Part shown: positions 1 through 64,000 of the stretch, in pieces
Layout: every line of letters begins with the position of its first letter
Position numbering within the stretch: the first letter of the stretch is position 1
Virus record (IMG/VR): IMGVR_UViG_3300017774_005745
Coordinates: 64,001 to 128,000 of that record
Strand: one strand, 5' to 3'
Length of the DNA stretch: 64,000 bases
Source: a virus
Made by a program: the position numbers and the translations under genes
The notes under the pieces: generated by a model
Seen by the model: only the letters and a program-made list of their open reading frames with translations
Told to the model about the DNA's origin: nothing
Database searches by the model: none

Positions 1-1
1 C

Positions 2-85
2 CAAGCAGGAAAGCTGGTCGGTAAGGGAATCAATAAGGTGACTGGTTTCAAGCCCAAGAAGACTGAACAAGAGGCAACTAAGTAA
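2..85 (+). CDS. 3' end of an upstream gene (partial): basic Gly/Lys-rich C-terminus ...QAGKLVGKGINKVTGFKPKKTEQEATK*
   Basis: Open frame from the window edge to TAA 83-85, which overlaps the portal ATG (TAATG). The tail resembles the basic tail of ORF 29453-29854. Confidence 0.6.
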   Translation, partial: QAGKLVGKGINKVTGFKPKKTEQEATK

Positions 86-2163
86 TGTCACTCATTGATG
101 GCGTAAACGGAACCTCTCGATTCTCCGGTCAACGTGGGAGAACAGCCGACGGCTTGTCGAGGAGTGGTGTTCGTTACCCATCTCCCTTCTTCGACATCGG
201 TCATACGTATCTCCCTCCGTCTCTGAAGGCACTCCTTCGGTGGTGCCGGTACTACTATCTCGTGAACCCGCTCATCAATGCGGTCATTCACAAGATGTCA
301 GAGTACCCCATTACAGAGATTGTCATCGACGAGAAGGACCCAGCTATCAAGGATAAGTGGGACACTCTCCTCGGTGGTGTTCTTCGCTACAGACCATTTC
401 AGATTGAGATCGGTCTGGACTACTACACTTACGGAATTTGCTTCGTAACGATTCACTTCCCGTTCGACAAGTTCCTCATTTGCCAATCCTGTAAGCACAA
501 AGAGAAGGCTTCGAAGATTGCCTACAAGTGGAGAAACCTCGATTACGTTATCGAGTGTCCGAAGTGCAACACCGTCGGACCTGCCAAGGTTCAAGACTTC
601 TACAAGCGAGACTTGAACGGTATCCGTCTGATGCGGTGGAATCCCGAGTACGTGAACGTCGACCCCGCGTTCGCTGGGGCAAAGCCTGTCTACACCTTCG
701 AGCTCCCGCTTCAGGTACGAAACGATGTTCTTCTTGGAAAGAAGAGCGTCCTCGATACCATTCCAGACACCTTCATCGAGGCGATGAAGAGAGGGAAGTA
801 CGTTCGGTTCTCGGACGACAACATCTTCGTCTTCAGAAGACCGATCATCAGCCAGAAGGACTCTGGATGGGGCATGCCGCTTATCATGCCTGTCCTGAAG
901 GATACTTTCTATCTTCAGATTCTCAGGAAGGCGCAAGAGGCTATTGCACAGGAACACATCGTTCCAATGCGCGTTCTCTTCCCCCAGGGAAACAGCAGCA
1001 CATCTGACCCGTATACAACTATCTCCCTCGACTCATGGAAAGGAAGAATCGAAGGAGAAATCGCGAAGTGGAAGTACGACCCGAACTATATTCCAATTCT
1101 CCCTCTTCCAATCGGGAGTCAAACAATCGGCGGGGACGGTAGAGCGCTGATGCTTCACCAGGAAATGGAAGTCTGGTCGAGGCAAATCGTAGCTGGTATG
1201 GGGGTGCCCCAGGAGTTCGTCTTTGGTGGAATGCAGTACTCAGGAAGCAACGTCTCAATGAGAATGCTTGAGAACATGTTCCTCGGGTACAGAACAGACC
1301 ACGACCTGATGCTGAATCAGTTCACAATCAAGCGTATTGCTGCGTTCATGGGATGGCCTGCAGTGAAGGCCCATATGCGTCGCTTCAAGATGGCCGACGA
1401 CCTGCAACGTTCTGCCTTCTTCTTCCAGCTTAACCAGGGTCAGAAGATCTCTAACCAGACTCTTCTGCAAGAAGTTGATTTCGACCCAACTACGGAAGAT
1501 GCACGTATCAAGGGTGAACTCGATAGGCAGATTGAACTCAATCGCAAGATGCAGGTTGCACAAGCTTCTATTCAGGGCGAGATGCAGTTGGTCCAAGCCC
1601 GGTATCAGAAGCAGGCAACCGAACTGGTTTCTCAGGCTCTCCAAGGCGGAGCACCTGGGGCTCCCCAAGAAGCTGTCAATGCTCAAGCAGGTGCTGGAGT
1701 TGCGTCTGGTGCGCCTCCTGGTGCGCCGGAAGCACCCCAACCTGGAGAGCCACAAGCTCCTGGTCAGCCGGGGACCACAGGTCAAGAGGGCGAGATGCTC
1801 CAAGGACCTCAGGTCAATCCGGGAATGCCCGAAGGGTCTACGGTCTCAGCGGAGAACGCACAACAGGCACCCGCAGAAGGACTGCCCGCAGGAATTGCGA
1901 GCCCTCTCGATATGGGTACTCAGGGTGGAGGATTCAACCTTCTCTATCTCGCTCGAAGGGCAGCCACTACCCTTCAGAAGATGGACGAAGGCTCAAAGAT
2001 GTCTGAGATGAATAGAATGCAGATGACGAGTCCACAGCTCTATAGCTTGGTTCTTCAAATCATTCAGTCTGAGAAGGGTTCTCAAGAGAATCCATTGAGC
2101 GCCACTCAGAGTCCACAGCCGACTCTGAAACCATCGAGACGTCCATCCTCCACTGGTGTGTAA
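85..2163 (+). CDS. Phage portal protein with inserted Zn-ribbon and long Q/P/G/A-rich C-terminal extension
   Basis: Portal-like sequence pattern (YYLVNPLINAVIHKMSEYP; GWGMPLIMPVLK; QIVAGMGVPQEFVFGG), CQSC...CPKC insert, and location in a virion gene cluster with terminase, protease and capsid. Confidence 0.8.
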   Translation: MSLIDGVNGTSRFSGQRGRTADGLSRSGVRYPSPFFDIGHTYLPPSLKALLRWCRYYYLVNPLINAVIHKMSEYPITEIVIDEKDPAIKDKWDTLLGGVLRYRPFQIEIGLDYYTYGICFVTIHFPFDKFLICQSCKHKEKASKIAYKWRNLDYVIECPKCNTVGPAKVQDFYKRDLNGIRLMRWNPEYVNVDPAFAGAKPVYTFELPLQVRNDVLLGKKSVLDTIPDTFIEAMKRGKYVRFSDDNIFVFRRPIISQKDSGWGMPLIMPVLKDTFYLQILRKAQEAIAQEHIVPMRVLFPQGNSSTSDPYTTISLDSWKGRIEGEIAKWKYDPNYIPILPLPIGSQTIGGDGRALMLHQEMEVWSRQIVAGMGVPQEFVFGGMQYSGSNVSMRMLENMFLGYRTDHDLMLNQFTIKRIAAFMGWPAVKAHMRRFKMADDLQRSAFFFQLNQGQKISNQTLLQEVDFDPTTEDARIKGELDRQIELNRKMQVAQASIQGEMQLVQARYQKQATELVSQALQGGAPGAPQEAVNAQAGAGVASGAPPGAPEAPQPGEPQAPGQPGTTGQEGEMLQGPQVNPGMPEGSTVSAENAQQAPAEGLPAGIASPLDMGTQGGGFNLLYLARRAATTLQKMDEGSKMSEMNRMQMTSPQLYSLVLQIIQSEKGSQENPLSATQSPQPTLKPSRRPSSTGV

Positions 2164-2176
2164 GTAGGGAGCTTCA

Positions 2177-2767
2177 ATGGTATCGCCACTCAAAGTAAAG
2201 ATGTTCGTTATCAGCGACCTTGTTCCGATCGCTGTCAATGTCATTACTCTGGGTCTCGCGATTGGAGCTCACCTTACTCCACAAGACCCACCCATCCCTC
2301 TCCCTGGGTGGGTAATTCTGTGGGCCGTCGTAGTTGCCTCATTCGCGATGACGATTGGGATGTTCGTTCAAAGACGGAACCTCTTCAAGCAGTATCGGTT
2401 CGTCTGTGACGGCATCATTGTGGGTTGGGCGTCTGACGAGTACGCAGTGAAGCCAGAGGAGTTTCAAGAACAGCTTCGAGAGCTTCTTGCCATTCTCGCT
2501 ACTGGCTTTCCGAAGGCTGGAGAGGCTCTGTATGGTTGCGCTGTTCTATTCAGGGAGCCGAAGTGGGCTCTGGATACGAGAGCCGGGAAGCTTCAGAACT
2601 TCGTTGCAGGTCTTCAAGATGGGATGTTCCTTCAGGTTGGTTGGAACGCCGACCTCGATAAGACGGCGCTGAAGCATGAGCTCACTCACCGGGTGTTTCA
2701 AGTCCAGGCGGGTGACCCTCCTCAAGATGTAGCGCATAAGAACATGAGCGACCTTGGAATCTTCTGA
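2177..2767 (+). CDS. Membrane-anchored putative zincin-like metallopeptidase
   Basis: Two N-terminal hydrophobic segments and an HExxH motif (KHELTHR) near the C-terminus. Confidence 0.5.
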   Translation: MVSPLKVKMFVISDLVPIAVNVITLGLAIGAHLTPQDPPIPLPGWVILWAVVVASFAMTIGMFVQRRNLFKQYRFVCDGIIVGWASDEYAVKPEEFQEQLRELLAILATGFPKAGEALYGCAVLFREPKWALDTRAGKLQNFVAGLQDGMFLQVGWNADLDKTALKHELTHRVFQVQAGDPPQDVAHKNMSDLGIF

Positions 2768-2769
2768 AG

Positions 2770-2799
2770 GCTAAAAAACGACTCAACCTACGAGTCGTT
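2770..2799. terminator. Intrinsic (probably bidirectional) terminator
   Basis: Stem AACGACTC/GAGTCGTT (2777-2784/2792-2799) at a convergent junction; the - strand reads hairpin-TTTTTTAGC. Confidence 0.7.
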
Positions 2800-3015
2800 C
2801 TCCTTTGGAAAGAAGATACAGAGCTTCTCCAATCTCCCATGAATCTCTCTGAAACGCTCCGAGAGCTCTGACATCTCTTGGACGAGTGCTTTCGGAGCAC
2901 CCTGCATCTGTATCTTCACGAACAGGTTGTACTGCGTTCTCCAGAGGGCAAGAGTGTCCTCCGTGAACCGCTCCATCTCCTCTTTGGAGATGGGCTCGCT
3001 TACATCAATCCCCAT
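2788..3015 (-). CDS. Hypothetical protein (75 aa, MGIDVSEP...)
   Basis: ATG 3015 with GAGGAG RBS overlapping the end of the upstream ORF; helical composition. Confidence 0.65.
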   Translation of the reverse strand: MGIDVSEPISKEEMERFTEDTLALWRTQYNLFVKIQMQGAPKALVQEMSELSERFREIHGRLEKLCIFFPKENDS

Positions 3016-3400
3016 CGAGCTTCTCCTCACAGACAGAGCAGAGGGCTTCCTGGGACGAGAGTTCGGAATACGAGACTCCGAATACGTCCAGGGTGATTGA
3101 GTCGATGACTGCTTCGACTTCATCGGTGGAATCGATTACATTCAAGGAGAGCCAAGCAATAGAGCACAGCTCGTGAAGAGTGGCCTCTCCTGCCGTGAGC
3201 CTGTCTTCCACAATCATTGGCTGCCCGCTCTTCTTACCTCTCCCAAGCACACCGTGGTCGATGGTTACTGCTCGGTCTCCAATCCAGATAGGTTTGCTAC
3301 AGACTGGGCATATCTTCGAGCTTGGTGGTTTGTACTCCCGTACCTCTTGCGTTTGGGCCTGAGGTTGGATTTGAGCGAGCACATCTTCGTACTTAAACAT
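3005..3400 (-). CDS. Small Zn-finger protein (CPVC...HELC, CSVC)
   Basis: ATG 3400 preceded by GAAAGAG; Cys/His ligand pattern; operon-like overlaps. Confidence 0.65.
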   Translation of the reverse strand: MFKYEDVLAQIQPQAQTQEVREYKPPSSKICPVCSKPIWIGDRAVTIDHGVLGRGKKSGQPMIVEDRLTAGEATLHELCSIAWLSLNVIDSTDEVEAVIDSITLDVFGVSYSELSSQEALCSVCEEKLDGD

Positions 3401-3617
3401 CGTCTCTTTCCCCGTCCGCTCCAATCAAGAATAGAGACCCTTCCTGAGCAGCACATGACATGTGAGAGAACCTCTCTTCTGTTTGGTCGTCGAACTTGGA
3501 TCTCAGTAGCTGGTAAGTGCTTCCATCATCGGAGGTGGCGTATCGGTACGCGGTGAGTCGAATCACAGAGTCGTCTTCTGTGAACTCATCACCGCACACA
3601 CAGCAGGTGAGAGTCAT
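3393..3617 (-). CDS. Small Zn-finger protein (CCVC...HMSC)
   Basis: ATGA overlap with the upstream stop; same CxxC...HxxC spacing class as the neighbouring ORF. Confidence 0.65.
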   Translation of the reverse strand: MTLTCCVCGDEFTEDDSVIRLTAYRYATSDDGSTYQLLRSKFDDQTEERFSHMSCAAQEGSLFLIGADGERDDV

Positions 3618-4003
3618 TTGGGAGGCATCCGAATCACGAGTTGAAGTACCGGAGAACCGAAGCCGCAAGTAGTACAGCCATCCAGGATTCTGTCGTTGTC
3701 TACGAGCACATACTCATCTGGAAAGCCGTAGTACTTGCTTCCTTGATAGAAGCCCGGAAGCGACCTCTGGGTGTTGTCCAGGTCGTGCTCGAAGGAGTCT
3801 TTGATACACTGGTCACACTCCCACGATACAAGGCAGTTGGTGGTTTGTATGAGGTGCTTTATCCATCGATCCATGATGGGACACTCACAACAGTCGTACG
3901 GTTTATCGCACTTTCCAACTGTTCGGTGTGGTGCATTTGCTCCTCCATTTACCTCGAAGAGGAGCGGGCAAAATGCCATTCTAAATTCGCTCTCATCATG
4001 CAT
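3614..4003 (-). CDS. Cys-rich hypothetical protein
   Basis: 129-aa ORF with several CxxC pairs (CCEC, CDQC, CTTC); tightly packed operon. Confidence 0.65.
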   Translation of the reverse strand: MHDESEFRMAFCPLLFEVNGGANAPHRTVGKCDKPYDCCECPIMDRWIKHLIQTTNCLVSWECDQCIKDSFEHDLDNTQRSLPGFYQGSKYYGFPDEYVLVDNDRILDGCTTCGFGSPVLQLVIRMPPK

Positions 4004-4088
4004 TTATTCTGCTCAGTGCAAGTTGGAAGCGGGTGTGAAAGTACAGCACAAAACTAAGAGTGAATGAGGCCAGGAACAGTTTCCACAT
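3996..4088 (-). CDS. Possible 30-aa hydrophobic peptide (MWKLFLASFTLSFVLYF...)
   Basis: ATG 4088 with AGAGGT RBS; stop overlaps the next start. The longer 4244 start lacks RBS spacing. Confidence 0.35.
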   Translation of the reverse strand: MWKLFLASFTLSFVLYFHTRFQLALSRINA

Positions 4089-4241
4089 TTTTACCTCTCT
4101 TCTTTTTCTCTTTCTTCTTGGCCTTTTGAATCCAGAACAGAATGTGCCCCAAGATAGCGTTATCCATATCTTCTTGGTGCATTTGGAGCTGCGACCGCTC
4201 TTCCAAGTGTCCCCCGTATATGAAGGCCAGCTTTTTGCTGA

Positions 4242-4276
4242 CAACTCCTTATACCCAGACAGTTGAATGACTTTGT
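4242..4276 (-). promoter_or_regulatory. Phage promoter-like motif (CAA-N20-ATAAG)
   Basis: GGGTATAAG at 4248-4256 (- strand) with CAA 23 nt upstream, heading the 4088-2788 operon. Confidence 0.5.
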
Positions 4277-4394
4277 TGACCTGGCCTCAGCGATGACGAT
4301 AAGGTCGTATTTCAAGGTTCAATGACCTCTGCTGCGATGAGGTAGAGCCGGGAACGCCATAAACCACTGCGCAGGGTGGCCGAAAGAGGATGAC

Positions 4395-7300
4395 GTGGAT
4401 AACCTGACTCCAGAAGGTTCGTTCGACGTATTGAAGAACAATATCACCACTACCATCTCTTCTTTCTTTCCGTACGAAGGAAAAACGCGCCGTCTCCAGA
4501 TTGACAAAATCTGGGTGGACGACAAGCTCAATACCGAAGACATCCAGTCCCAAGCCCAGGCAAAGGACATGGATAGGACGTGGGGCGTTCCCGTTAAGGC
4601 GGACATCTCGCTCGTCGATAAGTTGACCGGCAAGGTCATTGATAAGAAGTCGATGACTGTTGCAAGACTTCCGAAGCTCACCAATCGATACGGATTCATT
4701 GTCGATGGAAATGAGTATCAGGTCGACCACCTGTTTCGTTTGAAGTCGGGAGTATACTCCCGCATCCAGGACAACGGTGACTTGGAGTCCGAGTTCAACC
4801 TTGTTCGTGGTCCTGCCGGTAACCGCTTCTCCATCAAGCTAGAAAGAGAGAAGAAGAGATTCTTCATCAAGAAGGGCGATGCACACATCCCTCTCTATCC
4901 CATCCTCAAGGCGATGGGAGTCTCAGATGATCAGATGGAGAAGGACTGGGGAAAGGAAATCTTTCTCGCGAATAAGCCCAAGACAGAAGACAAGACCCTC
5001 AAGTCGCTTCAGTCTTTCTTCAAGAAGACCTCCTTCGATGATGTCGTTGAGCCTACCGATGTAGCAGGCTACGGTAAGTACGTTCACGACTTCTTCGAGA
5101 AGACGGTTCTTCGCCCCGACACGACAAAGATTACTCTCGGTCGAGAGGCGTCTAAAGTAGACGGCCAGGTTCTTCAGATTGCTGCGAACAAGATTCTCGG
5201 TGTCTCTAGAGGAACGCATCAGCCAGACGACCGAGATAGCCTCGCCTTCAAGGAGATTGTCTCGGTCGAGGACTTCCTTCCTGAGAAGATTGAACGCGCT
5301 GCCAAGACCATCAAATCAAAGCTTCGCAACACGATTGACCTCAAGGACAAGCTGTCTGTGTCTGAGGTTGTATCAGCGGACCTCTTTGCCCGCCCCATCC
5401 GTGAGTTCTTCACAAAGGGCGGCTCACTGACAGAGCGACCGGACCAGACGAACCCAATCTCAATGATGTCCGGTCATCGTAAGACCACCCTCATGGCCTC
5501 GGACTTGGGCGGTATCAAGCGAGACCACTCACTCACCGATGAGATGCGTGTCGTGAATCCGAGCCACTTCGGCTTCCTCGACCCAATGCACACGCCTGAG
5601 TCTGAGCGTACTGGCATCACCCTGCATCTTGGCATGGCTGCTCGAAAGAATGGAAAGGAGCTGGAGACTCCTGTCTTCGACATCAAGAAGAACAGCATTC
5701 AGTACATGACGGCTCCCGCGTTCCACGAAGTGTCGGCGGTTCTTCCCGACCAGGTTCGTTGGGTCAAAGGAAAGCCAGTTCCAGTTGCTCCAACGGTCAA
5801 GGTCAAGCTCCCAGGCGGCTCCATTGAGCTCCGACCATTCTCTGAGGCTTCGTTCGTATTGCCCTCCTCCAAGGGCATGTTCGATATGGCCTCGAACCTG
5901 ATTCCCTTCCTTGCATCCAATCAAGGAAACCGCGTCTCGATGGCGGACAAGCAGATGGAGCAGGCTATCAGTTTGAAGTTCCGTGAGTCGCCTCTTGTGC
6001 AGTCTAAGACGGACCACGCTCAAGCTGGAATGACCTTCGAGAAAGTACTCGGAGGATTCAGTTCGCACAGAGCCTCTGTTTCAGGAACTATCAAGTCAAT
6101 CAAAGACGACCACATCGTCATCAACGACGGTAAGAAGAACCACCAAGTTCACCTCTACAATCACTTTCCCTTGAATGACCCGAAGGGAATGATGCACTCT
6201 GAGGCGGTGGTTGCTGTTGGAGACAAGGTCACTCAAGGACAGGTTATCGCCGACACCAACTTCACCAAGAAGGGTGTCTTGGCTCTTGGGTCCAACCTTC
6301 GAGTTGGTTACATCCCGTACAAGGGGTACAACTACGAAGACGGTATCGTCATCTCCGAGACGGCGTCTCAGAAGCTCAGCTCAGAGCACTTGCATAAGAA
6401 GTCGGTTGAGTTCGACCCAGAGAACGATGTGGTCTCGAAGCAGAAGTTCCTGTCGTTCGCCGCGACACGGGCCAATCAGCTTACGAAAGAGCAAATCAAT
6501 CTCCTCGACGATGATGGTATCGTTCGAGTTGGTTCGAAGGTCAGTCCTGGGCAGGTGCTGATTGCCGCCGTCGGAAAGAACCTCGCGTCGCGCCAGAGTG
6601 GGGCTCTTGCTGCCCTCGGCAAGAGAGCATTCCAGCCATACAAGGATAAGTCACTTGTATGGGATGAAGACCATCAGGGAGAGGTCGTCAAGGTAATCAA
6701 AGACCCGTCTGGAAAGAGTGCGAAGGTCTACGTCAAGACAGTCGAACCTCTCGTTATCGGCGACAAGCTCTCAGGACGGCACGGTAACAAGGGCATCGTG
6801 ACCATGATCCTTCCGGACCATGAGATGCCATTCACCAAGGACGAGAAGGGGGAGAAGAGACCTCTTGAGGTTCTTCTCAACCCTACTGGCGTTCCGACTC
6901 GAATCAACGTCGGACAGGTGCTTGAGACTGCCGCTGGGAAGATTGCGGAGAAGACGGGCAAGACATACATCGTCAATAACTTCGAAGGACCCATCTCGGA
7001 CAACACCCAGAAGGTCATTCAAGAGCTCAAGCAGCACGGTCTCTCAGACGAAGAGAACGTCTACGACCCAATGCACCCGAGTAAGGTCCTTGGTTCTGTT
7101 CTCGTCGGTCCTCAGCACCTTCTCAAGCTCAAGCACCAAGTAGAGAAGAAGCTCACCGTTCGAGGCGGCGGGACTGACCTCAATGGACGCCCTCTCACCT
7201 ACGACGTCGACAAGTCTCCTACGAAAGGTGGCGAACGAGGCGGTCAAGGAGTTGGAGCTCTCGACTTCTACTCTCTGTTGGCGCACAACGCTCGTCACAA

Positions 7301-10300
7301 CATTCGTGAGATGGCGACGTACAAGTCTGACATGCAGGATTCTACCTTCTGGAACATGATTCAAGAAGGGTATGAGCCGCCGCCACCGAAGGCTCCCTTT
7401 AGCTATCAGAAGTTCGTTGGTCTCTTGAACGGACTGGGCGTGAATGTCGATAAGAAGGGCTCTGTTCTTCAGCTCACTCCGCTCACCGATGCAAAGGTAA
7501 TGGAGATGGCAGGAGGAGCACGCGGTGAGCTCTCGAAGCCTCACCTCCTGCTTCGTGCAAAAGACTTGAGAGAAGAGAAGGGTGGCCTCTTCGACCCCAT
7601 CGCTACAGGCGGTCTCTCTGGCAACAAGTGGAGCTTCATCAAGCTCATCGAGCCAATCCCAAATCCCATCTTCGTTGGCTCAAACCACCGGCCTGGACCC
7701 GTTCCTTCCCTTCTTGGATTGAAGATGAAGGAGTTCGAGTCTGTGATGACGGGGGAGACGAAGCTCAATGGAAAGACGGGAGGGCATGCAGTCCTCGATG
7801 CTCTCAAGAAGGTGGATGTTCCTGGAGAGATGAAGTCTCTCCGAGAGAAGCTCCCGACACTTACTGGAGCTGACCTGGACAGAGCAAACAAGAAGCTGAA
7901 GTACCTCATGGCTCTCTCTGAGACAGGGCTGAGTCCCGACGTGGCGTACATGATGAAGGTGGTTCCGGTCCTTCCTCCTGCTTTCAGACCCGCGACCGTT
8001 ACCCACAAGGGAGACCTTCAAACTTCGTCACTCAACGGTCTCTACAAGAACATCGCAATCCTCAACAACAAGCTCACTGAGGTTGATCCGAGAACGTACT
8101 CAGAGACGCACAGAGCTCCGCTACGTTCTCAACTCTATGAGAGCGTGAAAGCGCTGCAGTCTATTGGCGGTTCTGTCGGTTACGACATGGATACTCCTGC
8201 GAGCTCCAAGAGAGCCCTGAAGGGTATCCTTGACATCATCGGAGGAGGAGAGGGAGAGCAGCCTAAGGATGCCTTCTTCCAATCCAGACTCATCAAGCGC
8301 CGTCAGAACCTTTCGATTCGTTCTACCATCGTTCCAGAGCCCAAGCTTGGAATTGACGAGGTCGGTCTCCCTCGTGGTGCGGCAATGGAGCTCTACAAGC
8401 CATTCGTTGTCGCCGAACTCTTCAAGACGGGCTTCCGGCCTCTTGATGCGCAGCTTGAGATGAAGAAGGGGTCGAAGGTCGCATTCGATGCTCTTGAGCG
8501 TGTGGTGAAGGACCGTCCTCTTCTTTTGAAGCGTGACCCCTCTCTCCACAAGTTCTCAGTCATGGCGTTCACCCCGAAGCTGATTGAGGGCAAGGCTATT
8601 CAAATCCACCCTCTCGTCACTGGCGGCTATAACGCAGACTTCGACGGGGATACCATGGCAGGGACTGTTCCTCTCACCAGAGAGGCAGTCGATGAAGCGA
8701 AGAAGATGTTCCCGTCTAAGAACCTCTTCTCGCCGACAACTGGCGCTGTCATGTACTCGCCAACTCAAGATTCAATGTTGGGACTCCACCTCATCTCTCG
8801 ATGGGGCACTAAGACGTCCAAGACCTTCGCGTCTCCAATCGAGCTCAACAAGGCCTTCGACAAGGGTGAGGTGACTCCGACAGACGTAGTGAAGGTCGGA
8901 GGGAAGGAAACGACTCTTGGTCGGCTTCTCTTGGAGTCGAGAATGCCGAGAGACTTCCACCTCAATAAGGACATTCTCCACAACCCTCTTTGGGTCATTG
9001 ATAAGAAGTCACTGACTTCTCAAATCATCACTCCGCTTGCAAAGAACCATACGAGAGACTTCGCCCATGTCGTTGACCAATTGAAGGACCTGGGTAACGA
9101 GTGGGCCTACAAGATGGGGTTCTCGTTCGGTCTGAAGGACCTTGCGACGATTCCGCAGCGTGGGAAGATTCTTGGAGATGCCAACAAGCTCGCCATCGAC
9201 ATCAAGAAGAATGTCAAAGACAAGGGAGAGCAAGACAAGCAACTCATCGAAGTCTACCAGAAGGCCACAGAGCAACTGGAGCACGCAGCCAGAATGCCTT
9301 CAGGTCAGAACAGACTGGCAGACATGGTTATCTCTGGGGCACGTGGTAAGCCTGAGCAGCTTCGCCAGATGATTGCGGCTCCCATGCTGGTCCAAGACTC
9401 CCATAACAACACCATACCGACCCCTATCCTTCGAAACTACGCAGAGGGATTGGATATTGGAGATTATTGGCTCGCACAGCACGGTGCTCGAAAGGGCACT
9501 TTGCAGCGCGTTCTTGGCACTTCTGAGCCTGGTGTTGTTTCGAAGGACATCATCAACTCCACTATCGCCACCATCATCGCCTCTCCTGACTGTAAGACGA
9601 CGCATGGGATGCTTATGGAGGTCGGTCACAAAGACATCAACGACCGCTACCTCTCAAAGAGCTACAAGCTCAAAGACGGACACGAGATCAAGGCAGGCAC
9701 CCTCATCACTCCGGAAGTTCTCAACCACTTCAAGAACTCAAAGATTGATAAGGTCTTGGTACGGTCTCCTCTTAAGTGCCAGCACGGAGAGGGAATCTGT
9801 GCGAAGTGCTTTGGTCTGAACGAGAGCGGCAAGCTCCACGAAGTCGGCATCAACATCGGAGTGCTTGCAGGGCAGGCACTCTCAGAGCCTGCTGTTCAGA
9901 TGGCGATGGATGCCTTCCATACGGGAGGTGTTGCATCCGGTAGAGGTGCAATGTCTGTGGACCGTCTGACTCGTCTCAGGAACGCGCTGAATCTTCCAGC
10001 AAAGCTCAAGAACTCTGCTACACTCTCAAGAGTCACTGGTAAGATTACAAACATCAAGAAGGACGCCGTCGGTGGTGTGGACCTCTTCATTGGAGACGAG
10101 AAGCACTTCGTTCCAAAGGACCTGGTCAATCACGACATCAAGGTGGGGGACGAGGTCAAGAAAGGACAGCAGGTCTCTCACGGATTCACGAACCCACACC
10201 ATCTTCTCCCACTCACTGACATGCACACTGTTCAGAACCACCTGACCAATGAGATGTATGGTGGGCTGTATGAGAAGGAAGGCGTTCGAAAGAGAAATGT

Positions 10301-10658
10301 CGAGGTCGTCGTACGTGCTCTCACGAATCTAACGAAGGTAAAGGACCCAGGGTCGAGCGACTTCATGCAGGGCGATATCGTTCCGACTTCTGTCGTTGAG
10401 GAGTTGAATAGAGGCCTGTCGAAGGATAAGAAGCACATCACACACGGGCCTATACTGAAGAGCATCTCTCAGATTCCGCTCACAGGAACGACCGACTGGA
10501 TGAGTCGCTTGAACTACAGAGAACTTCACAGCACTCTGCAACAGGCGGCGGCACAAGGATGGAAGTCAGATATCCACGGCAAGAATCCAATCCCAGGCGC
10601 TGCCTTCGGTGCTGAATTCGGGAAGCCTTCTGCAGGTAAGCCTAAGGGTCACTACTAA
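4395..10658 (+). CDS. rpoBC: DNA-directed RNA polymerase, single-chain beta-beta' fusion (phage-encoded)
   Basis: Beta motifs GYNYED, GDKLSGRHGNKG, NPTGVPTRINVGQ, KLKHQV; beta' motifs catalytic NADFDGD (8631-8651), bridge helix HGARKG, trigger loop EPAVQMAMDAFHTGG, and Zn site DC...RSPLKC...ICAKC. GTG start. Confidence 0.97.
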   Translation: MDNLTPEGSFDVLKNNITTTISSFFPYEGKTRRLQIDKIWVDDKLNTEDIQSQAQAKDMDRTWGVPVKADISLVDKLTGKVIDKKSMTVARLPKLTNRYGFIVDGNEYQVDHLFRLKSGVYSRIQDNGDLESEFNLVRGPAGNRFSIKLEREKKRFFIKKGDAHIPLYPILKAMGVSDDQMEKDWGKEIFLANKPKTEDKTLKSLQSFFKKTSFDDVVEPTDVAGYGKYVHDFFEKTVLRPDTTKITLGREASKVDGQVLQIAANKILGVSRGTHQPDDRDSLAFKEIVSVEDFLPEKIERAAKTIKSKLRNTIDLKDKLSVSEVVSADLFARPIREFFTKGGSLTERPDQTNPISMMSGHRKTTLMASDLGGIKRDHSLTDEMRVVNPSHFGFLDPMHTPESERTGITLHLGMAARKNGKELETPVFDIKKNSIQYMTAPAFHEVSAVLPDQVRWVKGKPVPVAPTVKVKLPGGSIELRPFSEASFVLPSSKGMFDMASNLIPFLASNQGNRVSMADKQMEQAISLKFRESPLVQSKTDHAQAGMTFEKVLGGFSSHRASVSGTIKSIKDDHIVINDGKKNHQVHLYNHFPLNDPKGMMHSEAVVAVGDKVTQGQVIADTNFTKKGVLALGSNLRVGYIPYKGYNYEDGIVISETASQKLSSEHLHKKSVEFDPENDVVSKQKFLSFAATRANQLTKEQINLLDDDGIVRVGSKVSPGQVLIAAVGKNLASRQSGALAALGKRAFQPYKDKSLVWDEDHQGEVVKVIKDPSGKSAKVYVKTVEPLVIGDKLSGRHGNKGIVTMILPDHEMPFTKDEKGEKRPLEVLLNPTGVPTRINVGQVLETAAGKIAEKTGKTYIVNNFEGPISDNTQKVIQELKQHGLSDEENVYDPMHPSKVLGSVLVGPQHLLKLKHQVEKKLTVRGGGTDLNGRPLTYDVDKSPTKGGERGGQGVGALDFYSLLAHNARHNIREMATYKSDMQDSTFWNMIQEGYEPPPPKAPFSYQKFVGLLNGLGVNVDKKGSVLQLTPLTDAKVMEMAGGARGELSKPHLLLRAKDLREEKGGLFDPIATGGLSGNKWSFIKLIEPIPNPIFVGSNHRPGPVPSLLGLKMKEFESVMTGETKLNGKTGGHAVLDALKKVDVPGEMKSLREKLPTLTGADLDRANKKLKYLMALSETGLSPDVAYMMKVVPVLPPAFRPATVTHKGDLQTSSLNGLYKNIAILNNKLTEVDPRTYSETHRAPLRSQLYESVKALQSIGGSVGYDMDTPASSKRALKGILDIIGGGEGEQPKDAFFQSRLIKRRQNLSIRSTIVPEPKLGIDEVGLPRGAAMELYKPFVVAELFKTGFRPLDAQLEMKKGSKVAFDALERVVKDRPLLLKRDPSLHKFSVMAFTPKLIEGKAIQIHPLVTGGYNADFDGDTMAGTVPLTREAVDEAKKMFPSKNLFSPTTGAVMYSPTQDSMLGLHLISRWGTKTSKTFASPIELNKAFDKGEVTPTDVVKVGGKETTLGRLLLESRMPRDFHLNKDILHNPLWVIDKKSLTSQIITPLAKNHTRDFAHVVDQLKDLGNEWAYKMGFSFGLKDLATIPQRGKILGDANKLAIDIKKNVKDKGEQDKQLIEVYQKATEQLEHAARMPSGQNRLADMVISGARGKPEQLRQMIAAPMLVQDSHNNTIPTPILRNYAEGLDIGDYWLAQHGARKGTLQRVLGTSEPGVVSKDIINSTIATIIASPDCKTTHGMLMEVGHKDINDRYLSKSYKLKDGHEIKAGTLITPEVLNHFKNSKIDKVLVRSPLKCQHGEGICAKCFGLNESGKLHEVGINIGVLAGQALSEPAVQMAMDAFHTGGVASGRGAMSVDRLTRLRNALNLPAKLKNSATLSRVTGKITNIKKDAVGGVDLFIGDEKHFVPKDLVNHDIKVGDEVKKGQQVSHGFTNPHHLLPLTDMHTVQNHLTNEMYGGLYEKEGVRKRNVEVVVRALTNLTKVKDPGSSDFMQGDIVPTSVVEELNRGLSKDKKHITHGPILKSISQIPLTGTTDWMSRLNYRELHSTLQQAAAQGWKSDIHGKNPIPGAAFGAEFGKPSAGKPKGHY

Positions 10659-11749
10659 TGGCTGTTACAAATCAAGGAACAATCCCGGCGTTCATCGAGT
10701 CGGGTAGAGTACTCGATGTCGATATCAGTTCGTTCACTCTCTCTGTTACGACTCAGTTCTCGAAGAAGCCCCAGACCGGAATTACCTGGTCCTCTCCATA
10801 TCTTCACTTTGTGAATGGAGAAGGAATCCACTTCATGCCGGAGGTTGGGAGTCTTTGTTGGATTTGTTTCCCCTCTGATGGAAACCGGCCCTTTGTACTT
10901 GGATGGGCTCCTGCTGCAGACGAAGGAAACTTCAGAGCACGCAGGCCAGACATGAATCCTGGTGACCTCTACCTCGGCACACGAGACGAGAACTTCCTGA
11001 TTCTCCGTCGTGGTGGGGTAGTTCAAATCGGGGGAGGCCCGCTTTCTCAACGGCTCTTTCTCCCCGTCACAAATACAATCAAGGATTTCTGTGAGAACTA
11101 CTCTCTCCAGACTCTTGGAGGAGAGCTCAGTTGGACTGTTCAGAGGTCTGAAAACGATACCGACGGCAACAGACCCACTGTCTTGAAGGTCCAGGCAAGA
11201 GAGTTCGCTTCGGACGAGAAACCCCTTGCAGAGCTTCAAGTCGGTTCCCACGGAAGCGGCCAGAATACTATCTTGAGTCTGACAATCAAAGAATCTGGAT
11301 CTCAAGGAGCTGCGAGGAAGATTTCCCTTACACTCGGTAAAGATGGGAATGTGACCTGGGAAGTTGCTAAAGACGTCGTCTGGACAGTTCAGGGCAAGTT
11401 TACCATCGACGCCCAGCAGGATGTGACTGTAAAGAGCGCGGCTAAGGTCACCGTCAGTGGTGGGAGTACGGTTGAAGTACAAGGCCAGAGTGGTGTAACA
11501 ATTGAATCTGCTGTTGGAATCATCAACGTTAAAGCATCTACGATTAAAATGGGCTCTATGGTCTTGGTCGGAAATGCACCCCAACCGGTGGCACTTGCTC
11601 CTGCCTTGATAGGTTGGCTAGCAGCTCACATCCATTCTATCGTCCCAAACCCTGCCCTCGCTCTTCCAGGACCGCCTCAACCGACGACCCCTCCATTGGT
11701 GCCACCACCTGCACCTGCAATGACTTCGACCACTCTTCTGGCAACCTGA
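10658..11749 (+). CDS. Baseplate central spike (gpV/gp5/VgrG-like)
   Basis: N-terminal OB-fold signature (MPEVGSLCWICFPSDGNRPFVLG), beta-strand repeat region, and C-terminal HxH (AHIHS) metal-binding tip. Confidence 0.75.
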   Translation: MAVTNQGTIPAFIESGRVLDVDISSFTLSVTTQFSKKPQTGITWSSPYLHFVNGEGIHFMPEVGSLCWICFPSDGNRPFVLGWAPAADEGNFRARRPDMNPGDLYLGTRDENFLILRRGGVVQIGGGPLSQRLFLPVTNTIKDFCENYSLQTLGGELSWTVQRSENDTDGNRPTVLKVQAREFASDEKPLAELQVGSHGSGQNTILSLTIKESGSQGAARKISLTLGKDGNVTWEVAKDVVWTVQGKFTIDAQQDVTVKSAAKVTVSGGSTVEVQGQSGVTIESAVGIINVKASTIKMGSMVLVGNAPQPVALAPALIGWLAAHIHSIVPNPALALPGPPQPTTPPLVPPPAPAMTSTTLLAT

Positions 11750-11762
11750 TTCAAGGAGACCT

Positions 11763-14591
11763 ATGCGCCCGCTTTTCATTGATGAGACCTCTGAAGACTC
11801 GAAGACAAAGGAAGCGGGATTCACTCACCGTCTTTCTGAGACTCCTGATAACTGGGGTCAAGAGATTGGTAGCGAGCTTCATCGTCAGCTTCCGTTCTTG
11901 TCAGACTACGAGGTGAACGTCACCCTCGACAAGGTCGACCAAGGCCGGGGCTTTGCGTTTGGATACGCAGACATCTCGAATAGAACTGAGCGCCCAGAGG
12001 TTGAGCACGAGGAAGCGGGCATTCCCCACATCCGTGTTCCGCTCATTGCAGAAGAGCGTCAGGTTCGTCCGTTCTCCGTCTTTCTAGACGGTGAGAGAGT
12101 TCTTCCTCTCGGTGAAGAGAGAATTCGTGAGACTCTGTTCAACCCAGGAATGTTCGACCTCTCCACATCCGTGCCGAGAGACCCAAGTCTTGTCGAGCCT
12201 CTGATGCCTCCGCAGCGTTCTGGTATTGGTATGGGCGGCGAATACAAGATGGCCATGGCGTATCCAGAGCCCGCTTCTATTGCCACGAATCTCGATTACC
12301 GAGATGAGTGGCTCCGGAAGTTCGTTGGGACTGCTCTCTTCCAGAAGGCTATGGAGCTCCAGAAGCAGTTCCTGTCTCTTGACCAGGAAGACCTCTCACA
12401 GCGAGAGATGGAGCAGACGATTGAAGAGTCCTCTGGCCGTGCCTCACAGAGAATGGCCAAGAATCTCCAACGAGACGCTCTCCACTTGGAGAAGAGGAAC
12501 CTGGATGTAGAACTTCTCGCCGCTCAGGCAGGGGTTCCAACGTCTGAGGCTCCTTCTCCTCACGAGCAAGGACTCGATGCTTCGGCTCCAGAAGGTGCGA
12601 TGGAAGAGGCACCAGAGGAAGCTGCTCCTGCTCCCAAGGCTCCAAAGGAGAAGAAGGCCGGTATTCCGAAAGGCATGCAGGAACTTGCCAAGGGAAAGAA
12701 GTTCTTTCAGATGGATCCATACGTCCAGCGGAGAGTTGCTGCCAATAGTATGGGGAATGCGGCCAGGAAGCAGAAGAACCACGGCCACAAGATGCTCGAC
12801 ATCAAGGATGGACAGGTTCAGAAGAAGCGCGCAAAGGAGCTTCTTGAGAAGAATGCCTTCAAGCACATCTCGAAGGAGCAGTGGGAAGCCATCTACAAGA
12901 GCGACAAGATTCAGAAGATGATTCAGAAACACATGACCCACGACCACCCTGAGGTTATCAACGAGGTCTATTCGCTCGCAGCTAACCAATACGGATATCA
13001 CCCAAAGGTATACCCACCTTCTCCAGGTCAGCAGGCTCAGAAGGCACAGGCAGCTAACATGGGTGGGGCACCGAAGCCTGCGGCTGCCGCTCCAGCGGCC
13101 AAGCCAGCTACGAAGACGGCATCACTTCTTGAGGCAATTGCTCCGACGCTTCGTGAGACAGACAGAGACGCATTCGTTGAGAAGGTTGCAAACGACGCCA
13201 CCCTCCGTGCGGGCTTCCGTCGTTCTGGAATTGCCTCGGTTCTTGTCAACGTGATGGATACGAAGCTCGCATCCGCAAGGGACCGTATGTCTGCCCTTGC
13301 AGACGCAATCGAACCCTCCGTGGTTACCTTCCAGAAGCTCCCAGGTGGGGACTTCCTCGTCAAGTCAGCAAACGTTCAAGCGTTTGCTGGTGGCGAGCAG
13401 GCTCAGGGTCAAGTGGTTCCGTTCCAAGAAGTCGCCGAAGCAATCGGAACTGAGCCAGCGAGAGCGATGCAGCCAGGACAGATTGCAACTGCTGTGTCTG
13501 ACCCTGTTAAGGGCGACTCAGCAGACGAGTCTGAGTTCGACTCCATCTCTGAGTTTGGCCGCTACAAGGTCCAGGGAACCGACGGCAAGGAGCGGGAAGG
13601 CTGGGTATTCCCTCAAACGTTTGCTTGGGATGAGAACCTTACTCCACAGAAGACGGGTCTCTTCATCTCAGACAACGCGCACGCCATCCAGCAAGACTTC
13701 GCGGGCGCACGGGTTGCTGCAGAAGACATCAACCTTCCTACGGATATCCCCAAGGGTCTTGGAATCTTTCACTCGAAGAACGGAGACTCTGCCTCTGCTC
13801 CCATCGAAGTGAAGTTCGGTATGACTGGGTCTGACGGAGTTCCGAAGTACGTTGGTATTGATTCATTCGGAAACGAAGTCAAAGTCTCGGTTGTTCCTGG
13901 CCTCAAGACTCCTCAGAAGATTAGCGAAGGAGAGTATGCCCTCCCTCACGGTTGGGGATTCACTCGCCTTCCTTCGAAGGTCTCTCTTTCCGAGAAGTCG
14001 GATAGCATCGGCACTCAGTCGAAGTTGAAGAAAGAGAAGACATCTGCAGTTCTCTTCTACAACGGCGCATTCAACATCGTTGGTGGGTGTGGCCTCGATA
14101 AGGTGTCGGCTGACCTCCGCCACAGCATTGATGCGGTCGGTGCCGAGTTCATGCTGGGACTTCTCGGAGTTGATGGCGTTTCTGCCAAGCAGAAGGTTGC
14201 GGAAGCCCGTAAGATCGGGTCAGTGACCTTGACGGGACTCAAGACCATCGTTCCTCTCGCAGAGCGTTTCCAGGAGTCTATCAAAACTGCCTCGGCACTT
14301 CTGTCGAAGATTCCAAATCTCAAGAGAGACCTCATCAAGGAGGCCTCGATGATGGAGGACCAGGGAACCGTAGATAAGGTTCTTGCCCTGAACTTCGTCA
14401 ATCCTGAGAACCTCACCACGTTCATCGAGTATCTCCCTGAGCTTGAGAGATGCAGCGAGAACATGGCGGAGATGGTTCTTGCGGGCTACATGGGCATGAG
14501 AGAGATTCCTGTAGGTGCTGTAGAGCGTTCCATGAAGAACATGGAAGAGGTTGTCCAGAGCCTCAAAGCACTTCAGTATACTCAGGAGTAA
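11763..14591 (+). CDS. Large putative internal head protein (942 aa), modular, with about 11 K-x-A/S motifs
   Basis: Motifs KEAG, KMAM, KKAG, KNAF, KTAS (x2), KLAS, KSAN, KTSA, KVSA, KEAS separate compositionally distinct blocks. Function is inferred. Confidence 0.5.
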   Translation: MRPLFIDETSEDSKTKEAGFTHRLSETPDNWGQEIGSELHRQLPFLSDYEVNVTLDKVDQGRGFAFGYADISNRTERPEVEHEEAGIPHIRVPLIAEERQVRPFSVFLDGERVLPLGEERIRETLFNPGMFDLSTSVPRDPSLVEPLMPPQRSGIGMGGEYKMAMAYPEPASIATNLDYRDEWLRKFVGTALFQKAMELQKQFLSLDQEDLSQREMEQTIEESSGRASQRMAKNLQRDALHLEKRNLDVELLAAQAGVPTSEAPSPHEQGLDASAPEGAMEEAPEEAAPAPKAPKEKKAGIPKGMQELAKGKKFFQMDPYVQRRVAANSMGNAARKQKNHGHKMLDIKDGQVQKKRAKELLEKNAFKHISKEQWEAIYKSDKIQKMIQKHMTHDHPEVINEVYSLAANQYGYHPKVYPPSPGQQAQKAQAANMGGAPKPAAAAPAAKPATKTASLLEAIAPTLRETDRDAFVEKVANDATLRAGFRRSGIASVLVNVMDTKLASARDRMSALADAIEPSVVTFQKLPGGDFLVKSANVQAFAGGEQAQGQVVPFQEVAEAIGTEPARAMQPGQIATAVSDPVKGDSADESEFDSISEFGRYKVQGTDGKEREGWVFPQTFAWDENLTPQKTGLFISDNAHAIQQDFAGARVAAEDINLPTDIPKGLGIFHSKNGDSASAPIEVKFGMTGSDGVPKYVGIDSFGNEVKVSVVPGLKTPQKISEGEYALPHGWGFTRLPSKVSLSEKSDSIGTQSKLKKEKTSAVLFYNGAFNIVGGCGLDKVSADLRHSIDAVGAEFMLGLLGVDGVSAKQKVAEARKIGSVTLTGLKTIVPLAERFQESIKTASALLSKIPNLKRDLIKEASMMEDQGTVDKVLALNFVNPENLTTFIEYLPELERCSENMAEMVLAGYMGMREIPVGAVERSMKNMEEVVQSLKALQYTQE

Positions 14592-14594
14592 CGA

Positions 14595-15443
14595 ATGAAA
14601 CACCCAGCTCATCACTTCATCAAGTACTTGATGGTGAAGGACCCCAAGACTGCCAACGCTGAGATTCTAAAGCGCTTGGAGGACTTTGGATTTCTATCTC
14701 CAGATGCGCCTTACCTGGAATTCATCAGACAAGAGCTCAAGGAAACTCCAGTAGGGTTCGACCCAGCAAATCGAATCCACCGTCCTTCGATGAGCTACCT
14801 TCGTCGTCATGGTATCTACGAGCTCTTCCATCCGTCTGACGCGATTCGAGAAGCATGGAAGATCCTCACCGACCCTTCTATTCGACTGAACGTTGAGCAG
14901 GCCTTGATGGCACGGTTGGATAGAAAAGCCATCGCTCTGAAGCTGAACAAGAAGAACGGCTGGCATCTCTCTGAGTCTGGGATGAAGGCGTTCCACGATA
15001 CCTTCTGGAACGTCGAGCTCCTCACTTGGGATGAGTGGGGCCGGTTCCTCTACGGCAGGTCAGGGATGTACGAGCGATACATGGCCATGCTCCAGGCGTC
15101 TCCTGAGCTCGCCATGTTCCATCTCCAGCTTCAACAGAACGTTGAGTCAAAGAACATGATTCAGCGCACGCAAGAGATTGCGTACTTCACCCTTGAGGAA
15201 GTCAATAGGAAGCCGGGCACAGGGCCAGACAAGGTGAAGGCCATCGGTGTACTTGGAAAGACCATCGTTGACTGTCACGATGCTCTCTCGACCTCTGATA
15301 TGGCGCTCAAGGACATCCTCAAGAACTTTGAGAGATTCCGCATGGACCATCCTCAGATTCCTCCTCCGGACATCAAGCAGCTCGCTCCAGGTGGGAGCTA
15401 CACTGGCAGTGGTGTTGAAGAGAAAGAAGTAAAAACCCACTGA
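14595..15443 (+). CDS. Hypothetical protein (282 aa), possible HTH DNA-binding or small-terminase-like
   Basis: Helical protein with an HTH-like segment (RKAIALKLNKKNGWHLSESGMKAF). Function is unconfirmed. Confidence 0.3.
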   Translation: MKHPAHHFIKYLMVKDPKTANAEILKRLEDFGFLSPDAPYLEFIRQELKETPVGFDPANRIHRPSMSYLRRHGIYELFHPSDAIREAWKILTDPSIRLNVEQALMARLDRKAIALKLNKKNGWHLSESGMKAFHDTFWNVELLTWDEWGRFLYGRSGMYERYMAMLQASPELAMFHLQLQQNVESKNMIQRTQEIAYFTLEEVNRKPGTGPDKVKAIGVLGKTIVDCHDALSTSDMALKDILKNFERFRMDHPQIPPPDIKQLAPGGSYTGSGVEEKEVKTH

Positions 15444-15449
15444 GGTTGT

Positions 15450-16121
15450 ATGCCCTTCAAGTCCAAAGCTCAACAGCGATTTATGTTCGCAACCCACCCA
15501 CGCATGGCAAAGCGTTGGGCACACGAGACCAAAAACATGAAAAAGCTCCCAGAGAAGGTGAAGCAAGCGGGAATCCCAAAAGGGCTTAGAGCTATTGCGG
15601 AATCTGCTTTTGATACTGCCGGAGACCTCTCAAAGGCACAGCAGTACGCTGCTAGCAGAAATGCCGCGAACATCCACGGCAGAGGTCTAGGAATGGCCGC
15701 CCGCGATGGGTCTTTGATGAGTAAGTCGTATAATAAGAGACTTGCTAAGTCTGAAATTGAGCTTGCAAAGAAGCAGGTCGATTCTTCCTATCCAACTACA
15801 AGAGCAAGCAGACAACTCCAACACGGTATTGAAAATAGAAGAATGAGTAGAGACCTCCTATCTAAAAAGGCGGAGGCTGATAAAATCAAGGGCGGCCTCG
15901 CGGACCACCTGAAGTCCTCGGACTTCCCAAAGAAGAAACTGAAGGCAGGTCAGACGGTGGAGAAGGAACACACCAAGGACCCTGCAATCGCCAAAGAGAT
16001 TGCAAAGGACCATCTTACCGAAGATGGGAACTACTACGAGAAGTTGAAGAAGATGGAGAAGTCTGCCTTTGAGAAGATGTCTGCCAAACTGAAGAAGAAG
16101 ACGTCTGGGAAGTACTGCTAG
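15450..16121 (+). CDS. Three-module protein: PFKSKAQ module + AT-rich middle module + DUF5661-like C-terminal domain
   Basis: C-terminal VEKEHT...AKEIAKDHLTED.NYYEKLKKME matches my recollection of DUF5661. Modules are joined by KQAG and KKAE. Confidence 0.55.
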   Translation: MPFKSKAQQRFMFATHPRMAKRWAHETKNMKKLPEKVKQAGIPKGLRAIAESAFDTAGDLSKAQQYAASRNAANIHGRGLGMAARDGSLMSKSYNKRLAKSEIELAKKQVDSSYPTTRASRQLQHGIENRRMSRDLLSKKAEADKIKGGLADHLKSSDFPKKKLKAGQTVEKEHTKDPAIAKEIAKDHLTEDGNYYEKLKKMEKSAFEKMSAKLKKKTSGKYC

Positions 16122-16130
16122 GAGTTCAAA

Positions 16131-16592
16131 ATGAACATGTGGTCTGAGCGTAGTTCGGATGGGAAAGTGCAATCAGCTCAGTCGTCTGAGCGAGATGCAG
16201 CAAAGCAGGTCCTCGCGCCTTTCGCAGAGAAAGAGGCAGACCAAGGCGTAAAGCCATTCGACCCAATTAACTTCCAAGAAGTACTCAGCCCGGAGAACTA
16301 CGAGGCTGAATTCGCCATGAAAGAGGATGACATCATCTTTCATATCTGGCCTTGGAAGCTGCACGAAGCAGATAAGAATGGAAGGGTGCGTCCTCGATTC
16401 AAGAAGGACTTCGTTCAGCACCTGAACTTCGCGTTCGGGAAGGTCTTCTTCAGTCGATGGACCTTCGAGTTCGATGAGGACATGGGCTCTTACTTCGTCA
16501 AAGCTACGGGCTTTGGTGCTTCTCAGTTCGCACGGGAGCTCGCTCTGGAGGCAATGGAAGTCCTTCACAAGGAGATGTCTCGAAAGGAGTGA
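16131..16592 (+). CDS. Hypothetical protein (153 aa)
   Basis: GGAG RBS, operon position, coherent codon usage. Confidence 0.7.
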   Translation: MNMWSERSSDGKVQSAQSSERDAAKQVLAPFAEKEADQGVKPFDPINFQEVLSPENYEAEFAMKEDDIIFHIWPWKLHEADKNGRVRPRFKKDFVQHLNFAFGKVFFSRWTFEFDEDMGSYFVKATGFGASQFARELALEAMEVLHKEMSRKE

Positions 16593-16595
16593 CCT

Positions 16596-16835
16596 GTGTC
16601 AGAAAAGCCAAGCTACCGCTCGGAAGTTCACACTCTTGAGGAAGTCATCAAGCTCCGTAATCCAGAGCTGGACGATGGTGAGATTACAGACTTCCTGAAC
16701 ATCATTCGTGCTCGTATTGAGCACGTTCGCCAGGTTATTGAAGAACACGAAGGAACTGCTTCTACTTCTGGGCCAGATTGGGAGAAGTTCAAGTGGGTAT
16801 ACGAGCGAGACCGTTTGAAGGAGTTGGGACTCTGA
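16596..16835 (+). CDS. Hypothetical protein (79 aa)
   Basis: GTG start after AAGGAG; ends just before a terminator. Confidence 0.65.
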   Translation: MSEKPSYRSEVHTLEEVIKLRNPELDDGEITDFLNIIRARIEHVRQVIEEHEGTASTSGPDWEKFKWVYERDRLKELGL

Positions 16836-16837
16836 GG

Positions 16838-16869
16838 GCTAAAAAGAGGACCCTGGTCGAGGGTCCTCT
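16838..16869. terminator. Intrinsic bidirectional terminator
   Basis: 10-bp stem AGAGGACCCT/AGGGTCCTCT (16845-16854/16860-16869); the - strand continues TTTTAGC. Confidence 0.8.
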
Positions 16870-16871
16870 CC

Positions 16872-17198
16872 TTAATCTACCAACTCGATGCTGTCGTGTA
16901 GCTCTGTAAAATCCTCACGAAGCGCAATAACGGATCCGCCGAGACTATCGAGTCGTTTCTTGAGCTCCCCAAACTGACTTCTTAGATTGTAGAGCTGGAA
17001 CACGACCGAACGTGGGACTTGCTCAAGACAGCCCTGACACACGACACAAGGCTTCTTTGCAGCGGACCACTCCTGCAGCTTGAAGCAGACAATCACATCG
17101 CAGACGACGCAAGGTGCAGATGCGTCATTTGTTGAGGAACTTTCTACAGTAGATGGTTCTGTGGAGGTACTCATTTGCGTTGGACCCAGGAACCACAA
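16872..17198 (-). CDS. Zn-finger plus coiled-coil hypothetical protein (start uncertain)
   Basis: CVVC...CVVCQGC then a heptad-like helix; 5' end overlaps rnhB. Confidence 0.5.
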   Translation of the reverse strand: MWFLGPTQMSTSTEPSTVESSSTNDASAPCVVCDVIVCFKLQEWSAAKKPCVVCQGCLEQVPRSVVFQLYNLRSQFGELKKRLDSLGGSVIALREDFTELHDSIELVD

Positions 17199-17730
17199 GT
17201 CCGTACTTCTTTATGGCGTCTTCGTGGTCCCTTGACCCATACCCTTTGTTGGAGTCCCATTTGTACATAGGGAATTTTTTGGATAACTGGAGCATGAGTC
17301 TATCTCTCCAGACTTTTGCTATGATGGAAGCTGCAGACACTACCTTGTGATTGAGGTCTGCTTTCGGTTCCACCAACTGCTTACCAGACCAACTCTCAAC
17401 CTCATTGTTGCCGTCTACGATGAGGAGATCTGGTTTTACTTTGAGCTCTTCCATGGCTCGTTGGTACGTCAACTGAAGAGCCTTTCGAACCCCCATCGAA
17501 TCAATCTCAACTGGGAATGCGTGTCCGATTCCGATGTCACATGCGGCTGCGCATATGGGCTCGTAGAGAGACTCAAGCGTTGTGTGGCTGAGTTTCTTTG
17601 AATCCGTCACTCCAGGGGGTAAGAACGTGAGATCTTTCGGTCGAAAAACAGCTACGACCGCTATAAACGGTCCAGCCAATGCTCCATACCCGACTTCGTC
17701 GAGTCCAGCTTGAACTTCGTCTTTTTTCAT
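17125..17730 (-). CDS. rnhB: Ribonuclease HII
   Basis: AGLDEVGYGALAGP, DSKKL, DGN, KAD...VSAASIIAKV.RD, NKGYG motifs. ATG at 17730. Confidence 0.93.
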   Translation of the reverse strand: MKKDEVQAGLDEVGYGALAGPFIAVVAVFRPKDLTFLPPGVTDSKKLSHTTLESLYEPICAAACDIGIGHAFPVEIDSMGVRKALQLTYQRAMEELKVKPDLLIVDGNNEVESWSGKQLVEPKADLNHKVVSAASIIAKVWRDRLMLQLSKKFPMYKWDSNKGYGSRDHEDAIKKYGLVVPGSNANEYLHRTIYCRKFLNK

Positions 17731-17745
17731 GAAAGATTCTCTTTC

Positions 17746-17779
17746 AATATTCTTATCCCAACGGATGCTCGTTTCTTGG
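17746..17779 (-). promoter_or_regulatory. Phage promoter-like motif upstream of rnhB
   Basis: CAA-N19-ATAAG-AATATT-GAAA, about 20 nt before the ATG. Confidence 0.7.
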
Positions 17780-18064
17780 AAGTCCCAGTCTTCTTGTAGT
17801 AGCAATAGAAGTTGTTAGAGTGTTGCCTTCCCGTTCGAGTTTCCCTTGCGGCATTGCTCCATTTTTGGCCGCATACTGTTGGTAGAGGTTCCAAACAAGC
17901 AGCATCCGCTTTCCAGAGATTTGCTCACCAAACTGAAAGCGGACAGTGAACACCAGAGGATTAATCGTTGGTGTACAAGTGATGTTGACCGAAGTATCTA
18001 GAGCCCCCATAAGTGAGTTGGCGAACCCTGGAAGCCAGGCAAGGGGTGGGGGTAGTTCTCTCAT
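17753..18064 (-). CDS. Hypothetical protein (about 103 aa, start uncertain)
   Basis: Fills the gap between rnhB and terminase; no clear RBS. Confidence 0.45.
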   Translation of the reverse strand: MRELPPPLAWLPGFANSLMGALDTSVNITCTPTINPLVFTVRFQFGEQISGKRMLLVWNLYQQYAAKNGAMPQGKLEREGNTLTTSIATTRRLGLPRNEHPLG

Positions 18065-18073
18065 GGAGACGCA

Positions 18074-19867
18074 ATGACCGTAGTTACCAGTGAAGAGTAC
18101 TTCAGAAACAACTCCAATGTCGTCATATCGGAGAGTGGTCAGCCTGAGCCAAAGGAAGAATGGGATTACGAGAAGGAGGTCTTCGAGGGGTTCCTCGACC
18201 CTGATGAGATTGCGAAGCAGCAATCCGCCCTCCTCTCAGTAACGCCTTCGCAGTTCGTAGAGTTCTCCGTTCGAGTACCCGACAAGAAGTCTCAGAAGTT
18301 CCTCCCGTTTTCCTTTGATGGGAGAAAGTACCTTCGTCTGCCGTATGACACGCCCGCAAAGCGAACCCTCTACAAGTGTGGACGACAGGTAGAGAAGTCT
18401 ACCCTGCTAGGTAACAAGACGCTTGCCTATTGCTGCATCATCAACGCCTTCAACGTACTCTACGTCTCTCCTACAAACCAACAAACGAAGACCTTCTCTC
18501 AAGACCGTCTCAAAGAGCCAATGGAGACTTCGGAGGTCCTAAAGGCGTGGACCACCACGAAGCTCAGCGACAGCGTTTTCTTGAAGAAGTTCATCAATCG
18601 AAGCCAGATTACTCTCCGCTACGCATACCACAACGCAGACCGTACCCGTGGTATCCCTGCGGATATGATTCTCCTGGACGAGCTCCAGGACATCATCACG
18701 GAGAACATTCCGGTTATCGAACAGTGCGCCTCGCACTCACCGTTCAAGATCTTCATCTATTCTGGAACCCCAAAGTCGTTCGATAACTCCATCGAGTACT
18801 ACTGGTCGAACTACTCTACTCAGAATGAGTGGGTTGTCCCTTGCGACCACCACGGTACTCCTTCGGACCCTTCGACCTGGTTCTGGAATGTCCTTGGGGA
18901 AGAGAACATCGGAAAGAAAGGTCTCATCTGCTCCAAGTGCGGAGAGATTATCAATCCAATGCGCCCAGAGTCTAGATGGGCGATGATGAATGCCTCTGTG
19001 AAGGACAAGCTCACAGAGCCTTACGAGGGGTACAGAATTCCTCAGCTCATGGTTCCGTGGTTGAAGTGGAGTGAAATCCTAGACTCCTACACCACGTACC
19101 CACGACAGAAGTTTTTCAATGAGGTTCTTGGCGAGTCCTTTGACTCTGGAACCCGTCCACTAACTCGGCAAGACGTTATCGACAACTGTGACCCGAGTCT
19201 TCGAATGACTCCAGAAGGTCTCAGTGCCATCAAGAGCAAGATGTCAGGAGGCATGGACATCTTCGCAGGTATTGACTGGGGCACTGGTGAGAACACGTAC
19301 ACCATCATGTCCTTGGGGACGTACATCGACGGGAAGTTCACCATCTTCTACATCCATCGATTTGAAGGACAGGAGATGGAGCCACCGGTTCAGATAGAAA
19401 TCATTGCCGAGCTCATTCGGAAGTGGGACGTCAAGCTGGTTGGGGCAGACTACGGAGGCGGTTTCGATAGAAACGACGCCCTGGCGAGAATCTTCGGTAG
19501 AAACCGTATCGTCAAGTACCAGTACTCTACTCCAGGCCAGAAGGTGAAGTGGGATGAGAATCTCCACCGTTTCCTCGTTCACCGAACAGAGGTCATGACG
19601 GATATGTTCACCGCCATCAAACGAAGAGACGTCTTTCGGTTCCCGAACTGGGAGCAGTTTGAGGATCCGTTTGGTAAGGACCTTCTGAACATCTTCAGCG
19701 AACTGAACGAGCAGCTTCGGCAGATTCAGTACATGAAGACGCCAGATGCTACAGACGACTCGTTCCACTCTATCTTGGTCTGTCTTCTTGCCTCGATGCT
19801 GAAGTACCCACGCCCTGATATTCTCTCTCCGACGGCTAAGACATCAGGTGGTGACTCTGACGCCTAA
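18074..19867 (+). CDS. terL: Terminase large subunit
   Basis: Walker A-like CGRQVEKST, Walker B ILLDE, coupling motif YSGTP, RNase H-fold nuclease GIDWG / ADYGGG / DDSFH, and Zn-finger insert CDHH...CSKC. Confidence 0.9.
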   Translation: MTVVTSEEYFRNNSNVVISESGQPEPKEEWDYEKEVFEGFLDPDEIAKQQSALLSVTPSQFVEFSVRVPDKKSQKFLPFSFDGRKYLRLPYDTPAKRTLYKCGRQVEKSTLLGNKTLAYCCIINAFNVLYVSPTNQQTKTFSQDRLKEPMETSEVLKAWTTTKLSDSVFLKKFINRSQITLRYAYHNADRTRGIPADMILLDELQDIITENIPVIEQCASHSPFKIFIYSGTPKSFDNSIEYYWSNYSTQNEWVVPCDHHGTPSDPSTWFWNVLGEENIGKKGLICSKCGEIINPMRPESRWAMMNASVKDKLTEPYEGYRIPQLMVPWLKWSEILDSYTTYPRQKFFNEVLGESFDSGTRPLTRQDVIDNCDPSLRMTPEGLSAIKSKMSGGMDIFAGIDWGTGENTYTIMSLGTYIDGKFTIFYIHRFEGQEMEPPVQIEIIAELIRKWDVKLVGADYGGGFDRNDALARIFGRNRIVKYQYSTPGQKVKWDENLHRFLVHRTEVMTDMFTAIKRRDVFRFPNWEQFEDPFGKDLLNIFSELNEQLRQIQYMKTPDATDDSFHSILVCLLASMLKYPRPDILSPTAKTSGGDSDA

Positions 19868-19905
19868 AAAAAGAAAGCACACGAAAGGAGGGACGTGTGC
19901 TTTCT
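19864..19905. terminator. Intrinsic bidirectional terminator
   Basis: 12-bp stem AGAAAGCACACG/CGTGTGCTTTCT; T-tract then TAG on the - strand. Confidence 0.8.
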
Positions 19906-19936
19906 CCGAGAAGTTTTCACTCCTCTTTTGAACTTC

Positions 19937-20374
19937 TTACGGCGTTGAGGCTGCCTTCGGAACTGGCGCGAGACGAACGATCTGCTTCTTGTCGTTCTGC
20001 TCGGTGTACTTGATGCCGAGTGCGGGCCACTTGCGAGCGGCCGGAATCAGCAGGCGGATGCCCTGGTAGAAGAGCCACACGCCGCCGAGCGGGGCGAGGG
20101 CGATTCCCACGGTGATCATCGCGTTCTTCACCTTCACGAGGACCGACTTCGTCGTGTCGATGGCAGTCGGCTCGTACCGAATCCCACGAATCTTGTTGGC
20201 GCGGCGGAAGTCTCCCTCCTCCTCCGCGTGGGCCGCTGCCTCCTCCAACAGGACCTTGAGCGTCTCCTTCGGGATGCTGGCTTCTTGGTGGCCTGACGAG
20301 GAGCCGAGATCGATGACATGACCGGCCACGGGAGCAGGAGCAGCCTGCGGCTGTGGGTTTTGCTGAACGTCCAT
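19937..20374 (-). CDS. Single-pass membrane protein (145 aa), GC-rich, monocistronic
   Basis: ATG 20374 with GAGGGG RBS; hydrophobic segment MITVGIALAPLGGVWLFYQGI. Confidence 0.7.
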   Translation of the reverse strand: MDVQQNPQPQAAPAPVAGHVIDLGSSSGHQEASIPKETLKVLLEEAAAHAEEEGDFRRANKIRGIRYEPTAIDTTKSVLVKVKNAMITVGIALAPLGGVWLFYQGIRLLIPAARKWPALGIKYTEQNDKKQIVRLAPVPKAASTP

Positions 20375-20423
20375 TTGTTTGTTTCCCCTCTGAAGAGAAC
20401 GGACACGGAATGATTCCGTGTTC

Positions 20424-20457
20424 ATAACTCTTATCCCGAGGTCCTTCACGTATTTGC
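20424..20457 (-). promoter_or_regulatory. Phage promoter-like motif
   Basis: GCAA-N19-ATAAG-AGTTAT-GAAC, followed by an 8-bp hairpin ACACGGAA/TTCCGTGT in the leader. Confidence 0.7.
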
Positions 20458-21132
20458 TTTGACGCGTTTGAACAGTTTTTCTTTTTCGGACTCCATTCCC
20501 TTGATGACTTCTTCGGCAGAGGTCGGGCTGCTGACCTTGGACCACATGAGGATGCACGTGCGCATGCGTACCCTGGCTGCGTCGATTTGTTTGTGAAGGA
20601 GCTGGTACTGGAGTGATTGGCTAAACCCATCGCGAGTCGACAGTCTCTTCAAGAACGCCATACAGAGCTTGAAGAATGGAACGTAGGGATTCAGAAGTCC
20701 GAGATGATTCCGGAGGCTTTCGAGTGCGACCTCATCCAGCCGCTCAAACACTTCCACCCATTGTCTCATCTCCTCGTCTACCCAGTCACTCTTGAGAAGA
20801 GAGAGCTCGACCTCTTTCATGAGAATGGCGGCATACTCGGCGTTTGGGCGGAGGGGGTCGGATTGGATGTCGAGCATCCTCCTCGCGACCATCATGTCCT
20901 GCTCAAGTTTCTCAACCCTCCGTAGCAACAGGAAGAAGTTCTTCCTATTGAAGGCGGGAAGGTCGACTCCAGTCTCAGCCGCCAACTGCTCGACATCTTC
21001 TTTCAGCAGTACTACCTTTCCGCTTTGGTTTGACTTTCGGAGATAACCCTGCTTGATATAGTTATGGATGGTGCGCTTCGAGCAGCCGAGGCGGTTCGCA
21101 GCTTCTTGAAATGAGTAGAAAAGGCTTCCCAC
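20446..21132 (-). CDS. HTH (MerR/excisionase-like) DNA-binding protein with C-terminal helical domain
   Basis: YSFQEAANRLGCSKRTIHNYIKQGYL signature; GTG start with GGAGG RBS; divergent from the head operon. Confidence 0.8.
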   Translation of the reverse strand: MGSLFYSFQEAANRLGCSKRTIHNYIKQGYLRKSNQSGKVVLLKEDVEQLAAETGVDLPAFNRKNFFLLLRRVEKLEQDMMVARRMLDIQSDPLRPNAEYAAILMKEVELSLLKSDWVDEEMRQWVEVFERLDEVALESLRNHLGLLNPYVPFFKLCMAFLKRLSTRDGFSQSLQYQLLHKQIDAARVRMRTCILMWSKVSSPTSAEEVIKGMESEKEKLFKRVKANT

Positions 21133-21187
21133 GTATCCTCCAGAATTTTACCCTCAAGGTAACCACTACTTTTAGGAGCTCACCGCA

Positions 21188-22291
21188 ATGGACGATTTTA
21201 CTAATTATCTCATGAGCGGAAAAAGCCACGCCAAGCTCTCTCCTGAAATGCTTGAGATGATGGGCAAAGAAGCTGCCACGATGTTCCTCAAAGATAGTAT
21301 CCCTCTCAATGAGGGTATTTCAAAACTCGCTGCCCAGCACGACTCTATCTCTCCAGAACAAGTGAAGCGAGTTGTGGAGTTTGCGAATACTGCTGTTTAC
21401 CTGGCGAAGCATGACCAGAGCAAGGCGTCTGGCTCTGAGCACAGCTACCCTCAGTTTGACCTGGCAGATGCTGGCCGGGTGATTCAAGATTTGTCTGATG
21501 GCGCACGTTCTACTGTGGTAACAGAGACCGACATCGACTACAACAGACAAATCAAGAAGACGAAGGTCTCTTCACCAGAGACAGAACGAGCTCTCTCCGA
21601 GCTTTTCAAGGTTGCTGAAGTTGAAAAGGAATACAGCAAAGAAACGATTGTTCACGAGGTCATGTCCGCAAAGGAGACTCTCTCTTCCCTGAGAGATAAC
21701 CTGATGGACAGGTACAACCAACATGAGGCCCTCTTCAAGGAAGCGGCGGCTGAGTTCTACGACGTGCTCAAGCGTCAGATTCTTGATGGAGGCTCCTTCG
21801 GCGAGGCTTACGCTGCAACCGAGACTATAACTGGCGACGAGACCAAGAAGCTTTTGGAGCCTGTTGTCCAGCGTCTTATTCAGGAGAAGGTTGCTTCTGT
21901 CTCGCAGCTAAAGAAGCAGCTCGCCGAGGGGGAAAAGTTTGCTCATAGCTTGGTTGATACAAGCCACCCTCTCATTCAGTCTTACTCGGCCATGATCATG
22001 TCCGGTGAAGAACTGAGAAGCACCATTGTTGCGTTGGATGAAGTGCAGGATGAGTTGAAGGATGTGAATGACTTCATCAAGAATGCATTCGCCCCTGCGG
22101 TGATGGCAGCAGGTAGAGGTCTCCTTGCTGCGGGGTCCGGCTTGCTGAGAGCGAAGACGCTTGGTGGGTCGATCGCAAGAGGGGCAGTCGGTGAAATGCG
22201 GAAGAATCCCGTCTCCACCGTTGCCAACGTGGCCGCCATGGTTCCCAAGAAGCAGCCAGCACCGGTTCCCCCTACTAACGTAGGAGGATAA
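21188..22291 (+). CDS. Putative head morphogenesis or internal protein with K-x-A motifs and basic C-terminal tail
   Basis: First gene of the head operon; KEAA, KLAA, KVAE, KVAS, KNAF; AGGAG RBS. Confidence 0.45.
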   Translation: MDDFTNYLMSGKSHAKLSPEMLEMMGKEAATMFLKDSIPLNEGISKLAAQHDSISPEQVKRVVEFANTAVYLAKHDQSKASGSEHSYPQFDLADAGRVIQDLSDGARSTVVTETDIDYNRQIKKTKVSSPETERALSELFKVAEVEKEYSKETIVHEVMSAKETLSSLRDNLMDRYNQHEALFKEAAAEFYDVLKRQILDGGSFGEAYAATETITGDETKKLLEPVVQRLIQEKVASVSQLKKQLAEGEKFAHSLVDTSHPLIQSYSAMIMSGEELRSTIVALDEVQDELKDVNDFIKNAFAPAVMAAGRGLLAAGSGLLRAKTLGGSIARGAVGEMRKNPVSTVANVAAMVPKKQPAPVPPTNVGG

Positions 22292-22292
22292 A

Positions 22293-22709
22293 ATGCTCCA
22301 GAAGCGATTGCTGAAGCTCTCTTCAGTGTCACAGGCACTTCGCAAGCTTGCTGCTCGTGGGATGGGAAATCTTGCGGCAGTCGAGCGACAGGCGACCTTT
22401 AAGAACTTACAGAGCAATGCAGCCGCAGAGCACGCGGCCACTAAGGCAGCCCCAACTCCAGCCCCTACCCCAGTACAAACGAAATCGGCCCCAGTAGCTG
22501 CTGCATCGAAGGCGGCTCCTGCCGCAAAGCCAGGAGTGATGGGTCGAATCGCAGACCACTTCGGGAAGCAAGTAGGTAAACACGGAGTTCTCCCCGTCGC
22601 TGCTTCTGTTGCTGGTGGAGCGATGCTCGCATCCGGTGCAGCCAAAGTTCCGTCAAACTACCGAAAGTTTAAAGCTGGGTTTAGGCCAGAAAATCACCCA
22701 TACCACTGA
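22293..22709 (+). CDS. Basic Ala/Pro/Lys-rich putative internal head protein
   Basis: KLSS and KLAA near the N-terminus, AP-rich linker, hydrophobic VLPVAASVAGGAMLASG; GGAGG RBS. Confidence 0.45.
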   Translation: MLQKRLLKLSSVSQALRKLAARGMGNLAAVERQATFKNLQSNAAAEHAATKAAPTPAPTPVQTKSAPVAAASKAAPAAKPGVMGRIADHFGKQVGKHGVLPVAASVAGGAMLASGAAKVPSNYRKFKAGFRPENHPYH

Positions 22710-23380
22710 TGGAGTATACTGTGAGCCACGAAGATATTCTAAGAGAAGTAAGTGAGTATGAGCCCGAGCTCATGGATAAGACAGCTCAGGCTATTGCCCT
22801 GACCTCTAAACTCTACCCTGCCTTCGCTCCTGGCATCTTCGAGGACTTTGAAGTCATCCTTGGGACAGTCGAGGAGAAGACTGCGAGTATTGCAGATTTG
22901 GCGAAGAAGGTCCCAGAGGGAGCGAAGAGAGTTGGATTGGCTCTCGGAGCTACGGCGGGTGCTGCTCTTATGAGTGCGCTTGCGACGGACCTCTATGATG
23001 CGGCTCGTAGAGGTATCTCCAAGGGGAGTAACTTCAAACGAATCATGGAAGCCAACCCTACTCTGAAGAAGGAAGTCGACAGTAAGAAACTCACGATGGC
23101 TTTCAACGCCATTCACCGTTTCGCTCCAGACTTCACTGCGGACCCGATGGTCGGTGGGGCTCTCCTTCGACAGGTTGCAGACCTTCCTGAGATGAGCGTG
23201 AAGATGATGCAGGACCTCATCTCCTCTCAATCATCTCTCAATAACGCGAAGTCGAAGCACTTCCAGGAACTGGCCAAGCTCCCCACTCTGCTCGCAAAGA
23301 CGGAGAAAATGGACGTTGGCGCACTCGGTGAAGCGACTTATAAGGCCATGGTAAACGCTCGTAAGCGCAACACGCCGTAA
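22709..23380 (+). CDS. Putative internal head protein with hydrophobic Gly/Ala helix
   Basis: KTAQ and KTAS motifs; VGLALGATAGAALMSALA segment; start overlaps the upstream stop. Confidence 0.45.
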   Translation: MEYTVSHEDILREVSEYEPELMDKTAQAIALTSKLYPAFAPGIFEDFEVILGTVEEKTASIADLAKKVPEGAKRVGLALGATAGAALMSALATDLYDAARRGISKGSNFKRIMEANPTLKKEVDSKKLTMAFNAIHRFAPDFTADPMVGGALLRQVADLPEMSVKMMQDLISSQSSLNNAKSKHFQELAKLPTLLAKTEKMDVGALGEATYKAMVNARKRNTP

Positions 23381-23389
23381 GAGGCCCAG

Positions 23390-24970
23390 ATGGATAAGCA
23401 AATCCAGTTCTACGGTCAGACCGAGTCAGGCATCTTCTGCCAGTCTCTCTTTGGTTCCTACGGGACCTTTGAGAAGCAGGCAGGTGCTCCTCCGTTTGCT
23501 GACTGGGATACTGGAGATGCTCTTCGCAAGTACCTCAGCAAGCTTTCGAAGGAAGATAGAAAGAGCAACATCTACGTACTGGTGAATGCGCTTGGAGCTG
23601 GTGAGTACTTCGGCTCGAACATCAATTCCGATTACTTTCCTTGGAATGCCCTATCCCACGAAGGCAACGACTACGGGTTCAAGACGTTCGAGACCTTCGC
23701 CCACGCCTACCAGCACCACAAGAACAAGGACCCGACCCGAGCTTTCGGAGTGCCTGTTCTTTCTGTTCTGAATCACCCAATGAAGAGAGTCGAGCTCATC
23801 GTTCGACTCAACCGAGTCAAAGCAAAAGAAGAGCAAGCAGACGGTATCATCACTCGCATCGAGGGTGGTGAGTTTCCGGACGTATCGATGGGATGCAAGG
23901 TCCCATTTGACGTCTGCTCTATCTGCGGTCAGAAGTCGAAGACGCGGTTCGATTACTGCCAGCACATGATGCCTCCTGCTGAGCTCAGGAGCGTCTATGG
24001 GCCAAACAAGATTCTCCCAGATGGTCGTAGAATCTACGTCATCAACACACAGCCTAAGTTCTTCGACATCAGCTTCGTCTTCATCGGCGCTGACAAAACC
24101 GCTAAGGTCATGGCAAAGGTCGCTTCAAAGGGTGACTTGATTTGCCTGGGAGATGTTTGTGCTGTTCCTTCTCTCTCAACTCACGTACAAGAGGTCACTT
24201 CAGGTGACCCTGTTTCTGTCGCTGGAATGTTCAAAGCTGCTTCAGGAACGTGTGCTTGCGGGTGTGGGACCTGCGACCCATTCGAGAAGCTCGCCGAAGG
24301 ATTCGAAGTAAAGACCAGTGAGATTCTGAAACAAGTCCCTGCTGGTCACTTCACGAAGACGGTTCTTCCTGCCATTGAGGCTTCGGAACCAGACCTGGGA
24401 ACGGACTCTCTGGATGAGATGGCCGAGGGTCATTCGTTGAAGGACATCGTTGGCAATACCATGGGTCTTGGTATCGTCCTAAAGCCCCACGAGTTCCAGC
24501 GAATCGTTCTTATCCGTATGGGTGAAAAGGACCTGGCAAATGAGCTTGATTCAACTAACAGTGTCTTTAGACGAGTCGAAGGTGTCAATCCATTGCTCGA
24601 CACCGACCCATCTCTGGATGGCTCCAAACTCATCGACCTGCTCAAGTCCTTTATCTCTTCTCGTTCCGGACTTGGAGAGCCGCTCAAGCTCCGGTCAGCT
24701 CGTCCAGCGATAAATAAAATCCCTCTTCCCACTCGTAAATCAATCGAACATCCTATCTTAGACAAGGTCAGTGCTGCCTATAACGGTTATAGGCAGAATC
24801 TTTTGACGAAACTTTCAAAGGTTGAAGCAGTGGTTCAGAGCGACCCGAAGTTGAGAGCACAAATCGAGGGACGAACATTGTCGAGTCTGTTTGATAAGAC
24901 TTCTTCGCTCTCCTCTATCCTGACTCCCGATTCTGTGATGTACTTGAAGGGCGCATACACTGAGAGGTAA
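23390..24970 (+). CDS. Prohead (capsid maturation) protease with C-terminal extension
   Basis: HK97/assemblin-type pattern: His in HHKNKD, Ser in VSMGC, followed by CSICG...YCQH; lies upstream of the scaffold-like genes and capsid. Confidence 0.75.
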   Translation: MDKQIQFYGQTESGIFCQSLFGSYGTFEKQAGAPPFADWDTGDALRKYLSKLSKEDRKSNIYVLVNALGAGEYFGSNINSDYFPWNALSHEGNDYGFKTFETFAHAYQHHKNKDPTRAFGVPVLSVLNHPMKRVELIVRLNRVKAKEEQADGIITRIEGGEFPDVSMGCKVPFDVCSICGQKSKTRFDYCQHMMPPAELRSVYGPNKILPDGRRIYVINTQPKFFDISFVFIGADKTAKVMAKVASKGDLICLGDVCAVPSLSTHVQEVTSGDPVSVAGMFKAASGTCACGCGTCDPFEKLAEGFEVKTSEILKQVPAGHFTKTVLPAIEASEPDLGTDSLDEMAEGHSLKDIVGNTMGLGIVLKPHEFQRIVLIRMGEKDLANELDSTNSVFRRVEGVNPLLDTDPSLDGSKLIDLLKSFISSRSGLGEPLKLRSARPAINKIPLPTRKSIEHPILDKVSAAYNGYRQNLLTKLSKVEAVVQSDPKLRAQIEGRTLSSLFDKTSSLSSILTPDSVMYLKGAYTER

Positions 24971-25082
24971 CTTCAACCACGCAGCATAAGTGCAGACGAT
25001 AGAATGTCTGATTTCACAGCCTAGAGGCAACAGCCTCAAAGACGGCAAAAACCAAACTCGTAACACTCGGAGAAAAACACAA

Positions 25083-25892
25083 ATGGATCCACGTCTCGCT
25101 GAAATCTATGGAAATGGCGCTGAAGAAACCCAAGACGCAGAGAAGCTGGCCACTGCTGAGCTCGCTGAGAAGCTTGCCGCAGATGAGTCGGTGAACCTTG
25201 AGGGAATGTCATCTGACGACCTTGAGGCCCTCGCTCAGGAAGTCCTTGCCTCTGGTGCAGAGACTGAAGAGCCTGCCGCTGAGGAGCCTGCCGCAGAAGA
25301 GCAGTCTGAAGAGACCGAAGAGACCCAGGACAAGGAAGCCTCTGAGAAGCTTGCAGAAGCTGACTACCTCGGCCGCGTGATGGCTCACTCGTACGTCAAG
25401 GAGCTTCGCGAGATTGAGAAGACTGCTGGTAAGATGGGAGACTTGGCCAGGAAGGCAGGCGGCCACGTCAAGCGCCACGCTTCCGATGTTAAGGAAGGCT
25501 TTAAGGACCTCGCGCACATGGCGAGAAGCCCTCGTCAAGCAGCCAGCGCAGCCAAGGAGAGCATCAAGTCTCAGGGCGTGAAGGGAACTCTCAAGGGTAA
25601 CAAGAATGCTCTGAAGGCCCTCGGAGCAACCGGAACTGCTGCTGCAGGTGGTGCGTACAAGATGAAGAGCAAGAAGTCGTCCGAGACGTCTGCTCTCGAC
25701 ACCCTCGCAGCTCAGCGCGCTCTTGAGATTCTCGAAGAGAACGGCATTGACCTGAACGAGGAGACTGAGGAGAAGACTGCCTCGCCTGCCGACGTTCTTG
25801 CAGCCGCTGTTCAGGCTCGTGCAGTTGAGCTCTTGCAGGAAGAGGGCTACGAGTTCGAAGAGTCGGATGCCGAGACCGAAGAGGCTGAGTAA
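25083..25892 (+). CDS. Acidic scaffold-like head protein with an internal basic module
   Basis: ATG 25083 after GGAG; Glu/Ala-rich helices; basic block between KTAG and KSSE. Confidence 0.55.
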   Translation: MDPRLAEIYGNGAEETQDAEKLATAELAEKLAADESVNLEGMSSDDLEALAQEVLASGAETEEPAAEEPAAEEQSEETEETQDKEASEKLAEADYLGRVMAHSYVKELREIEKTAGKMGDLARKAGGHVKRHASDVKEGFKDLAHMARSPRQAASAAKESIKSQGVKGTLKGNKNALKALGATGTAAAGGAYKMKSKKSSETSALDTLAAQRALEILEENGIDLNEETEEKTASPADVLAAAVQARAVELLQEEGYEFEESDAETEEAE

Positions 25893-25897
25893 TTTCT

Positions 25898-25931
25898 ACT
25901 CATGGGGGAGGGGAAACTCTCCCCCATGAGT
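25898..25931 (+). promoter_or_regulatory. Strong intergenic hairpin (terminator or processing site)
   Basis: 13-bp stem ACTCATGGGGGAG/CTCCCCCATGAGT; contains both candidate ATGs of the next ORF; no U-tract. Confidence 0.55.
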
Positions 25932-26219
25932 TCATTCAGGAGACGTTCTGTGGGTTCCAATAACAAGTCCAAGCTGAGTTTGGGAGTGTTACTGGGATTC
26001 TCAGATGAGCTCCAAAAGATTGCAATGAGCCCAATTGGGCCATCGACGGTTGGGGAAGTGACAAAGGTAGTATCCCGCAAGGGAACGTCACTATCGACAA
26101 AACAACCAAAGTATAGCAAAGTCCCAAAAGATCTGACCCCACCAGCATCTCCAGTAGACTTCGCTCAGAGTTCTAAAGCAGTTCAACCGCCCCCTGTAAC
26201 GATGCTTAGGGGAGATTAG
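25902..26219 (+). CDS. Small basic protein with GFSDELQKIA motif
   Basis: Shares F.DEL.KIAM with ORF 46398-46697; start is 25902 or 25926. Confidence 0.6.
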   Translation: MGEGKLSPMSSFRRRSVGSNNKSKLSLGVLLGFSDELQKIAMSPIGPSTVGEVTKVVSRKGTSLSTKQPKYSKVPKDLTPPASPVDFAQSSKAVQPPPVTMLRGD

Positions 26220-26228
26220 TCGGAGACC

Positions 26229-27296
26229 ATGATGCACACAAAGCTTGCAGGTCAAGTCTCTCTGCACGAAATGATTTCAAGCGTGATTTCTGACGCTCAA
26301 GTCAAGCTCGCAGCAGAGGGCGATGAGAAGAAGATGGAGAAGAAGGTTCCCCCTTTCATGATGAAGAAGAAGGACTCAAAGAAGGAGGACGAGGAGAAGG
26401 AGAAGAAGTCCTCTGCCGACTTCGATTCTTCTGACATCGAGAAGCTCGCATCTGCTCTTGAGCAGGTCGGTGAGAAGATTGCTGCTGACGCTTCGTATCT
26501 CGGAACCGAGAAGAAGCAAGGCGGAGAGACTCTCGCTACGATGGCGATGGTTGGCGGCAAGCAGCCATACAAGCACGACAAGTCCAAGGCGCATAACGTG
26601 CCGATGCACACGCCAGAGCAGAAGGCAGAAGTCGGTGCCTCTACTCAAGTGCAGAATGACCACGCCAAGGCCCCAGGTGGAGCGGCATACCCAGCAAAGG
26701 GTGTCCTCAAGACTGCGGCTGAAGGCGTGATGGCCAAGATTCAAGCTCTCAAGAAGGGCAATGAGGGCGAGAAGAAGGAAGAGAAGAAAGAGGACAAGAA
26801 GGAGGAGCCCAAGAAGGAAGAGGCCAAGGAGAAGAAGTCGGCCGCTCTTGAGTTCATCCTGAACAAGATGTCTGAGGCAAAGGGCGGTGGTGAGGTCCTT
26901 ACCGATGACACTGTGAAGACCTCCCCTCCCTCCGACTCAAAGGGCGGTAACAACGTCCGTGGTCCCCTTGAATCGAACATGGGTGCCATCAACATGAAGA
27001 AGGTCGATGGAAAGGGCCCTCAGAAGAAGATGCTTTCTGAGGTTCTGACTGAGCCTGCGTACTCGAAGGCCCACGACTCAAAGGTTCATGAGAATCTGCG
27101 GAACGCCTCCAAGGGTGGCGTGAAGATCGCAGCAGCAAAGGCACTCCTTCAGAAGATTGCCGAGGATGAGAAAGATCCTCGTCATGAGCAACTGAAGAAG
27201 TCGCTTGAGAAGAAGAAGTTGGAGAAGAAGAGTATGGGTGCCGGTCCAGCAATGGGTGCTGGAATGTCGCCTCCGAAGCCAATGGGAATGATGTAA
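26229..27296 (+). CDS. Lys/Glu-rich scaffold-like or internal head protein (about 9 K-x-A/S motifs)
   Basis: KLAG, KLAA, KSSA, KLAS, KIAA, KTAA, KSAA, KIAA, KIAE; highly charged low-complexity linkers. Confidence 0.5.
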   Translation: MMHTKLAGQVSLHEMISSVISDAQVKLAAEGDEKKMEKKVPPFMMKKKDSKKEDEEKEKKSSADFDSSDIEKLASALEQVGEKIAADASYLGTEKKQGGETLATMAMVGGKQPYKHDKSKAHNVPMHTPEQKAEVGASTQVQNDHAKAPGGAAYPAKGVLKTAAEGVMAKIQALKKGNEGEKKEEKKEDKKEEPKKEEAKEKKSAALEFILNKMSEAKGGGEVLTDDTVKTSPPSDSKGGNNVRGPLESNMGAINMKKVDGKGPQKKMLSEVLTEPAYSKAHDSKVHENLRNASKGGVKIAAAKALLQKIAEDEKDPRHEQLKKSLEKKKLEKKSMGAGPAMGAGMSPPKPMGMM

Positions 27297-27315
27297 GGGA
27301 AAGGAGCCAACCAAC

Positions 27316-27678
27316 ATGGAAAAGCTAAGCAACGTTCAAGTCGGTGAGATGATGAAGCTGGCTGCCGGTTCGCTCCGTTCTCTTGCAGAAGAGAACCAGC
27401 AACTGAAGGAGAAGGTGGCAGCCTTCGAACACAGAGAGCGCGTGGAGAAGATTGCTTCTCAGATGGAAGAGAAGAGCCTCAACACCGACCTCTCGTACGA
27501 AGAGAAGATTGCCTCCCTCATGCGCAAGGACAACCTTGATGCAGTTGAAGAGGCAATTGGAATGTCTGCCCCTCAAACGAAGCTGGCGTCGATTTCTGAC
27601 TCTGGCAACGTTGTAGTTGAGGGTTCTGGAAATACTGCGGAAGATAGCTTCGCAGCTTCACTCGTTGGACTCGACTAA
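27316..27678 (+). CDS. Small coiled-coil scaffold-like protein
   Basis: Six K-x-A/S motifs in 120 aa; AGGAG RBS; two genes before the capsid gene. Confidence 0.5.
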   Translation: MEKLSNVQVGEMMKLAAGSLRSLAEENQQLKEKVAAFEHRERVEKIASQMEEKSLNTDLSYEEKIASLMRKDNLDAVEEAIGMSAPQTKLASISDSGNVVVEGSGNTAEDSFAASLVGLD

Positions 27679-27717
27679 CTCGCTCTACCAACACAAAACA
27701 CCTAACGGAGAATACAC

Positions 27718-28206
27718 ATGCCAGCCCCTCTTTTTGAACTTGTTTCTGAGTTGCAGACCCTTCACCGCCGCGACTTCCCTGTTGCGGATGAGACGATTCT
27801 TTCCCCTCTGACCGTTCGTCCGCTTGTCGAAGGCGAATGGCTTGAACTGAACTCTTCGTACCAGCTTGCTCGCGGTGGCGACAACAACGCGGGAACTGCA
27901 GACGAAGCAACCCAGTTCAACGTGTTCCCTGTTCACACTGAGCGTGGTCGTTACGACGTTCAGGCTGTCAAGAAGGTCAACGTCCTCATGTTTGGTATGT
28001 ATGAGGCAGAGACCCAGATTGTGAATACAACCTCACTCGTAGTTGGTTCCGCCTTGACCGTTCAAGACATCACTGTAGGTGGAATTGTTCGTCGTGGTCT
28101 TGCGCTGACTGGTGCGACTGCCAGCCGTATCTTCGTTGGATACGTTTCACGAGTCATCAGCTCCACGAAGATTCGTTTCGTCCACATGACCAACGTCAAG
28201 GCGTAA
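27718..28206 (+). CDS. Capsid decoration or cement protein
   Basis: 162-aa beta-rich protein immediately upstream of the major capsid gene, the usual position for this function. Confidence 0.5.
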   Translation: MPAPLFELVSELQTLHRRDFPVADETILSPLTVRPLVEGEWLELNSSYQLARGGDNNAGTADEATQFNVFPVHTERGRYDVQAVKKVNVLMFGMYEAETQIVNTTSLVVGSALTVQDITVGGIVRRGLALTGATASRIFVGYVSRVISSTKIRFVHMTNVKA

Positions 28207-28236
28207 TAACTAACTAACTAGAAACGGAGAAAACAC

Positions 28237-29361
28237 ATGAGTGCCGTCCCAGCAAAAGTAATGAACGATCTCTTCTTCGAAAAGATCGCAACGACCGAAG
28301 GCAAGGAGAAGATTGCCGAGTTCGGTGGAACGTACATCCGAGACCGTCTGCGTGAGGTTTCGTTTGCCCGCAAGATTCTCCCACCGCAGCCCGTGCAGCG
28401 CACCGAGTGCCAGCGTTCAGTGAACCACGACACCCTGGTGAAGATCATCGACATCGAGCCAAACTCGAAGGCCGTTGCTCTTACCTTCCGTGGCCAGCCA
28501 ACCGCTCGCTTCATCCGCGCTCCTCGTTTCGAGATTCCGTTCTTCACGATCTCGTCCGAGAAGTTTGAGAAGACGGAGCAGGAACTGCTCGCCTACGAGA
28601 TGCCCATCACCAAGATCATCGAAGAGAACTCGGTGAAGGACATCCAGGAAATCGAAGACCGTCAGTTCTTGACGTTCATCGAGGCGGCTGTTCAGGCGTA
28701 CCAGCTTGATGCAAACGGCAACGTTGCCACTGCATTCAACGCCACCAACGTCATCGCGAACTCGGTTGTTGGTGCCTCTGTGGTCAAGGGTGAAGGTACC
28801 CTGGCTGCTGGTGCAAACGACTTCGTCATCTACCCAATCCTCAAGCCGGACTTCGTGAAGCTCAAGAAGCTCCTGCACCGCCGTCGCCTGCGTGCGAACC
28901 AGATGGTCATGACCGAGCCGGATTATGACGACTTGACCAACTGGACCATCCAGGATGTTGGTATGACCATCGCTGGCGAGACTGCCACTGAGGGTTGGAA
29001 GGCCAACACGGTTGTCGGTCTGAAGATCATCCGCACCATCAAGACGGACCTCCTCCGCGAAGGTAACGTCTACTGCTTCACCGCTCCTGAGTTCATGGGC
29101 CGCTTCTACATCCTGAACCAGACCAAGTTCTACATCGACAAGATTGCGAACTTGATCACCTGGCAGTCGTGGGAAGACATCGCAATCGGTATCGGTAACA
29201 TCGCATCGATTGTGAAGCTGGAGCTCTTCGGAGGTTCAGTGACCCCAGGCGCGACGGATGTTGGTTTCGCGAACCTGTTGCCGAAGGCTGAGACTGACCT
29301 CTTCGCCATCAACAACCGCGCTGACGACGGTCTTACTGTCCCAGCCGTTGACCAGTTCTAA
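28237..29361 (+). CDS. Major capsid protein (HK97 fold)
   Basis: LREVSFARKILPP N-arm/E-loop pattern, size 374 aa, strong codon bias, followed by a terminator. Confidence 0.85.
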   Translation: MSAVPAKVMNDLFFEKIATTEGKEKIAEFGGTYIRDRLREVSFARKILPPQPVQRTECQRSVNHDTLVKIIDIEPNSKAVALTFRGQPTARFIRAPRFEIPFFTISSEKFEKTEQELLAYEMPITKIIEENSVKDIQEIEDRQFLTFIEAAVQAYQLDANGNVATAFNATNVIANSVVGASVVKGEGTLAAGANDFVIYPILKPDFVKLKKLLHRRRLRANQMVMTEPDYDDLTNWTIQDVGMTIAGETATEGWKANTVVGLKIIRTIKTDLLREGNVYCFTAPEFMGRFYILNQTKFYIDKIANLITWQSWEDIAIGIGNIASIVKLELFGGSVTPGATDVGFANLLPKAETDLFAINNRADDGLTVPAVDQF

Positions 29362-29384
29362 TCAACGCTGAATCTGGTATACCT

Positions 29385-29422
29385 AGGGAGGAGGAGATTT
29401 TCTCCTCCTCCCTTTGTCTTTA
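29385..29422 (+). terminator. Intrinsic terminator after the capsid gene
   Basis: 13-bp stem AGGGAGGAGGAGA/TCTCCTCCTCCCT followed by TTGTCTTT. Confidence 0.75.
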
Positions 29423-29452
29423 AAAACCCCTACCTTCTGAACGGAGAGTACA

Positions 29453-29854
29453 ATGTCACTTGAGAAAATTGCAGCAGACTTCGGATACGAAATCGATGAG
29501 ATTGAGTCTATCGCTCAGGAGTATCTTGAGAAGATCGCAATCTCAGATGAGCTCGCGGGGCGCGCTGGAGCAGAGCGATCTGTTCGTGCGGCAGAGGCAG
29601 CCGGAGTCAAGACAAAGGGGCTCGGACAGTACTCACCAAGTAATATGCTGAAGTCGCACGCTGCCGGGATGAAGTACATGGCCAGCCCGAAGGGTCAACT
29701 TCACCTGAGGAGAGGCATGAAGGCGAATATGACGGGTGGCACGGAGCAGTACTTCAAAGGCATTGGAGATATTGCCTCTGAACGCGGCAATAAGGTTACT
29801 GGTGCTTTCGCTCGCCTCGCTGGAAAAGGCCTGAACAAGATGCTCAAGAAGTAA
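29453..29854 (+). CDS. Acidic leader + KIA + basic Gly/Ala/Lys module, putative internal head protein
   Basis: MSLEKIAAD...YLEKIA then a cationic amphipathic tail; GGAG RBS. Confidence 0.5.
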   Translation: MSLEKIAADFGYEIDEIESIAQEYLEKIAISDELAGRAGAERSVRAAEAAGVKTKGLGQYSPSNMLKSHAAGMKYMASPKGQLHLRRGMKANMTGGTEQYFKGIGDIASERGNKVTGAFARLAGKGLNKMLKK

Positions 29855-29870
29855 TCTCTTAAGGAATACA

Positions 29871-30335
29871 ATGCACACACGCACTACCATCCACCGGGGA
29901 ATGCAGTTCGGTAAGGTCCTCAATACGGCTCAGAGGACCTCTTCCCTTTTCGCAGAAGAGCCTGTCGTACTCGGAAAGGTGTTTCGACGGGGCTACCCTC
30001 CGATGGAGATTACGGATGAGCAGTACAAGAGAAACATGACTCATCTGGTACGGCTCATGAAGGCTGGCGCGATTACTATGGTACGGCAGCTCGTGCCAGA
30101 TTCGCCTGAAGATGAAGCCATCCTTCGAGGTGAGACTCCTGTCGTCACCGACACACAGCCACCTGCGCCACCAGTATCAACCACTCCAGTAGTCTCAGAA
30201 GAGGCAGAGCAGACAGAGCAAGCCCCAGAGACCGTGCAGACTGCTCCTGAGGCACCAGTTGCCCCCGTAGCTCCGTCAGCCCCCGTTGAAGAGGTTCCAG
30301 AGGTCTCGAAGAACAAGAAAGGCAAGAACAAGTGA
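29871..30335 (+). CDS. Hypothetical virion-associated protein with P/E/A-rich tail
   Basis: Operon position downstream of the capsid gene; AAGGA RBS. Confidence 0.55.
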   Translation: MHTRTTIHRGMQFGKVLNTAQRTSSLFAEEPVVLGKVFRRGYPPMEITDEQYKRNMTHLVRLMKAGAITMVRQLVPDSPEDEAILRGETPVVTDTQPPAPPVSTTPVVSEEAEQTEQAPETVQTAPEAPVAPVAPSAPVEEVPEVSKNKKGKNK

Positions 30336-30655
30336 GAGTGTTCAATCTGACACCGCAGTCTCTCGTCTACAGAGGCCGTTCGATTCCTCCGTATGGGTCT
30401 GAGGAAATCGCTGTTGCATTCATTCCAAACAGAGACCTGGCTCTTCAGAAGGCCGGAGTTCTTTCGTTTGGCTCTCTACCCAATGGTTGGAAGCCGCCAG
30501 AACCAAAGCCGGAGCCGCTTCAACAGGCTGCTACTCTTTTGAAGGAGTTCATCAAGGCGGAGTTGGCTGCTCCTGGTATTCTTCGAGAGGCATTCCCAGC
30601 CGAAGAAGTACAGATTGCTGATAAGCTCGACACGTCCTTCAAGAAGAAGAAGTGA
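30332..30655 (+). CDS. Hypothetical virion-associated protein (107 aa)
   Basis: GTGA overlap with the upstream stop. Confidence 0.55.
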   Translation: MRVFNLTPQSLVYRGRSIPPYGSEEIAVAFIPNRDLALQKAGVLSFGSLPNGWKPPEPKPEPLQQAATLLKEFIKAELAAPGILREAFPAEEVQIADKLDTSFKKKK

Positions 30656-30665
30656 GGGTCCGACT

Positions 30666-32438
30666 ATGATTAAGGCCAGAGGCGTTTATTTGATCCTGTT
30701 GGTGGGTCTCTTCGCATACGCGAATCCGACGCCATCTCCGCCGTCAGACGCAACAGCAACCAAAAGAGGTTTGGTCAACACCACATCTCAGACGTTCTCT
30801 GGCCTTAAGACCTATGTCGATGGCGGCATCATTGCCGACCTTCGAACTGGTTCTACTTTCGAAGGGAATCCTATCCTTACTGGATTCTCAGATGGCGGTT
30901 CTTCCTTCATTACCTCGACGACGCCTATTATCAATGGCAGGTCGTTTGAGACTACCGGCTCGCTAAATTTGTTTGTGAACGGGGAACTGGGAAACGACAA
31001 CAACGATTGTACAGATGGCGGACCGTTCGCCTGTGCCACTATCTCCGGTGCGCTCTTTCGGACACCCCGCGAAATACAGCACACTACGATTATCACTACC
31101 CAAGGTCTTTCTGACGGAGGCGTCCTCGACTACGCCGGGTTCCTGTTGGACCCGAGCTTCAGATTTCGACTCGACTCGGGTATCACGACGACTGCGCTAC
31201 TGACCATCCGTGGGACGTTGGGGCCTGCCATTCTCGACTCGGGCACTGGCGGCTACGGGACCAGCCCCATCGTGCAAGCAGCGTGGGGGGACTGGGATGC
31301 TGGAGGCGGATCGACTGATGGAGGCCTCGTTCAAGACGACTTCAACTACGCCTCGTTCGGTGTGCCCGACGCAGGTTGGACACCGGGCGACCTGCGCGGG
31401 CGGTTCGCCCGCTTCAATCGAAGTGATGGTGGCACGTCCGCGTTCGTCCCCATCTTCGACAATTCATCCGATCGCATCTTCCCGGTCTTCCAGCAGACGA
31501 GCACGAACTACACGGGCGGGTTCTACGAGAACTTCGACATTGTAGAGCCGAAGACTCGAATCACGACGGCGCGGCCGGGGTCGACGTCTGAGCTCATCCG
31601 CGTCCACCCGGTGCGACAGTCGCTTCCGAGCATCACCATTAGTTGGCATGATATCGCTCCGGTCGGTTCACTCACTATCAACATCGCAGGCGGCGGCGTC
31701 ACCTTCGTCAACGACCGAATCAACTGGGGGCCTGTCGACCTCATTAACATCAGCGGCTACGGCTCTGCGGTGTCTATCAGCGGCTCGGTGGCGCGGACTA
31801 CAGGAGGCGGCCGCTACCTTCTCGCTGACTCGGCTATCGGGACTAGCGTGTCCTTCCTCACCAGCCTCTTCTACGGGACCGCCAAGCAACTGCTCGTGCG
31901 AGCGGGCGGGAACGGAGGTGTCTGGAGCGTCTCAAGCAGCACCATTCTCAACCTCGCCTCGCTCTGGACAGTGACGTCGGTAGTTGGCAACGACTCTCAC
32001 CTCAACGTTCAGAACAACCGCTTCATCACGATGACCTACCCCATCTACGTCGCCTCTTACACTGGTGGCCCTGCGACGCTGCAAGCGCAGCGCAACGTGT
32101 TCGACAACGTCACCGAGAGCGCCATTACCCTCTCGGGCTCTGTTCGAATGTTCGTCAACTACTCGAACAACCAAGTCGGCAGCCACACGAGGAACGTCGG
32201 TCGCTACGGCATCGAGGTGTACAACGGGGCTTGGGGCGTCTGGGACAATCGCATCTTCGGTGGCGGTGTCGGTAGTGGCCCGACAGGAAATCTGGGCGAC
32301 CTCTACATCGAAGGGGTCGGCGTGTTTCCGGGGACGACGCTCCAAGACGCGAACCAGTACCCGTCGTATCCGCAAGGCCGCAACTGCATCGTCAACCTCA
32401 GCACCGGCTCGCGCATCTGCTCGGGCGGCGGGAACTAA
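30666..32438 (+). CDS. Signal-peptide-bearing protein with C-terminal right-handed beta-helix (pectin-lyase-like)
   Basis: MIKARGVYLILLVGLFAYA N-terminus; repeated Asn/Gly beta-strand ladders (NNRF, RNVFDN, YSNNQV, WDNRIFG); many DGG/DAG/DSG tripeptides. Confidence 0.55.
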   Translation: MIKARGVYLILLVGLFAYANPTPSPPSDATATKRGLVNTTSQTFSGLKTYVDGGIIADLRTGSTFEGNPILTGFSDGGSSFITSTTPIINGRSFETTGSLNLFVNGELGNDNNDCTDGGPFACATISGALFRTPREIQHTTIITTQGLSDGGVLDYAGFLLDPSFRFRLDSGITTTALLTIRGTLGPAILDSGTGGYGTSPIVQAAWGDWDAGGGSTDGGLVQDDFNYASFGVPDAGWTPGDLRGRFARFNRSDGGTSAFVPIFDNSSDRIFPVFQQTSTNYTGGFYENFDIVEPKTRITTARPGSTSELIRVHPVRQSLPSITISWHDIAPVGSLTINIAGGGVTFVNDRINWGPVDLINISGYGSAVSISGSVARTTGGGRYLLADSAIGTSVSFLTSLFYGTAKQLLVRAGGNGGVWSVSSSTILNLASLWTVTSVVGNDSHLNVQNNRFITMTYPIYVASYTGGPATLQAQRNVFDNVTESAITLSGSVRMFVNYSNNQVGSHTRNVGRYGIEVYNGAWGVWDNRIFGGGVGSGPTGNLGDLYIEGVGVFPGTTLQDANQYPSYPQGRNCIVNLSTGSRICSGGGN

Positions 32439-32439
32439 C

Positions 32440-32730
32440 ATGCGCCGAACACTCCTCGTCTTCGCCATCCTCTTCGCGGCTGTTGCATTGGGCCAGTCAC
32501 TCCTCGGCGTGCTGTTTCAGTTGGGCGCGCCCGTCAGCACACCGACCTGCGCGGTATCCACCGTCAACACCCTCTACGCCGCAAATGGCGGAGCGGGTCA
32601 AGGGGCATCAAAACTCTGTGTGTGTCGCTCTGATGGTGCAGCGACTCCTGCATATCAGTGGTGCAGTTTAACGTTTTCTGGTGCTGCTACTGTCGTATGC
32701 GCAGGTGGCTCAACTACTGTATGCCCGTGA
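32440..32730 (+). CDS. Small secreted Cys-rich protein (96 aa)
   Basis: MRRTLLVFAILFAAVALG signal-like N-terminus and six Cys; start 1 nt after the upstream stop. Confidence 0.6.
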   Translation: MRRTLLVFAILFAAVALGQSLLGVLFQLGAPVSTPTCAVSTVNTLYAANGGAGQGASKLCVCRSDGAATPAYQWCSLTFSGAATVVCAGGSTTVCP

Positions 32731-32767
32731 ACTTCTATTGATGGCTAACGAAATACAGTGAGGACTC

Positions 32768-33817
32768 ATGGCAACTCCAATCACATGGGCTCTATATGAC
32801 AATGCAGGGGCTCCTCTCCTTGGAGCTACTCCGACCTTTGTCGATTTCTGTCTAAGGAACGGAACAGTCGTATCTCCTGCGCCAACCATCATTGAGCTCG
32901 GAGGAGGTCTCTACGGTTTCCAACCAACAGACCAACACGAGCAACAGGGTATCTGTTACCTCATCAACTCAGGAGCAGGCGCAAACCCATCGAGACTCGC
33001 AGGTGGGATTGGTCTCTCAAGCATTCCATTCTCCGTATGGTTCCTGGAAGATTCCGGTAATGCCCTTTGGACGGGTGCTCCTCCAACCATCACAGCAGGC
33101 AATTACAGGACGCTGACCTCTACTCTCACTGCTCCTGCGATTGTTGCTGCAAGGTCTTACCTCTTCTCTCTCACGCCTCCTGCGGCCGAGTCAGCGCTTG
33201 GCGTTACTTTCCTTGCCAATTCTCCAGTAGGTGCTTTCCCAGACTTCATTCAAGACACCATCACAGCAACTCCGCTTCCTGTCTCAACGACGGCAACACT
33301 GGTCACTACGAGCGGTGGTGCAGGTTCTACCGGAGGAACAGGAGACGGGATTCCAAGTGCGGAGCTTGAGCTCAATGCATTCGTAGCCCAGGTTCGGGCG
33401 TTCATGCGTGACTATCCTGAGCTCAATAGACTCATTGCCGGAGAAGAGTCTTCAAATCGCCAAATCGTCTGGGCTGTCTTCGATGCTCTCGACGACTACA
33501 ACTCAACTCCGCCTTTCTCTGGGAATACCATTCGAACTTTCCCTTCCAAGAGCCTCCTGGTTCGTGCGACAGTGTTGAGTCTTTTGGAGTCGATTGGCCT
33601 GCTTCAGACGCGAAATCAGCTCTCATTCTCTGACGGTGGACTCCAGGTAGGAGTCAGTGATAAAACACCGTTCATACAATCTTGGATTCAACTCTTCAGA
33701 AACTCCTACGAAGAGAAGAAAATGCGGATGAAGGTTGCCATCAACATCGAATCAGCCTGGGGTGGCGGTATCAACTCTGAGTTCCGCTTCATCAATAACT
33801 TCTACGGAGAATGGTGA
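32768..33817 (+). CDS. Head-tail adaptor (neck) protein with two N-terminal beta-sandwich-like repeats
   Basis: C-terminal helical domain (FVAQVRAFMRD...QIVWAVFDALDDYNSTPP...) typical of adaptors; duplicated N-terminal unit and G/S/T linker. Confidence 0.55.
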   Translation: MATPITWALYDNAGAPLLGATPTFVDFCLRNGTVVSPAPTIIELGGGLYGFQPTDQHEQQGICYLINSGAGANPSRLAGGIGLSSIPFSVWFLEDSGNALWTGAPPTITAGNYRTLTSTLTAPAIVAARSYLFSLTPPAAESALGVTFLANSPVGAFPDFIQDTITATPLPVSTTATLVTTSGGAGSTGGTGDGIPSAELELNAFVAQVRAFMRDYPELNRLIAGEESSNRQIVWAVFDALDDYNSTPPFSGNTIRTFPSKSLLVRATVLSLLESIGLLQTRNQLSFSDGGLQVGVSDKTPFIQSWIQLFRNSYEEKKMRMKVAINIESAWGGGINSEFRFINNFYGEW

Positions 33818-33826
33818 GGATACATC

Positions 33827-33970
33827 ATGGCGGTCGCTCTCAAGTCTCGAACCTTTAGCAGCATGCAGCAACTGAACGCATTTGCTGCGGCTGTTCCGAA
33901 CAACGTCACCACTGTTGTTCAAATCGTCCACGACGCTTCCAGCGGTAAGTGGGTTCTCTTCTACACCTAA
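33827..33970 (+). CDS. Small protein (47 aa, MAVALKSRTFSS...KWVLFYT), absent from the ORF track
   Basis: GAGGA RBS; exactly fills the gap between two genes. Confidence 0.65.
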   Translation: MAVALKSRTFSSMQQLNAFAAAVPNNVTTVVQIVHDASSGKWVLFYT

Positions 33971-33979
33971 GAGGCACAG

Positions 33980-34744
33980 ATGGTCTCCAAGTCCGCTGGG
34001 CTTAAAGATGTCGCAAAGGCCGGTATTCAAAGCGCCATCGATTACGTCAAGAACAACCCCCATGACCTTGCTGGAATGGTGGGAGGTGCTGCACTTGCCT
34101 CTCTCGGTACTTATCTGGCTAGCCGTCCTGGTAAGGGCGGTCGTTCTATTGACCAGGGAAAAGCCGCCCCACGACTGAAGGCTAAGAAAGACGAAAGCTT
34201 CGTAAGTGGGATGGGACGTATTGTTTCGAACACAAGAGATGACATTGCAGACCTCGCCGCCAAACATCCATTCTCTGCTGCTCTCTCTTCTGTTCCCGCA
34301 GGTGCCGCTTTTGGGAAGATGGTTGCAGGAAAAATCAAAGGAGCCTCTATGAACTCAGACCTTGAGAAGTTCGCTGAAGCGTACGGCCGTGAGATGGCTC
34401 AGAAGCAACAAAAGACCTATGATACTCTCACAGAGTCTCTGATGAAGATGGCATCTCTCGGAGAGCTCGCTGGCCAGGCTGGAAAGGCCATCATGAACTC
34501 GAAGGCAGGAACTCGTGCAGGAGTTGGTGCAGCCATCGGTGGTGCCAAGTACCTCATGAGCAACGACCCGAACAAGGGCGTTGGGACACTTGCTGCTGAT
34601 GTTGGTGGTGGCGCTCTCGCAGGGCTCGGCGCGAAGAGAGGCGTATCCGCTCTGGCAAATGCTGCGAAGACAAACAGCAATGAGCACATCAAGAACTTTG
34701 GCCAGGAGATGGTCAAGGGAATGCGCTCCAAGTCTGGAGCCTAA
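33980..34744 (+). CDS. Glycine-zipper putative internal or ejection protein with K-x-A motifs
   Basis: GMVGGAALASLG, AGVGAAIGGA, VGGGALAGLG; KSAG, KFAE, KMAS. Confidence 0.5.
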   Translation: MVSKSAGLKDVAKAGIQSAIDYVKNNPHDLAGMVGGAALASLGTYLASRPGKGGRSIDQGKAAPRLKAKKDESFVSGMGRIVSNTRDDIADLAAKHPFSAALSSVPAGAAFGKMVAGKIKGASMNSDLEKFAEAYGREMAQKQQKTYDTLTESLMKMASLGELAGQAGKAIMNSKAGTRAGVGAAIGGAKYLMSNDPNKGVGTLAADVGGGALAGLGAKRGVSALANAAKTNSNEHIKNFGQEMVKGMRSKSGA

Positions 34745-34746
34745 TC

Positions 34747-35211
34747 TTGAACTCCTTCCACCTATCAGTGTCCTCTTTGTTCCTCTCTCTGAAGGACTCC
34801 CTCCTAGGTGCAGGTGCGTCCGTTGTGCGAGAGCAATCAGTGGTTGACGCCACCTTTGAGCTCGATAGTGCGTTTGTGCGTCTTCGAATGAAAGACTTTG
34901 GGCTCGTTAAAGCGATTCAACTCAGTGTCGGCCCGAACGAAGAGCGGCTCTCGATGGAGGACAGAGATCCCAGGTACTGTTTTCCATTCCTCGTAGACGC
35001 ACCAGCTGATGAAGTGTCTTTGAACACTCACTGGAGTTCTGAGTCCCGGATCCTGGGTCTTGTCATCAGCGGCGGCGACTCTAAGAAGTACAAAGGAACT
35101 ATTGATACCTACTCAAAGTCTTTCGTACTCGTTCACTTCGACCCAGTGAATCCTCATGTCGAGGGTGACTTCTTTTCGGCGGGAATTCAATTCATGAGAT
35201 GCGGAGCGTAA
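34747..35211 (+). CDS. Hypothetical protein (154 aa)
   Basis: TTG start after GGAG; fills the operon gap. Confidence 0.55.
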   Translation: MNSFHLSVSSLFLSLKDSLLGAGASVVREQSVVDATFELDSAFVRLRMKDFGLVKAIQLSVGPNEERLSMEDRDPRYCFPFLVDAPADEVSLNTHWSSESRILGLVISGGDSKKYKGTIDTYSKSFVLVHFDPVNPHVEGDFFSAGIQFMRCGA

Positions 35212-35218
35212 GTGTACC

Positions 35219-36949
35219 GTGGCAGACAGACTCCCCATCGATGCAAACGTGATTGGGTATTGGGGATTCGACGAGTCCCTTGAGACTGACATTGCCCTCG
35301 ACGAGTCTTCGTACTCTCGAAACCTCACAGTAACTTCATCCCCCTCCATCGTTCTCGGCAGAGTAGGAAACGCCAGGTCGTTTAACGGCTCTTCTTCTTT
35401 TGCCTCTCCTGCGAGCTCTGCGCCTTTTAGAATTACGGGCGTACTGACGCTGGTATCGTGGGTCAGGCTCACGAACTACAACTCGGGTGGCAGCACGCTG
35501 AGCACTATTGTCTCGTGCGGCGGCCCACTCACTTCAGACAATCTGCTGTACGGCCTCTACGTCGACCTCAGTGGTCGAGTTGTCTACAAGCACGACTCTG
35601 CCTCTGGAGTGGTCGTTGTTCGAACCCCTGCTTCCTCGATCAAGACTGGTCAGATTTACAGCATCTCGATGACAAGGTCGGTCTCCGGACCTAATCAACT
35701 CATCGACATCTACATCGACGGAGTCTCGAAGACACTTGAGGTGACCGTCAACGGCTCTCCTTCCTCTCTTCCAGTACCGCCCCCTCTCTCTAATGCCTCC
35801 GCCTCTCTGAACATTGGTAGGTCTTTGAGAGAGACTGACTCTGCGTACCTGGATGGGTCGCTGGATGAGATTTCCATCCACGATATTGCACGGTCTGCGC
35901 AGCCGTACCTTCTCGAAGCGTACTTTCGAATCGCACTCAGCAACGACTTGAGTCGACTCACCTACTTCGACAACATTCTCTCTATCTCGTCATATGAGAT
36001 GAATGCGGGCGTTCGTTGGTGGGCGTATGAGAGAGACAAAGACCTCTACGTAGTCAAAGAGTCTCCCTTCGGGAACTTCCTCCCAGAGGTCAGACTCACG
36101 ACGGTAGGAGGAGGAGCTGCCTCGCTAACAACGAAGCCGGAGCTCTTCTACGATGAGACGACTGATACTCTCTACGTGTTCTTCGCTTCCGGAAATCGCA
36201 TATTCAAGCTGACTGCGCAGTCTACTGATGACGCAGCCACCATCAACATGCCATTTACGGCAGACACGGGTGGCATCATCAAGACGGTTGATAACGTCGA
36301 AGGCGGGAGATTCGGAAAGGGGGGTCCCGTTGACTTCACATTCCCTTTCTCGACTATTGATAGACAACCGGTGAAGCTAGGTCACACAGAGCCAACCGTC
36401 TCTTTCGGATTCGGAGGCTCACAAGACCTAAGCATTACGTCTTCTCCTGTTGCTCCCAGTATCGCATTTGGGTCTTCTCCTACTCTCGGTTTTGGAGTAG
36501 TTATTGGCGCGTCTTCTATGGTCGGCATCTCTGGATTCCGACTCTTCGATAGCTCTGGACAGCGCACCGTTCTGCTGACCTCTCCAGTACGGATTCCAAA
36601 TGATGGCCGTTTCTTCGTCGCTATTCCATCTCGTATTGCTGGAACGAGATACACTGCAGAGACCTTAGGACAGTTCGGACGTCCTACGAGGGCGTTCTCG
36701 AACACCATAGAAGACCGCCTCACTTCTTCTATTGACCGTTTCCCTCTTATCTCTATTGGAGATAGCTTCGACGGGCAGGAGCCGGTCCAAGCCGGGTTTG
36801 GAGGTTCTAACCAAACCTTCATAGACATCTCTTACATCAATAGAACTCCGGTTAAGTTCGCGTTTCAAGAAGAATCTCCCTCCCTAGGCCAAGGAGGAGG
36901 ACTCTCTGGGTCAATCTCATCAACGGGAAGAGGGAGCGTAGTGATATGA
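35219..36949 (+). CDS. Virion surface or fibre protein with N-terminal LamG/concanavalin-A-like domain
   Basis: IGYWGFDE...G.VGNARSFNG...TLVSWV...YIDG...LDGSLDEISI pattern; duplicated C-terminal motif (FGxGG...I(D/N)RxPVK). Confidence 0.75.
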   Translation: MADRLPIDANVIGYWGFDESLETDIALDESSYSRNLTVTSSPSIVLGRVGNARSFNGSSSFASPASSAPFRITGVLTLVSWVRLTNYNSGGSTLSTIVSCGGPLTSDNLLYGLYVDLSGRVVYKHDSASGVVVVRTPASSIKTGQIYSISMTRSVSGPNQLIDIYIDGVSKTLEVTVNGSPSSLPVPPPLSNASASLNIGRSLRETDSAYLDGSLDEISIHDIARSAQPYLLEAYFRIALSNDLSRLTYFDNILSISSYEMNAGVRWWAYERDKDLYVVKESPFGNFLPEVRLTTVGGGAASLTTKPELFYDETTDTLYVFFASGNRIFKLTAQSTDDAATINMPFTADTGGIIKTVDNVEGGRFGKGGPVDFTFPFSTIDRQPVKLGHTEPTVSFGFGGSQDLSITSSPVAPSIAFGSSPTLGFGVVIGASSMVGISGFRLFDSSGQRTVLLTSPVRIPNDGRFFVAIPSRIAGTRYTAETLGQFGRPTRAFSNTIEDRLTSSIDRFPLISIGDSFDGQEPVQAGFGGSNQTFIDISYINRTPVKFAFQEESPSLGQGGGLSGSISSTGRGSVVI

Positions 36950-37497
36950 GCTATAAAGTCGAAGAGGTCACCAATCAGGTCCTCCCTCCCTTCTTGAATG
37001 CAAGGAAGACTCTCGCCGTTCCTGGTGGTCTGCAGATTCGAGGAGAGTTTGAGATTGTCTGTAGAGAGGCTAACGGCGAGGACGTTTGGTCAGTTAAGCA
37101 ACCGAACCTACTGACAGACTATGGTCGTCGGTTTTGGATGGAGAACCGCTATTCGAGCGCGAGGATTGCCTTCTCTCAGTCTACCGAGCCTCCGAACTCT
37201 ACGAGATACGCCATTACCTGTGATGCGTCTAACTCACTCGCATTTACATCAGTCGGACTAGCGCCTACTAATGATGTTGTTACGTTTACAAAAACGTTCT
37301 CTACTACGTTCCCTTCTCCTCCTCCTGTGACTCGTACATTGGGCTCTATTCTACTCTGTACGGCGTCCACTAACCTCGATACCAATCTTGGAATCTACGG
37401 AGTATGCGCGTACGCTGTGCTCACTCCTGCGAAGACACAGACAACCACTCAAACACTTGAGGTTGTTTACCGTCTTTCGATGACACCAATCTCTTAA
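36946..37497 (+). CDS. Putative tail-fibre anchor or baseplate-associated protein
   Basis: NLLTDYGR motif as in fibre N-terminal domains; ATGA overlap. Confidence 0.4.
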   Translation: MSYKVEEVTNQVLPPFLNARKTLAVPGGLQIRGEFEIVCREANGEDVWSVKQPNLLTDYGRRFWMENRYSSARIAFSQSTEPPNSTRYAITCDASNSLAFTSVGLAPTNDVVTFTKTFSTTFPSPPPVTRTLGSILLCTASTNLDTNLGIYGVCAYAVLTPAKTQTTTQTLEVVYRLSMTPIS

Positions 37498-37508
37498 GGA
37501 ATGCTATC

Positions 37509-40500
37509 ATGTCACCAAAAGACATTTTCGGGTTTCTCAGCGTTGTTTCCCAAAAGCCCGGAACACGAGACCCTATTCAAATGGGGAATGTCTCCTTTAA
37601 GGACGTCCTACGAAGGCGCTCTCTTTCCTTCTGGAACAACAATACGGGCGCTTCCAACGACCCCGTCATTGGGTCATGTCCATTTAAAATGGATGGCTTA
37701 GTATCTGATGATACTACGGTTGGTCATGGATTTTTCAGAGAGATGCAGTCGGTTTTCTTTACTAGTCCGTTGGCCTACCCATTGAATCCGAGTGGGTCGA
37801 CCGTTGGTACGAGTACATACGACTACTCTAAGTTCCGAGCCACTGGGGTTCTAACGACCATACCAGCTACAGACGTTCCACGTGTCATTGGGTCACTGCT
37901 CCTACACGATAATCTCTCTGTTCCCACAGGCCTCTCAAACTGGGGAGCTGGGAACTCACTCGCTGCACTTAATGATGTTCCCAAGACGTTCACTCAGATT
38001 GGAACAGTCTACCTCCATCCCGCGTATGCAACGGGAGTAACTGTCTCGACTTCTATTGGTCTCTCATACGTTACATTTACTGGCTCTTCCATCTTCGACC
38101 TTCCTCGGTTTCAGCCGGGCGGCGGATTCAACCTCATTCGTCTTCACACTGGGTCCGACGCAGGCTTTTACTTCATCCATCACGTTGACTTCTTGAATAA
38201 CCGTCTCTACCTAAGATGTCTCGACGGTTCGATGTTTGCTGCTATCGCAACGAATGCGTCCGTTGGTACTACTATCGCCCCAGGCCGAAGAGCATACTTC
38301 AACGAAACGTCCATTATTCCTCTGGGAACTGGGACTGTGGCGGTTGGCGGTACGTTCGTGCCGGGTGCTGCTCGTGATAGTTTTATCATGCGCATCGTAT
38401 TTGATAAGACAGGCTCGACAGAAGCGGCAGTTGCGACCGAACAACAGGGAAGCTACTACGTGACCATGAAGCCGTATACCCACGGCGATGGTATCGTTGC
38501 GACGAATCAAGAGGATTCAGGATCGGCTCTCTCTGGCGCATTTGCTGCGCAGGGCAGCGCTGTTGTGCCCTTCAACTTTCAATTCTTTGATGGAGGCGCA
38601 AGTGCTATTACTCTCGACGAAAGTGCCCAGCGAGTCTGGTTTGGATATACGAACGCATCAACCCAATCTGGGATCGCATGTTGGAGATGGAAGACCGTTG
38701 AGAGCTTCCGAGAGGTAGCAAACTATCTTGGAACTGCAGGACATGCTTCCTTCTTGACTCCGGCAATTACCTTGGGCGCTGGTGACTTCATTCGAAGTGC
38801 GCACACTGGTTCCACGGGAATCAACTACTTCATCATTGGGCACGCAACAAGCGGTAACGGCGGTGTGGTTGTTATCAACGCCAACCTGACAACATCTCAG
38901 TACCGATTGGCACAGGGTATTCCAAACTCGAACCTCTCTGGTGGTGCTCTCGATAAGAGCCGTGCAAGAACCGGAACCGCAGCAGATACGAGCACCAACG
39001 GGGCCAATCAAATCACATCGGCGTCCGGTGCATTTACTGCTGCCGATGTCGGACGCTGCATCTCTATTACAGGGGCAACAGGAGACAACGGCACTTACAA
39101 GATTGCGACGATTGTCTCCGGTACTCAGGTAACGGTCACTACTCCCGCAGGAGGGGCAGTCACCTTTACGACTCAAACCGGTGGTACGTTCCAGATTGGC
39201 GATCGCCTGTACTTGATGTTCAATAACAACACTACAGGGGCAGGTCAGATCAACTTCATGGAGTCTCTTGCTCCTGGAGTGTTCCACACGCGAGCAGTAT
39301 CCATGACGAACGGCGCAAACTGCAACGTTCAGATTAAGCCCGGAGAGCCCTGTAGAGTAGACGTCGACCCTTCTACTGGAGACGTGTATTGGCTCTCCAA
39401 CGACACTCAGCAACAGATTAATAAGTATCTCCCACTGACGAACACTCACGAGTTTAGAACAATTGCAGACGTTGCGTCTCCCTCTGGTCAAGTAGGTACA
39501 GTTGGTACGATTACGACCTTCACCGCTGTGAAGGTAAATCCGAAGTTTGATGAAGTCTGGGTAGGTACAGACCAGGGCCACGTGAAACTCGTCAAGAGTG
39601 CGTTCACAGGGGCTAACTACAAGCGGTACTTTGGAAACGACAGTGCAAACTATGCGAACCCCACTGGATTCCCACGCGGGGATGGAAGCGCATCAGCCAG
39701 CGGACTGAGCGGAGCTCAAGATACGCGCCACGTTCGATTTTATGCCATTCGTGTAGATGGAAGAGTTATCTCTGGGTTGATGTCTGTGAGTGGGCAGAAC
39801 GTAGATTTGGCTCACTACCACCGAGACGGTGACCTCTTCGTAGCTTCGGATGCGATATCTTCTACCTCCGCGCTCACGTCGAACATGATCGTCGATTCTT
39901 ACGGTCGGTGGTTTATGTGCTGCCCAGGACAGGCAGGACAATGGAGATTCTCCTTCGGTGGACACGACATCCACTACCAATGGGACAACGCAAATACACG
40001 TTGGATCCCTCTAGAGATCGCGCCATCGAACCTTCCAAATAAGAGTGTCTCAGATACGTTCTCTCCAGGTCTGACCTCCCGCCCCATTCACTCGACAGCT
40101 GAGCCTGTGTTGTATGGAGTAACTGTTCAGTTCAATCGACAGGGAGGAGCTACTCCGCCAAACAATGAGTTCCTTGGTCGTGCAGGTCAGACGGGTGTGG
40201 CCAGGACGGACGGTTCAACAACATCTGGACTCAGCACGTTCAACGGTTCGAGCTTCGTATCTGGAGACGTCGGGAGAATTCTCAGAATCGAGTCGGGCGC
40301 AGATGCTGGTATGTACAAGATTACCGTGTTTACCAGCTCTACCTTAATTACTATCTCCAGAATGAACGGCACTGCCGTATCTGCTGCTGCAACTGCAAGC
40401 TCTCTGAGCTACTCTGTTTGGGACTTGGGTGCTGTTGGCTCTACTGCAGGACCTGAGGATGCCACCGTCTTGTTGGCAAACGGATTCTCTAAAGACAATA

Positions 40501-42767
40501 CACAAGACCTACTGGGCATATCTTACGAGAGCTACTTCTTCAAGGCAGCTTTCGCGGATAACACCGACAGCATTAAGTTCTGTATCCCTACTAAGATTGG
40601 AGTCTCCGGTTCTTCTGGGTCCGAGGTCTACTACGAGACCTTCACTCGTACTGCGAGCCAGTATCAGCCATCAATCGGACAGCACCGTGCTCTGCCCGGT
40701 AGTCCTTTTACGAATGGTGATGCCGTTATCGATAACTTTATCGATAAGGCAAACAATGGAGCAGGCGGGAGACCTAATATCGCTCCTGCCACTACTGCTT
40801 GGAACGGCATTCTTGCAAGTACGGTCCACGGTGCTTCTCTGATGGTCGATCTCGGAGCGGACGCGGACGTCGGATACGTCGTTGTTCGTTTTGCAGGAAA
40901 CGTATTATCAGGTGCTAATACTGCATTCAGCAGCGGTTTTAATGCGTCGCTCTTCAATGACCCGGCGTCAGGAGGAGCTCCTATCGCTTCTTCTGTCGTG
41001 AGAACAAGCGGCACCTCAACCGTAAACGGAACCCTCGATGTATCAACCATTACACTCACCTCAGGCGACTTCCTGGGAGCGACTGTTGTTGGGTTGAACA
41101 CAGACGGAGTCACTGTTGCAGGGTCCAGCACATTCACCGCTGGAGGGGGCACCTTCCTGGCATCTCATGTTGGGATGATTCTTCAGATTACTACTGGGTC
41201 GGACGCGGGGTCGTACAGAATCCTCACGGTCGGTGGGGCTACCTGTACGATTGAGAACCTCAATCAAACCAGCCGCCAGTGGGTCGCCTCTGCTTCATCC
41301 CTGTCATACAACATCAGGGACGGTGTGCGTCCTTACGATAAGATCTCTATCCCAAACAATGCTGCTCCGACGTATGAGCTCGCAATTGAGCGACTCCTAA
41401 CGACTACGTCTGCTCAGGTACGCACCCCGCCACATGCCACGTTCTCAAACCAAAACTGGCAAGTGATGGTTCCTTCTTGGAATCTCGTCAAGCGTCTTTC
41501 CTTCAGCACAGACGCAGCACCGCCTGACGTTAAGAATAATGGAACCTGGATGTCTGTCGATGGACAGGAGACGGGCGTATTCACGACTCAGAAGATGTAC
41601 TTCGACCTCACCGACCTCACATCCGGTCAAAGAACAGGCAGGTACTGGAAGTTGAATCTTCAGCCTCGTTTCGAGAGTGGTTCCGGAAGCTATACGTTCA
41701 CTATCGTCGATATGGAGTTCTTCAACACTTCAGGAGTGCGACTGAACACGGCCCCATACCTCTTCTCTGACCAGGCTTGGAGTAACCCAGACTTCCTGTC
41801 GAACCACGTCCATAGAGTCGACTTCATTCAAGCATCCAATACCGCAGTAGGTGGCGCTTTCAATGGGAACGCCTCACTGAGTACACTTGGAGTCGTCACA
41901 CTCTCAGGTGGGAACAAGTTCCTGGGATTCCAAGTAAGAACGGACTTTACAGACGGAAACCCAATCTCTGGCGGTAACACGTTCATCTCCTCATCAGCTG
42001 CATTCACAACAGCCGATGTTGGGAGATTCATTCGAGTCACCTCTGGAGCCAACAGCGGGGTGTTCTATAGAATTGTAACACGTGTCTCGGCAACTCAAGT
42101 AACCGTCGCTCTGCCTTCGGGTACTGCGGTCTCCTTTGGCGCTACAGAGACAGGCATTCTATTCGCCATCCACGAAGGGATTGCTAATGGTGGGTCGGCT
42201 CCTGACTACATCAACTTTGGTGCAGTCACAGGAGCAGACGAATTCACCATTACCTCCGTCAACGACGCTCTTACTCAACTAACCGTTGCCGAAGTCGGAT
42301 TCCCTGCACTCACAAGCGTTGCTTTTGAGATCCGTCGTCGAGGATTCGACACAACGTCAGCCACTACAGACGCAACAAAGACAGCGAGACTCGTACGACC
42401 GAATACTACTTACCCAGTTCAGTCTGGAGACGTCGCTCACGACTCTAGAGGTGCTCTCAGATTCTTTACTGAGGATGTCGGAGCTGCTGCAACTCGTTCT
42501 TCTGGTTCGATTACGGGCGGCAGCGGCGTATTCACTGGGACTCTATTCAGTCAAGACGACGTTGGTAGGATTCTGACCATCACTACTGGAGTGAACGTAG
42601 GCTCGTACCGAATCTCTGCATTCTCCAGCGCGACCTCAATCACTGTCGTAAACCTCATCACCGGAGCAGCAGTGTCATTCACAGCAGATGCAGGACCGGT
42701 GACCTACCGAATCTACGGCGAGCGTAGATTCCGTCTCGCAAAGTACGTCTACTGTCTAAAGGCATAA
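37509..42767 (+). CDS. Large tail fibre or appendage protein (1752 aa) with about 6 repeated beta modules
   Basis: G/S/T-rich; repeated F...DVGRxLxIxxGxxxGxYxI units; a central beta-propeller-like section. Confidence 0.6.
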   Translation: MSPKDIFGFLSVVSQKPGTRDPIQMGNVSFKDVLRRRSLSFWNNNTGASNDPVIGSCPFKMDGLVSDDTTVGHGFFREMQSVFFTSPLAYPLNPSGSTVGTSTYDYSKFRATGVLTTIPATDVPRVIGSLLLHDNLSVPTGLSNWGAGNSLAALNDVPKTFTQIGTVYLHPAYATGVTVSTSIGLSYVTFTGSSIFDLPRFQPGGGFNLIRLHTGSDAGFYFIHHVDFLNNRLYLRCLDGSMFAAIATNASVGTTIAPGRRAYFNETSIIPLGTGTVAVGGTFVPGAARDSFIMRIVFDKTGSTEAAVATEQQGSYYVTMKPYTHGDGIVATNQEDSGSALSGAFAAQGSAVVPFNFQFFDGGASAITLDESAQRVWFGYTNASTQSGIACWRWKTVESFREVANYLGTAGHASFLTPAITLGAGDFIRSAHTGSTGINYFIIGHATSGNGGVVVINANLTTSQYRLAQGIPNSNLSGGALDKSRARTGTAADTSTNGANQITSASGAFTAADVGRCISITGATGDNGTYKIATIVSGTQVTVTTPAGGAVTFTTQTGGTFQIGDRLYLMFNNNTTGAGQINFMESLAPGVFHTRAVSMTNGANCNVQIKPGEPCRVDVDPSTGDVYWLSNDTQQQINKYLPLTNTHEFRTIADVASPSGQVGTVGTITTFTAVKVNPKFDEVWVGTDQGHVKLVKSAFTGANYKRYFGNDSANYANPTGFPRGDGSASASGLSGAQDTRHVRFYAIRVDGRVISGLMSVSGQNVDLAHYHRDGDLFVASDAISSTSALTSNMIVDSYGRWFMCCPGQAGQWRFSFGGHDIHYQWDNANTRWIPLEIAPSNLPNKSVSDTFSPGLTSRPIHSTAEPVLYGVTVQFNRQGGATPPNNEFLGRAGQTGVARTDGSTTSGLSTFNGSSFVSGDVGRILRIESGADAGMYKITVFTSSTLITISRMNGTAVSAAATASSLSYSVWDLGAVGSTAGPEDATVLLANGFSKDNTQDLLGISYESYFFKAAFADNTDSIKFCIPTKIGVSGSSGSEVYYETFTRTASQYQPSIGQHRALPGSPFTNGDAVIDNFIDKANNGAGGRPNIAPATTAWNGILASTVHGASLMVDLGADADVGYVVVRFAGNVLSGANTAFSSGFNASLFNDPASGGAPIASSVVRTSGTSTVNGTLDVSTITLTSGDFLGATVVGLNTDGVTVAGSSTFTAGGGTFLASHVGMILQITTGSDAGSYRILTVGGATCTIENLNQTSRQWVASASSLSYNIRDGVRPYDKISIPNNAAPTYELAIERLLTTTSAQVRTPPHATFSNQNWQVMVPSWNLVKRLSFSTDAAPPDVKNNGTWMSVDGQETGVFTTQKMYFDLTDLTSGQRTGRYWKLNLQPRFESGSGSYTFTIVDMEFFNTSGVRLNTAPYLFSDQAWSNPDFLSNHVHRVDFIQASNTAVGGAFNGNASLSTLGVVTLSGGNKFLGFQVRTDFTDGNPISGGNTFISSSAAFTTADVGRFIRVTSGANSGVFYRIVTRVSATQVTVALPSGTAVSFGATETGILFAIHEGIANGGSAPDYINFGAVTGADEFTITSVNDALTQLTVAEVGFPALTSVAFEIRRRGFDTTSATTDATKTARLVRPNTTYPVQSGDVAHDSRGALRFFTEDVGAAATRSSGSITGGSGVFTGTLFSQDDVGRILTITTGVNVGSYRISAFSSATSITVVNLITGAAVSFTADAGPVTYRIYGERRFRLAKYVYCLKA

Positions 42768-44585
42768 ATGGCAGTCTCCTCCATCACAGGCATTACCCGA
42801 GAGGGTCAGCCGATTGAGATGGCCTCCTTTAGGAGGTCTGGAGTTGTGCATTTTGTTTGGAACTCCGAGGTAAACTTCTCTCAAAGAAGACTACGCTGGA
42901 AGCCACACGACGCCGCAGACTTCACAGAGGTGTTTGGGAATCTCGTAACAGACTTTCGAAACATCGCCGCTGCCTATATTCCCTCTTCTGACTCCCTCAT
43001 CATGGCTTGGGATGATAACAGTGGAGGAAGCGGCGTTGAGAATAGTAGACTGTTTGTCGCGCGATTCAATCCAACAACTGGCGCGCTTCTCTCAGGACCG
43101 ACTCTACTGGGTCCTGGGACCCGACCTCAGATGCTGTACAGGAATGGAGTTCAAGGAAACTCCGTCGTACTCGTCTCCTTCCTCTCCAAGACAGACGATG
43201 TTCTCGTTCGTATGACTACCGATGGTGGTTTGTCTTGGACTGGAGGCTCTCCGGTTCTCGTGAACAAAGTAGCGCAGACGACATTCCTTGAGGCTGTGTC
43301 ATACGGTTCTAATCACCTCTCCATCGCTCAGCTCGGAGGAGACAGCAGGAAGTTGGCGGAGATTTCGGCTTTCTCTCGAACACGCCCAATCATGTCGATT
43401 GTTAAACATCCCTCTGTAGCCAATCAGTACTTCATCGGAGAGCCATCTCGAATCACTTCCGTACCTCAGAGCGATAATCTACGTGGAGGCATGGTACTGC
43501 TTCCTGATAACTCTGCGATTATCAAAGTAGATGGGGATGCGCAGGGAGTGAGTGATAGTATCGGAGGAATTGCGCTTCTCACTGTTACGGGAACCGCTTT
43601 CTCTGTGGCTGCCTCTGCCGGTCCTACGGTCGGAACAAACAGAAATAGAATTGTTCAGTACTCGCTCACACCGTCTATCTCTGCCAACGCAGACCTTGAC
43701 GCGAGCCTCCCTGCGGTATCTCTCGCAACCTCTTCTTCATATGCATACGTTGCTCAGTCGGTTGATTCAAACCCAACAGGCGGGCAGCTCAAGGTCATCG
43801 ACCTCTCTGCTCTATCAACACAGAACGCATTCCTGACCGGAATCTCTGGAAGAGCCGTGGCGGTTGCTAACTTCCTCTCCCCTCGGGTCATCTTCGCAGC
43901 AACAACGGAATCATCCATTCAGCGAATCCGTGTCTACTCTGAGAATGGTACAACTCCCACTCTCCTCATAAACGCAAAGCTCTTGCTTCAGGCGAGCAAC
44001 ATCACAGTAGCCCCACACCCTACAGAAGCACTCTGGGCATTGCTGTACGTTTCTAATCAAAATCGAATGTCGATTATGGAGTATCGGGGAGCTGCCTCTC
44101 CCCTTCGAGTGCTCGACACGATTACTCTCGTAGGTGGAGGAGAGTTCCTGTCTGTCGTCAGGGCCGCAAATGGGAATCTCGTCGCAGCGGCTGGCTCTGC
44201 AGGAATCTTAGTCTTCAGCCCAATCGGGAAGACTATCGCTCAGCTCAGGGTATCTCCTGTAGTCGTACAAGATTGGCAGCCCCAGGTTGCGGTGAGCTTG
44301 AACCAACTCGTCAGGCCGACGGCCGGAAACAGATTCTCCCAGAACCGCTTCTACTTCATATGCACAGGAGCAGGCACCACCGCTGTATCTGAGCCTTCTT
44401 GGGCATTCTCTGGGTCAATTACAGATGGTGGCGCAACTTGGACCGCAGTGGCTGCAAGAGATGGTATTGTAACTGGCGTTGCATTGGATGAGACTCTTAA
44501 GCGCATCTACGGTGTGGGTCTTGTTGGTGGCTCTTCCAATACCCAAGGACGGGTATGGGCACTCGAAGCGAGAGGACTCATCTAA
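42768..44585 (+). CDS. Beta-propeller structural protein with a carbohydrate-binding-like insert
   Basis: Blade-like repeats; WQPQVAVSLNQLVRP...YFICTGAGTT...EPSW...DGGATW module common in fibre proteins. Confidence 0.5.
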   Translation: MAVSSITGITREGQPIEMASFRRSGVVHFVWNSEVNFSQRRLRWKPHDAADFTEVFGNLVTDFRNIAAAYIPSSDSLIMAWDDNSGGSGVENSRLFVARFNPTTGALLSGPTLLGPGTRPQMLYRNGVQGNSVVLVSFLSKTDDVLVRMTTDGGLSWTGGSPVLVNKVAQTTFLEAVSYGSNHLSIAQLGGDSRKLAEISAFSRTRPIMSIVKHPSVANQYFIGEPSRITSVPQSDNLRGGMVLLPDNSAIIKVDGDAQGVSDSIGGIALLTVTGTAFSVAASAGPTVGTNRNRIVQYSLTPSISANADLDASLPAVSLATSSSYAYVAQSVDSNPTGGQLKVIDLSALSTQNAFLTGISGRAVAVANFLSPRVIFAATTESSIQRIRVYSENGTTPTLLINAKLLLQASNITVAPHPTEALWALLYVSNQNRMSIMEYRGAASPLRVLDTITLVGGGEFLSVVRAANGNLVAAAGSAGILVFSPIGKTIAQLRVSPVVVQDWQPQVAVSLNQLVRPTAGNRFSQNRFYFICTGAGTTAVSEPSWAFSGSITDGGATWTAVAARDGIVTGVALDETLKRIYGVGLVGGSSNTQGRVWALEARGLI

Positions 44586-44737
44586 TGGCTGACGCATTCG
44601 TATCCTTGGCTGCTCTTCAACCGCTCCTCCCTACTACCTCTAAGGGAGGGTCCTCCAATGCATCTGGCACTGTCCAGCCGAGCCCTCCTACTGGTATCTA
44701 CGGGGTAGTTAGGAATATTGGCGTAAAGACCAAGTAG
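44585..44737 (+). CDS. Small protein (50 aa, MADAFVSL...)
   Basis: TAATG overlap; stop precedes the RBS of the next gene. Confidence 0.5.
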   Translation: MADAFVSLAALQPLLPTTSKGGSSNASGTVQPSPPTGIYGVVRNIGVKTK

Positions 44738-44747
44738 GAGCTACCCA

Positions 44748-45500
44748 ATGGCTGTCACATTTCCAGCAACGAAGAGATACTTCGTTACTTTTCGAAATTC
44801 AGATATCGGGCTTCTTCCTACTTGGGTTTACTACCGAAGAGCGGACACTCTCGTCTCCCTCCTCCCAGGCCCCGCATTCACTGAGCTCTCGAATGGTACG
44901 TACTACTTCGATATCACATTTTCGTCTGCCACGAGCCCAGACATTATCTTCCTCATCGATGGTGGTGTGAGCATTCCAACGGAAGAGATTCGATACCAAA
45001 CCTCGATGGCAAGTCCGAAGGACTTGTTCCTTGACCAGCCCACATCTCAGTCCGTTACCGATGTCTGGAGTGACACGACCGTGTACGGTGCGGGTACGAA
45101 GGGAGAGAAAGTCGACTCTATCGTAGGTACTAACGTTGCCGCGATTGCTGATGCAGTTTGGGATGAGGCACTTGCAGGACACCTAACTGCGGGCACAGCC
45201 GGAAGAAAACTAAGCGACGCAGCATTGACCACGGATGTCACTACATCTCAGACAGCTATTACGACTTCGCTCGGTGCTCAGCTCACGAGAGCTCTCGGGC
45301 TCATGCATGAGAACTCTGTCCTCGACCAGACTATATTCGATGGTCAGAACAATCTCACGAATGGTCGTCTGAGATTGTACAGCACGAAAGCCAACGCGCT
45401 CCTCGCAGGAGGTACTGGCCTTCTTGAGACGTACACCATTACTGCTTCGTACATCGGAGACAACGTCCAGACCTATACCGTAGTCAGGGAGGGGTCATGA
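44748..45500 (+). CDS. Virion structural protein with IADAVWDE repeat
   Basis: N-terminal unit similar to that of ORF 32768 (PT...P...ELxxGxYxF); AIADAVWDEALAGH motif. Confidence 0.5.
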   Translation: MAVTFPATKRYFVTFRNSDIGLLPTWVYYRRADTLVSLLPGPAFTELSNGTYYFDITFSSATSPDIIFLIDGGVSIPTEEIRYQTSMASPKDLFLDQPTSQSVTDVWSDTTVYGAGTKGEKVDSIVGTNVAAIADAVWDEALAGHLTAGTAGRKLSDAALTTDVTTSQTAITTSLGAQLTRALGLMHENSVLDQTIFDGQNNLTNGRLRLYSTKANALLAGGTGLLETYTITASYIGDNVQTYTVVREGS

Positions 45501-46408
45501 TTGAAGTTACTAAACTCATTGTTCGCTCCTTCACTCTCGACTACCTGGACCTCTTCTGGGAGATCTCTCCAGTTGCAGGACCGTCCGTAGAGAACAAGCC
45601 CCACGAAATCTACGACTACGATTTCTACATCCTTCGTTCTGAAGCTCCGATGGGTCCCTTTGAGCAAATCGGAGGCCCATTCAGAGACACTTATTCGTTC
45701 AGAGATTCGCGTGTGAATCTCATGCATAAGTGGCGCACGATGTACTACAAGATTCGAATCATTCACAGGCCTACTGGAGAGGTCTACGAAACTCCGTCTA
45801 CGAATAGTCAGGACCCAGAGCCTGACCTTATTGCGAATGAAGTCAATAGACAGGAAGACGTCCTCTTTCGTGAGTTCATTGGAAGACGCTCCTGGTTGTT
45901 TCCAGTACGCACCTTTGGCCCCGTCTGTACTTGCATCGATCGAGTTCTCGGAAGACGTACTCGCTCAAACCACTCTCTGTGCTTTGGTACCGGGTGGCTT
46001 GGTGGGTATATGCATCCAGTTCAGATATTCATTCAACTCGACCCCAACAGCAAGCAAACCAACCTCAACTCTCTCCAAGAGCAACAGCCAAGCAACACTA
46101 TTGCTCGAATGATCTCATTCCCTCCTGTATCTCCCAGAGACGTCATCGTCGAATCAGAGAATAAGAGATGGAGAGTCGTGTCTGTTACAACGACTCAGCG
46201 TCTCAGGTCAGTCCTCCATCAAGAGATATCTCTTCATGAGATTCCAAGAGGGGACATTGAGTATGACCTCCCGGTAAACATCGATTCTAGAACCCACGAG
46301 CCGTCTGCTGTGCGAAACTTTACGAATCCTCAAAATGTGGAGAAGCCAGGTGACTACCAGGACATTTTCAGATTCTTCGGACAGGCGAGAGGCACGAACG
46401 GTCGCTAG
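45497..46408 (+). CDS. Neck or head-closure protein
   Basis: FN3-like N-terminus, CTC...LCFGTGWLGGY motif, position before the tail terminator and sheath. Confidence 0.6.
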   Translation: MIEVTKLIVRSFTLDYLDLFWEISPVAGPSVENKPHEIYDYDFYILRSEAPMGPFEQIGGPFRDTYSFRDSRVNLMHKWRTMYYKIRIIHRPTGEVYETPSTNSQDPEPDLIANEVNRQEDVLFREFIGRRSWLFPVRTFGPVCTCIDRVLGRRTRSNHSLCFGTGWLGGYMHPVQIFIQLDPNSKQTNLNSLQEQQPSNTIARMISFPPVSPRDVIVESENKRWRVVSVTTTQRLRSVLHQEISLHEIPRGDIEYDLPVNIDSRTHEPSAVRNFTNPQNVEKPGDYQDIFRFFGQARGTNGR

Positions 46409-46697
46409 GAACGCATTCCAGGACGAGCTTTTGAAGATTGCCATGTCTGAGGCCCGTAAGAGCAAATTAAAGAACTTTGCTAAATCTACCGCGACTATCG
46501 CAGCCGGTGCTGGTGTTGGGTATGGCTCGGCGATGTTGGCAGAGAAGGCGTTCTTGAAGATGATTGGGAGTAGGTTTAGTACTCTTCCTCAGTCTCAGCA
46601 GAACAAGATTCTCGGAGCGGCTCTTGGTGTCAGCTTGGCCGGTTCATACGTCGCTAGAAACTGGTTAGACAAAGAGAGAGCAAAGGCAAAAGAATGA
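46398..46697 (+). CDS. Small glycine-zipper protein with AFQDELLKIA motif (start uncertain, possibly ACG)
   Basis: Two hydrophobic Gly/Ala helices; GAGAGG RBS about 5 nt before ACG at 46398. Confidence 0.55.
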   Translation, partial: TVARNAFQDELLKIAMSEARKSKLKNFAKSTATIAAGAGVGYGSAMLAEKAFLKMIGSRFSTLPQSQQNKILGAALGVSLAGSYVARNWLDKERAKAKE

Positions 46698-47494
46698 GTG
46701 TGAAAGTACAGACAGGTCTTCCACAACCTCAAGGAGCCGGAGAAGACCCTCTCTTTCACTACACACGTCTTTTCGTTAAGTTCCTTCAATTGGCTTTTGC
46801 CACCTTCGAGAAGGGCAACTACCAGTGGTCAGAGGACAGCGCCCTTACGGATATTGTCATCTCTGACCAAGCAACCATTGCAAGAGATGTCATTGAGAAG
46901 CGGCCTGCCATCATCGTGACTCGTGGCGCAGCCTCATTTGGTAATATCTCTCTCGACCAATTCTCTGGACCTGGTCCTCTTCCGAAGGGCGGAGGAGATA
47001 TGACCTATCCAAACTATGACCCTGTGAGTGGCACGAAGAGGTACACGGACCTCGTTGCTTGTACGATGACGTACAACTGCCTTTCGAAAGAAGGCCTTGA
47101 GGCTCAGAGACTTGCGTGGATTTCGATGATGGCGACTCGCCGTCTTAAGCGCTCTCTCATGAAGGCAGGGCTCCACCGAGTAGGTGAAGACATTCAAGTC
47201 GGAGCCGAATCTGCACCAGGGATGATTGTCCCGAATGAGTCCGACACTGAGATTGTCATGGTCTCCGTCTCAGTACCCTTCTACTTCCAAGACTACTGGT
47301 CTGTGGGTCCTCAAGACAAAAAGCTTCTCAAACACATCGACCTGGCCTTAACGTCTGAACTCAACTTTCCGGCTCAGGGAGCCGTGCAGATACGTAAACC
47401 AGGGATGAATGGAAGAGTCCTGAACTACGATAAAACACTTTCTCTCGTGCAAAGGGTGCGTGTTAGTTCAGGCACTCCGAAGCCTCGGAAATAA
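46694..47494 (+). CDS. Tail completion or sheath terminator protein
   Basis: Position directly before the sheath; PAIIVTRG motif; ATGA overlap. Confidence 0.5.
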   Translation: MSVKVQTGLPQPQGAGEDPLFHYTRLFVKFLQLAFATFEKGNYQWSEDSALTDIVISDQATIARDVIEKRPAIIVTRGAASFGNISLDQFSGPGPLPKGGGDMTYPNYDPVSGTKRYTDLVACTMTYNCLSKEGLEAQRLAWISMMATRRLKRSLMKAGLHRVGEDIQVGAESAPGMIVPNESDTEIVMVSVSVPFYFQDYWSVGPQDKKLLKHIDLALTSELNFPAQGAVQIRKPGMNGRVLNYDKTLSLVQRVRVSSGTPKPRK

Positions 47495-47511
47495 TCAAAA
47501 AGGAGACTCAG

Positions 47512-50500
47512 ATGGCAGAGCTCATTAGACCCGGTGTTGAAGTAATCCAGTCTTTCCGGACAGCATCCCCGTCCTTCGTTCGCCCAACACTTGTTCCGTG
47601 TGTTGTCGGTCCTGCATTTGAGGTCTTGAATGTCCTCAATTCAGATGGGACCATCAACTCAAAGGCAAAGCTCGGTGCCTACGACCAGATTGGTAGAACA
47701 GTAACACAGTCGGGCTTCCCCGACCCTCGTGGGAACGTGGATGAGCTCGACATCATCGAGTCGTCCATTCGTCCATTCACTCTTGCGGGTGGTTCGCTTT
47801 CTGAGCTCTTGATGGACCCAGGTGAGGCATTCCTGGCAACGAGCCACACTGCCTCCAAGGCCGCCATTGAGACCGCCGTGTTCAACGGTGTAACTGGTCT
47901 CGCAATCGTAGGCAAGGTTGTTGTCATTGCCCTCGACCAGCCAGTTGCAGCAGCCACTACGAAAGACGTCACCATTACCTTCACGGGTACTGGCCTCAAT
48001 CTGACGTCGGCAGAAGCTGCTGCGCAGATTAACGCAGCACTCGGTCAAGACGTTGCAACCGTTGTCGGCTCTGCCCCAAATGACAAGGTCCGTATTACGA
48101 CCAAGAAGGCGGGTGCTGCGAGCTCCATTACTGTTCGTGCCGGTGGCTCTGCGAATACCCTCCTCCAGATTGGTTTCTCTGGTGGCTCTGCTGCCAATGA
48201 GGAGCGTGTTGAGGGTTCTGGCTACCGTGCTCAGGACGATAACAACAACAATACAACCAGCCCATGGATTGAATTCTACCGTGGCGCTTACCTCTTGAAT
48301 GGTGTTGATACGGTCTTCGTTGCCAAGGCTGGTCTTATCAACATCGAGACTGCGGCATTCGTGAGCGCAAAGGCAGCCGCTATTACCTTTGGCTCGACTG
48401 GCACCGTCCCACTTATCGCAGGAGACTACTTCCTTGCTGATGGTGTGAAGGTCAAGAGCGCAGAGATCATGAAGGTCGAGCTTGGTAGATTCCGTCTCGG
48501 AACTATCAACACGACTCTCTCAACCGCAGATAGCAATGGTCGCTACACTTCAAAGGTGTACGATGCCGTTGAAGTTGAGACGCTCTTTGACGCAAACCCA
48601 CTTGCTCCTCAGTATGTGTACTTCAAGGCAACTGGCCTTGATGCAACCGTCCTTGCTCCAGTTGCAGCAACTCTGACTGGGACTACTCTCGGCACTGCAG
48701 CGACCTCTGGTATCGTAACGAGCGGTGTCATCTCCGTTCCGGCCGCTCTTGCCGGTCTGACCATCGAGTACGTTTCGACCATCGCTGGTGTTGAGACGAC
48801 AGGGACATTCACATTCACTGGTGGTCCATTCGCGAATGCTGCTGCGATTGCTGCTGCAGTTGGAACGAACATCCCAGGAGTCACTGCGACCGACTCTACG
48901 GGTGCTCTTCGTTTGACGACCACCACGACTGGTCGTCTGAATGCAATCAATGTCAAGGCAACTGGAACTGCGAACGCTGCGCTGAACTTCAGCACCTCAG
49001 TGGATACGGTAGGAACGGGAACTGATGTCGAGTTTACGGACATCCCTGCCAACCTGCTGACCGTGTCTCAGGTTGTTCCAACTCTGTCCCTAACCGGCAC
49101 TTCAATTGTCATTGAAGTCTCGACGGACTCTGGAGCAACATGGCCCGTGACTCGCACACATGCCTTCGTTGGTGAGCATGCCTCGTTGGTTGCTCTCGCA
49201 GCCAACATGCAGGCAGACGCTGGATTCGCAGGAACTGTTCTTGCGGTTTCTGTGTCTGGTCTTGAGATCTCCATCAAGAGTGTTGCAACTGGGCAGAACA
49301 TCGCAATTCGAGTTGGAGCTGCTTCGACTGCTCTTGGCGCTGGCAAGCTTCAATATACCTCTCTCCAGCAAGACTCTGGAGAAGAAGAACTGAACGGCCA
49401 GACACTTCGAGTGAAGTTCGATAAGAATCCTCGCATCTACGAGGTTACCTTCTCTTCGAACAGCCTCGACTTGGCTATCTCTGACTTGAACACGGCAGTT
49501 GGTGCTGTCGTAGCTTCCAAGGCAGGAGCTGGTCTCGACACTCTGAAGCTGACTTCCCCTCTTGCTGGCTCTGCTTCGGAAGTCTTGGTTCTTGCGGGGG
49601 CTGCTGCGACTGCATTCGGTCTCTCCACTTCAGCCACTGCAGGCTCAGGTCGTCCATTCCCAGACGCATACCTGAACAGCGTCAACAACCTCGTAATCGG
49701 TTCTCAGATTCTCCGTGACCAGGTTACGGGCTACCCTCTTGACCCTCTCACCAACCTGAGCGACTTGTACATCCAGTACAAGGGCCTGCGTAAGGATGTG
49801 TCTGCGGTTGCTCAGATTGCCGGTGTTCTGAGAATCCCAGACCAGGCCACTCTGACTGCTGTTCTGGACCCTCTCACTGAAGAGAACCCGCTTGGTCTGG
49901 CTCTCTTCATGTGCCTCATCAACGCTCCAGGTCTTGAGGTCAAGGGACTTGGAGTCGATGAGATTTCAGCAGCAGCTCCAGAAGGCACCGAGGCTGCTTA
50001 TGCTCGTGCCGCGTCGATGCTTGAGTCTGAAGAGGTGTATGCACTCGCTCCTCTGACTCAGAATGAAGTTGTTCACAGCATCTTCGGAACCCACGTGGTT
50101 GCCATCTCTGCCCCTGAGCAGGGAGGCGAGCGTATCGTTTTCATCAACAAGGCGATGCCGGTTCGTAAGAACCCAACTGTGGCTGCTTCTGGAACAAAGG
50201 CAAACAGCACTGCGACCTCTAACCAAATGCTGTTGGATGTGAATCCAGCCGCAGGTCTCGTTGCTGCTGGTAAGAACCCAGCCTTGCCATTCACTGCAGC
50301 AGATGGCGTCTACATGGAGTTCGAGGTTTCAAACGAGCTTCGTCGGTACAACGTATCCAGCGTGTCTGGCTCTCTTGCGAACTTCCGTACGACATTCGCA
50401 AGCGGAGAGAACACTGATGGGTTCTTCTCGACAACTGCACTGACGACTACGGTCATCAATGCCTCGTGGTCGCTGAAGGTACGTGGCGTCTCCATCACGG

Positions 50501-51165
50501 TGCCAGGCTCCAACCCCGCTCGTCTTGATTACAGCCTCGTTGCTGAAGTGGTTGCAGAAGCGAATGCTGGATTCAAGAACCGTCGCCTCTTCTCAGTGTT
50601 CCCAGACACCATCAAGACCACTGTTGCTGGTGTTGAGAAGAGCTTGCCTGGTTACTACGCCTGCGCAGCTATCTCAGGAATGGTGGCGTCTCAGCCGCCA
50701 CAGCAGGGATTCACGAACTTTGGAATCTCTGGCCTGACTGGGGTGGTTGGCACTGAGAAGTTCACCAAGAAGCAGCTCAACACGATGGCAGGTGGCGGAA
50801 CGTACATTCTCATCCAAGACGTACAGGGTGGGCCAGTAACGAGCCGTCATCAGGTCTCCACGGATGGAACGAGCATTGAGACTCGTGAGCTCTCCATCAC
50901 CAAGGTGGTAGACTTCACTGCGAAGTTCCTGCGTGCCTCAATCAGGAAGTTCATTGGTGTTCAGACCATCGATGACCAGTTCCTCGATACCATTGGAACC
51001 ACCATCCAAGGTATCTTGAACTTCCTCGTTGAGACTGGCGTCTTGAATGGTGCTGAGATTAACAACATCCTCCAGGATAGCGACCAGCCAGATACCGTGT
51101 TGGTGGATATCACTCTGGATGTTCCGTACCCAGCAAACTACATCCGTCTCACCCTGGCTGTCTAA
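47512..51165 (+). CDS. Contractile tail sheath protein with large insertion domains (1217 aa)
   Basis: N-terminal RPGVEVIQ and C-terminal RELSITKVVDF...PDTVLVDITLDVPYPANYIRLTL. Confidence 0.92.
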   Translation: MAELIRPGVEVIQSFRTASPSFVRPTLVPCVVGPAFEVLNVLNSDGTINSKAKLGAYDQIGRTVTQSGFPDPRGNVDELDIIESSIRPFTLAGGSLSELLMDPGEAFLATSHTASKAAIETAVFNGVTGLAIVGKVVVIALDQPVAAATTKDVTITFTGTGLNLTSAEAAAQINAALGQDVATVVGSAPNDKVRITTKKAGAASSITVRAGGSANTLLQIGFSGGSAANEERVEGSGYRAQDDNNNNTTSPWIEFYRGAYLLNGVDTVFVAKAGLINIETAAFVSAKAAAITFGSTGTVPLIAGDYFLADGVKVKSAEIMKVELGRFRLGTINTTLSTADSNGRYTSKVYDAVEVETLFDANPLAPQYVYFKATGLDATVLAPVAATLTGTTLGTAATSGIVTSGVISVPAALAGLTIEYVSTIAGVETTGTFTFTGGPFANAAAIAAAVGTNIPGVTATDSTGALRLTTTTTGRLNAINVKATGTANAALNFSTSVDTVGTGTDVEFTDIPANLLTVSQVVPTLSLTGTSIVIEVSTDSGATWPVTRTHAFVGEHASLVALAANMQADAGFAGTVLAVSVSGLEISIKSVATGQNIAIRVGAASTALGAGKLQYTSLQQDSGEEELNGQTLRVKFDKNPRIYEVTFSSNSLDLAISDLNTAVGAVVASKAGAGLDTLKLTSPLAGSASEVLVLAGAAATAFGLSTSATAGSGRPFPDAYLNSVNNLVIGSQILRDQVTGYPLDPLTNLSDLYIQYKGLRKDVSAVAQIAGVLRIPDQATLTAVLDPLTEENPLGLALFMCLINAPGLEVKGLGVDEISAAAPEGTEAAYARAASMLESEEVYALAPLTQNEVVHSIFGTHVVAISAPEQGGERIVFINKAMPVRKNPTVAASGTKANSTATSNQMLLDVNPAAGLVAAGKNPALPFTAADGVYMEFEVSNELRRYNVSSVSGSLANFRTTFASGENTDGFFSTTALTTTVINASWSLKVRGVSITVPGSNPARLDYSLVAEVVAEANAGFKNRRLFSVFPDTIKTTVAGVEKSLPGYYACAAISGMVASQPPQQGFTNFGISGLTGVVGTEKFTKKQLNTMAGGGTYILIQDVQGGPVTSRHQVSTDGTSIETRELSITKVVDFTAKFLRASIRKFIGVQTIDDQFLDTIGTTIQGILNFLVETGVLNGAEINNILQDSDQPDTVLVDITLDVPYPANYIRLTLAV

Positions 51166-51219
51166 GCCAGGGAGTCGCAGTACCAAGCTAAACAGCAGTA
51201 ACCCAAAAGGAGCATCACA

Positions 51220-51831
51220 ATGGCTACTCAGACGACTCTCTCCGTTCGCGACCGCTCAGTTCTCCGTGCCCTCGGCAAGGCTGGTGACATTCTTGCTCGT
51301 GCAGCAAACGCAGCCATCTCCAATGATACCAATCTTGGACGTGCTGCTCTTGTTGCCGGTGGCACCAACGTAGCCGCGAAGGGGACTACTGATGTTCACG
51401 CGGCAGTTGCGTCGAACGCAGTAAACCTCTTCCCAGGTCCAATCACCAATCCGGCAGTTCCTCGTAACCTGCGGGCAGTGTTCGCGGCTTCCTACGATGG
51501 TGGAAACATCACCGTAGTTGGTACGAACCAGTTCAATGTTGCCACGACTGAAGTCATCGTTGCTTCTGCTGGTGCTACTGTTGTTGGTGTGAAGGTCTTC
51601 AAGACCATCACCTCAATCACCAAGGCAACGGTTGGTGCGACTGCGAACACCGTGTCAATTGGAACTGGCGACCTCCTTGGCATCGTCCCAGTGCCTCAGG
51701 TTGGTAGCCCTGTTCTCCTGGCTGTAAACGGAGTCGGTGAGGCTGTCACCTTCGACGCGACTTACAATGCATTCACCGCAACCAGCATTCCAAACGGTTC
51801 CCGTTCTTACGTCTTGACGGTGAATCTGTAA
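51220..51831 (+). CDS. Virion structural protein between sheath and tube
   Basis: AAGGAG RBS; A/V/T/G-rich beta protein. Confidence 0.5.
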   Translation: MATQTTLSVRDRSVLRALGKAGDILARAANAAISNDTNLGRAALVAGGTNVAAKGTTDVHAAVASNAVNLFPGPITNPAVPRNLRAVFAASYDGGNITVVGTNQFNVATTEVIVASAGATVVGVKVFKTITSITKATVGATANTVSIGTGDLLGIVPVPQVGSPVLLAVNGVGEAVTFDATYNAFTATSIPNGSRSYVLTVNL

Positions 51832-51850
51832 GCCACTTGGAGTGATTGAA

Positions 51851-51874
51851 CTGGGCTACGCTTCGTAGCCCAGT
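51851..51874 (+). promoter_or_regulatory. Intergenic hairpin (processing or stabilising)
   Basis: Stem ACTGGGCTAC/GTAGCCCAGT between structural genes. Confidence 0.5.
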
Positions 51875-51892
51875 AACTCCAAAGGAGACATC

Positions 51893-52624
51893 ATGCCGTC
51901 AACAGTAACTAACTGGCAGCCATACACCCAGAAGATCGACAATTCCGCATTGAAGGAAGGTCGATTCGTCTCTGGTGCGTTCACCATGATTGCGGCTGGT
52001 CCTCCGAGACTTGCCGCTGTTGGAGGTGTCACAGCAGCGGCTCAGAGCTTTGGACAGAAGAACTGGGCTGTTCCCATCGGTATTGTCCAGAACTTCAACT
52101 TGAGCCACAACAGAGCCTTTGCCCGGTTCTTTGAGCTCGGGTCTGAGCGTTCTTACTTCATCTCAGGCAGAACAGTGGCTCAGGCAGGCTTTGGACGTGT
52201 TCTCTATCACGGTCCATCTCTGCTTCGAGTTCTCTACTCGTTCTATGCTGATTTGATTCCTCCGACACTTGTTCCAGCGTTCCCGCCAAACATCATTGAC
52301 CAGAACATCTCTGCTCAGGTGGCGAACCAGCACAACGTGAAGATTCCTCCAGGCTTTGAGAACATCTATCTCAACCTGGCTTCGGACCTCTTCTCTCAGC
52401 CTTGTGGTCTCTTGGTCTACATGAAGGATTCCAACGAGAGCACGGTCGGTGCTGTATACCTGGAAGAGACCTACGTCCCGTCTCACACCATTGCAACAGA
52501 TGCTCAGGGCGTTGTTGTTCAAGAGCAAGTCGCTCTTCAGCCTGAGCGTGTGGTTCCAGTTGCTGTCCAGGTTCCCCAATCAGTCCAGTTGAACTCAATC
52601 CTGGCTGAGGGTGGGGCAGTCTAA
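51893..52624 (+). CDS. Tail tube protein
   Basis: IGIVQNFNLSHNR...FELGSERSYFISG motif; follows the sheath. Confidence 0.8.
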   Translation: MPSTVTNWQPYTQKIDNSALKEGRFVSGAFTMIAAGPPRLAAVGGVTAAAQSFGQKNWAVPIGIVQNFNLSHNRAFARFFELGSERSYFISGRTVAQAGFGRVLYHGPSLLRVLYSFYADLIPPTLVPAFPPNIIDQNISAQVANQHNVKIPPGFENIYLNLASDLFSQPCGLLVYMKDSNESTVGAVYLEETYVPSHTIATDAQGVVVQEQVALQPERVVPVAVQVPQSVQLNSILAEGGAV

Positions 52625-52653
52625 GAGCTAAAGTTTTGCAAGGGTGGCAACAG

Positions 52654-52684
52654 AGAGGAGACCCCAGCGTATGGGGTCTCCTCT
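52654..52684. terminator. Bidirectional terminator ending the late operon and cspA
   Basis: 13-bp stem AGAGGAGACCCCA/TGGGGTCTCCTCT at a convergent junction. Confidence 0.8.
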
Positions 52685-52690
52685 TTGCAT

Positions 52691-52900
52691 TTAGACTGGG
52701 GTTCTCGTCACTCGAACTGCTTGAGGGCCTTTAGCCCCCTCTTCCAGTTCGAACTTGACGCGCTCACCCTCTGCAAGGGAGCGGAATCCATTCATTACAA
52801 TACCGCTGTGGTGGACGAAGATGTCATTCCCGCCACTGTCCGGCTTGATGAACCCAAACCCCTTTTGGTCGTTAAACCACTTCACTGTTCCCGTCATCAT
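52691..52900 (-). CDS. cspA: Cold-shock domain protein
   Basis: [15 protein letters not shown] (RNP1), DIFVHHS (RNP2), EGAKGPQA. Family member; exact orthology is unknown. Confidence 0.95.
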
Positions 52901-52972
52901 TGTTTCAGTTCCTTGAGTAGACGCCTAAGAGCGCCTCTCATTGTCCTCAGTAAGCCCTGTCGTGCAAAGAGA

Positions 52973-53000
52973 AAGGCTGACCCCTTTCGAGGCCAGCCTT
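52973..53000 (-). terminator. Intrinsic terminator
   Basis: - strand AAGGCTGGCC-TCGAAAGG-GGTCAGCCTT followed by TCTCTTT. Confidence 0.6.
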
Positions 53001-53016
53001 CACTCTTCATCGGTCT

Positions 53017-53514
53017 TTACGAGGAAATCGGAACCGCCAGGAAGGGCACAGGAGCAGGCAGGACGGTGTGCTTCCCGTTCTTCTCCTCAGAGGCCTCTGC
53101 CTTGACCGCCTCAGGGGCTTCCTCGATCTTCGGGGCCTTGGCCGCCTTTGGGGCCTTCGGAGCCTTCTCAAAGGCCTCTGCGGTCTTCACGACGTCCTTG
53201 CTGGCAATCAGGAGCTTATCCGATACGACCAGCATGATTTCGTCGATCTTCCCACGGAGCGCAGCGTTGCTCGTGGTGATGCTACCAAGACGCTCCAACT
53301 GGCTGGTCAGTTCGTAGGTACCGATAGCGCCCTGACCCTGGAGTGCGGGAGACTCCGCATGCTGGGTGAATGACGATTCCACCGCCTGCACTACTTCCTG
53401 GACGTCGTTCTCTGCGATGTTACGGCGAGTGTACTTCCGCTTCGCCTTCACTTCAGTCTTCGCAGGACGGCCAGCCTTCTTCATCTTCGCTCTGTTGTAC
53501 ACGCCACGGGGCAT
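53017..53514 (-). CDS. Basic nucleoid-associated-like protein (GRP and KRKYTRR motifs, KAPK repeats)
   Basis: KKAGRPAK, KRKYTRR, KAPKAPKAAKAPK; strong codon bias. Confidence 0.45.
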   Translation of the reverse strand: MPRGVYNRAKMKKAGRPAKTEVKAKRKYTRRNIAENDVQEVVQAVESSFTQHAESPALQGQGAIGTYELTSQLERLGSITTSNAALRGKIDEIMLVVSDKLLIASKDVVKTAEAFEKAPKAPKAAKAPKIEEAPEAVKAEASEEKNGKHTVLPAPVPFLAVPISS

Positions 53515-53625
53515 TTGATTTCTCACTTGCAGTTTAGAGTTCAACTTCTGTTTGCTTCTTCAACACTGCTTTCTCGCCGACGAACAAGAAGATACTCTCT
53601 GAAAAAAAGAATGCAAGTACCTTCT

Positions 53626-53811
53626 TCACTTTTCTTCTTTTATCTCGATTGGAAGACGTTCGAGATAAGATTCAATGATTTGAGTGACCAATGCACTCAT
53701 GGGTACGTGCTTTCCTCCATTCGCCTCTTCGACCTCTACTCTCAAGTCCTTGAGGCGATCCATCAACTCTCTCTTTATCTTTACTTCCAATCTTGAGTAG
53801 AATCTGGGCAT
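53626..53811 (-). CDS. Ribbon-helix-helix (CopG/Arc-like) DNA-binding protein (61 aa)
   Basis: Strand RLEVKI, helix RELMDRLKDL, helix MSALVTQIIESYLE; ATG 53811. Confidence 0.7.
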   Translation of the reverse strand: MPRFYSRLEVKIKRELMDRLKDLRVEVEEANGGKHVPMSALVTQIIESYLERLPIEIKEEK

Positions 53812-53892
53812 TGCTATTATCCTGAAGACGAGTAGTATCCCTAACTTGTGATATGCCCTACAGAGGGCCGTTAGTTTCCTAAAGGAAATGGT

Positions 53893-54219
53893 ATGAGCCA
53901 GGACGATTCGAATCAAGACGAGACCGTCACTGTAGACCGATTGGTTACAGGAGACAGGCCCTCCCTGTACTTCGTCGGAATGGCTGCCGCGAATGCCATC
54001 CGAATGGATGAAATGGCTGTGTTCATGGTTGATGCGCTTGGCCGTGTGCTCTTGATGCCTCCCTCCTCCATCCAGGTCATTCACAGGCCTAAGGTTAAAG
54101 AGGAAGAGCTCGACCAGATGTCGGAATCAGTCGCTATCAACATTCTCCTGAAGCAGGGGGAGTCTGAAGAGTCGATAACGTCTTACCTGTTCCAACGCGC
54201 ACAGAGGGGAATTGACTGA
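53893..54219 (+). CDS. Hypothetical protein (108 aa)
   Basis: AAGGA RBS; divergent from the RHH gene. Confidence 0.65.
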   Translation: MSQDDSNQDETVTVDRLVTGDRPSLYFVGMAAANAIRMDEMAVFMVDALGRVLLMPPSSIQVIHRPKVKEEELDQMSESVAINILLKQGESEESITSYLFQRAQRGID

Positions 54220-54467
54220 TGTCATTACGGGTATGCGATTACGAACCCTGCGAGAGTCTCCAGCAAGCCATTCAAAAGCTCGTGGTTGTTCCCTCTCGTC
54301 AGGATACGTTCAATCTCGTTGTAGTCTCTAAAGGCCGTCCAATTAGGACGTTCTTCTTGCCTCTTACCTACTGTCCATTCTGCGGTAGTCGTATCGAGGA
54401 TGAGTGGGTTGAGAGCTTCCTCACTCATTCTCCACTGAGGTCGAGGAGGGTTAAGAAGGAAGACTGA
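54219..54467 (+). CDS. Small Zn-finger protein (C...C, YCPFCG)
   Basis: TGATG overlap; CPFCGSRI motif. Confidence 0.65.
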   Translation: MSLRVCDYEPCESLQQAIQKLVVVPSRQDTFNLVVVSKGRPIRTFFLPLTYCPFCGSRIEDEWVESFLTHSPLRSRRVKKED

Positions 54468-54471
54468 TAAG

Positions 54472-54503
54472 AGCTAACAACAGGATGGCCTTTCGGCCAT
54501 CCT
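54472..54503. terminator. Bidirectional terminator
   Basis: Stem AGGATGGCC/GGCCATCCT with a GAAA loop on the - strand, then TGTTGTTAGC. Confidence 0.75.
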
Positions 54504-54509
54504 CTTCCG

Positions 54510-54995
54510 TTAGGAAGCTTGCGTCGCTGTCAACTTCTCGCCCAGATTGTGGGTGAGCCCCTCACTGCTCTTCGGCTTCACAGGCTCTCCTTTGGTGAGG
54601 TCCTTGAGCGGCGGGAACGGCCTCGGCCGACCAGAAGCCGGAACTGGGCTCTGGGTCGGGCGCTGTGCGTTCTGTTTCGCTGCGGATGCCCTCAGCCTTG
54701 CTGCGGCCTCAGCTCTGACAGCCTTGGCCGTCTCTTCTCTCCCTTGAAGCTCCAACAGCCTTACCGCTGCCTCCCTCTCACGGATCTCGATCTCCTTCTT
54801 CGAGAGCGTGATGTCCTTCTGAATCTCCTCCTCCGTCACTGGCATTCGCCGATGCTCGACCTGGAACTCCAAGTCTTTCTTCTCGGCAAGAATTCGCACC
54901 AGCTTTGCTGTCTCGTGGAGCACATCCTTTGCCTTGCTCACGAGTTCAACAATTTCCCCAACCAACGAATCCACCATCGGTCCCTCAATCTTCAT
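54510..54995 (-). CDS. Coiled-coil hypothetical protein
   Basis: GAGGGGAG RBS; long charged helix. Confidence 0.7.
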   Translation of the reverse strand: MKIEGPMVDSLVGEIVELVSKAKDVLHETAKLVRILAEKKDLEFQVEHRRMPVTEEEIQKDITLSKKEIEIREREAAVRLLELQGREETAKAVRAEAAARLRASAAKQNAQRPTQSPVPASGRPRPFPPLKDLTKGEPVKPKSSEGLTHNLGEKLTATQAS

Positions 54996-55052
54996 ACACG
55001 CACTCCCCTCGACTACTCGCACGTAGGGAGACTAATTTCTCCCTACTTCAAC

Positions 55053-55169
55053 TTATCTCCTTGATTCACGCCTTCCTGCGAACTCCAGGGTCAGACGTTT
55101 TGCAGCCATTTCTTGCTTGAACTTCCACCAAGCAAGCTCCCTCTTCACCCACGCATAGAGTCTCCCCAT
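55053..55169 (-). CDS. 38-aa basic Trp-containing peptide (MGRLYAWVKRELAWWKFKQEMAAKRLTLEFAGRRESRR), absent from the ORF track
   Basis: AAGGAG RBS 4 nt upstream; followed by a 9-bp hairpin at 55023-55046. Confidence 0.6.
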   Translation of the reverse strand: MGRLYAWVKRELAWWKFKQEMAAKRLTLEFAGRRESRR

Positions 55170-55219
55170 CTCGCTCCTTTTGTTGGTTGTTTGATTGAGT
55201 CCTGGATGACTCTAATAGG

Positions 55220-55257
55220 AAAAAAAGCACAACCTTGGTGCGTGCAAGGTTGTGCTT
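55220..55257 (-). terminator. Intrinsic terminator
   Basis: 13-bp stem AAGCACAACCTTG/CAAGGTTGTGCTT with a T-tract on the - strand. Confidence 0.85.
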
Positions 55258-55390
55258 ACCGTTTCAGATTGCCTTCCACGAGTGAGGCTCTTCTGCATCT
55301 CGTTGGGAGGAGGGGGAGAACCAAAGAGTCCAGTCAGAGGTTCCCACTCTATAGAAGAGAGAAAGATGAAACGGTCTAAGTTCTTTCTTC
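55220..55390 (-). ncRNA. Candidate structured small RNA or attenuator leader (about 170 nt)
   Basis: Starts 6 nt after a promoter motif and ends in a 13-bp terminator with T7. Nested stems ACCGTTTCA/TGAAACGGT, CTCTTCT/AGAAGAG, GGGAACC/GGTTCTC; no RBS-led ORF. Confidence 0.55.
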
Positions 55391-55424
55391 AATACTCTTA
55401 TCCCCACAAGCTGCGCCGTTTTGC
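55391..55424 (-). promoter_or_regulatory. Phage promoter-like motif
   Basis: GCAA-N19-ATAAG-AGTATT-GAAG. Confidence 0.75.
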
Positions 55425-55429
55425 ACTGT

Positions 55430-56191
55430 CTAGAAGTTCACGTCGAACGTGATGGAAGAGGGAACCTCTTTCCATATCTTGATGGTTTTGAGGTCTTCGT
55501 ACGTGATGTCGGAGATCATACGCAGAATGTACTTCTTCACCTGCGAGGCCCTCAGGATTTGGAAGTTGTTCGAACCCCACGAGACGAGGATGCTCTCTTC
55601 CTCCGTCGGCACTGGGATCGGCTTCGAGGCCACGGGAGCTTTCTTCTTCTTTCTCGAACCTCCCCGAGTCTTGATGCCGTTCAGTTCCTTTGCAATGCGA
55701 AGAGTCTCGCAAAGGTACTGACTGTCCATCGACGTACCGAACTCGGCCTTGATTGCGTCTTGAGCTGCTCGCGTAGTGATGGCAGGGTTCTTATCCACCA
55801 GCGTGTTCAAGAACGCCTTCTTACGATCAAAGAGGTCGGGAGGAGGATACTTCGTGAGGTACTTCTTCGGGGGCGCTGCTGCAGGGGGAGGTGCCACGAC
55901 CTCCACAGCAGGTGGTTTGGCTTCCACTGCCTCAGCCTTGGGCTCCACTACTGGAGGAGCAGCTGGTGGCATCGGAGTCAGAATCGGGAACACCCTCTTC
56001 ACAGGCTCCTTACTCGGAATGACGCTTGGAGCGGTCTTTACGTCCTGATGAACTTGCCGTCGAATACCGCTGATGAGAGGTCGACTGAAAGGAGCTCGAA
56101 TCTTCGCGTCTCCCAACATTCGAGCACATGCGTCAATAGACGCATTTGGATTCTTCTTGAAGAACTCTGCTATCAACGCACGTTGGTCCAA
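55430..56191 (-). CDS. Putative DNA-binding protein with two KNP-led HTH-like repeats
   Basis: KNPNASIDACARML and KNPAITTRAAQDAIKAEFG separated by a P/A-rich linker; TTG start with AAGGAGG. Confidence 0.55.
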   Translation of the reverse strand: MDQRALIAEFFKKNPNASIDACARMLGDAKIRAPFSRPLISGIRRQVHQDVKTAPSVIPSKEPVKRVFPILTPMPPAAPPVVEPKAEAVEAKPPAVEVVAPPPAAAPPKKYLTKYPPPDLFDRKKAFLNTLVDKNPAITTRAAQDAIKAEFGTSMDSQYLCETLRIAKELNGIKTRGGSRKKKKAPVASKPIPVPTEEESILVSWGSNNFQILRASQVKKYILRMISDITYEDLKTIKIWKEVPSSITFDVNF

Positions 56192-56239
56192 GGTACTTCC
56201 TCCTTTTTACTCAAATTGAGTAGTGAGGCAGATTGCCTC

Positions 56240-56273
56240 TAACGTCTTATATCGCTCCTTCTTACTTAATTGC
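56240..56273 (-). promoter_or_regulatory. Phage promoter-like motif
   Basis: GCAA-N19-ATAAG-ACGTTA-GAGG, with a hairpin GAGGCA/TGCCTC at the predicted +1. Confidence 0.6.
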
Positions 56274-56513
56274 CCCGAGTACGAGGACGTATACGGCAAG
56301 AGCCAGAACCGCAAACCACATCAACGTGTTTAGCCTTGTGATGGTATCGATGTGTTGCTGCTTTAGCTTGTAGAGATTGTACAGCGCCCGCATGTGCTCA
56401 GCGAGCTGTCTTGCTCCGAAGGAAGAGATAGGCTGCCCAGCGAGGAGCTTATCCATCCACTCATCGTGGTTCTCCTCGAAGTCCTTTTCGAGTGCCTCTC
56501 GGTCCTCTTTCAC
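56262..56513 (-). CDS. Small protein with C-terminal transmembrane helix
   Basis: GTGA overlap at 56513; LMWFAVLALAVYVLVLGAIK tail. Confidence 0.6.
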   Translation of the reverse strand: MKEDREALEKDFEENHDEWMDKLLAGQPISSFGARQLAEHMRALYNLYKLKQQHIDTITRLNTLMWFAVLALAVYVLVLGAIK

Positions 56514-56833
56514 TTCGATGCCTCTAGGAAACAATCCATACACACCTTCACAGTGACTGGGACGAGGTGTGCAGAACTCGGAGAGACCCACACTCCCTGC
56601 CCACAGACGTCACATACCGCAGCCTCTGTGGCATCGATAACTGCCCTCGGCATCCTACTGGGAGTCATCATCGGGTTCTCGAATGAGGTGCCGTTTCGAG
56701 CATTCACCTCATACACAATCTTACTGAGTACTTTGATTAACCTGGAGTTGTCCGCAGTGGGTTTTATCTCTACGACTTGCGGCTCAGTGAAGGGGTCGCG
56801 CACCGCGTAGTCAGCTACTTCGTCACTCTTCAT
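56510..56833 (-). CDS. Hypothetical protein with CxxC...CxxC
   Basis: CDVC and CMDC; GGAG RBS. Confidence 0.6.
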   Translation of the reverse strand: MKSDEVADYAVRDPFTEPQVVEIKPTADNSRLIKVLSKIVYEVNARNGTSFENPMMTPSRMPRAVIDATEAAVCDVCGQGVWVSPSSAHLVPVTVKVCMDCFLEASK

Positions 56834-57188
56834 TTGAGGGTCTCCATAGAAAACAAGGGGACAGACCGCCGATAACAACCTCGAACCCAATCTTGGGAAG
56901 GTACTCAGCGAATCGTCTATTCACGACGCTCTCGACGTAGATGGGAAGAGTTGGGTACATCTTCCTCACTCGCTGGACACATCGAGTGAAGGTTCCAACT
57001 CCCTTCTTATCGACCTCCATTGATGCGAAGTCGATAACCGGAAACGTCAGCTTACCGTCTAGAGCCCTTCCGGATACTCTTACGTACAGGGTATTGAAAC
57101 CCTTCTCTCGAACGTGGGCCCGCGCAGGTATCATGCTTCCTGGAGGCTTCGAGAGGTTTGTCTCAAGGAACTCGTCAAGTGTCTTCAT
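56823..57188 (-). CDS. GNAT-fold-like protein
   Basis: IDFASMEVDKKGVGTFT (motif A-like) and YVESVVNRRFAEYLPKIGF (motif B-like). Confidence 0.5.
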   Translation of the reverse strand: MKTLDEFLETNLSKPPGSMIPARAHVREKGFNTLYVRVSGRALDGKLTFPVIDFASMEVDKKGVGTFTRCVQRVRKMYPTLPIYVESVVNRRFAEYLPKIGFEVVIGGLSPCFLWRPSNEE

Positions 57189-57450
57189 CTTCACTTGGTG
57201 ACTTCCTTCCAATTCGGATGGTGCCCTTGTGGACCTTTCCACCATTCTCATGGACCTCGAAGCTGTATTCCGGAACTGGAATCGGTGTAATTCGAACTTC
57301 TCCAGCGTTTGTGAAGACGAGACGAAGAGCTTCAGCAAATGACTCTGCCTTCACTTTCTGTGGAGCTTGTTTATCAATCTCAATCTTGAACGTTCTTGGT
57401 GCCACTTGCTTCTCTTTCTTGAAGTCGTGGATTGCACGAATCGCAGTCAC
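57175..57450 (-). CDS. Hypothetical protein (about 91 aa)
   Basis: Operon packing; start uncertain. Confidence 0.5.
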   Translation of the reverse strand: MTAIRAIHDFKKEKQVAPRTFKIEIDKQAPQKVKAESFAEALRLVFTNAGEVRITPIPVPEYSFEVHENGGKVHKGTIRIGRKSPSEDEDT

Positions 57451-57568
57451 ACTCGTATCGCAGTAGTTTCCTCATAGGTCTGCTCCTCAGGAGCACTGTT
57501 ACGACCATCCCAATACCGTACAAGAATCCTACGCCTATGAACGTGATTGTCTTCTTGAGAGTTTTCAT
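57380..57568 (-). CDS. Small membrane protein (62 aa)
   Basis: AGGAG RBS; hydrophobic ITFIGVGFLYGIGMVVTVLL. Confidence 0.5.
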   Translation of the reverse strand: MKTLKKTITFIGVGFLYGIGMVVTVLLRSRPMRKLLRYECDCDSCNPRLQEREASGTKNVQD

Positions 57569-57602
57569 GCTCCTATAGGAGCACCCTCAGATGTCAGTGG
57601 TG

Positions 57603-58088
57603 TTACGTTACCTCTCCCTTTTGGTGATCTTCGTTGATGGCAACATCACCATCATACACGTTGCAACGGCCTCCATCGAACCAACGCACCATCGGCCCAG
57701 AGTTGCTCTCATGGAAGTTCGCTGGTTGATACACAACACCCTTGGCACCCTTACGAACCTTTGCCCCGTTGATGTCGAGCTCTCTGAGCGAGGAGACGAT
57801 ATCACCACGACGAAGGTCACCTACCTGCACGATGTCTCCGCTAATTGCGGCTGAGAGCTCCGGAAGCTTCTCAAGCAGGTGTGCCTCTACTTCTGTCATC
57901 ATCTTGACCTTCGCAAGCATCGGCTTCATCTCAAGGGTGAATTTCGAGATGACTGAGGCGTACTGGATGGCCTTCCTCTTCCAGTCGATGGCTGCTTGCT
58001 TCCACTTCGTTGCTTTCTCTTTCTGGAGTTCGAGCTCCTTCTGAATTGGGTCAGTGTGCTTCTTGATTTCAAGGTCTTCAAGGCTCAT
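57603..58088 (-). CDS. Coiled-coil plus SH3-like hypothetical protein
   Basis: N-terminal helix and C-terminal small beta-barrel pattern (LRRGDIV...KGAKGVV...MVRW). Confidence 0.55.
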   Translation of the reverse strand: MSLEDLEIKKHTDPIQKELELQKEKATKWKQAAIDWKRKAIQYASVISKFTLEMKPMLAKVKMMTEVEAHLLEKLPELSAAISGDIVQVGDLRRGDIVSSLRELDINGAKVRKGAKGVVYQPANFHESNSGPMVRWFDGGRCNVYDGDVAINEDHQKGEVT

Positions 58089-58500
58089 TGAGTTTTCCTC
58101 TGAGTATCTTCAACATCTCGTCTGCCGCTTGGTGGCCTCTTTCGAGGTTGGAGTCTCGAATTGCTTCGAAGCCCTCAATGCATCGAAGGATGATTTTCTT
58201 TCTCTCCTCTTCCACCTTCTCAATGTAAGCGAGGGCCGTACTGATGTTCCTTCGCTCAACGACGCGACCCCAGTTGCGCCCATCGTGAGCAACTCCATCG
58301 AGTAGGTCGAGAGCTGCTCTCGTCTTCACGTCCATACTGTGCTCCTTCCCTCTTTCTGGAACGTCGTATTCATCCCGAACTGCGTCTTTCAGGATGAGCA
58401 AGATGTGATCTCTCTCTAGAGTACGAGGACAACTCTCAAGCCACTTGATGTCCTCTTCAATGAGTTTTGCGTATGCCTCTCGCGTCAGTCTTCCGCTCAT
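58078..58500 (-). CDS. Hypothetical protein (140 aa)
   Basis: ATGA overlap; operon packing. Confidence 0.6.
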   Translation of the reverse strand: MSGRLTREAYAKLIEEDIKWLESCPRTLERDHILLILKDAVRDEYDVPERGKEHSMDVKTRAALDLLDGVAHDGRNWGRVVERRNISTALAYIEKVEEERKKIILRCIEGFEAIRDSNLERGHQAADEMLKILRGKLNEP

Positions 58501-58694
58501 GAAGTCCTTCCATCCAGGTCTTCTAGATAGGCTTTATCGTCGTCTGCCCATACACGCAGGTGTCGACCGCATTGACATGTAACGAGTGTACCATCCTCCC
58601 ACTCGCCGTCTTCGTTCGATGGCAATGTCTCGCACGGTTCTTCGCACCAAGGACAGTCGAGGTAATTCATCGTTGGCTCCCGCAGGTGGGGCAA
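58497..58694 (-). CDS. Zn-ribbon protein (CPWC...CQCG)
   Basis: Cys pattern; probable start MNYLDC. Confidence 0.6.
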   Translation of the reverse strand: MPHLREPTMNYLDCPWCEEPCETLPSNEDGEWEDGTLVTCQCGRHLRVWADDDKAYLEDLDGRTS

Positions 58695-58897
58695 GGGTTG
58701 AACCAGTCTCCATCTCTGTCGTTGTAGCCACCGCTACGACCGACGTGCTTACACATGGTAGTGTACGCTGTGATGGCAACTTGGAGCAGATTGATTTCTT
58801 CTTGTCGCTCTTTGATGAGATTGCGGAGCTTGTCCACCTCTCTCTTGAGCTCTCCATCATGGAGACCCGTCTTGATGTTGAATGTCAGCTCAGCCAT
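58667..58897 (-). CDS. Coiled-coil plus Zn-finger small protein (CKH...CPTCG)
   Basis: Overlapping operon; Cys/His pattern. Confidence 0.6.
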   Translation of the reverse strand: MAELTFNIKTGLHDGELKREVDKLRNLIKERQEEINLLQVAITAYTTMCKHVGRSGGYNDRDGDWFNPCPTCGSQR

Positions 58898-59120
58898 GCT
58901 CTCTCCCAGTCTCTTTGGTGTCGCCCTTCAGGGCTGCGATCTGTTTCTCTAGTTCAGCGATGTACTTCGCGTTCTCTTCGAGCTTGGTCCATACATCGGG
59001 ACTTGCCCATACGACGTACTCTTCTCCTCCATAGGGGCCATCACGGTCCCAGAACTTGTGAACTGCATCGGACACCCCGATATTACGAACAGACCTGTTC
59101 ATTGCCTTGCCTTTACCCAT
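58890..59120 (-). CDS. Hypothetical protein (76 aa)
   Basis: Operon packing. Confidence 0.55.
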   Translation of the reverse strand: MGKGKAMNRSVRNIGVSDAVHKFWDRDGPYGGEEYVVWASPDVWTKLEENAKYIAELEKQIAALKGDTKETGREHG

Positions 59121-59506
59121 GATTCGAAGAGAGCAAGCTCTCCTACTGCACGGGAGTGGTTGCTTCCAAAAGAGAGAGCAAGTGCGACTGATGCCATGTA
59201 CTCCGCTCTCATTTCACGAATTGCTTCTTCATCCATCTCCGCATCATCCATGAGACGACCTTCCCAATGCCTCCTCTTTGGTTGATGGGTTTGGAGCTTG
59301 TCTTGGAAGACCTTCTCGAAAGAACGCAGTGCTGCTTGAGCGTTATTTGCGATAATGTTCTGATTGTACTGGTCTTTCTCCTCTGATGGGTCTCTCCCAA
59401 AGAACCCATCACCCGCGTTGTCGCACATGCCTGCATGGTCCTTCTTCAGCTCACACTGAATGTTCCAGGCCATGGACCACTTAGGGCACCTATCCTTCTT
59501 CTTCAT
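59099..59506 (-). CDS. Hypothetical protein with N-terminal C...C...H..C motif
   Basis: GGAGG RBS before MKKKDRC. Confidence 0.6.
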   Translation of the reverse strand: MKKKDRCPKWSMAWNIQCELKKDHAGMCDNAGDGFFGRDPSEEKDQYNQNIIANNAQAALRSFEKVFQDKLQTHQPKRRHWEGRLMDDAEMDEEAIREMRAEYMASVALALSFGSNHSRAVGELALFESWVKARQ

Positions 59507-59828
59507 TGCTTTCCTCCATTGGGCCTGGATGGTCGCAGTCGGCGTAGTGCTTTTGACACTCATCGCACCATGGCTCTCCACAACAATCACACTCGCTACA
59601 CTCTGCAGCGAGTTTCATTGGGAGCTTCTCTCTTTGCAATCGGAGAGCTTCATCGATGAGCGCCTGCCTCTGTGGCTCACGCTTGCCCTTGAGGCAGAAG
59701 CTACAGACGAATGAAGACTCACTGAGCCTGTGCTTCTTGCAGATTGGGCAGAGCTTCCTGGATGGATCGAGAGTGAGCATCTGCTCCTCTTGACGTACGC
59801 TAATCACTCTGTCGAGGAACTTATTCAT
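59490..59828 (-). CDS. Cys-rich Zn-finger protein (112 aa)
   Basis: CPIC, CSFC, CSECDCC, CDEC...HYADC; ATGA overlap. Confidence 0.65.
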   Translation of the reverse strand: MNKFLDRVISVRQEEQMLTLDPSRKLCPICKKHRLSESSFVCSFCLKGKREPQRQALIDEALRLQREKLPMKLAAECSECDCCGEPWCDECQKHYADCDHPGPMEESNEEEG

Positions 59829-60607
59829 TCATCGGCTCCGAATAGGACAGTCGCTCCAATCGCTCGTTTGTGCTCCATCGAGAGATTACTCTCCAGCCCA
59901 CACTTGTTGCACTTCATCTCAATCAGAGACTTTGTGAGCTGTTCAGGAGTAGAATCGACATCTCCGATTTTGAAACAGTTGCGAGTCTCACCCGCCATCA
60001 TGGACCCGTCACTTGAGATGCTTGGGCTGCAGTGGCCTGACATACCAACTGCAGCACGTGACCGCATCACAGCAATAGCCTTTCGGATATCGCCCAGACT
60101 GCGAGTAGCAGAGCGGAGATTGAAGCTCGAAGGAGCCTTCTTCGTAGGGAGTTCGCTCTTCTTGCCCACGTATCTGCCGAGTGGGAGCATTGCTGTCAGT
60201 GAGTCTACGTATGAGATTCGAGAGTCCTCCACATGCTCAATTTGAGAAGGGTAGAACCTCTTATCGTTCGTCACCTGAATGAAGAGCCCTTTCCACTCAG
60301 GACGTAGGATACTTTCCCTGAGTTCCTTGTTCGCAATCCAACTCCCATTGCTGATGAGGATTGGAATGAGACCAGAACTGAAGACATCTTGGATAAGCGT
60401 CAAGATGTCTGGGTGCTCTGTCGGTTCACCACCACTCAAGAGGATGTTTGGTGGACATCCAATGCCCCAGGCTTCTGCTTCTACTTTAGCAGTAAGCTGG
60501 AGCGCTTTGAGAAACGTCTCTCTCGTCATGTGCTTCCCAGCGACTGTCGAATCCTCCATGCAGTGGCTGCAGCCCATTGAACAGTAATTCGTTACCTTGA
60601 TGAGCAT
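59825..60607 (-). CDS. Radical SAM enzyme (SPASM/twitch-like C-terminus)
   Basis: CSMGCSHC (CxxxCxxC), SGGEPT, ISNG, C-terminal C...C...CxxC; AGGAG RBS, ATG 60607. Confidence 0.9.
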   Translation of the reverse strand: MLIKVTNYCSMGCSHCMEDSTVAGKHMTRETFLKALQLTAKVEAEAWGIGCPPNILLSGGEPTEHPDILTLIQDVFSSGLIPILISNGSWIANKELRESILRPEWKGLFIQVTNDKRFYPSQIEHVEDSRISYVDSLTAMLPLGRYVGKKSELPTKKAPSSFNLRSATRSLGDIRKAIAVMRSRAAVGMSGHCSPSISSDGSMMAGETRNCFKIGDVDSTPEQLTKSLIEMKCNKCGLESNLSMEHKRAIGATVLFGADE

Positions 60608-60614
60608 GTAGCTC

Positions 60615-60917
60615 CTAGTGCTTGTAGTGAGTGTGCTTTGGCTTGGTCCTGGACACGTGACCCTTCGCCTTGAGGTCAAACTCTTTCGCGTCCTCCTTCG
60701 TCAAGAGTCTGTTCTTGTACTTCTCGAATGCTTCCATACCCACTTCATCTGCAGGCCACGAAGGTCCAGCGCCCTTTACTTCTCCACCTGGATTGATGCC
60801 GAGAGCATGTGAGCGCTCAATTGCGTCCACGAAGCTCTCAGCCTCGATGAGAACGCCACCAAGGAACTGCGAGCCCCTTGGAAGAGTTCCGTCTGCAAAG
60901 CTCAACCACCAGAACAT
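60615..60917 (-). CDS. Hypothetical protein (100 aa, MFWWLSFAD...)
   Basis: AAGGAG RBS 6 nt before ATG 60917. Confidence 0.7.
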   Translation of the reverse strand: MFWWLSFADGTLPRGSQFLGGVLIEAESFVDAIERSHALGINPGGEVKGAGPSWPADEVGMEAFEKYKNRLLTKEDAKEFDLKAKGHVSRTKPKHTHYKH

Positions 60918-60927
60918 ATGCATCTCC

Positions 60928-61257
60928 TTAGAGAACTTCATATTCAGTGACTTCGAACAGCACCTTGCCGTCCTGAGATGATTCGAGAATGACCCTGCTC
61001 CCGAGACGCAGCACCGTATACATGTCAATCTCGGTTAAGAGCTTGTCGCCATCTGAGCATTCGAACACCAGCTTCTTTGTCTCTTCGTTGTAGTCGGGGT
61101 CTCCGAAGAACTTCTTCCCATTCCACGTCCCCGTCATCGGAGGCCACGGGTATGGCAGCGTGCTTGGGTCGAAGATGGTGTTTGAGTCGTTCTTCATTGG
61201 GAGGAAGAGGTAGACCGTCTTGTTGTTCTTGTCAGAGAGCTCGAATCGAACAATCAT
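60928..61257 (-). CDS. Hypothetical protein (109 aa), first gene of the accessory operon
   Basis: GAGGAG RBS. Confidence 0.7.
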   Translation of the reverse strand: MIVRFELSDKNNKTVYLFLPMKNDSNTIFDPSTLPYPWPPMTGTWNGKKFFGDPDYNEETKKLVFECSDGDKLLTEIDMYTVLRLGSRVILESSQDGKVLFEVTEYEVL

Positions 61258-61399
61258 AAGTGCTCCTCAATTTGAGTGAAAGAAATGCTTCAGTGGAAGG
61301 TGTATTTCACCATCAGCTCAAGCCCTAAACAGCATCACGAAGATGCACGAAGTACATCAGTGTTGGTCAATCCGGAAAGTCTAACTGATTACTCTCGTT

Positions 61400-61434
61400 A
61401 CTACTCTTATGCCACCAGAAACAGCATATTCTGA
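61400..61434 (-). promoter_or_regulatory. Phage promoter-like motif heading the 61257-56262 operon
   Basis: GGCATAAG-AGTAGT immediately downstream of a terminator. Confidence 0.6.
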
Positions 61435-61466
61435 AGCTAAAAGAAACACTCTTGAATGAGTGTTTC
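61435..61466 (-). terminator. Intrinsic terminator
   Basis: 9-bp stem GAAACACTC/GAGTGTTTC then TTTTAGC. Confidence 0.75.
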
Positions 61467-61474
61467 CTTCTTCT

Positions 61475-62233
61475 TCAGCGCATCCCAATTGAGACTGGAA
61501 ACGGGACCTTCGGAAGAGATGCAAACGTCAACTCAACTCCAGTGCCTGCTGCGTTGTTCGACATGCACTGAAGAATGAATTGTCCTCCTGTTGTTTGCGA
61601 CCGAATCATTCTCGATGTTGCATTGAATCGTCGAGGAGTGATTGGTTGAACTGCCTTGAGCACTTGTCCATTTGGGTCGTTTGCTTCTTGGTAGCACCCA
61701 CTCGGAAAGTGCAAAGACGGGAAGAGCACAAACGCTCTCCCACTGCATGCGGGCCCATCAAAGTAGATTGCCTCTCTGATGGGATTGAGTTGAGAACCGC
61801 CATCAGTGACTGGGTCCCATTCCATCGTGGCAACGCAGTTAGAGCTTTGAACGAAGACGCTTCTCAAGCTCTCTGTGTTTCCATTGAACATTGCAAACCC
61901 GACAACACCACCATCTGCCGAGTAGAGCGTGGGGGATGCTGGAGTATCGCCTTGGAGGCCTCTCTCTCCTCGGGCTCCGTTATCTCCTTTGACGCCCTGA
62001 ATGCCTTGCTCTCCCTGAGGACCTCTCGTACCGGAGACGCCTTGAGTGCCTTGGGGCCCTGTAGAGCCCTCAGGACCGTTTGCGATGAAGGCTCTTCCTC
62101 CATCGATGTCAGTCAGCCACACGCCTCCTGCCACTTGCTCGACGATGATGCCCGAGGTGACGTTGTTAGACTCGACGGGGCCAGCACCAGCACAACCGAG
62201 AAACAACACAACAACGAGAATTGAGAAACGCAT
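61475..62233 (-). CDS. Collagen-repeat lipoprotein
   Basis: Lipobox-like MRFSILVVVLFLG-C, about 14 Gly-X-Y triplets, globular C-terminal domain with paired Cys. Confidence 0.75.
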   Translation of the reverse strand: MRFSILVVVLFLGCAGAGPVESNNVTSGIIVEQVAGGVWLTDIDGGRAFIANGPEGSTGPQGTQGVSGTRGPQGEQGIQGVKGDNGARGERGLQGDTPASPTLYSADGGVVGFAMFNGNTESLRSVFVQSSNCVATMEWDPVTDGGSQLNPIREAIYFDGPACSGRAFVLFPSLHFPSGCYQEANDPNGQVLKAVQPITPRRFNATSRMIRSQTTGGQFILQCMSNNAAGTGVELTFASLPKVPFPVSIGMR

Positions 62234-62278
62234 GGTCATCTCCTTTTGAGAAAGAGGGTGAATTCCGTCTTTCACTTC

Positions 62279-62313
62279 AATAGGCTTATGACCACCGATT
62301 GTTGGTTAATTGC
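62279..62313 (-). promoter_or_regulatory. Phage promoter-like motif
   Basis: GCAA-N20-ATAAG-CCTATT-GAAG. Confidence 0.65.
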
Positions 62314-62322
62314 TCTTAAGGG

Positions 62323-62367
62323 TAAAAAAGAGAGACCACCCGAGGGGGGGATCAAGTAGTCTCTCTT
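62323..62367 (-). terminator. Intrinsic terminator
   Basis: Outer stem AAGAGAGAC/GTCTCTCTT with a T-tract on the - strand. Confidence 0.55.
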
Positions 62368-62379
62368 GCTGCCGACTGC

Positions 62380-62583
62380 TTAGGCAGCCTGCTTCTGCGC
62401 GTTGGGCACTTCCGCCTTGGCGTTGATCTCCTTCTTCTTGGAGTCCTCGCGCCAGTCGTGAAGCGCGCTGTTGGCGCTGATGACCAGGGACTGCGTGGCC
62501 ATCGCCACGACAGTGCCTGCGGCGACCTTGCCTGCGAAGATGAGGTTGGGCTTGATGCTGTTCCAAATCGAGGCGAAGTTCAT
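62380..62583 (-). CDS. GC-rich monocistronic small protein (67 aa) with a hydrophobic helix
   Basis: AAGGAG RBS; LIFAGKVAAGTVVAMATQSLVI segment. Confidence 0.7.
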   Translation of the reverse strand: MNFASIWNSIKPNLIFAGKVAAGTVVAMATQSLVISANSALHDWREDSKKKEINAKAEVPNAQKQAA

Positions 62584-62645
62584 GTGTCTACCGCTCCTTT
62601 TCACCCACGAAGGGTGTGAAGACAAGGTTGAATTACCCTGGCTTC

Positions 62646-62679
62646 AAAACACTTATACCGGGTCTTTTGGCATATTTGC
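62646..62679 (-). promoter_or_regulatory. Phage promoter-like motif
   Basis: GCAA-N19-ATAAG-TGTTTT-GAAG. Confidence 0.75.
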
Positions 62680-62682
62680 CAG

Positions 62683-63117
62683 TTACTGGTCCCTCCCATA
62701 GACAGGCTCAAATACATAGCCTTCTGGGAGCTCTTTTACCCTCTTTTGGGCCTCTTCCCGGATGTAGCTGTCTACCACCTGATGGGCCCTCAAGACGTCA
62801 AATCCTGCAAATCGGAACTCGAACATGATTTGCCCACTGACGGTATAGAACCATGCTTCTTTGATTCGAGAAGGCGCCTTCCCCTGCCTGAAGCGGTCGA
62901 AGGTGTATGCGACCTGAATAGGTACCCACTTCTCCATGAGCAGCCGAGCGGTGAACTCGGCCACTCTTTGATTCGTCTGTTCACCCTCTCCCCAGATGAG
63001 GACGAGTCTGGTTATCTCTCGAATCACCTTTGGGGCGAGAATGATGTATTCCAAACGCAGACGAAGCTGAGTGTAGAGGAAGAGAAACGTGCCTGAGAGA
63101 GTCTGGAATGTGGTCAT
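62683..63117 (-). CDS. Hypothetical protein (144 aa), possibly leaderless
   Basis: ATG lies 5 nt after the ATAAG motif and has no SD. Confidence 0.6.
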   Translation of the reverse strand: MTTFQTLSGTFLFLYTQLRLRLEYIILAPKVIREITRLVLIWGEGEQTNQRVAEFTARLLMEKWVPIQVAYTFDRFRQGKAPSRIKEAWFYTVSGQIMFEFRFAGFDVLRAHQVVDSYIREEAQKRVKELPEGYVFEPVYGRDQ

Positions 63118-63152
63118 TGATTCTTATCCCATGCAATGCACTCAAATGTAAA
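63117..63152 (-). promoter_or_regulatory. Phage promoter-like motif
   Basis: TTTACA-N18-GATAAG-AATCA-ATG. Confidence 0.65.
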
Positions 63153-63184
63153 AGACAAGAGGTTTACAGCCTCTTGTCCTTACT

Positions 63185-63772
63185 CTACGCCTTCGCCTTC
63201 TTGAGCAGAAGCGCAAGCACCTCAGCATTGGTGTTGAGCCCGCTCTTCACCTTGAACGCAGCCCATCGAGGAACGAGGTCTGATGCCTCGCTCTGCGTCA
63301 TGTGGATTGCGATGAGGCGCATCCTGCTCTCCGGAGAAGCCAGCTTCTTTCGCAGCTCCGAAACCGCGAACTGAAGCTCTTCCGTGGTTGTCTTGTTCTT
63401 GAACGCCAGCTCGACGTTCTTGCCGATGTTCTTCTCATCGCTCAGACGTCCGAGCAAGTCCATCTTGGTCGTAGAGAGTCGATACTTCGAATCCCACTTC
63501 CCCTCGAATTCCCCCTTGTAGAACAGCTCCCAGAGCCGTTCCATTCGAGTGGCCCACTGCACGGAGATACCGAGGACCTTCTCGGTATACTCCACCCAGT
63601 TGGAGGCGTACAGGTGGAGGAGAGGGACATCAGGGGAGGCTTTCAAGCCCTCGTTGCGCATGCTCCAGAGCAGGCTGGCAAGGCCCCAACCCGTGAGGTG
63701 CATCTCCTTCACCCTCTTCAAGAGGGCCTTGTGAGTGCTCACTGCGTACTTCTCGGGATTGGGCTTGCTCAT
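63185..63772 (-). CDS. Putative DNA-binding protein (195 aa)
   Basis: HTH-like WVEYTEKVLGISVQWATRMERL and an RHH-like C-terminus. Confidence 0.45.
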   Translation of the reverse strand: MSKPNPEKYAVSTHKALLKRVKEMHLTGWGLASLLWSMRNEGLKASPDVPLLHLYASNWVEYTEKVLGISVQWATRMERLWELFYKGEFEGKWDSKYRLSTTKMDLLGRLSDEKNIGKNVELAFKNKTTTEELQFAVSELRKKLASPESRMRLIAIHMTQSEASDLVPRWAAFKVKSGLNTNAEVLALLLKKAKA

Positions 63773-63999
63773 TTGAAGAAGCCCTCCAAAGGCGCAGTGA
63801 GGCCACCAACACGGATGAAGCCAACGACGGCCTCCCCTTCCCTCCTGATGTTCAGCTCGGCATCAAACCCGAGCAGCTCCAGAAGCCCATTCAAGAGCTT
63901 CTGCTCTTCGGCGCGAAGACCCGTGGAGGACAGGAACAGCTTCGGACCCTGTTGCCTCTTGGTGTACTTCCGCTTCTTGGGGCTGTCCTCCTTCTTCGA
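63769..63999 (-). CDS. 3' part of a gene truncated by the window (...SPKKRKYTKRQQGPKLF...LEGFFK*)
   Basis: Open frame from the window edge to TGA 63769-63771, overlapping the next ATG. Confidence 0.65.
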   Translation of the reverse strand, partial: SKKEDSPKKRKYTKRQQGPKLFLSSTGLRAEEQKLLNGLLELLGFDAELNIRREGEAVVGFIRVGGLTAPLEGFFK

Positions 64000-64000
64000 C

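Follow-up and report, generated by a model that had tools for sequence, protein, structure and literature searches.

We found that an open reading frame (ORF) in the structural gene block of an uncultured phage, whose genome is complete at 196.8 kb (~197 kb), is a complete bacterial-type RNA polymerase (RNAP) catalytic core in one polypeptide, with beta followed by beta'. The same genome encodes its own sigma70-family factor outside the 64,000-nucleotide stretch of DNA analysed here (the window), and the fused enzyme is therefore probably sigma-dependent and not factor-free. The enzyme belongs to a large phage RNAP clade that is well represented in metagenomes, with 425 IMG/VR stretches and more than 100 protein clusters. 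We found no description of this clade in the reviews consulted; the only mention found was the genome paper of the Salmonella phage Arash (OQ632216), where the RNAP pieces are annotated as beta and beta' and the fusion is not described (PMC10585845).

A single-chain beta-beta' RNAP

The gene is a single ORF with a GTG start at positions 4395-10658 of the plus strand of the window, and its product of 2,087 aa (~230 kDa) carries the beta domains Rpb2_2, Rpb2_3 and Rpb2_6 at aa 147-926 followed by the beta' domains Rpb1_1 to Rpb1_5 at aa 1170-1988, as identified by Pfam searches. The strongest matches are to Rpb2_6 (210 bits, E 8.9e-62), Rpb1_2 (6.2e-27), Rpb1_5 (1e-17), Rpb1_3 (8.5e-12) and Rpb2_3 (8.6e-9); all five Rpb1 domains are matched, three of them above their cut-offs, and the remaining RNAP domains (Rpb2_2 and the other Rpb1 domains) score below cut-off. 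The chain is organised as follows:

4395..7460, plus strand: beta module (aa 1-1022); Pfam Rpb2_2, Rpb2_3 and Rpb2_6, with GDK..GRHGNKG and the flap kept
7458..7463, plus strand: beta/beta' junction codons G1022-S1023, without a linker; alignment with E. coli beta and beta'
7461..10655, plus strand: beta' module (aa 1023-2087); Pfam Rpb1 domains 1-5, with NADFDGD, the bridge helix, the second zinc-site cysteines and the clamp helices

Alignment with the E. coli subunits indicates that the fused enzyme retains the lysines of the GDK..GRHGNKG signature, the flap, the bridge helix, the second zinc site and the clamp helices, with the catalytic NADFDGD at aa 1413-1419 (window 8631-8651). The N-terminal trigger-loop motif was also found, and the C-terminal arm is not alignable across the SI3 gap. 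At the junction (...GVNVDKKG followed by SVLQLTPL...), the final residues of E. coli beta align straight onto beta' residue ~19, and the junction length is identical across 33 family members, Arash and the Vibrio phage D69; a blastn search with this region against E. coli genomes returned no match. The insertions SI1, SI2 and SI3 of the E. coli enzyme and its region b1169-1210 are not present. Further, the beta' zinc-binding domain (b'66-97, with Cys70, 72, 85 and 88 in E. coli) is deleted, which removes 32 residues and leaves no cysteines, and this deletion is common to all 35 phage sequences aligned. Compared with E. coli, the small size of the fused RNAP is thus mostly accounted for by missing lineage-specific insertions and the missing zinc-binding domain; the earlier description of the enzyme as streamlined largely amounts to these absences.

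The polymerase is single-copy: the genome has a single match, and a six-frame scan showed no further double-psi-beta-barrel catalytic motif. A chance ORF and an assembly or frameshift artefact were ruled out, since the architecture recurs in protein clusters numbering more than 100, with lengths of 2,080-2,130 aa and identities of 48-88%.

Portal and spike genes flank the RNAP gene

The genes surrounding the RNAP in the window include:

85..2163, plus strand: portal protein gene, 5' of the RNAP gene; weak PHROG portal matches, and 31% identity (E 2e-81) to the Arash portal gp204
10658..11749, plus strand: central tail spike (gp5/VgrG/gpV-like) gene; Pfam Phage_base_V OB domain at E 2.8e-4, below cut-off, with AF2 and Foldseek support
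18074-19867: TerL gene, downstream of the spike gene
28237-29361: major head protein gene, downstream of the spike gene

The stop codon of the RNAP gene and the start codon of the spike gene overlap as TAATG at 10656-10660, and the two genes are translationally coupled. The AF2 model of the spike-gene product (pLDDT 66) has central spikes of extracellular contractile injection systems (eCIS), PVC, T6SS and phages as its best Foldseek matches (E 2e-8, probability 1.0). The portal, RNAP and spike genes are all present at 15 of 18 close IMG/VR loci, the 15 being those with enough upstream sequence to show the portal gene and the others being truncated. The portal-RNAP order is also seen in Arash and D69, and of 79 further IMG/VR loci, most have a portal-sized ORF ahead of the RNAP gene. 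Thus, the portal-RNAP adjacency is kept across the clade down to 30% identity, with the spike coupling found in clade A (see below).

The order of the Pfam domains, the catalytic motifs and the ORF coordinates bear out the original prediction of a genuine cellular-type single-chain beta-beta' enzyme sited in a virion gene block. Its further points, namely an almost linker-free junction, a TAA overlapping the ATG of a baseplate spike gene and head-type genes downstream, likewise hold, the spike assignment being backed by the best PDB matches of the predicted model.

A phage RNAP clan apart from bacteria and from mReC phages

Phylogenetic analysis placed all 29 phage sequences in one clan apart from 26-27 bacteria of ~10 phyla (SH-aLRT 100), with the separating branch spanning ~1-1.5 substitutions per site, ~1.5 in one tree and ~1.0 in the other. 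The best identity of the fused RNAP to any sampled bacterium is 26-34%. The window enzyme falls in clade A, in which the enzyme is a full single chain in 14 of 14 members sampled; the type seen in Arash and D69 forms the sister clade B. Nesting within a bacterial clade, which had been named as a sign of recent capture, was therefore not observed, and recent bacterial capture was rejected on the tree. The Rhizobium phage TM30 gave a beta' match only and is therefore represented in the tree by a partial sequence on a long branch; its beta' alone as a query retrieved no IMG/VR relatives, and the mReC contigs were reached with an alignment query.

The suggestion that this phage might belong to the mReC lineage was not supported. 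Like the phages of the clan, mReC phages are tailed, with some near or above 200 kb, and they carry deep-branching, cell-like beta and beta' that are found by cellular models (Weinheimer & Aylward 2020, PMC7481178). However, the verified mReC contigs L198 and L239 encode separate ORFs in the order beta' (~900 aa) then beta (~1,000 aa), in contrast to the one fused ORF of the window phage with beta first. Five mReC sequences form their own long-branch clade (SH-aLRT 100), separate from the clan of 29, and by BLAST the mReC RNAPs are nearer to E. coli than to the window protein. The capsid and terminase matches also differ: mReC capsids are of the gp23 type (PF07068) (Weinheimer & Aylward 2020, PMC7481178) and mReC TerL is of the PF03237 type, whereas the window major capsid protein has no Pfam match, PF07068 included, and TerL has PF05876 as its best Pfam match, with PF03237 at 19.6 bits falling below the cut-off of 22. 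Related IMG contigs do not appear in the available part of the mReC contig list. The trees are quick LG+G4 searches with long branches and no archaeal or eukaryal outgroup, and they do not bear on whether the clan and mReC are sisters or share a viral ancestor.

The phage encodes a sigma factor and no alpha or omega

As originally noted, the window holds no alpha, omega or sigma gene. Profile searches extended this for two of the three to the complete genome, where neither the alpha N-terminal domain (PF01000, PF01193) nor omega (PF01192) was detected, with controls matching in 14 of 14 genomes; the T7-type RNAP profile (PF00940) matched no control genome and was thus uninformative. Assembly free of alpha and omega is thus read from the gene content of the phage, and host alpha may be used. 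The genome-wide search for alpha and sigma homologues that had been proposed accordingly diverged: it recovered no alpha, but did recover a sigma70-family gene:

G000:14799-15644, outside the window: sigma70-family protein gene; Sigma70_r3, profile match to PDB, AF2/Foldseek

The Pfam Sigma70_r3 model matches this protein at 27.1 bits, above cut-off, and the Pfam region 2 model gave no match. A profile of its family searched against PDB retrieved sigmaS, sigmaA and RpoD at E 4e-13 over positions 106-280, with the match to 6pfv covering 54-273. Its AF2 model (pLDDT 81) has sigma factors as all of the best 50 listed Foldseek matches (probability 1.0), the leading ones aligned over 254-289 columns, i.e., full length. 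On the strength of these profile and model matches, the protein is predicted to be a sigma70-family factor with domains 2, 3 and 4. It is 32% identical to Arash gp10, and its gene neighbours are homologues of the Arash virion proteins gp6 and gp8. Members of this sigma family share contigs with the RNAP, and the two occur together in seven of the seven genomes checked, including four of four complete relatives, D69 and Arash. Judging by this co-occurrence, the phage sigma is probably the partner of the fused RNAP.

A strand-biased promoter-like motif

A bipartite motif, CAAAA-N14-GGNATAAGA, occurs 19:0 in favour of the strand carrying the replication genes, against 2-3 expected per strand, and 12 of the 19 sites are intergenic and upstream of minus-strand genes. 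One site heads a block encoding PolA, DnaG, DnaB, RecA, ThyX and UDG. In four relatives, the ratio is 24:0, with every site opposite the RNAP strand. The upstream CAAAA is conserved at -19 to -15. This layout corresponds to an extended -10 element separated by 17 bp from a -35 element, and thus fits a three-domain sigma. The following promoter-like motifs lie in the window:

17751..17759, minus strand: GGGATAAGA, 20 nt ahead of an ATG inside the conserved minus-strand gene 17125-17805
20429..20437, minus strand: GGGATAAGA, from the motif scan
55396..55404, minus strand: GGGATAAGA, intergenic
61405..61413, minus strand: GGCATAAGA, intergenic, 156 nt ahead of a minus-strand gene
63122..63130, minus strand: GGGATAAGA, intergenic, 13 nt ahead of a minus-strand gene

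Sigma70-type promoter look-alikes are rarer than expected under a first-order Markov model, which was the sole calibration, both genome-wide (35 vs 91±9) and in window positions 1-20000 (1 vs 9.5±3.4). A k-mer search upstream of the plus-strand structural genes, those for the RNAP and sigma included, gave no convincing promoter motif, and the transcription programme is to that extent incomplete. A first intergenic k-mer pass had yielded tRNA-derived words only.

Cultured relatives and probable virion packaging

The RNAPs of Arash (Gp206 and Gp216, with the sigma Gp10) and of the Vibrio phages D69, D148 and D181 share with the window enzyme the linker-free junction, the lack of the beta' zinc-binding domain, a portal gene 5' of the RNAP, a homologous sigma and membership of the same phage clan. 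However, they are only ~30-32% identical to it, their enzyme comes as two polypeptides, with beta' split after residue ~1,500 and continued in a second gene ~0.6 to 4.8 kb further downstream, and their catalytic motifs are more diverged (AADYDGD and an altered bridge helix).

Mass spectrometry of Arash virions recorded 3,516 spectra for Gp206, the highest of all, 1,210 for Gp216 and 467 for the sigma Gp10 (PMC10585845). The list comprises 116 proteins, including ribonucleotide reductases and many metabolic enzymes, from particles purified on a single sucrose gradient only, and its authors allow that abundant proteins were carried over (PMC10585845). With the RNAP pieces and sigma of Arash among the top hits, packaging of the fused RNAP in the window phage is, by analogy, likely. 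The N-terminus of the fused RNAP has no recognisable capsid-targeting tag, and K-x-A motifs, which are candidate head-protease sites, number 8 vs 12.5 expected (z -1.5, not significant). The original prediction of a virion-packaged, injected enzyme thus gains from the portal-RNAP-spike synteny and the Arash data as regards packaging; for the window phage itself, we infer both packaging and injection.

A model for transcription by a packaged holoenzyme and its alternatives

A sigma factor and a promoter motif of its own make it probable that the phage brings its own machinery for transcription into the host. We propose that the fused RNAP would be made alongside the structural proteins, loaded with the phage sigma into the particle and delivered with the DNA. 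The beta-beta' tether would take over the role of the alpha dimer as assembly platform, and hence a few ejected copies could be active without bimolecular assembly. The holoenzyme would then start opposite-strand replication and early genes at the bipartite CAAAA-N14-GGNATAAGA promoters, making phage transcription independent of host RNAP. We consider this model, taken as a whole, to be reasonably probable.

Alternatively, the fused RNAP could be an unpackaged, middle or late intracellular polymerase, with host RNAP performing early transcription and the Arash spectra reflecting carry-over of an abundant DNA-binding enzyme. The breadth of the Arash virion list, with its many metabolic proteins from one gradient (PMC10585845), would suit this reading, as would a fused RNAP with neither a capsid-targeting tag nor a processing-motif signal. 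We nonetheless hold it to be unlikely, given the deep conservation of the portal-RNAP adjacency, the spike coupling in clade A, the position of the sigma gene among homologues of virion proteins gp6 and gp8, and the genome-wide depletion of sigma70-type promoter look-alikes. Moreover, the genome has one RNAP gene, and it sits in a late-type block. If its product acted only inside the cell, no polymerase matching the motif-bearing early genes would be on hand when infection begins.

A different reading has the phage sigma redirecting the host core RNAP to the GGNATAAGA promoters, with the fused RNAP using another factor or none. T4 gp55 and SPO1 gp28 are phage sigmas that redirect the host core enzyme in this way. 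Many large phages lacking an RNAP of their own encode sigma factors for the host core enzyme (Iyer et al. 2021), and the tie between sigma and the fused RNAP is one of co-occurrence. That co-occurrence is invariant among the genomes checked and extends to shared contigs; further, both of the sites at which sigma docks, the clamp-helix region of beta' and the flap of beta, are retained in the fused RNAP, and the sigma and RNAP proteins are in the Arash virion list (PMC10585845), which makes the host-core reading improbable. Least credible is a bacterial rpoB-rpoC operon captured recently and later fused, or membership of the mReC lineage. The enzyme is indeed bacterial-type and found by ordinary Pfam models, and mReC phages carry cell-like beta and beta' too, but its low identity to bacteria, its clan on a long branch outside them, the reversed, separate genes of L198 and L239 in a clade of their own, and the differing capsid and TerL matches together render this origin very improbable.

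More broadly, we tentatively suggest, as a possibility a little short of an even prospect, that tailed phages of 170-215 kb may form a very large and essentially undescribed clade with a self-sufficient bacterial-type transcription system. It would comprise a single-chain core able to do without alpha and omega and a three-domain sigma, both loaded into the particle beside the portal and then ejected to transcribe from CAAAA-N14-GGNATAAGA promoters of the -35/extended -10 kind. If true, this two-polypeptide holoenzyme would be simpler than any other known sigma-dependent RNAP of the cellular type, and a natural minimal system for RNAP assembly and promoter recognition. Were the chain active alone, it would offer a direct test of whether alpha serves only as an assembly platform, a compact model of sigma-dependent initiation and an orthogonal transcription system. 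Relatives are in culture (Arash on Salmonella and D69 on Vibrio), which opens all of these predictions to experiment.

Comparison with other phage and cellular RNAPs

The previously known multisubunit RNAPs of phages (phiKZ, AR9 and crAss) are highly diverged, fragmented or sigma-free; the window enzyme aligns residue-by-residue with cellular RNAPs, yet is a single chain with no alpha, omega or zinc-binding domain and with a canonical sigma alongside. Those of phiKZ and AR9 are likewise phage double-psi-beta-barrel enzymes without alpha or omega, one set of which travels in the virion and serves early transcription. They differ in comprising 4-5 polypeptides in virion and non-virion paralogous sets, in having no canonical sigma and in being far more diverged, whereas the window phage has one chain, in one copy, with a sigma70-family partner. 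The crAss-like virion RNAP (gp66 type) and YonO are also single-polypeptide, two-barrel phage enzymes, the former delivered with the virion; however, cellular beta/beta' models detect no homology in them, unlike the window RNAP, which is matched by Pfam models.

The cellular rpoBC fusions of Helicobacter and Wolbachia have the same subunit order, with the beta C-terminus joined to the beta' N-terminus, but alpha, omega and the zinc-binding domain are all retained there, and the chains are ~750 aa longer. The 2,839-aa Wolbachia fusion was recovered in our searches and nests among Proteobacteria in the tree, which indicates that the cellular and phage fusions arose independently.

Fused RNA polymerase and its junction

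The window encodes a single ORF in which the Pfam domains of an RNAP beta subunit (Rpb2_2, Rpb2_3 and Rpb2_6, aa 147-926) are followed by those of beta' (Rpb1_1 to Rpb1_5, aa 1170-1988):

4395-10658, plus strand: fused RNAP, single 2,087-codon ORF with a GTG start, ~230 kDa (protein P0001)

In an alignment with E. coli beta+beta' (1,342 + 1,407 aa), the phage sequence ...GVNVDKKG matches the beta terminus ...GINIELEDE, and the next residue, S1023, aligns with approximately residue 19 of beta'. Since the end of beta and this point of beta' align back to back, the join at nt 7458-7463 is linker-free. The original prediction of one ORF with beta preceding beta' and almost no linker is thus borne out by both the domain order and the alignment. 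The junction length is identical in 33 family members, and it is still the same in the cultured Salmonella phage Arash (OQ632216) and the Vibrio phage D69, although these are only ~30% identical. The ORF is a real single-chain bacterial-type RNAP.

The enzyme had also been described as streamlined. This holds in that 597 residues are absent relative to E. coli, counting segments of at least 12 residues, and it amounts to the loss of SI1, SI2, SI3, the beta' zinc-binding domain and other segments; the alignment has no phage-specific insertions of at least 12 residues.

Segments missing from the phage RNAP in the E. coli alignment (b, beta; b', beta')
b215-296 and b356-374: beta SI1
b932-1047: beta SI2
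b1169-1210: beta segment
initial 18 residues of beta'
b'66-97: beta' zinc-binding domain, cysteines all gone
b'146-176: beta' segment
b'949-1194: beta' SI3

The smallest beta+beta' pair in our bacterial sample has 2,276 aa, and the phage protein falls ~190 aa below it. Retained in the alignment are GDK..GRHGNKG, NADFDGD, the bridge helix (HGARKG), the second zinc site and the N-terminal trigger-loop motif, together with the beta flap and the beta' clamp-helix region, which are the docking sites of sigma.

Family, architectures and phylogeny

The family comprises more than 100 clusters of 2,080-2,130-aa proteins (48-88% identity), with contigs as long as 215 kb, and relatives are encoded in 425 IMG/VR stretches. 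A survey of 79 further loci beyond the close relatives recovered three architectures. The first is a full single chain (2,030-2,120 aa); in the second, a chain of 1,450-1,530 aa contains beta and the N-terminal region of beta', while the C-terminal beta' piece (~600 aa) is encoded apart; the third is cut after ~1,110-1,150 aa. The beta/beta' junction is fused in every one of these loci, most of which also have a portal-sized ORF just upstream of the RNAP. A fused, sigma-associated, cell-like phage RNAP is undescribed in the paper on mReC, a metagenomic phage lineage (PMC7481178), the comparative jumbo-phage analysis of Iyer et al. (2021) and a 2026 jumbo-phage review, and a wider literature search found no description of one; the Arash paper labels its two RNAP pieces beta and beta' and leaves the fusion unremarked (PMC10585845). 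The phage clade with the single-chain RNAP is abundant and barely described.

Six homologues (P0003, P0005, P0030, P0066, P0079 and P0093) carry one to three inteins each, of 265-522 aa, in which Pfam detects LAGLIDADG or Hom_end domains. These lie at four hot spots (P0001 residues ~403, 835-847, 1421-1430 and 1843) within the best-conserved motifs, namely beta PMHTPES, beta NPTGVPTR, just after NADFDGD, and the trigger-loop FHTGG. No intein interrupts the window's copy.

Phylogeny had been proposed as a check for recent capture of the gene from bacteria. Our tree (55 sequences, 1,919 columns; IQ-TREE, LG+G4, quick search without outgroup or mixture model) included 26 bacteria from ~10 phyla, drawn from the initial 600 pattern matches. 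The 29 phage sequences all group in one clan, which a branch of ~1.5 substitutions per site (SH-aLRT 100) divides from the bacteria, and the best bacterial match in the sample has 26-34% identity; a recent bacterial capture is accordingly rejected. The clan comprises clade A (14 rows, single-chain throughout, including the window's RNAP) and clade B (15 rows, split forms throughout, including Arash and D69). The fused Wolbachia rpoBC nests within Proteobacteria and is thus of independent origin.

The suggestion that this phage belongs to mReC as described is not supported. Two IMG/VR contigs, L198 (149,482 bp) and L239 (152,423 bp), agree with entries of the mReC list in metagenome ID and exact length; in contrast to the fused gene, they have two genes, beta' (~900 aa) first and then beta (~1,000 aa). 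Three similar contigs group with them in a distinct long-branch clade that lies outside the window's clan, at a place in the tree where long branches meet. Further, mReC families include the capsid PF07068 and TerL PF03237 (PMC7481178), whereas the window phage's major capsid protein has no PF07068 match and its TerL scores below the PF03237 cut-off.

Genomic neighborhood and probable virion packaging

The RNAP lies among virion genes, as predicted: its stop overlaps the spike start as TAATG, and the TerL and major head protein genes follow downstream.

85-2163, upstream of the RNAP: portal gene (31% identity, E 2e-81, to the annotated Arash portal)
10658-11749, start overlapping the RNAP stop: spike gene (weak Phage_base_V OB-domain match; structure model and Foldseek)

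The AlphaFold model of the spike ORF (pLDDT 66) finds its best PDB matches, at probability 1.0 and E as low as 2e-8, among central spikes: those of extracellular contractile injection systems and PVC, T6SS VgrG, phi92 gp138, P2 gpV and the spike of the R2 pyocin. The family gene order runs portal, a variable stretch (1.5-3.5 kb), RNAP, spike, genes for 942, 282 and 153 aa, a minus-strand gene and TerL. Each of the 18 close IMG/VR relatives follows it to the extent that its locus reaches, and 15 of them show all three of portal, RNAP and spike; portal followed by RNAP is also kept in Arash and D69.

Between portal and RNAP lies a small 139-aa ORF (3005-3424, minus strand), found in 10 of the 18 relatives (29-72% identity). 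The 942-aa protein (11763-14591, plus strand) matches no family and is enriched in K-x-A tripeptides (14 vs 7.2 expected, z 2.8), as is the product of 59792-61630 in the complete record (17 vs 6.8 expected).

In sucrose-gradient particles of Arash, the RNAP piece Gp206 has the top count of all proteins (3,516 spectra), alongside 1,210 spectra for the other piece, Gp216, and 467 for the sigma factor Gp10; the list holds 116 proteins, and its authors concede possible carry-over (PMC10585845). Together with the ancient portal linkage and the spike-gene coupling, these spectra make packaging of the RNAP in the virion likely but unproven, and the enzyme is probably a virion-borne, phage-encoded RNAP of the multisubunit type. 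Virion delivery and independence from alpha are both well-motivated readings, and cultured relatives make them testable.

The annotated Arash DNA helicase Gp217 (L003:23130-24548 of the Arash locus), encoded directly 3' of the C-terminal beta' piece, is as abundant in the virion list as Gp216 (1,148 spectra). In clade B it may act as a RapA-like partner associated with the RNAP; BLAST found no homologue in the window phage's genome.

Sigma factor and candidate promoters

The complete virus record (196,807 bp, 123-bp terminal repeat, rated 100% complete), of which the window spans bases 64001-128000, has one copy of the RNAP, and its six-frame translation contains no second two-barrel catalytic motif. 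The genome-wide search for alpha and sigma that the original prediction called for gave a divided answer: neither alpha (PF01000, PF01193) nor omega (PF01192) is found in the complete genome, with controls positive in 14/14 genomes, and a sigma factor is present beyond the window.

G000:14799-15644 (complete record), plus strand: sigma factor gene, 281 aa

The protein exceeds the Pfam cut-off for Sigma70_r3, and a profile of 34 homologues matches PDB chains of sigmaS, sigmaA and RpoD (E 4e-13, positions 106-280). The best Foldseek matches of its AlphaFold model (pLDDT 81) are all sigma factors, the leading ones over 254-289 columns. It is 32% identical to Arash gp10 and, as in Arash, its gene adjoins homologues of gp6 and gp8, which are structural proteins. 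Sigma was detected in 4/4 complete metagenomic relatives, D69 and Arash, and the family has 64 protein clusters on contigs that also carry the RNAP.

A promoter-like motif, GGNATAAGA, occurs at 19 genome sites, all on the minus strand (19:0, vs 2-3 expected per strand); 12 are intergenic, mostly 13-156 nt upstream of minus-strand genes. Five sites are in the window (vs 1.0 expected):

17751-17759, minus strand: promoter-like motif
20429-20437, minus strand: promoter-like motif
55396-55404, minus strand: promoter-like motif
61405-61413, minus strand: promoter-like motif
63122-63130, minus strand: promoter-like motif

In four relatives, including one genome stored in reverse orientation, the count is 24:0 in favour of the strand that does not carry the RNAP gene. 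Aligning 39 sites revealed a second element, CAAAA at -19 to -15, with a 17-bp spacer to ATAAGA and GG at the extended -10. The composite CAAAA-N14-GGNATAAGA is confined to the strand of the non-structural genes and, judged by its sequence, looks like a phage-specific promoter of the sigma70-family type (-35, 17-bp spacer, extended -10), a layout fitting a sigma that has domains 4, 3 and 2. The RNAP of this phage clade is accompanied by a sigma factor of its own and a candidate class of promoters. One site heads a 19-kb block beyond the window, where GGCATAAGA lies 47 nt upstream of the first gene:

G000:40715-59640 (locus L274), minus strand: replication/nucleotide-metabolism block

This block encodes a family A DNA polymerase (PolA) with a 3'-5' exonuclease, a DnaG-type primase, a DnaB-type helicase, a RecA-like ATPase, an SF2 helicase, ThyX, UDG and a PD-(D/E)XK nuclease. 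No promoter was found for the plus-strand structural genes. Under the mechanism that we infer, the ejected single-chain core would combine with the phage sigma to read the CAAAA-N14-GGNATAAGA promoters, and the beta-beta' fusion would substitute for alpha-mediated assembly. Look-alikes of the sigma70 consensus are depleted in the genome (35 vs 91±9, an uncalibrated comparison), and window positions 1-20000 have 1 vs 9.5±3.4.

Beside TerL, a 228-aa protein (20446-21132, minus strand) has an N-terminal HTH_17/MerR-type helix-turn-helix (E 1.7e-9) and faint similarity to Sigma70_r4_2; it might regulate transcription of the structural block.

Follow-up and report, generated by a model that had tools for sequence, protein, structure and literature searches.

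The question raised by this locus is how a small phage protein comes to be divided into three units by recurring Lys-x-Ala (K-x-A) tripeptides, and whether these joints mark where coding cassettes are exchanged, where the protein is cut, or both. The window, that is, the whole 64,000-nucleotide stretch of DNA that was analysed, spans positions 64001-128000 of one contig of phage DNA 196,807 bp in length. A block of plus-strand virion genes in the window holds the open reading frame (ORF) of interest, which encodes 223 amino acids (15450-16121). Upstream of it lie genes for a portal-like protein (85-2163), a single-chain beta-beta' RNA polymerase (4395-10658), a gp5/VgrG-like OB protein (10658-11749) and a 942-aa carrier protein (11763-14591), with a 282-aa protein between the last of these and the 223-aa ORF. 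A 153-aa protein is encoded directly after the ORF. Further downstream are the large terminase (18074-19867), a candidate prohead protease (23390-24970), scaffold-like acidic and basic proteins between these two, and the major capsid protein (28237-29361). All features given with coordinates here and below are on the plus strand.

The 223-residue protein and its middle cassette

The translated ORF opens with an N-terminal module bearing the KSKAQ motif (N module; aa 1-40, MPFKSKAQ...LPEKVKQA; 15450-15569), which matches phrog_1375 (E 6.7e-9) and ends in the left joint, K38-Q-A40 (15561-15569). Behind it lies a 101-aa unit, cassette A (aa 41-141, GIPKGL...DLLSKKA; 15570-15872), which is in frame, GC-poor and closed by the right joint, K139-K-A141 (15864-15872). 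The last unit (aa 142-223; 15873-16118) matches PF18905 (E 4e-10); the match at aa 161-204 scores 40.3 bits against a cut-off of 27, which places it in DUF5661, a domain with conserved E-x-E-H-T and D-H-L residues. The translation and these PHROG and Pfam matches bear out the layout proposed in the first-pass annotation, in which a unit beginning MPFKSKAQ, a GIPKGL unit and a DUF5661-like unit are divided by KQA and KKA. Searches of the 223-aa protein against PDB sequences and with Foldseek gave no matches, and a literature search turned up no paper naming DUF5661. In an AF2 model, the N module (pLDDT ~95) and the DUF5661 unit (95-98) are confident domains, the insert forms low-confidence helices, and both joints are predicted to lie in coil between the two confident domains.

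The base composition of the middle unit had been estimated by eye as about 39% GC at 15721-15840 and about 57% at 15901-15960, and the measured values are 39.2% and 56.7%. Among 120-nt windows across the 196.8-kb genome, the former figure falls at the 0.1 percentile. Cassette A as a whole has a GC content of 47.2% (3rd percentile) against a genome mean of 52.4%. The K-x-A tripeptide itself is not over-represented in the ORF, with three occurrences seen and 4.7 expected; the expectation is this high because 17% of the residues are Lys and 12.6% are Ala. What stands above chance, as read from the aligned alleles, is the placement of K-x-A exactly at indel borders.

Alleles of the gene in related phages differ in precisely this middle unit. 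A collinear homologue with 90% identity exists alongside shorter alleles. The window phage and the relatives L001 and L002 share the same 101-aa cassette A, whereas in L003 and L006 KVKKA is followed by a 39-aa filler unrelated to the cassette, and in L004 the insert is absent, so that LPEKVKKA runs directly into EADKIEGG. The left joint is the exact indel border against both L004 and L003. Among more distant homologues, at least five unrelated inserts occupy the linker between the N module and DUF5661.

The DNA of cassette A is much more similar between lineages than the DNA around it. The window and L001 are ~75-77% identical over 13 kb. Within the ORF, identity to L001 is 77% over nucleotides 1-87, 97% over nucleotides 88-120, 98.3% (298/303) over the insert at nucleotides 121-423, and 81% over nucleotides 424-672. 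The insert is likewise identical to that of L002 at 298 of 303 nucleotides. The high-identity tract stops at the right joint, with divergence restarting 1-3 nt from the K-K-A codons, and cassette A is the sole island of at least 92% identity in the 13 kb, apart from one 150-nt window at 12850. The alignments thus indicate a recent lateral exchange of cassette A between lineages. The 98.3% tract and its odd GC content together imply that, well after the genomes had diverged, the cassette was passed from one of the two lineages to the other or was acquired by both from a shared pool. The proposal of in-frame cassette exchange at K-x-A borders is accordingly upheld by the filled, replaced and empty alleles and by a 98.3% identical tract in a ~75% identical genome. 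Cassette A is rare in public data; no further copies of its type were found in viral contigs, searched by exact 25-mer and by peptide patterns, or in metagenome contigs.

Cassettes and joints in other carrier proteins

The 942-aa carrier protein contains a second cassette that begins in the same way. Cassette B (66 aa, GIPKGM...ELLEKNA; 12660-12857) is an insertion specific to the window, and a 12-bp direct repeat flanks it; the left copy of this repeat, GAGAAGAAGGCC (12648-12659), encodes E-K-K-A and the right copy, GAGAAGAATGCC (12846-12857), encodes E-K-N-A, at a spacing of 198. The cassette is missing from all seven relatives aligned (L001, L002, L003, L043, L045, L046 and L047). At the empty site, all seven have K-x-A followed directly by FKHIS, where x is K, V, E or T and the K and A are constant, and the 12-bp repeat is present there as a single copy. 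A start shared by cassette A and a unit of the 942-aa protein had been noticed from the window sequence, and the pattern K-x-A-G-I-P-K-G-[LM] does occur at just two places, 15561 and 12651. The more general G-[IVL]-P-K-G is found twice in the ORFs of the genome, each time directly behind K-x-A. Similarly, [DE]LL[ES]KxA is found twice, at the far ends of cassettes A and B. There is no DNA similarity between the two cassettes. At the protein level, BLASTP of cassette A against the 942-aa protein is marginal (E 0.17), and a three-sequence profile of the A type has the 942-aa protein as its best non-self match among the 233 ORFs of the genome (E 1.7e-4).

Other indels in the central third of this protein also fall at K-x-A, as seen when it is aligned with relatives 874-899 and 769 aa in length. 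The K162-M-A164 joint (12246-12254) is the left border of a segment missing from a 48%-identical relative, which lacks almost everything from YK[ML]A to the K-x-A before FKHIS. L045 reads YKLA followed by SA, then ~20 aa, then KKVA before FKHIS. The K451-T-A453 joint (13113-13121) ends a variable linker rich in Ala, Pro and Gln, and a conserved domain starting SLLEAIAPT begins directly behind it. Because the relatives have indels at YK[ML]A, at K-x-A before FKHIS and at KTA before SLL, the earlier reading of this central third as stacked modules holds. The 942-aa protein contains 14 K-x-A tripeptides against 7.3 expected; a search of a cultured-phage collection with it gave zero matches.

When cassette A alone was used in an exhaustive, profile-free search, a single real relative emerged, in P0121, at 58% identity. 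A second match, P0122, is of low complexity and was disregarded. The cassette of P0121 stands behind S-K-L-A and ends in K-Q-A, and its carrier is unrelated to the 223-aa protein and opens with a leader ending DELEKIA. In this carrier family (P0121 to P0133), two empty alleles read AKHA followed directly by APTMSAM, and all nine insert-bearing alleles have KHA, the insert, and then K[E/Q/V/L]A before AP[ST]M. The nine alleles hold at least seven unrelated inserts. A GVPKGL cassette is the insert in two of them and a VSKEWIS cassette in another two; the latter also stands behind K-x-A in a 612-aa and a 332-aa protein encoded just upstream of the window. The window genome encodes its own copy of the P0121-type carrier (E 3e-15). 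Several contigs ~200 kb long are among the matches to this carrier and to the N domain of the candidate protease. Since the right tripeptide is constant in K and A, varies in x and differs from the left K-H-A, these alleles point to selection on the motif and not to target duplication.

The two outer units of the 223-aa protein are as widely distributed. The N module is found standing alone, in viral ORF clusters of 50-59 aa, and it opens hundreds of carrier proteins of varied length. Both it and DUF5661 occur fused to NUDIX, ParB, HNH, PAP2 and crAss cargo-protein domains, and one Atlas cluster joins DUF5661 to crAss_CARG1. DUF5661 is also carried by several of 1389 homologues of the N domain of the candidate protease. 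In the head protease of four relatives it lies in the linker behind the catalytic part, between K[I/V/L]A and K[E/T/S/M]A. In 27 of 51 diverse homologues, a K-x-A stands 4-6 aa ahead of the GG that opens DUF5661, against a chance level of ~4% estimated from a per-position rate; the right joint of the 223-aa protein is this conserved tripeptide. By these alignments, DUF5661 is itself a K-x-A-bounded cassette. A module-by-module search, which the first-pass annotation had suggested, thus recovers the N module alone and in many carriers, DUF5661 in fusions that include the head protease, and the middle cassette in a different carrier.

The further expectation that indel borders in homologues would coincide with K-x-A was also borne out, in the 223-aa ORF, the 942-aa protein, the P0121 family and the protease. 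Not every border follows it: the filler of L003 ends on its right side in NRQ before T, and a 36-aa indel in a 138-aa protein is not bordered by K-x-A either. In comparisons with close relatives, two of four large indels have a right border other than K-x-A. Across all carriers, the sequence comparisons give good support to the swapping of cassettes at K-x-A joints.

Lys-x-Ala in head genes, capsid protein and candidate protease

Over the whole genome, K-x-A is found as often as expected (285 seen, 289 expected), and its distribution is uneven. The head-region genes contain 93 against 62.6 expected, which places K-x-A at the top of 400 X-x-Y patterns (p = 2e-4), a value that becomes marginal once corrected for the 400 patterns and that applies to a gene set picked after looking. 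In the rest of the genome, the count is slightly low, at 192 against ~226 expected. An independent test was provided by Salmonella phage Arash, which had no role in forming the K-x-A idea. Arash and the Vibrio phages D69, D148 and D181 are cultured relatives, and Arash, whose published identifications are at the protein level, is ~40% identical to the window phage (PMC10585845). Its gp218-226, which include the protease gp222 and the scaffold-like gp220, gp223 and gp225, contain 48 K-x-A against 23.4 expected, again the top of 400 patterns (p = 5.5e-6), and the rest of its genome contains 203 against 233 expected. No homologue of the 223-aa protein is present in Arash.

The head-region sites also share an extended consensus, with E at P4, T, L, I or V at P2 and A or S at P1', from which sites in the rest of the genome differ. 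Six proteins of the window genome open with a leader of the form F-x-[DS]-E-L-x-K-I-A, and many K-x-A sites lie inside helical scaffold-like proteins. The pattern LxE is weakly raised in head genes (62 seen, 44.9 expected). Judged by these counts, head proteins of this phage clade are under selection for Lys-x-Ala as a joint, in the consensus form E-K-[T/L/I/V]-A with A or S as the next residue. The joints of the 223-aa ORF, VKQA before G and SKKA before E, match this extended consensus only loosely.

A candidate for the enzyme that would read the motif is encoded nearby. The 526-aa protein at 23390-24970 (phrog_18299) has a T4 gp21-like N-terminal domain and gives tblastn matches to annotated actinophage prohead or capsid-maturation proteases. 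It was not recognised in a Pfam search and was placed by fold search, in which the only meaningful Foldseek match to its AF2 model (pTM 0.73) is T4 gp21 (5JBL, prob 1.00, TMt 0.58). Its own K-x-A tripeptides, at aa 29-31, 236-238 and 243-245, are conserved in 42 homologues, and they sit near the N-terminus and just behind the catalytic domain. Some homologues of the protease hold true inteins, at other sites. To our knowledge, proteases of the gp21 family cut after Glu and not after Ala.

The major capsid protein (28237-29361; phrog_2522) has K-I-A at aa 16-18 and 25-27. A K-x-A lies ~25 aa into the capsid protein of both the window phage and Arash, the positions being matched by eye without a computed alignment. 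On the same comparison by eye, the second K-I-A and the K-E-A near residue 29 of the Arash capsid protein gp226 stand at about equal distance ahead of an R..LRE..F.RKIL.P motif. The enrichment in head genes of two distant phages, the conserved positions in capsid protein and protease, and the gp21-like protease nearby make a fair indirect case for K-x-A as a protease site.

Predicted processing, rival readings and known systems

The best explanation of these observations as a whole, and one that we hold to be somewhat better than an even bet, is that the 223-aa ORF encodes a modular head-region protein whose K-x-A joints are cut by the phage's own protease. Under this explanation, K-x-A would be the cleavage signal of the T4 gp21-like prohead protease, and the 223-aa protein would enter the prohead and be cut there into separate pieces. 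Cleavage at K-x-A with release of the pieces is plausible and, on the sequence and model evidence, somewhat more likely than not. Because each unit brings its own K-x-A end, any unit could be placed in frame behind any K-x-A and the product would stay processable. Such interchangeable units would therefore form a cassette pool shared across carriers, which would include the GIPKG type, the VSxEWI type, DUF5661 and others. Exchange may proceed by ordinary recombination, through homologous flanks or through microhomology in the repeats that encode the joints, followed by selection. The cassettes had earlier been called mobile; this applies insofar as they are exchanged by recombination, and does not extend to self-mobility, as they have no features of self-mobile DNA.

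K-x-A could also be a selected joint that stays uncut, with scaffold, portal or protease recognising it for docking or loading, or a signature of linkers or helix ends, and the units would then remain one protein. We consider this unlikely. In its favour, enrichment and conservation show selection on K and A and do not show cleavage, and the specificity required for cutting would be unlike that of any gp21-type protease measured so far. The many K-x-A inside helical scaffold-like proteins also suit an uncut joint. Nevertheless, the tripeptide is found ~25 aa into the capsid protein, behind the catalytic domain of the protease, at leader ends and along scaffold-like proteins, which is where other phages cut, and this layout matches the cleavage sites of T4 and SPN3US (PMC5694885; PMC10052503). 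A pure docking signal would, moreover, have no need to stand on both sides of every insert. Ordinary linker plasticity, in which Lys/Ala-rich linkers vary by slippage and microhomology and the K-x-A at their borders is a functionless by-product of composition (AAG..GCN repeats), appears improbable. It would account for the Lys- and Ala-rich 223-aa ORF with fewer K-x-A than chance predicts, for the direct repeat around cassette B and for the indel borders that are not K-x-A. It is at odds with the P0121 family, where unrelated inserts end in K-x-A, with x varying, in nine of nine insert-bearing alleles, and with the seven relatives that all retain K-x-A before FKHIS although x and the residues upstream of the joint differ. 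It also conflicts with enrichment confined to head genes, with slight depletion elsewhere, in two distant phages, and with homologous cassettes that lie in unrelated carriers and share no DNA similarity.

The reading that we regard as very improbable is that cassette A is selfish DNA, that is, an in-frame miniature transposon resembling the Rickettsia palindromic elements, an intron or an intein, with the K-x-A repeats as target-site duplications. Its presence and absence in close relatives, its low GC content, its near-identity across diverged genomes and the 12-bp repeat around cassette B would fit such an origin, as would a homing-endonuclease-like Endonuclease VII gene that adjoins the 223-aa ORF in L001 to L003. 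However, cassettes A and B have one copy each in 197 kb, searches of two public contig collections found no more copies, and A and B share protein motifs and not DNA. In most alleles of the P0121 family, the right K-x-A is unlike the left one, contrary to a fresh target duplication. The particular forms of this reading were rejected individually. A miniature transposon of the RPE or MITE type was set aside on finding no terminal inverted repeats, no palindromic DNA and no multi-copy DNA family. A self-splicing intron does not agree with 101 codons that are all open in frame, a fold z of -0.29 against shuffles and the absence of an Rfam match. An intein was rejected since the insert starts with Gly and ends with Lys-Lys-Ala ahead of Glu, in place of a Cys, Ser or Thr start and a His-Asn end, and since Pfam finds no Hint domain. 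Homing-endonuclease co-conversion was likewise considered for the high-identity tract and dropped: in L001-L004, L006 and the window, the Endonuclease VII gene and the cassette are distributed independently of each other.

Returning to the preferred reading of a modular head protein cut at its joints, the nearest parallel is phage T4, in which the internal proteins IPI-III and Alt have a capsid-targeting sequence that is cut off by the prohead protease gp21 (PMC9026906; PMC9958956). As in T4, the head module of the window phage encodes a protease with the gp21 fold, one three-residue motif is shared by capsid protein, scaffold, protease and small proteins of the head region, and short N-terminal leaders end in that motif. 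The 223-aa gene lies at a locus where relatives have different cargo-like genes. The internal-protein loci of T-even phages are similarly variable. Unlike T4, where the motif is (L/I)-x-E and cleavage follows Glu, the motif here is K-x-A; the joints also lie between stacked internal modules and not just behind an N-terminal leader, and whole cassettes are swapped in frame inside carrier genes and not as separate genes.

In SPN3US and phiKZ, A/S/G-x-E is the site at which the prohead protease (gp245 and gp175, respectively) processes a large number of head and ejection proteins (PMC5694885; PMC7411985; PMC10052503). These phages remove propeptides and internal pieces, and the window phage is like them in having several copies of a short motif in many head proteins, as well as in being a large phage with an RNA polymerase gene among its virion genes. 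The motifs differ, and the sites in SPN3US and phiKZ were mapped by mass spectrometry whereas those of the window phage are predicted. A literature search found no description of in-frame cassette polymorphism at the SPN3US or phiKZ cleavage sites. The system may plausibly be classed with the head-protease processing of T4 and SPN3US, from which it differs in motif and to which it adds a layer of in-frame cassettes; what is added here is allele-level (population) evidence and recent transfer.

If K-x-A is the cutting signal, it would represent a new specificity for the protease fold of T4 gp21 and herpesvirus assemblin. A simple sequence rule would then be available for which proteins and pieces uncultured large phages load and probably deliver to the host. 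The allele series would in that case show predicted cargo being swapped as in-frame cassettes far faster than the genome diverges. The joints also hint at a design rule, taken from nature, by which foreign peptides might be packed into phage heads. A still wider proposal, to which we give slightly less than an even chance, is that, throughout a large clade of big phages with gp21-like proteases, most of them uncultured, Lys-x-Ala serves as a universal joint that can be cut. Any cassette inserted in any head protein, even the protease, would then be carried into the capsid and cut free, and a horizontally traded cargo pool would outpace genome turnover. The fast turnover of cassettes is suggested by a 98% identical cassette in ~75% identical genomes.

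Three further kinds of system invite comparison. The polyvalent proteins of phages and conjugative elements, reportedly described by Iyer, Burroughs, Anand, de Souza and Aravind in 2017, are said to combine portable domains in many orders and to be delivered with the virion. The fusions of DUF5661 and the N module to NUDIX, ParB, HNH, PAP2 and crAss cargo domains resemble them, but the units here are small and mostly non-enzymatic, the proteins are short, and the tripeptide joint appears tied to the head protease. Rickettsia palindromic elements are short in-frame insertions in protein-coding genes that are present or absent between relatives. The cassettes described here are the same in these respects, and unlike the Rickettsia elements they have no palindrome or inverted repeat, form no multi-copy DNA family and are conserved at the protein level only. 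The predicted 223-aa protein also fits the layout of a viral polyprotein, with units that have their own K-x-A ends and joints that are predicted to lie in coil.

Candidate leader peptides, a variable cargo locus and a second cassette type

Close to the N-terminus of six otherwise unrelated proteins encoded by the genome lies the motif [F/L]-x-[D/S]-E-L-x-K-I-A (contig positions 13566, 63087, 89902, which is window 25902, 141648, 156377 and 157718). This motif is a candidate leader for head loading, with K-I-A at its end. The K-I-A leader also starts the P0121 family, a set of separate carrier proteins with alternative inserts, as well as the variable-locus proteins of three related phage contigs, L045-L047. 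In these relatives, which are about 48-67% identical, the DUF5661 gene is replaced between the 282-aa and 153-aa genes by differing leader-tagged genes (L045, about 11530-12560; L046, 4871-6303; L047, 11984-13512). One of the genes in this slot resembles by eye an NlpC/P60-type hydrolase, and others encode Gly-zipper proteins. This stretch between the two conserved neighbours is a locus of variable cargo.

A VS-x-EWI module follows K-x-A in two proteins of the genome, encoded just upstream of the window (contig positions 59792-61630 and 63087-64085), as well as in P0129 and P0132, which are alleles from the P0121 family. This module is a second cassette type common to different carriers.

Other differences from related phages

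In the DUF5661 gene of the 141-kb relative L006 (5782-6249), the N module is missing its first half, including MPFKSKAQ, and the gene overlaps the end of its upstream neighbour; the shortened module may be a deletion scar or reflect an alternative start. The 138-aa Ala/Pro-rich protein (window 22293-22709) shares only 41% identity with its 169-aa counterpart in the relative L003 (16634-17143). The latter contains a 36-aa insertion with no clean K-x-A at its borders, an exception to the K-x-A border rule. Directly downstream of cassette B, the K-x-A-bounded insert of the 942-aa protein, 150 nt (window 12850-13000; FKHISKEQW...) are 92% identical to the relative L001, the sole high-identity stretch besides cassette A, the insert of the DUF5661 protein, in the 13 kb compared with that contig. 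This identity could reflect strong conservation or be a piece of a second exchange tract.

Endonucleases, inteins and head protease inserts

A gene for a 169-aa Endonuclease VII (PF02945), probably a homing endonuclease, is flanked by the 282-aa and DUF5661 genes in L001 (9492-10001), L002 and L003 (9459-9968). It is absent between these two genes from the window (corresponding site 15443-15450), L004 and L006, and across these six sequences the endonuclease gene and cassette A assort independently. The single-chain RNA polymerase comprises 2087 aa in the window (4395-10658) versus 2446 aa in L001 (1-3388), where the longer protein contains a faint LAGLIDADG_3 Pfam match and likely carries an insertion of intein type. 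Hint and LAGLIDADG domains occur in two homologues of the candidate head protease (window 23390-24970), P0196 and P0272 (900 and 919 aa), in which the protease gene is interrupted by true inteins. In several other homologues (P0206, P0252, P0270 and P0305), the post-catalytic linker of the protease holds an in-frame DUF5661 insert, which has K-x-A at both borders and is adjoined by a Cys-rich C-x-C-x-C-x-x-C motif.
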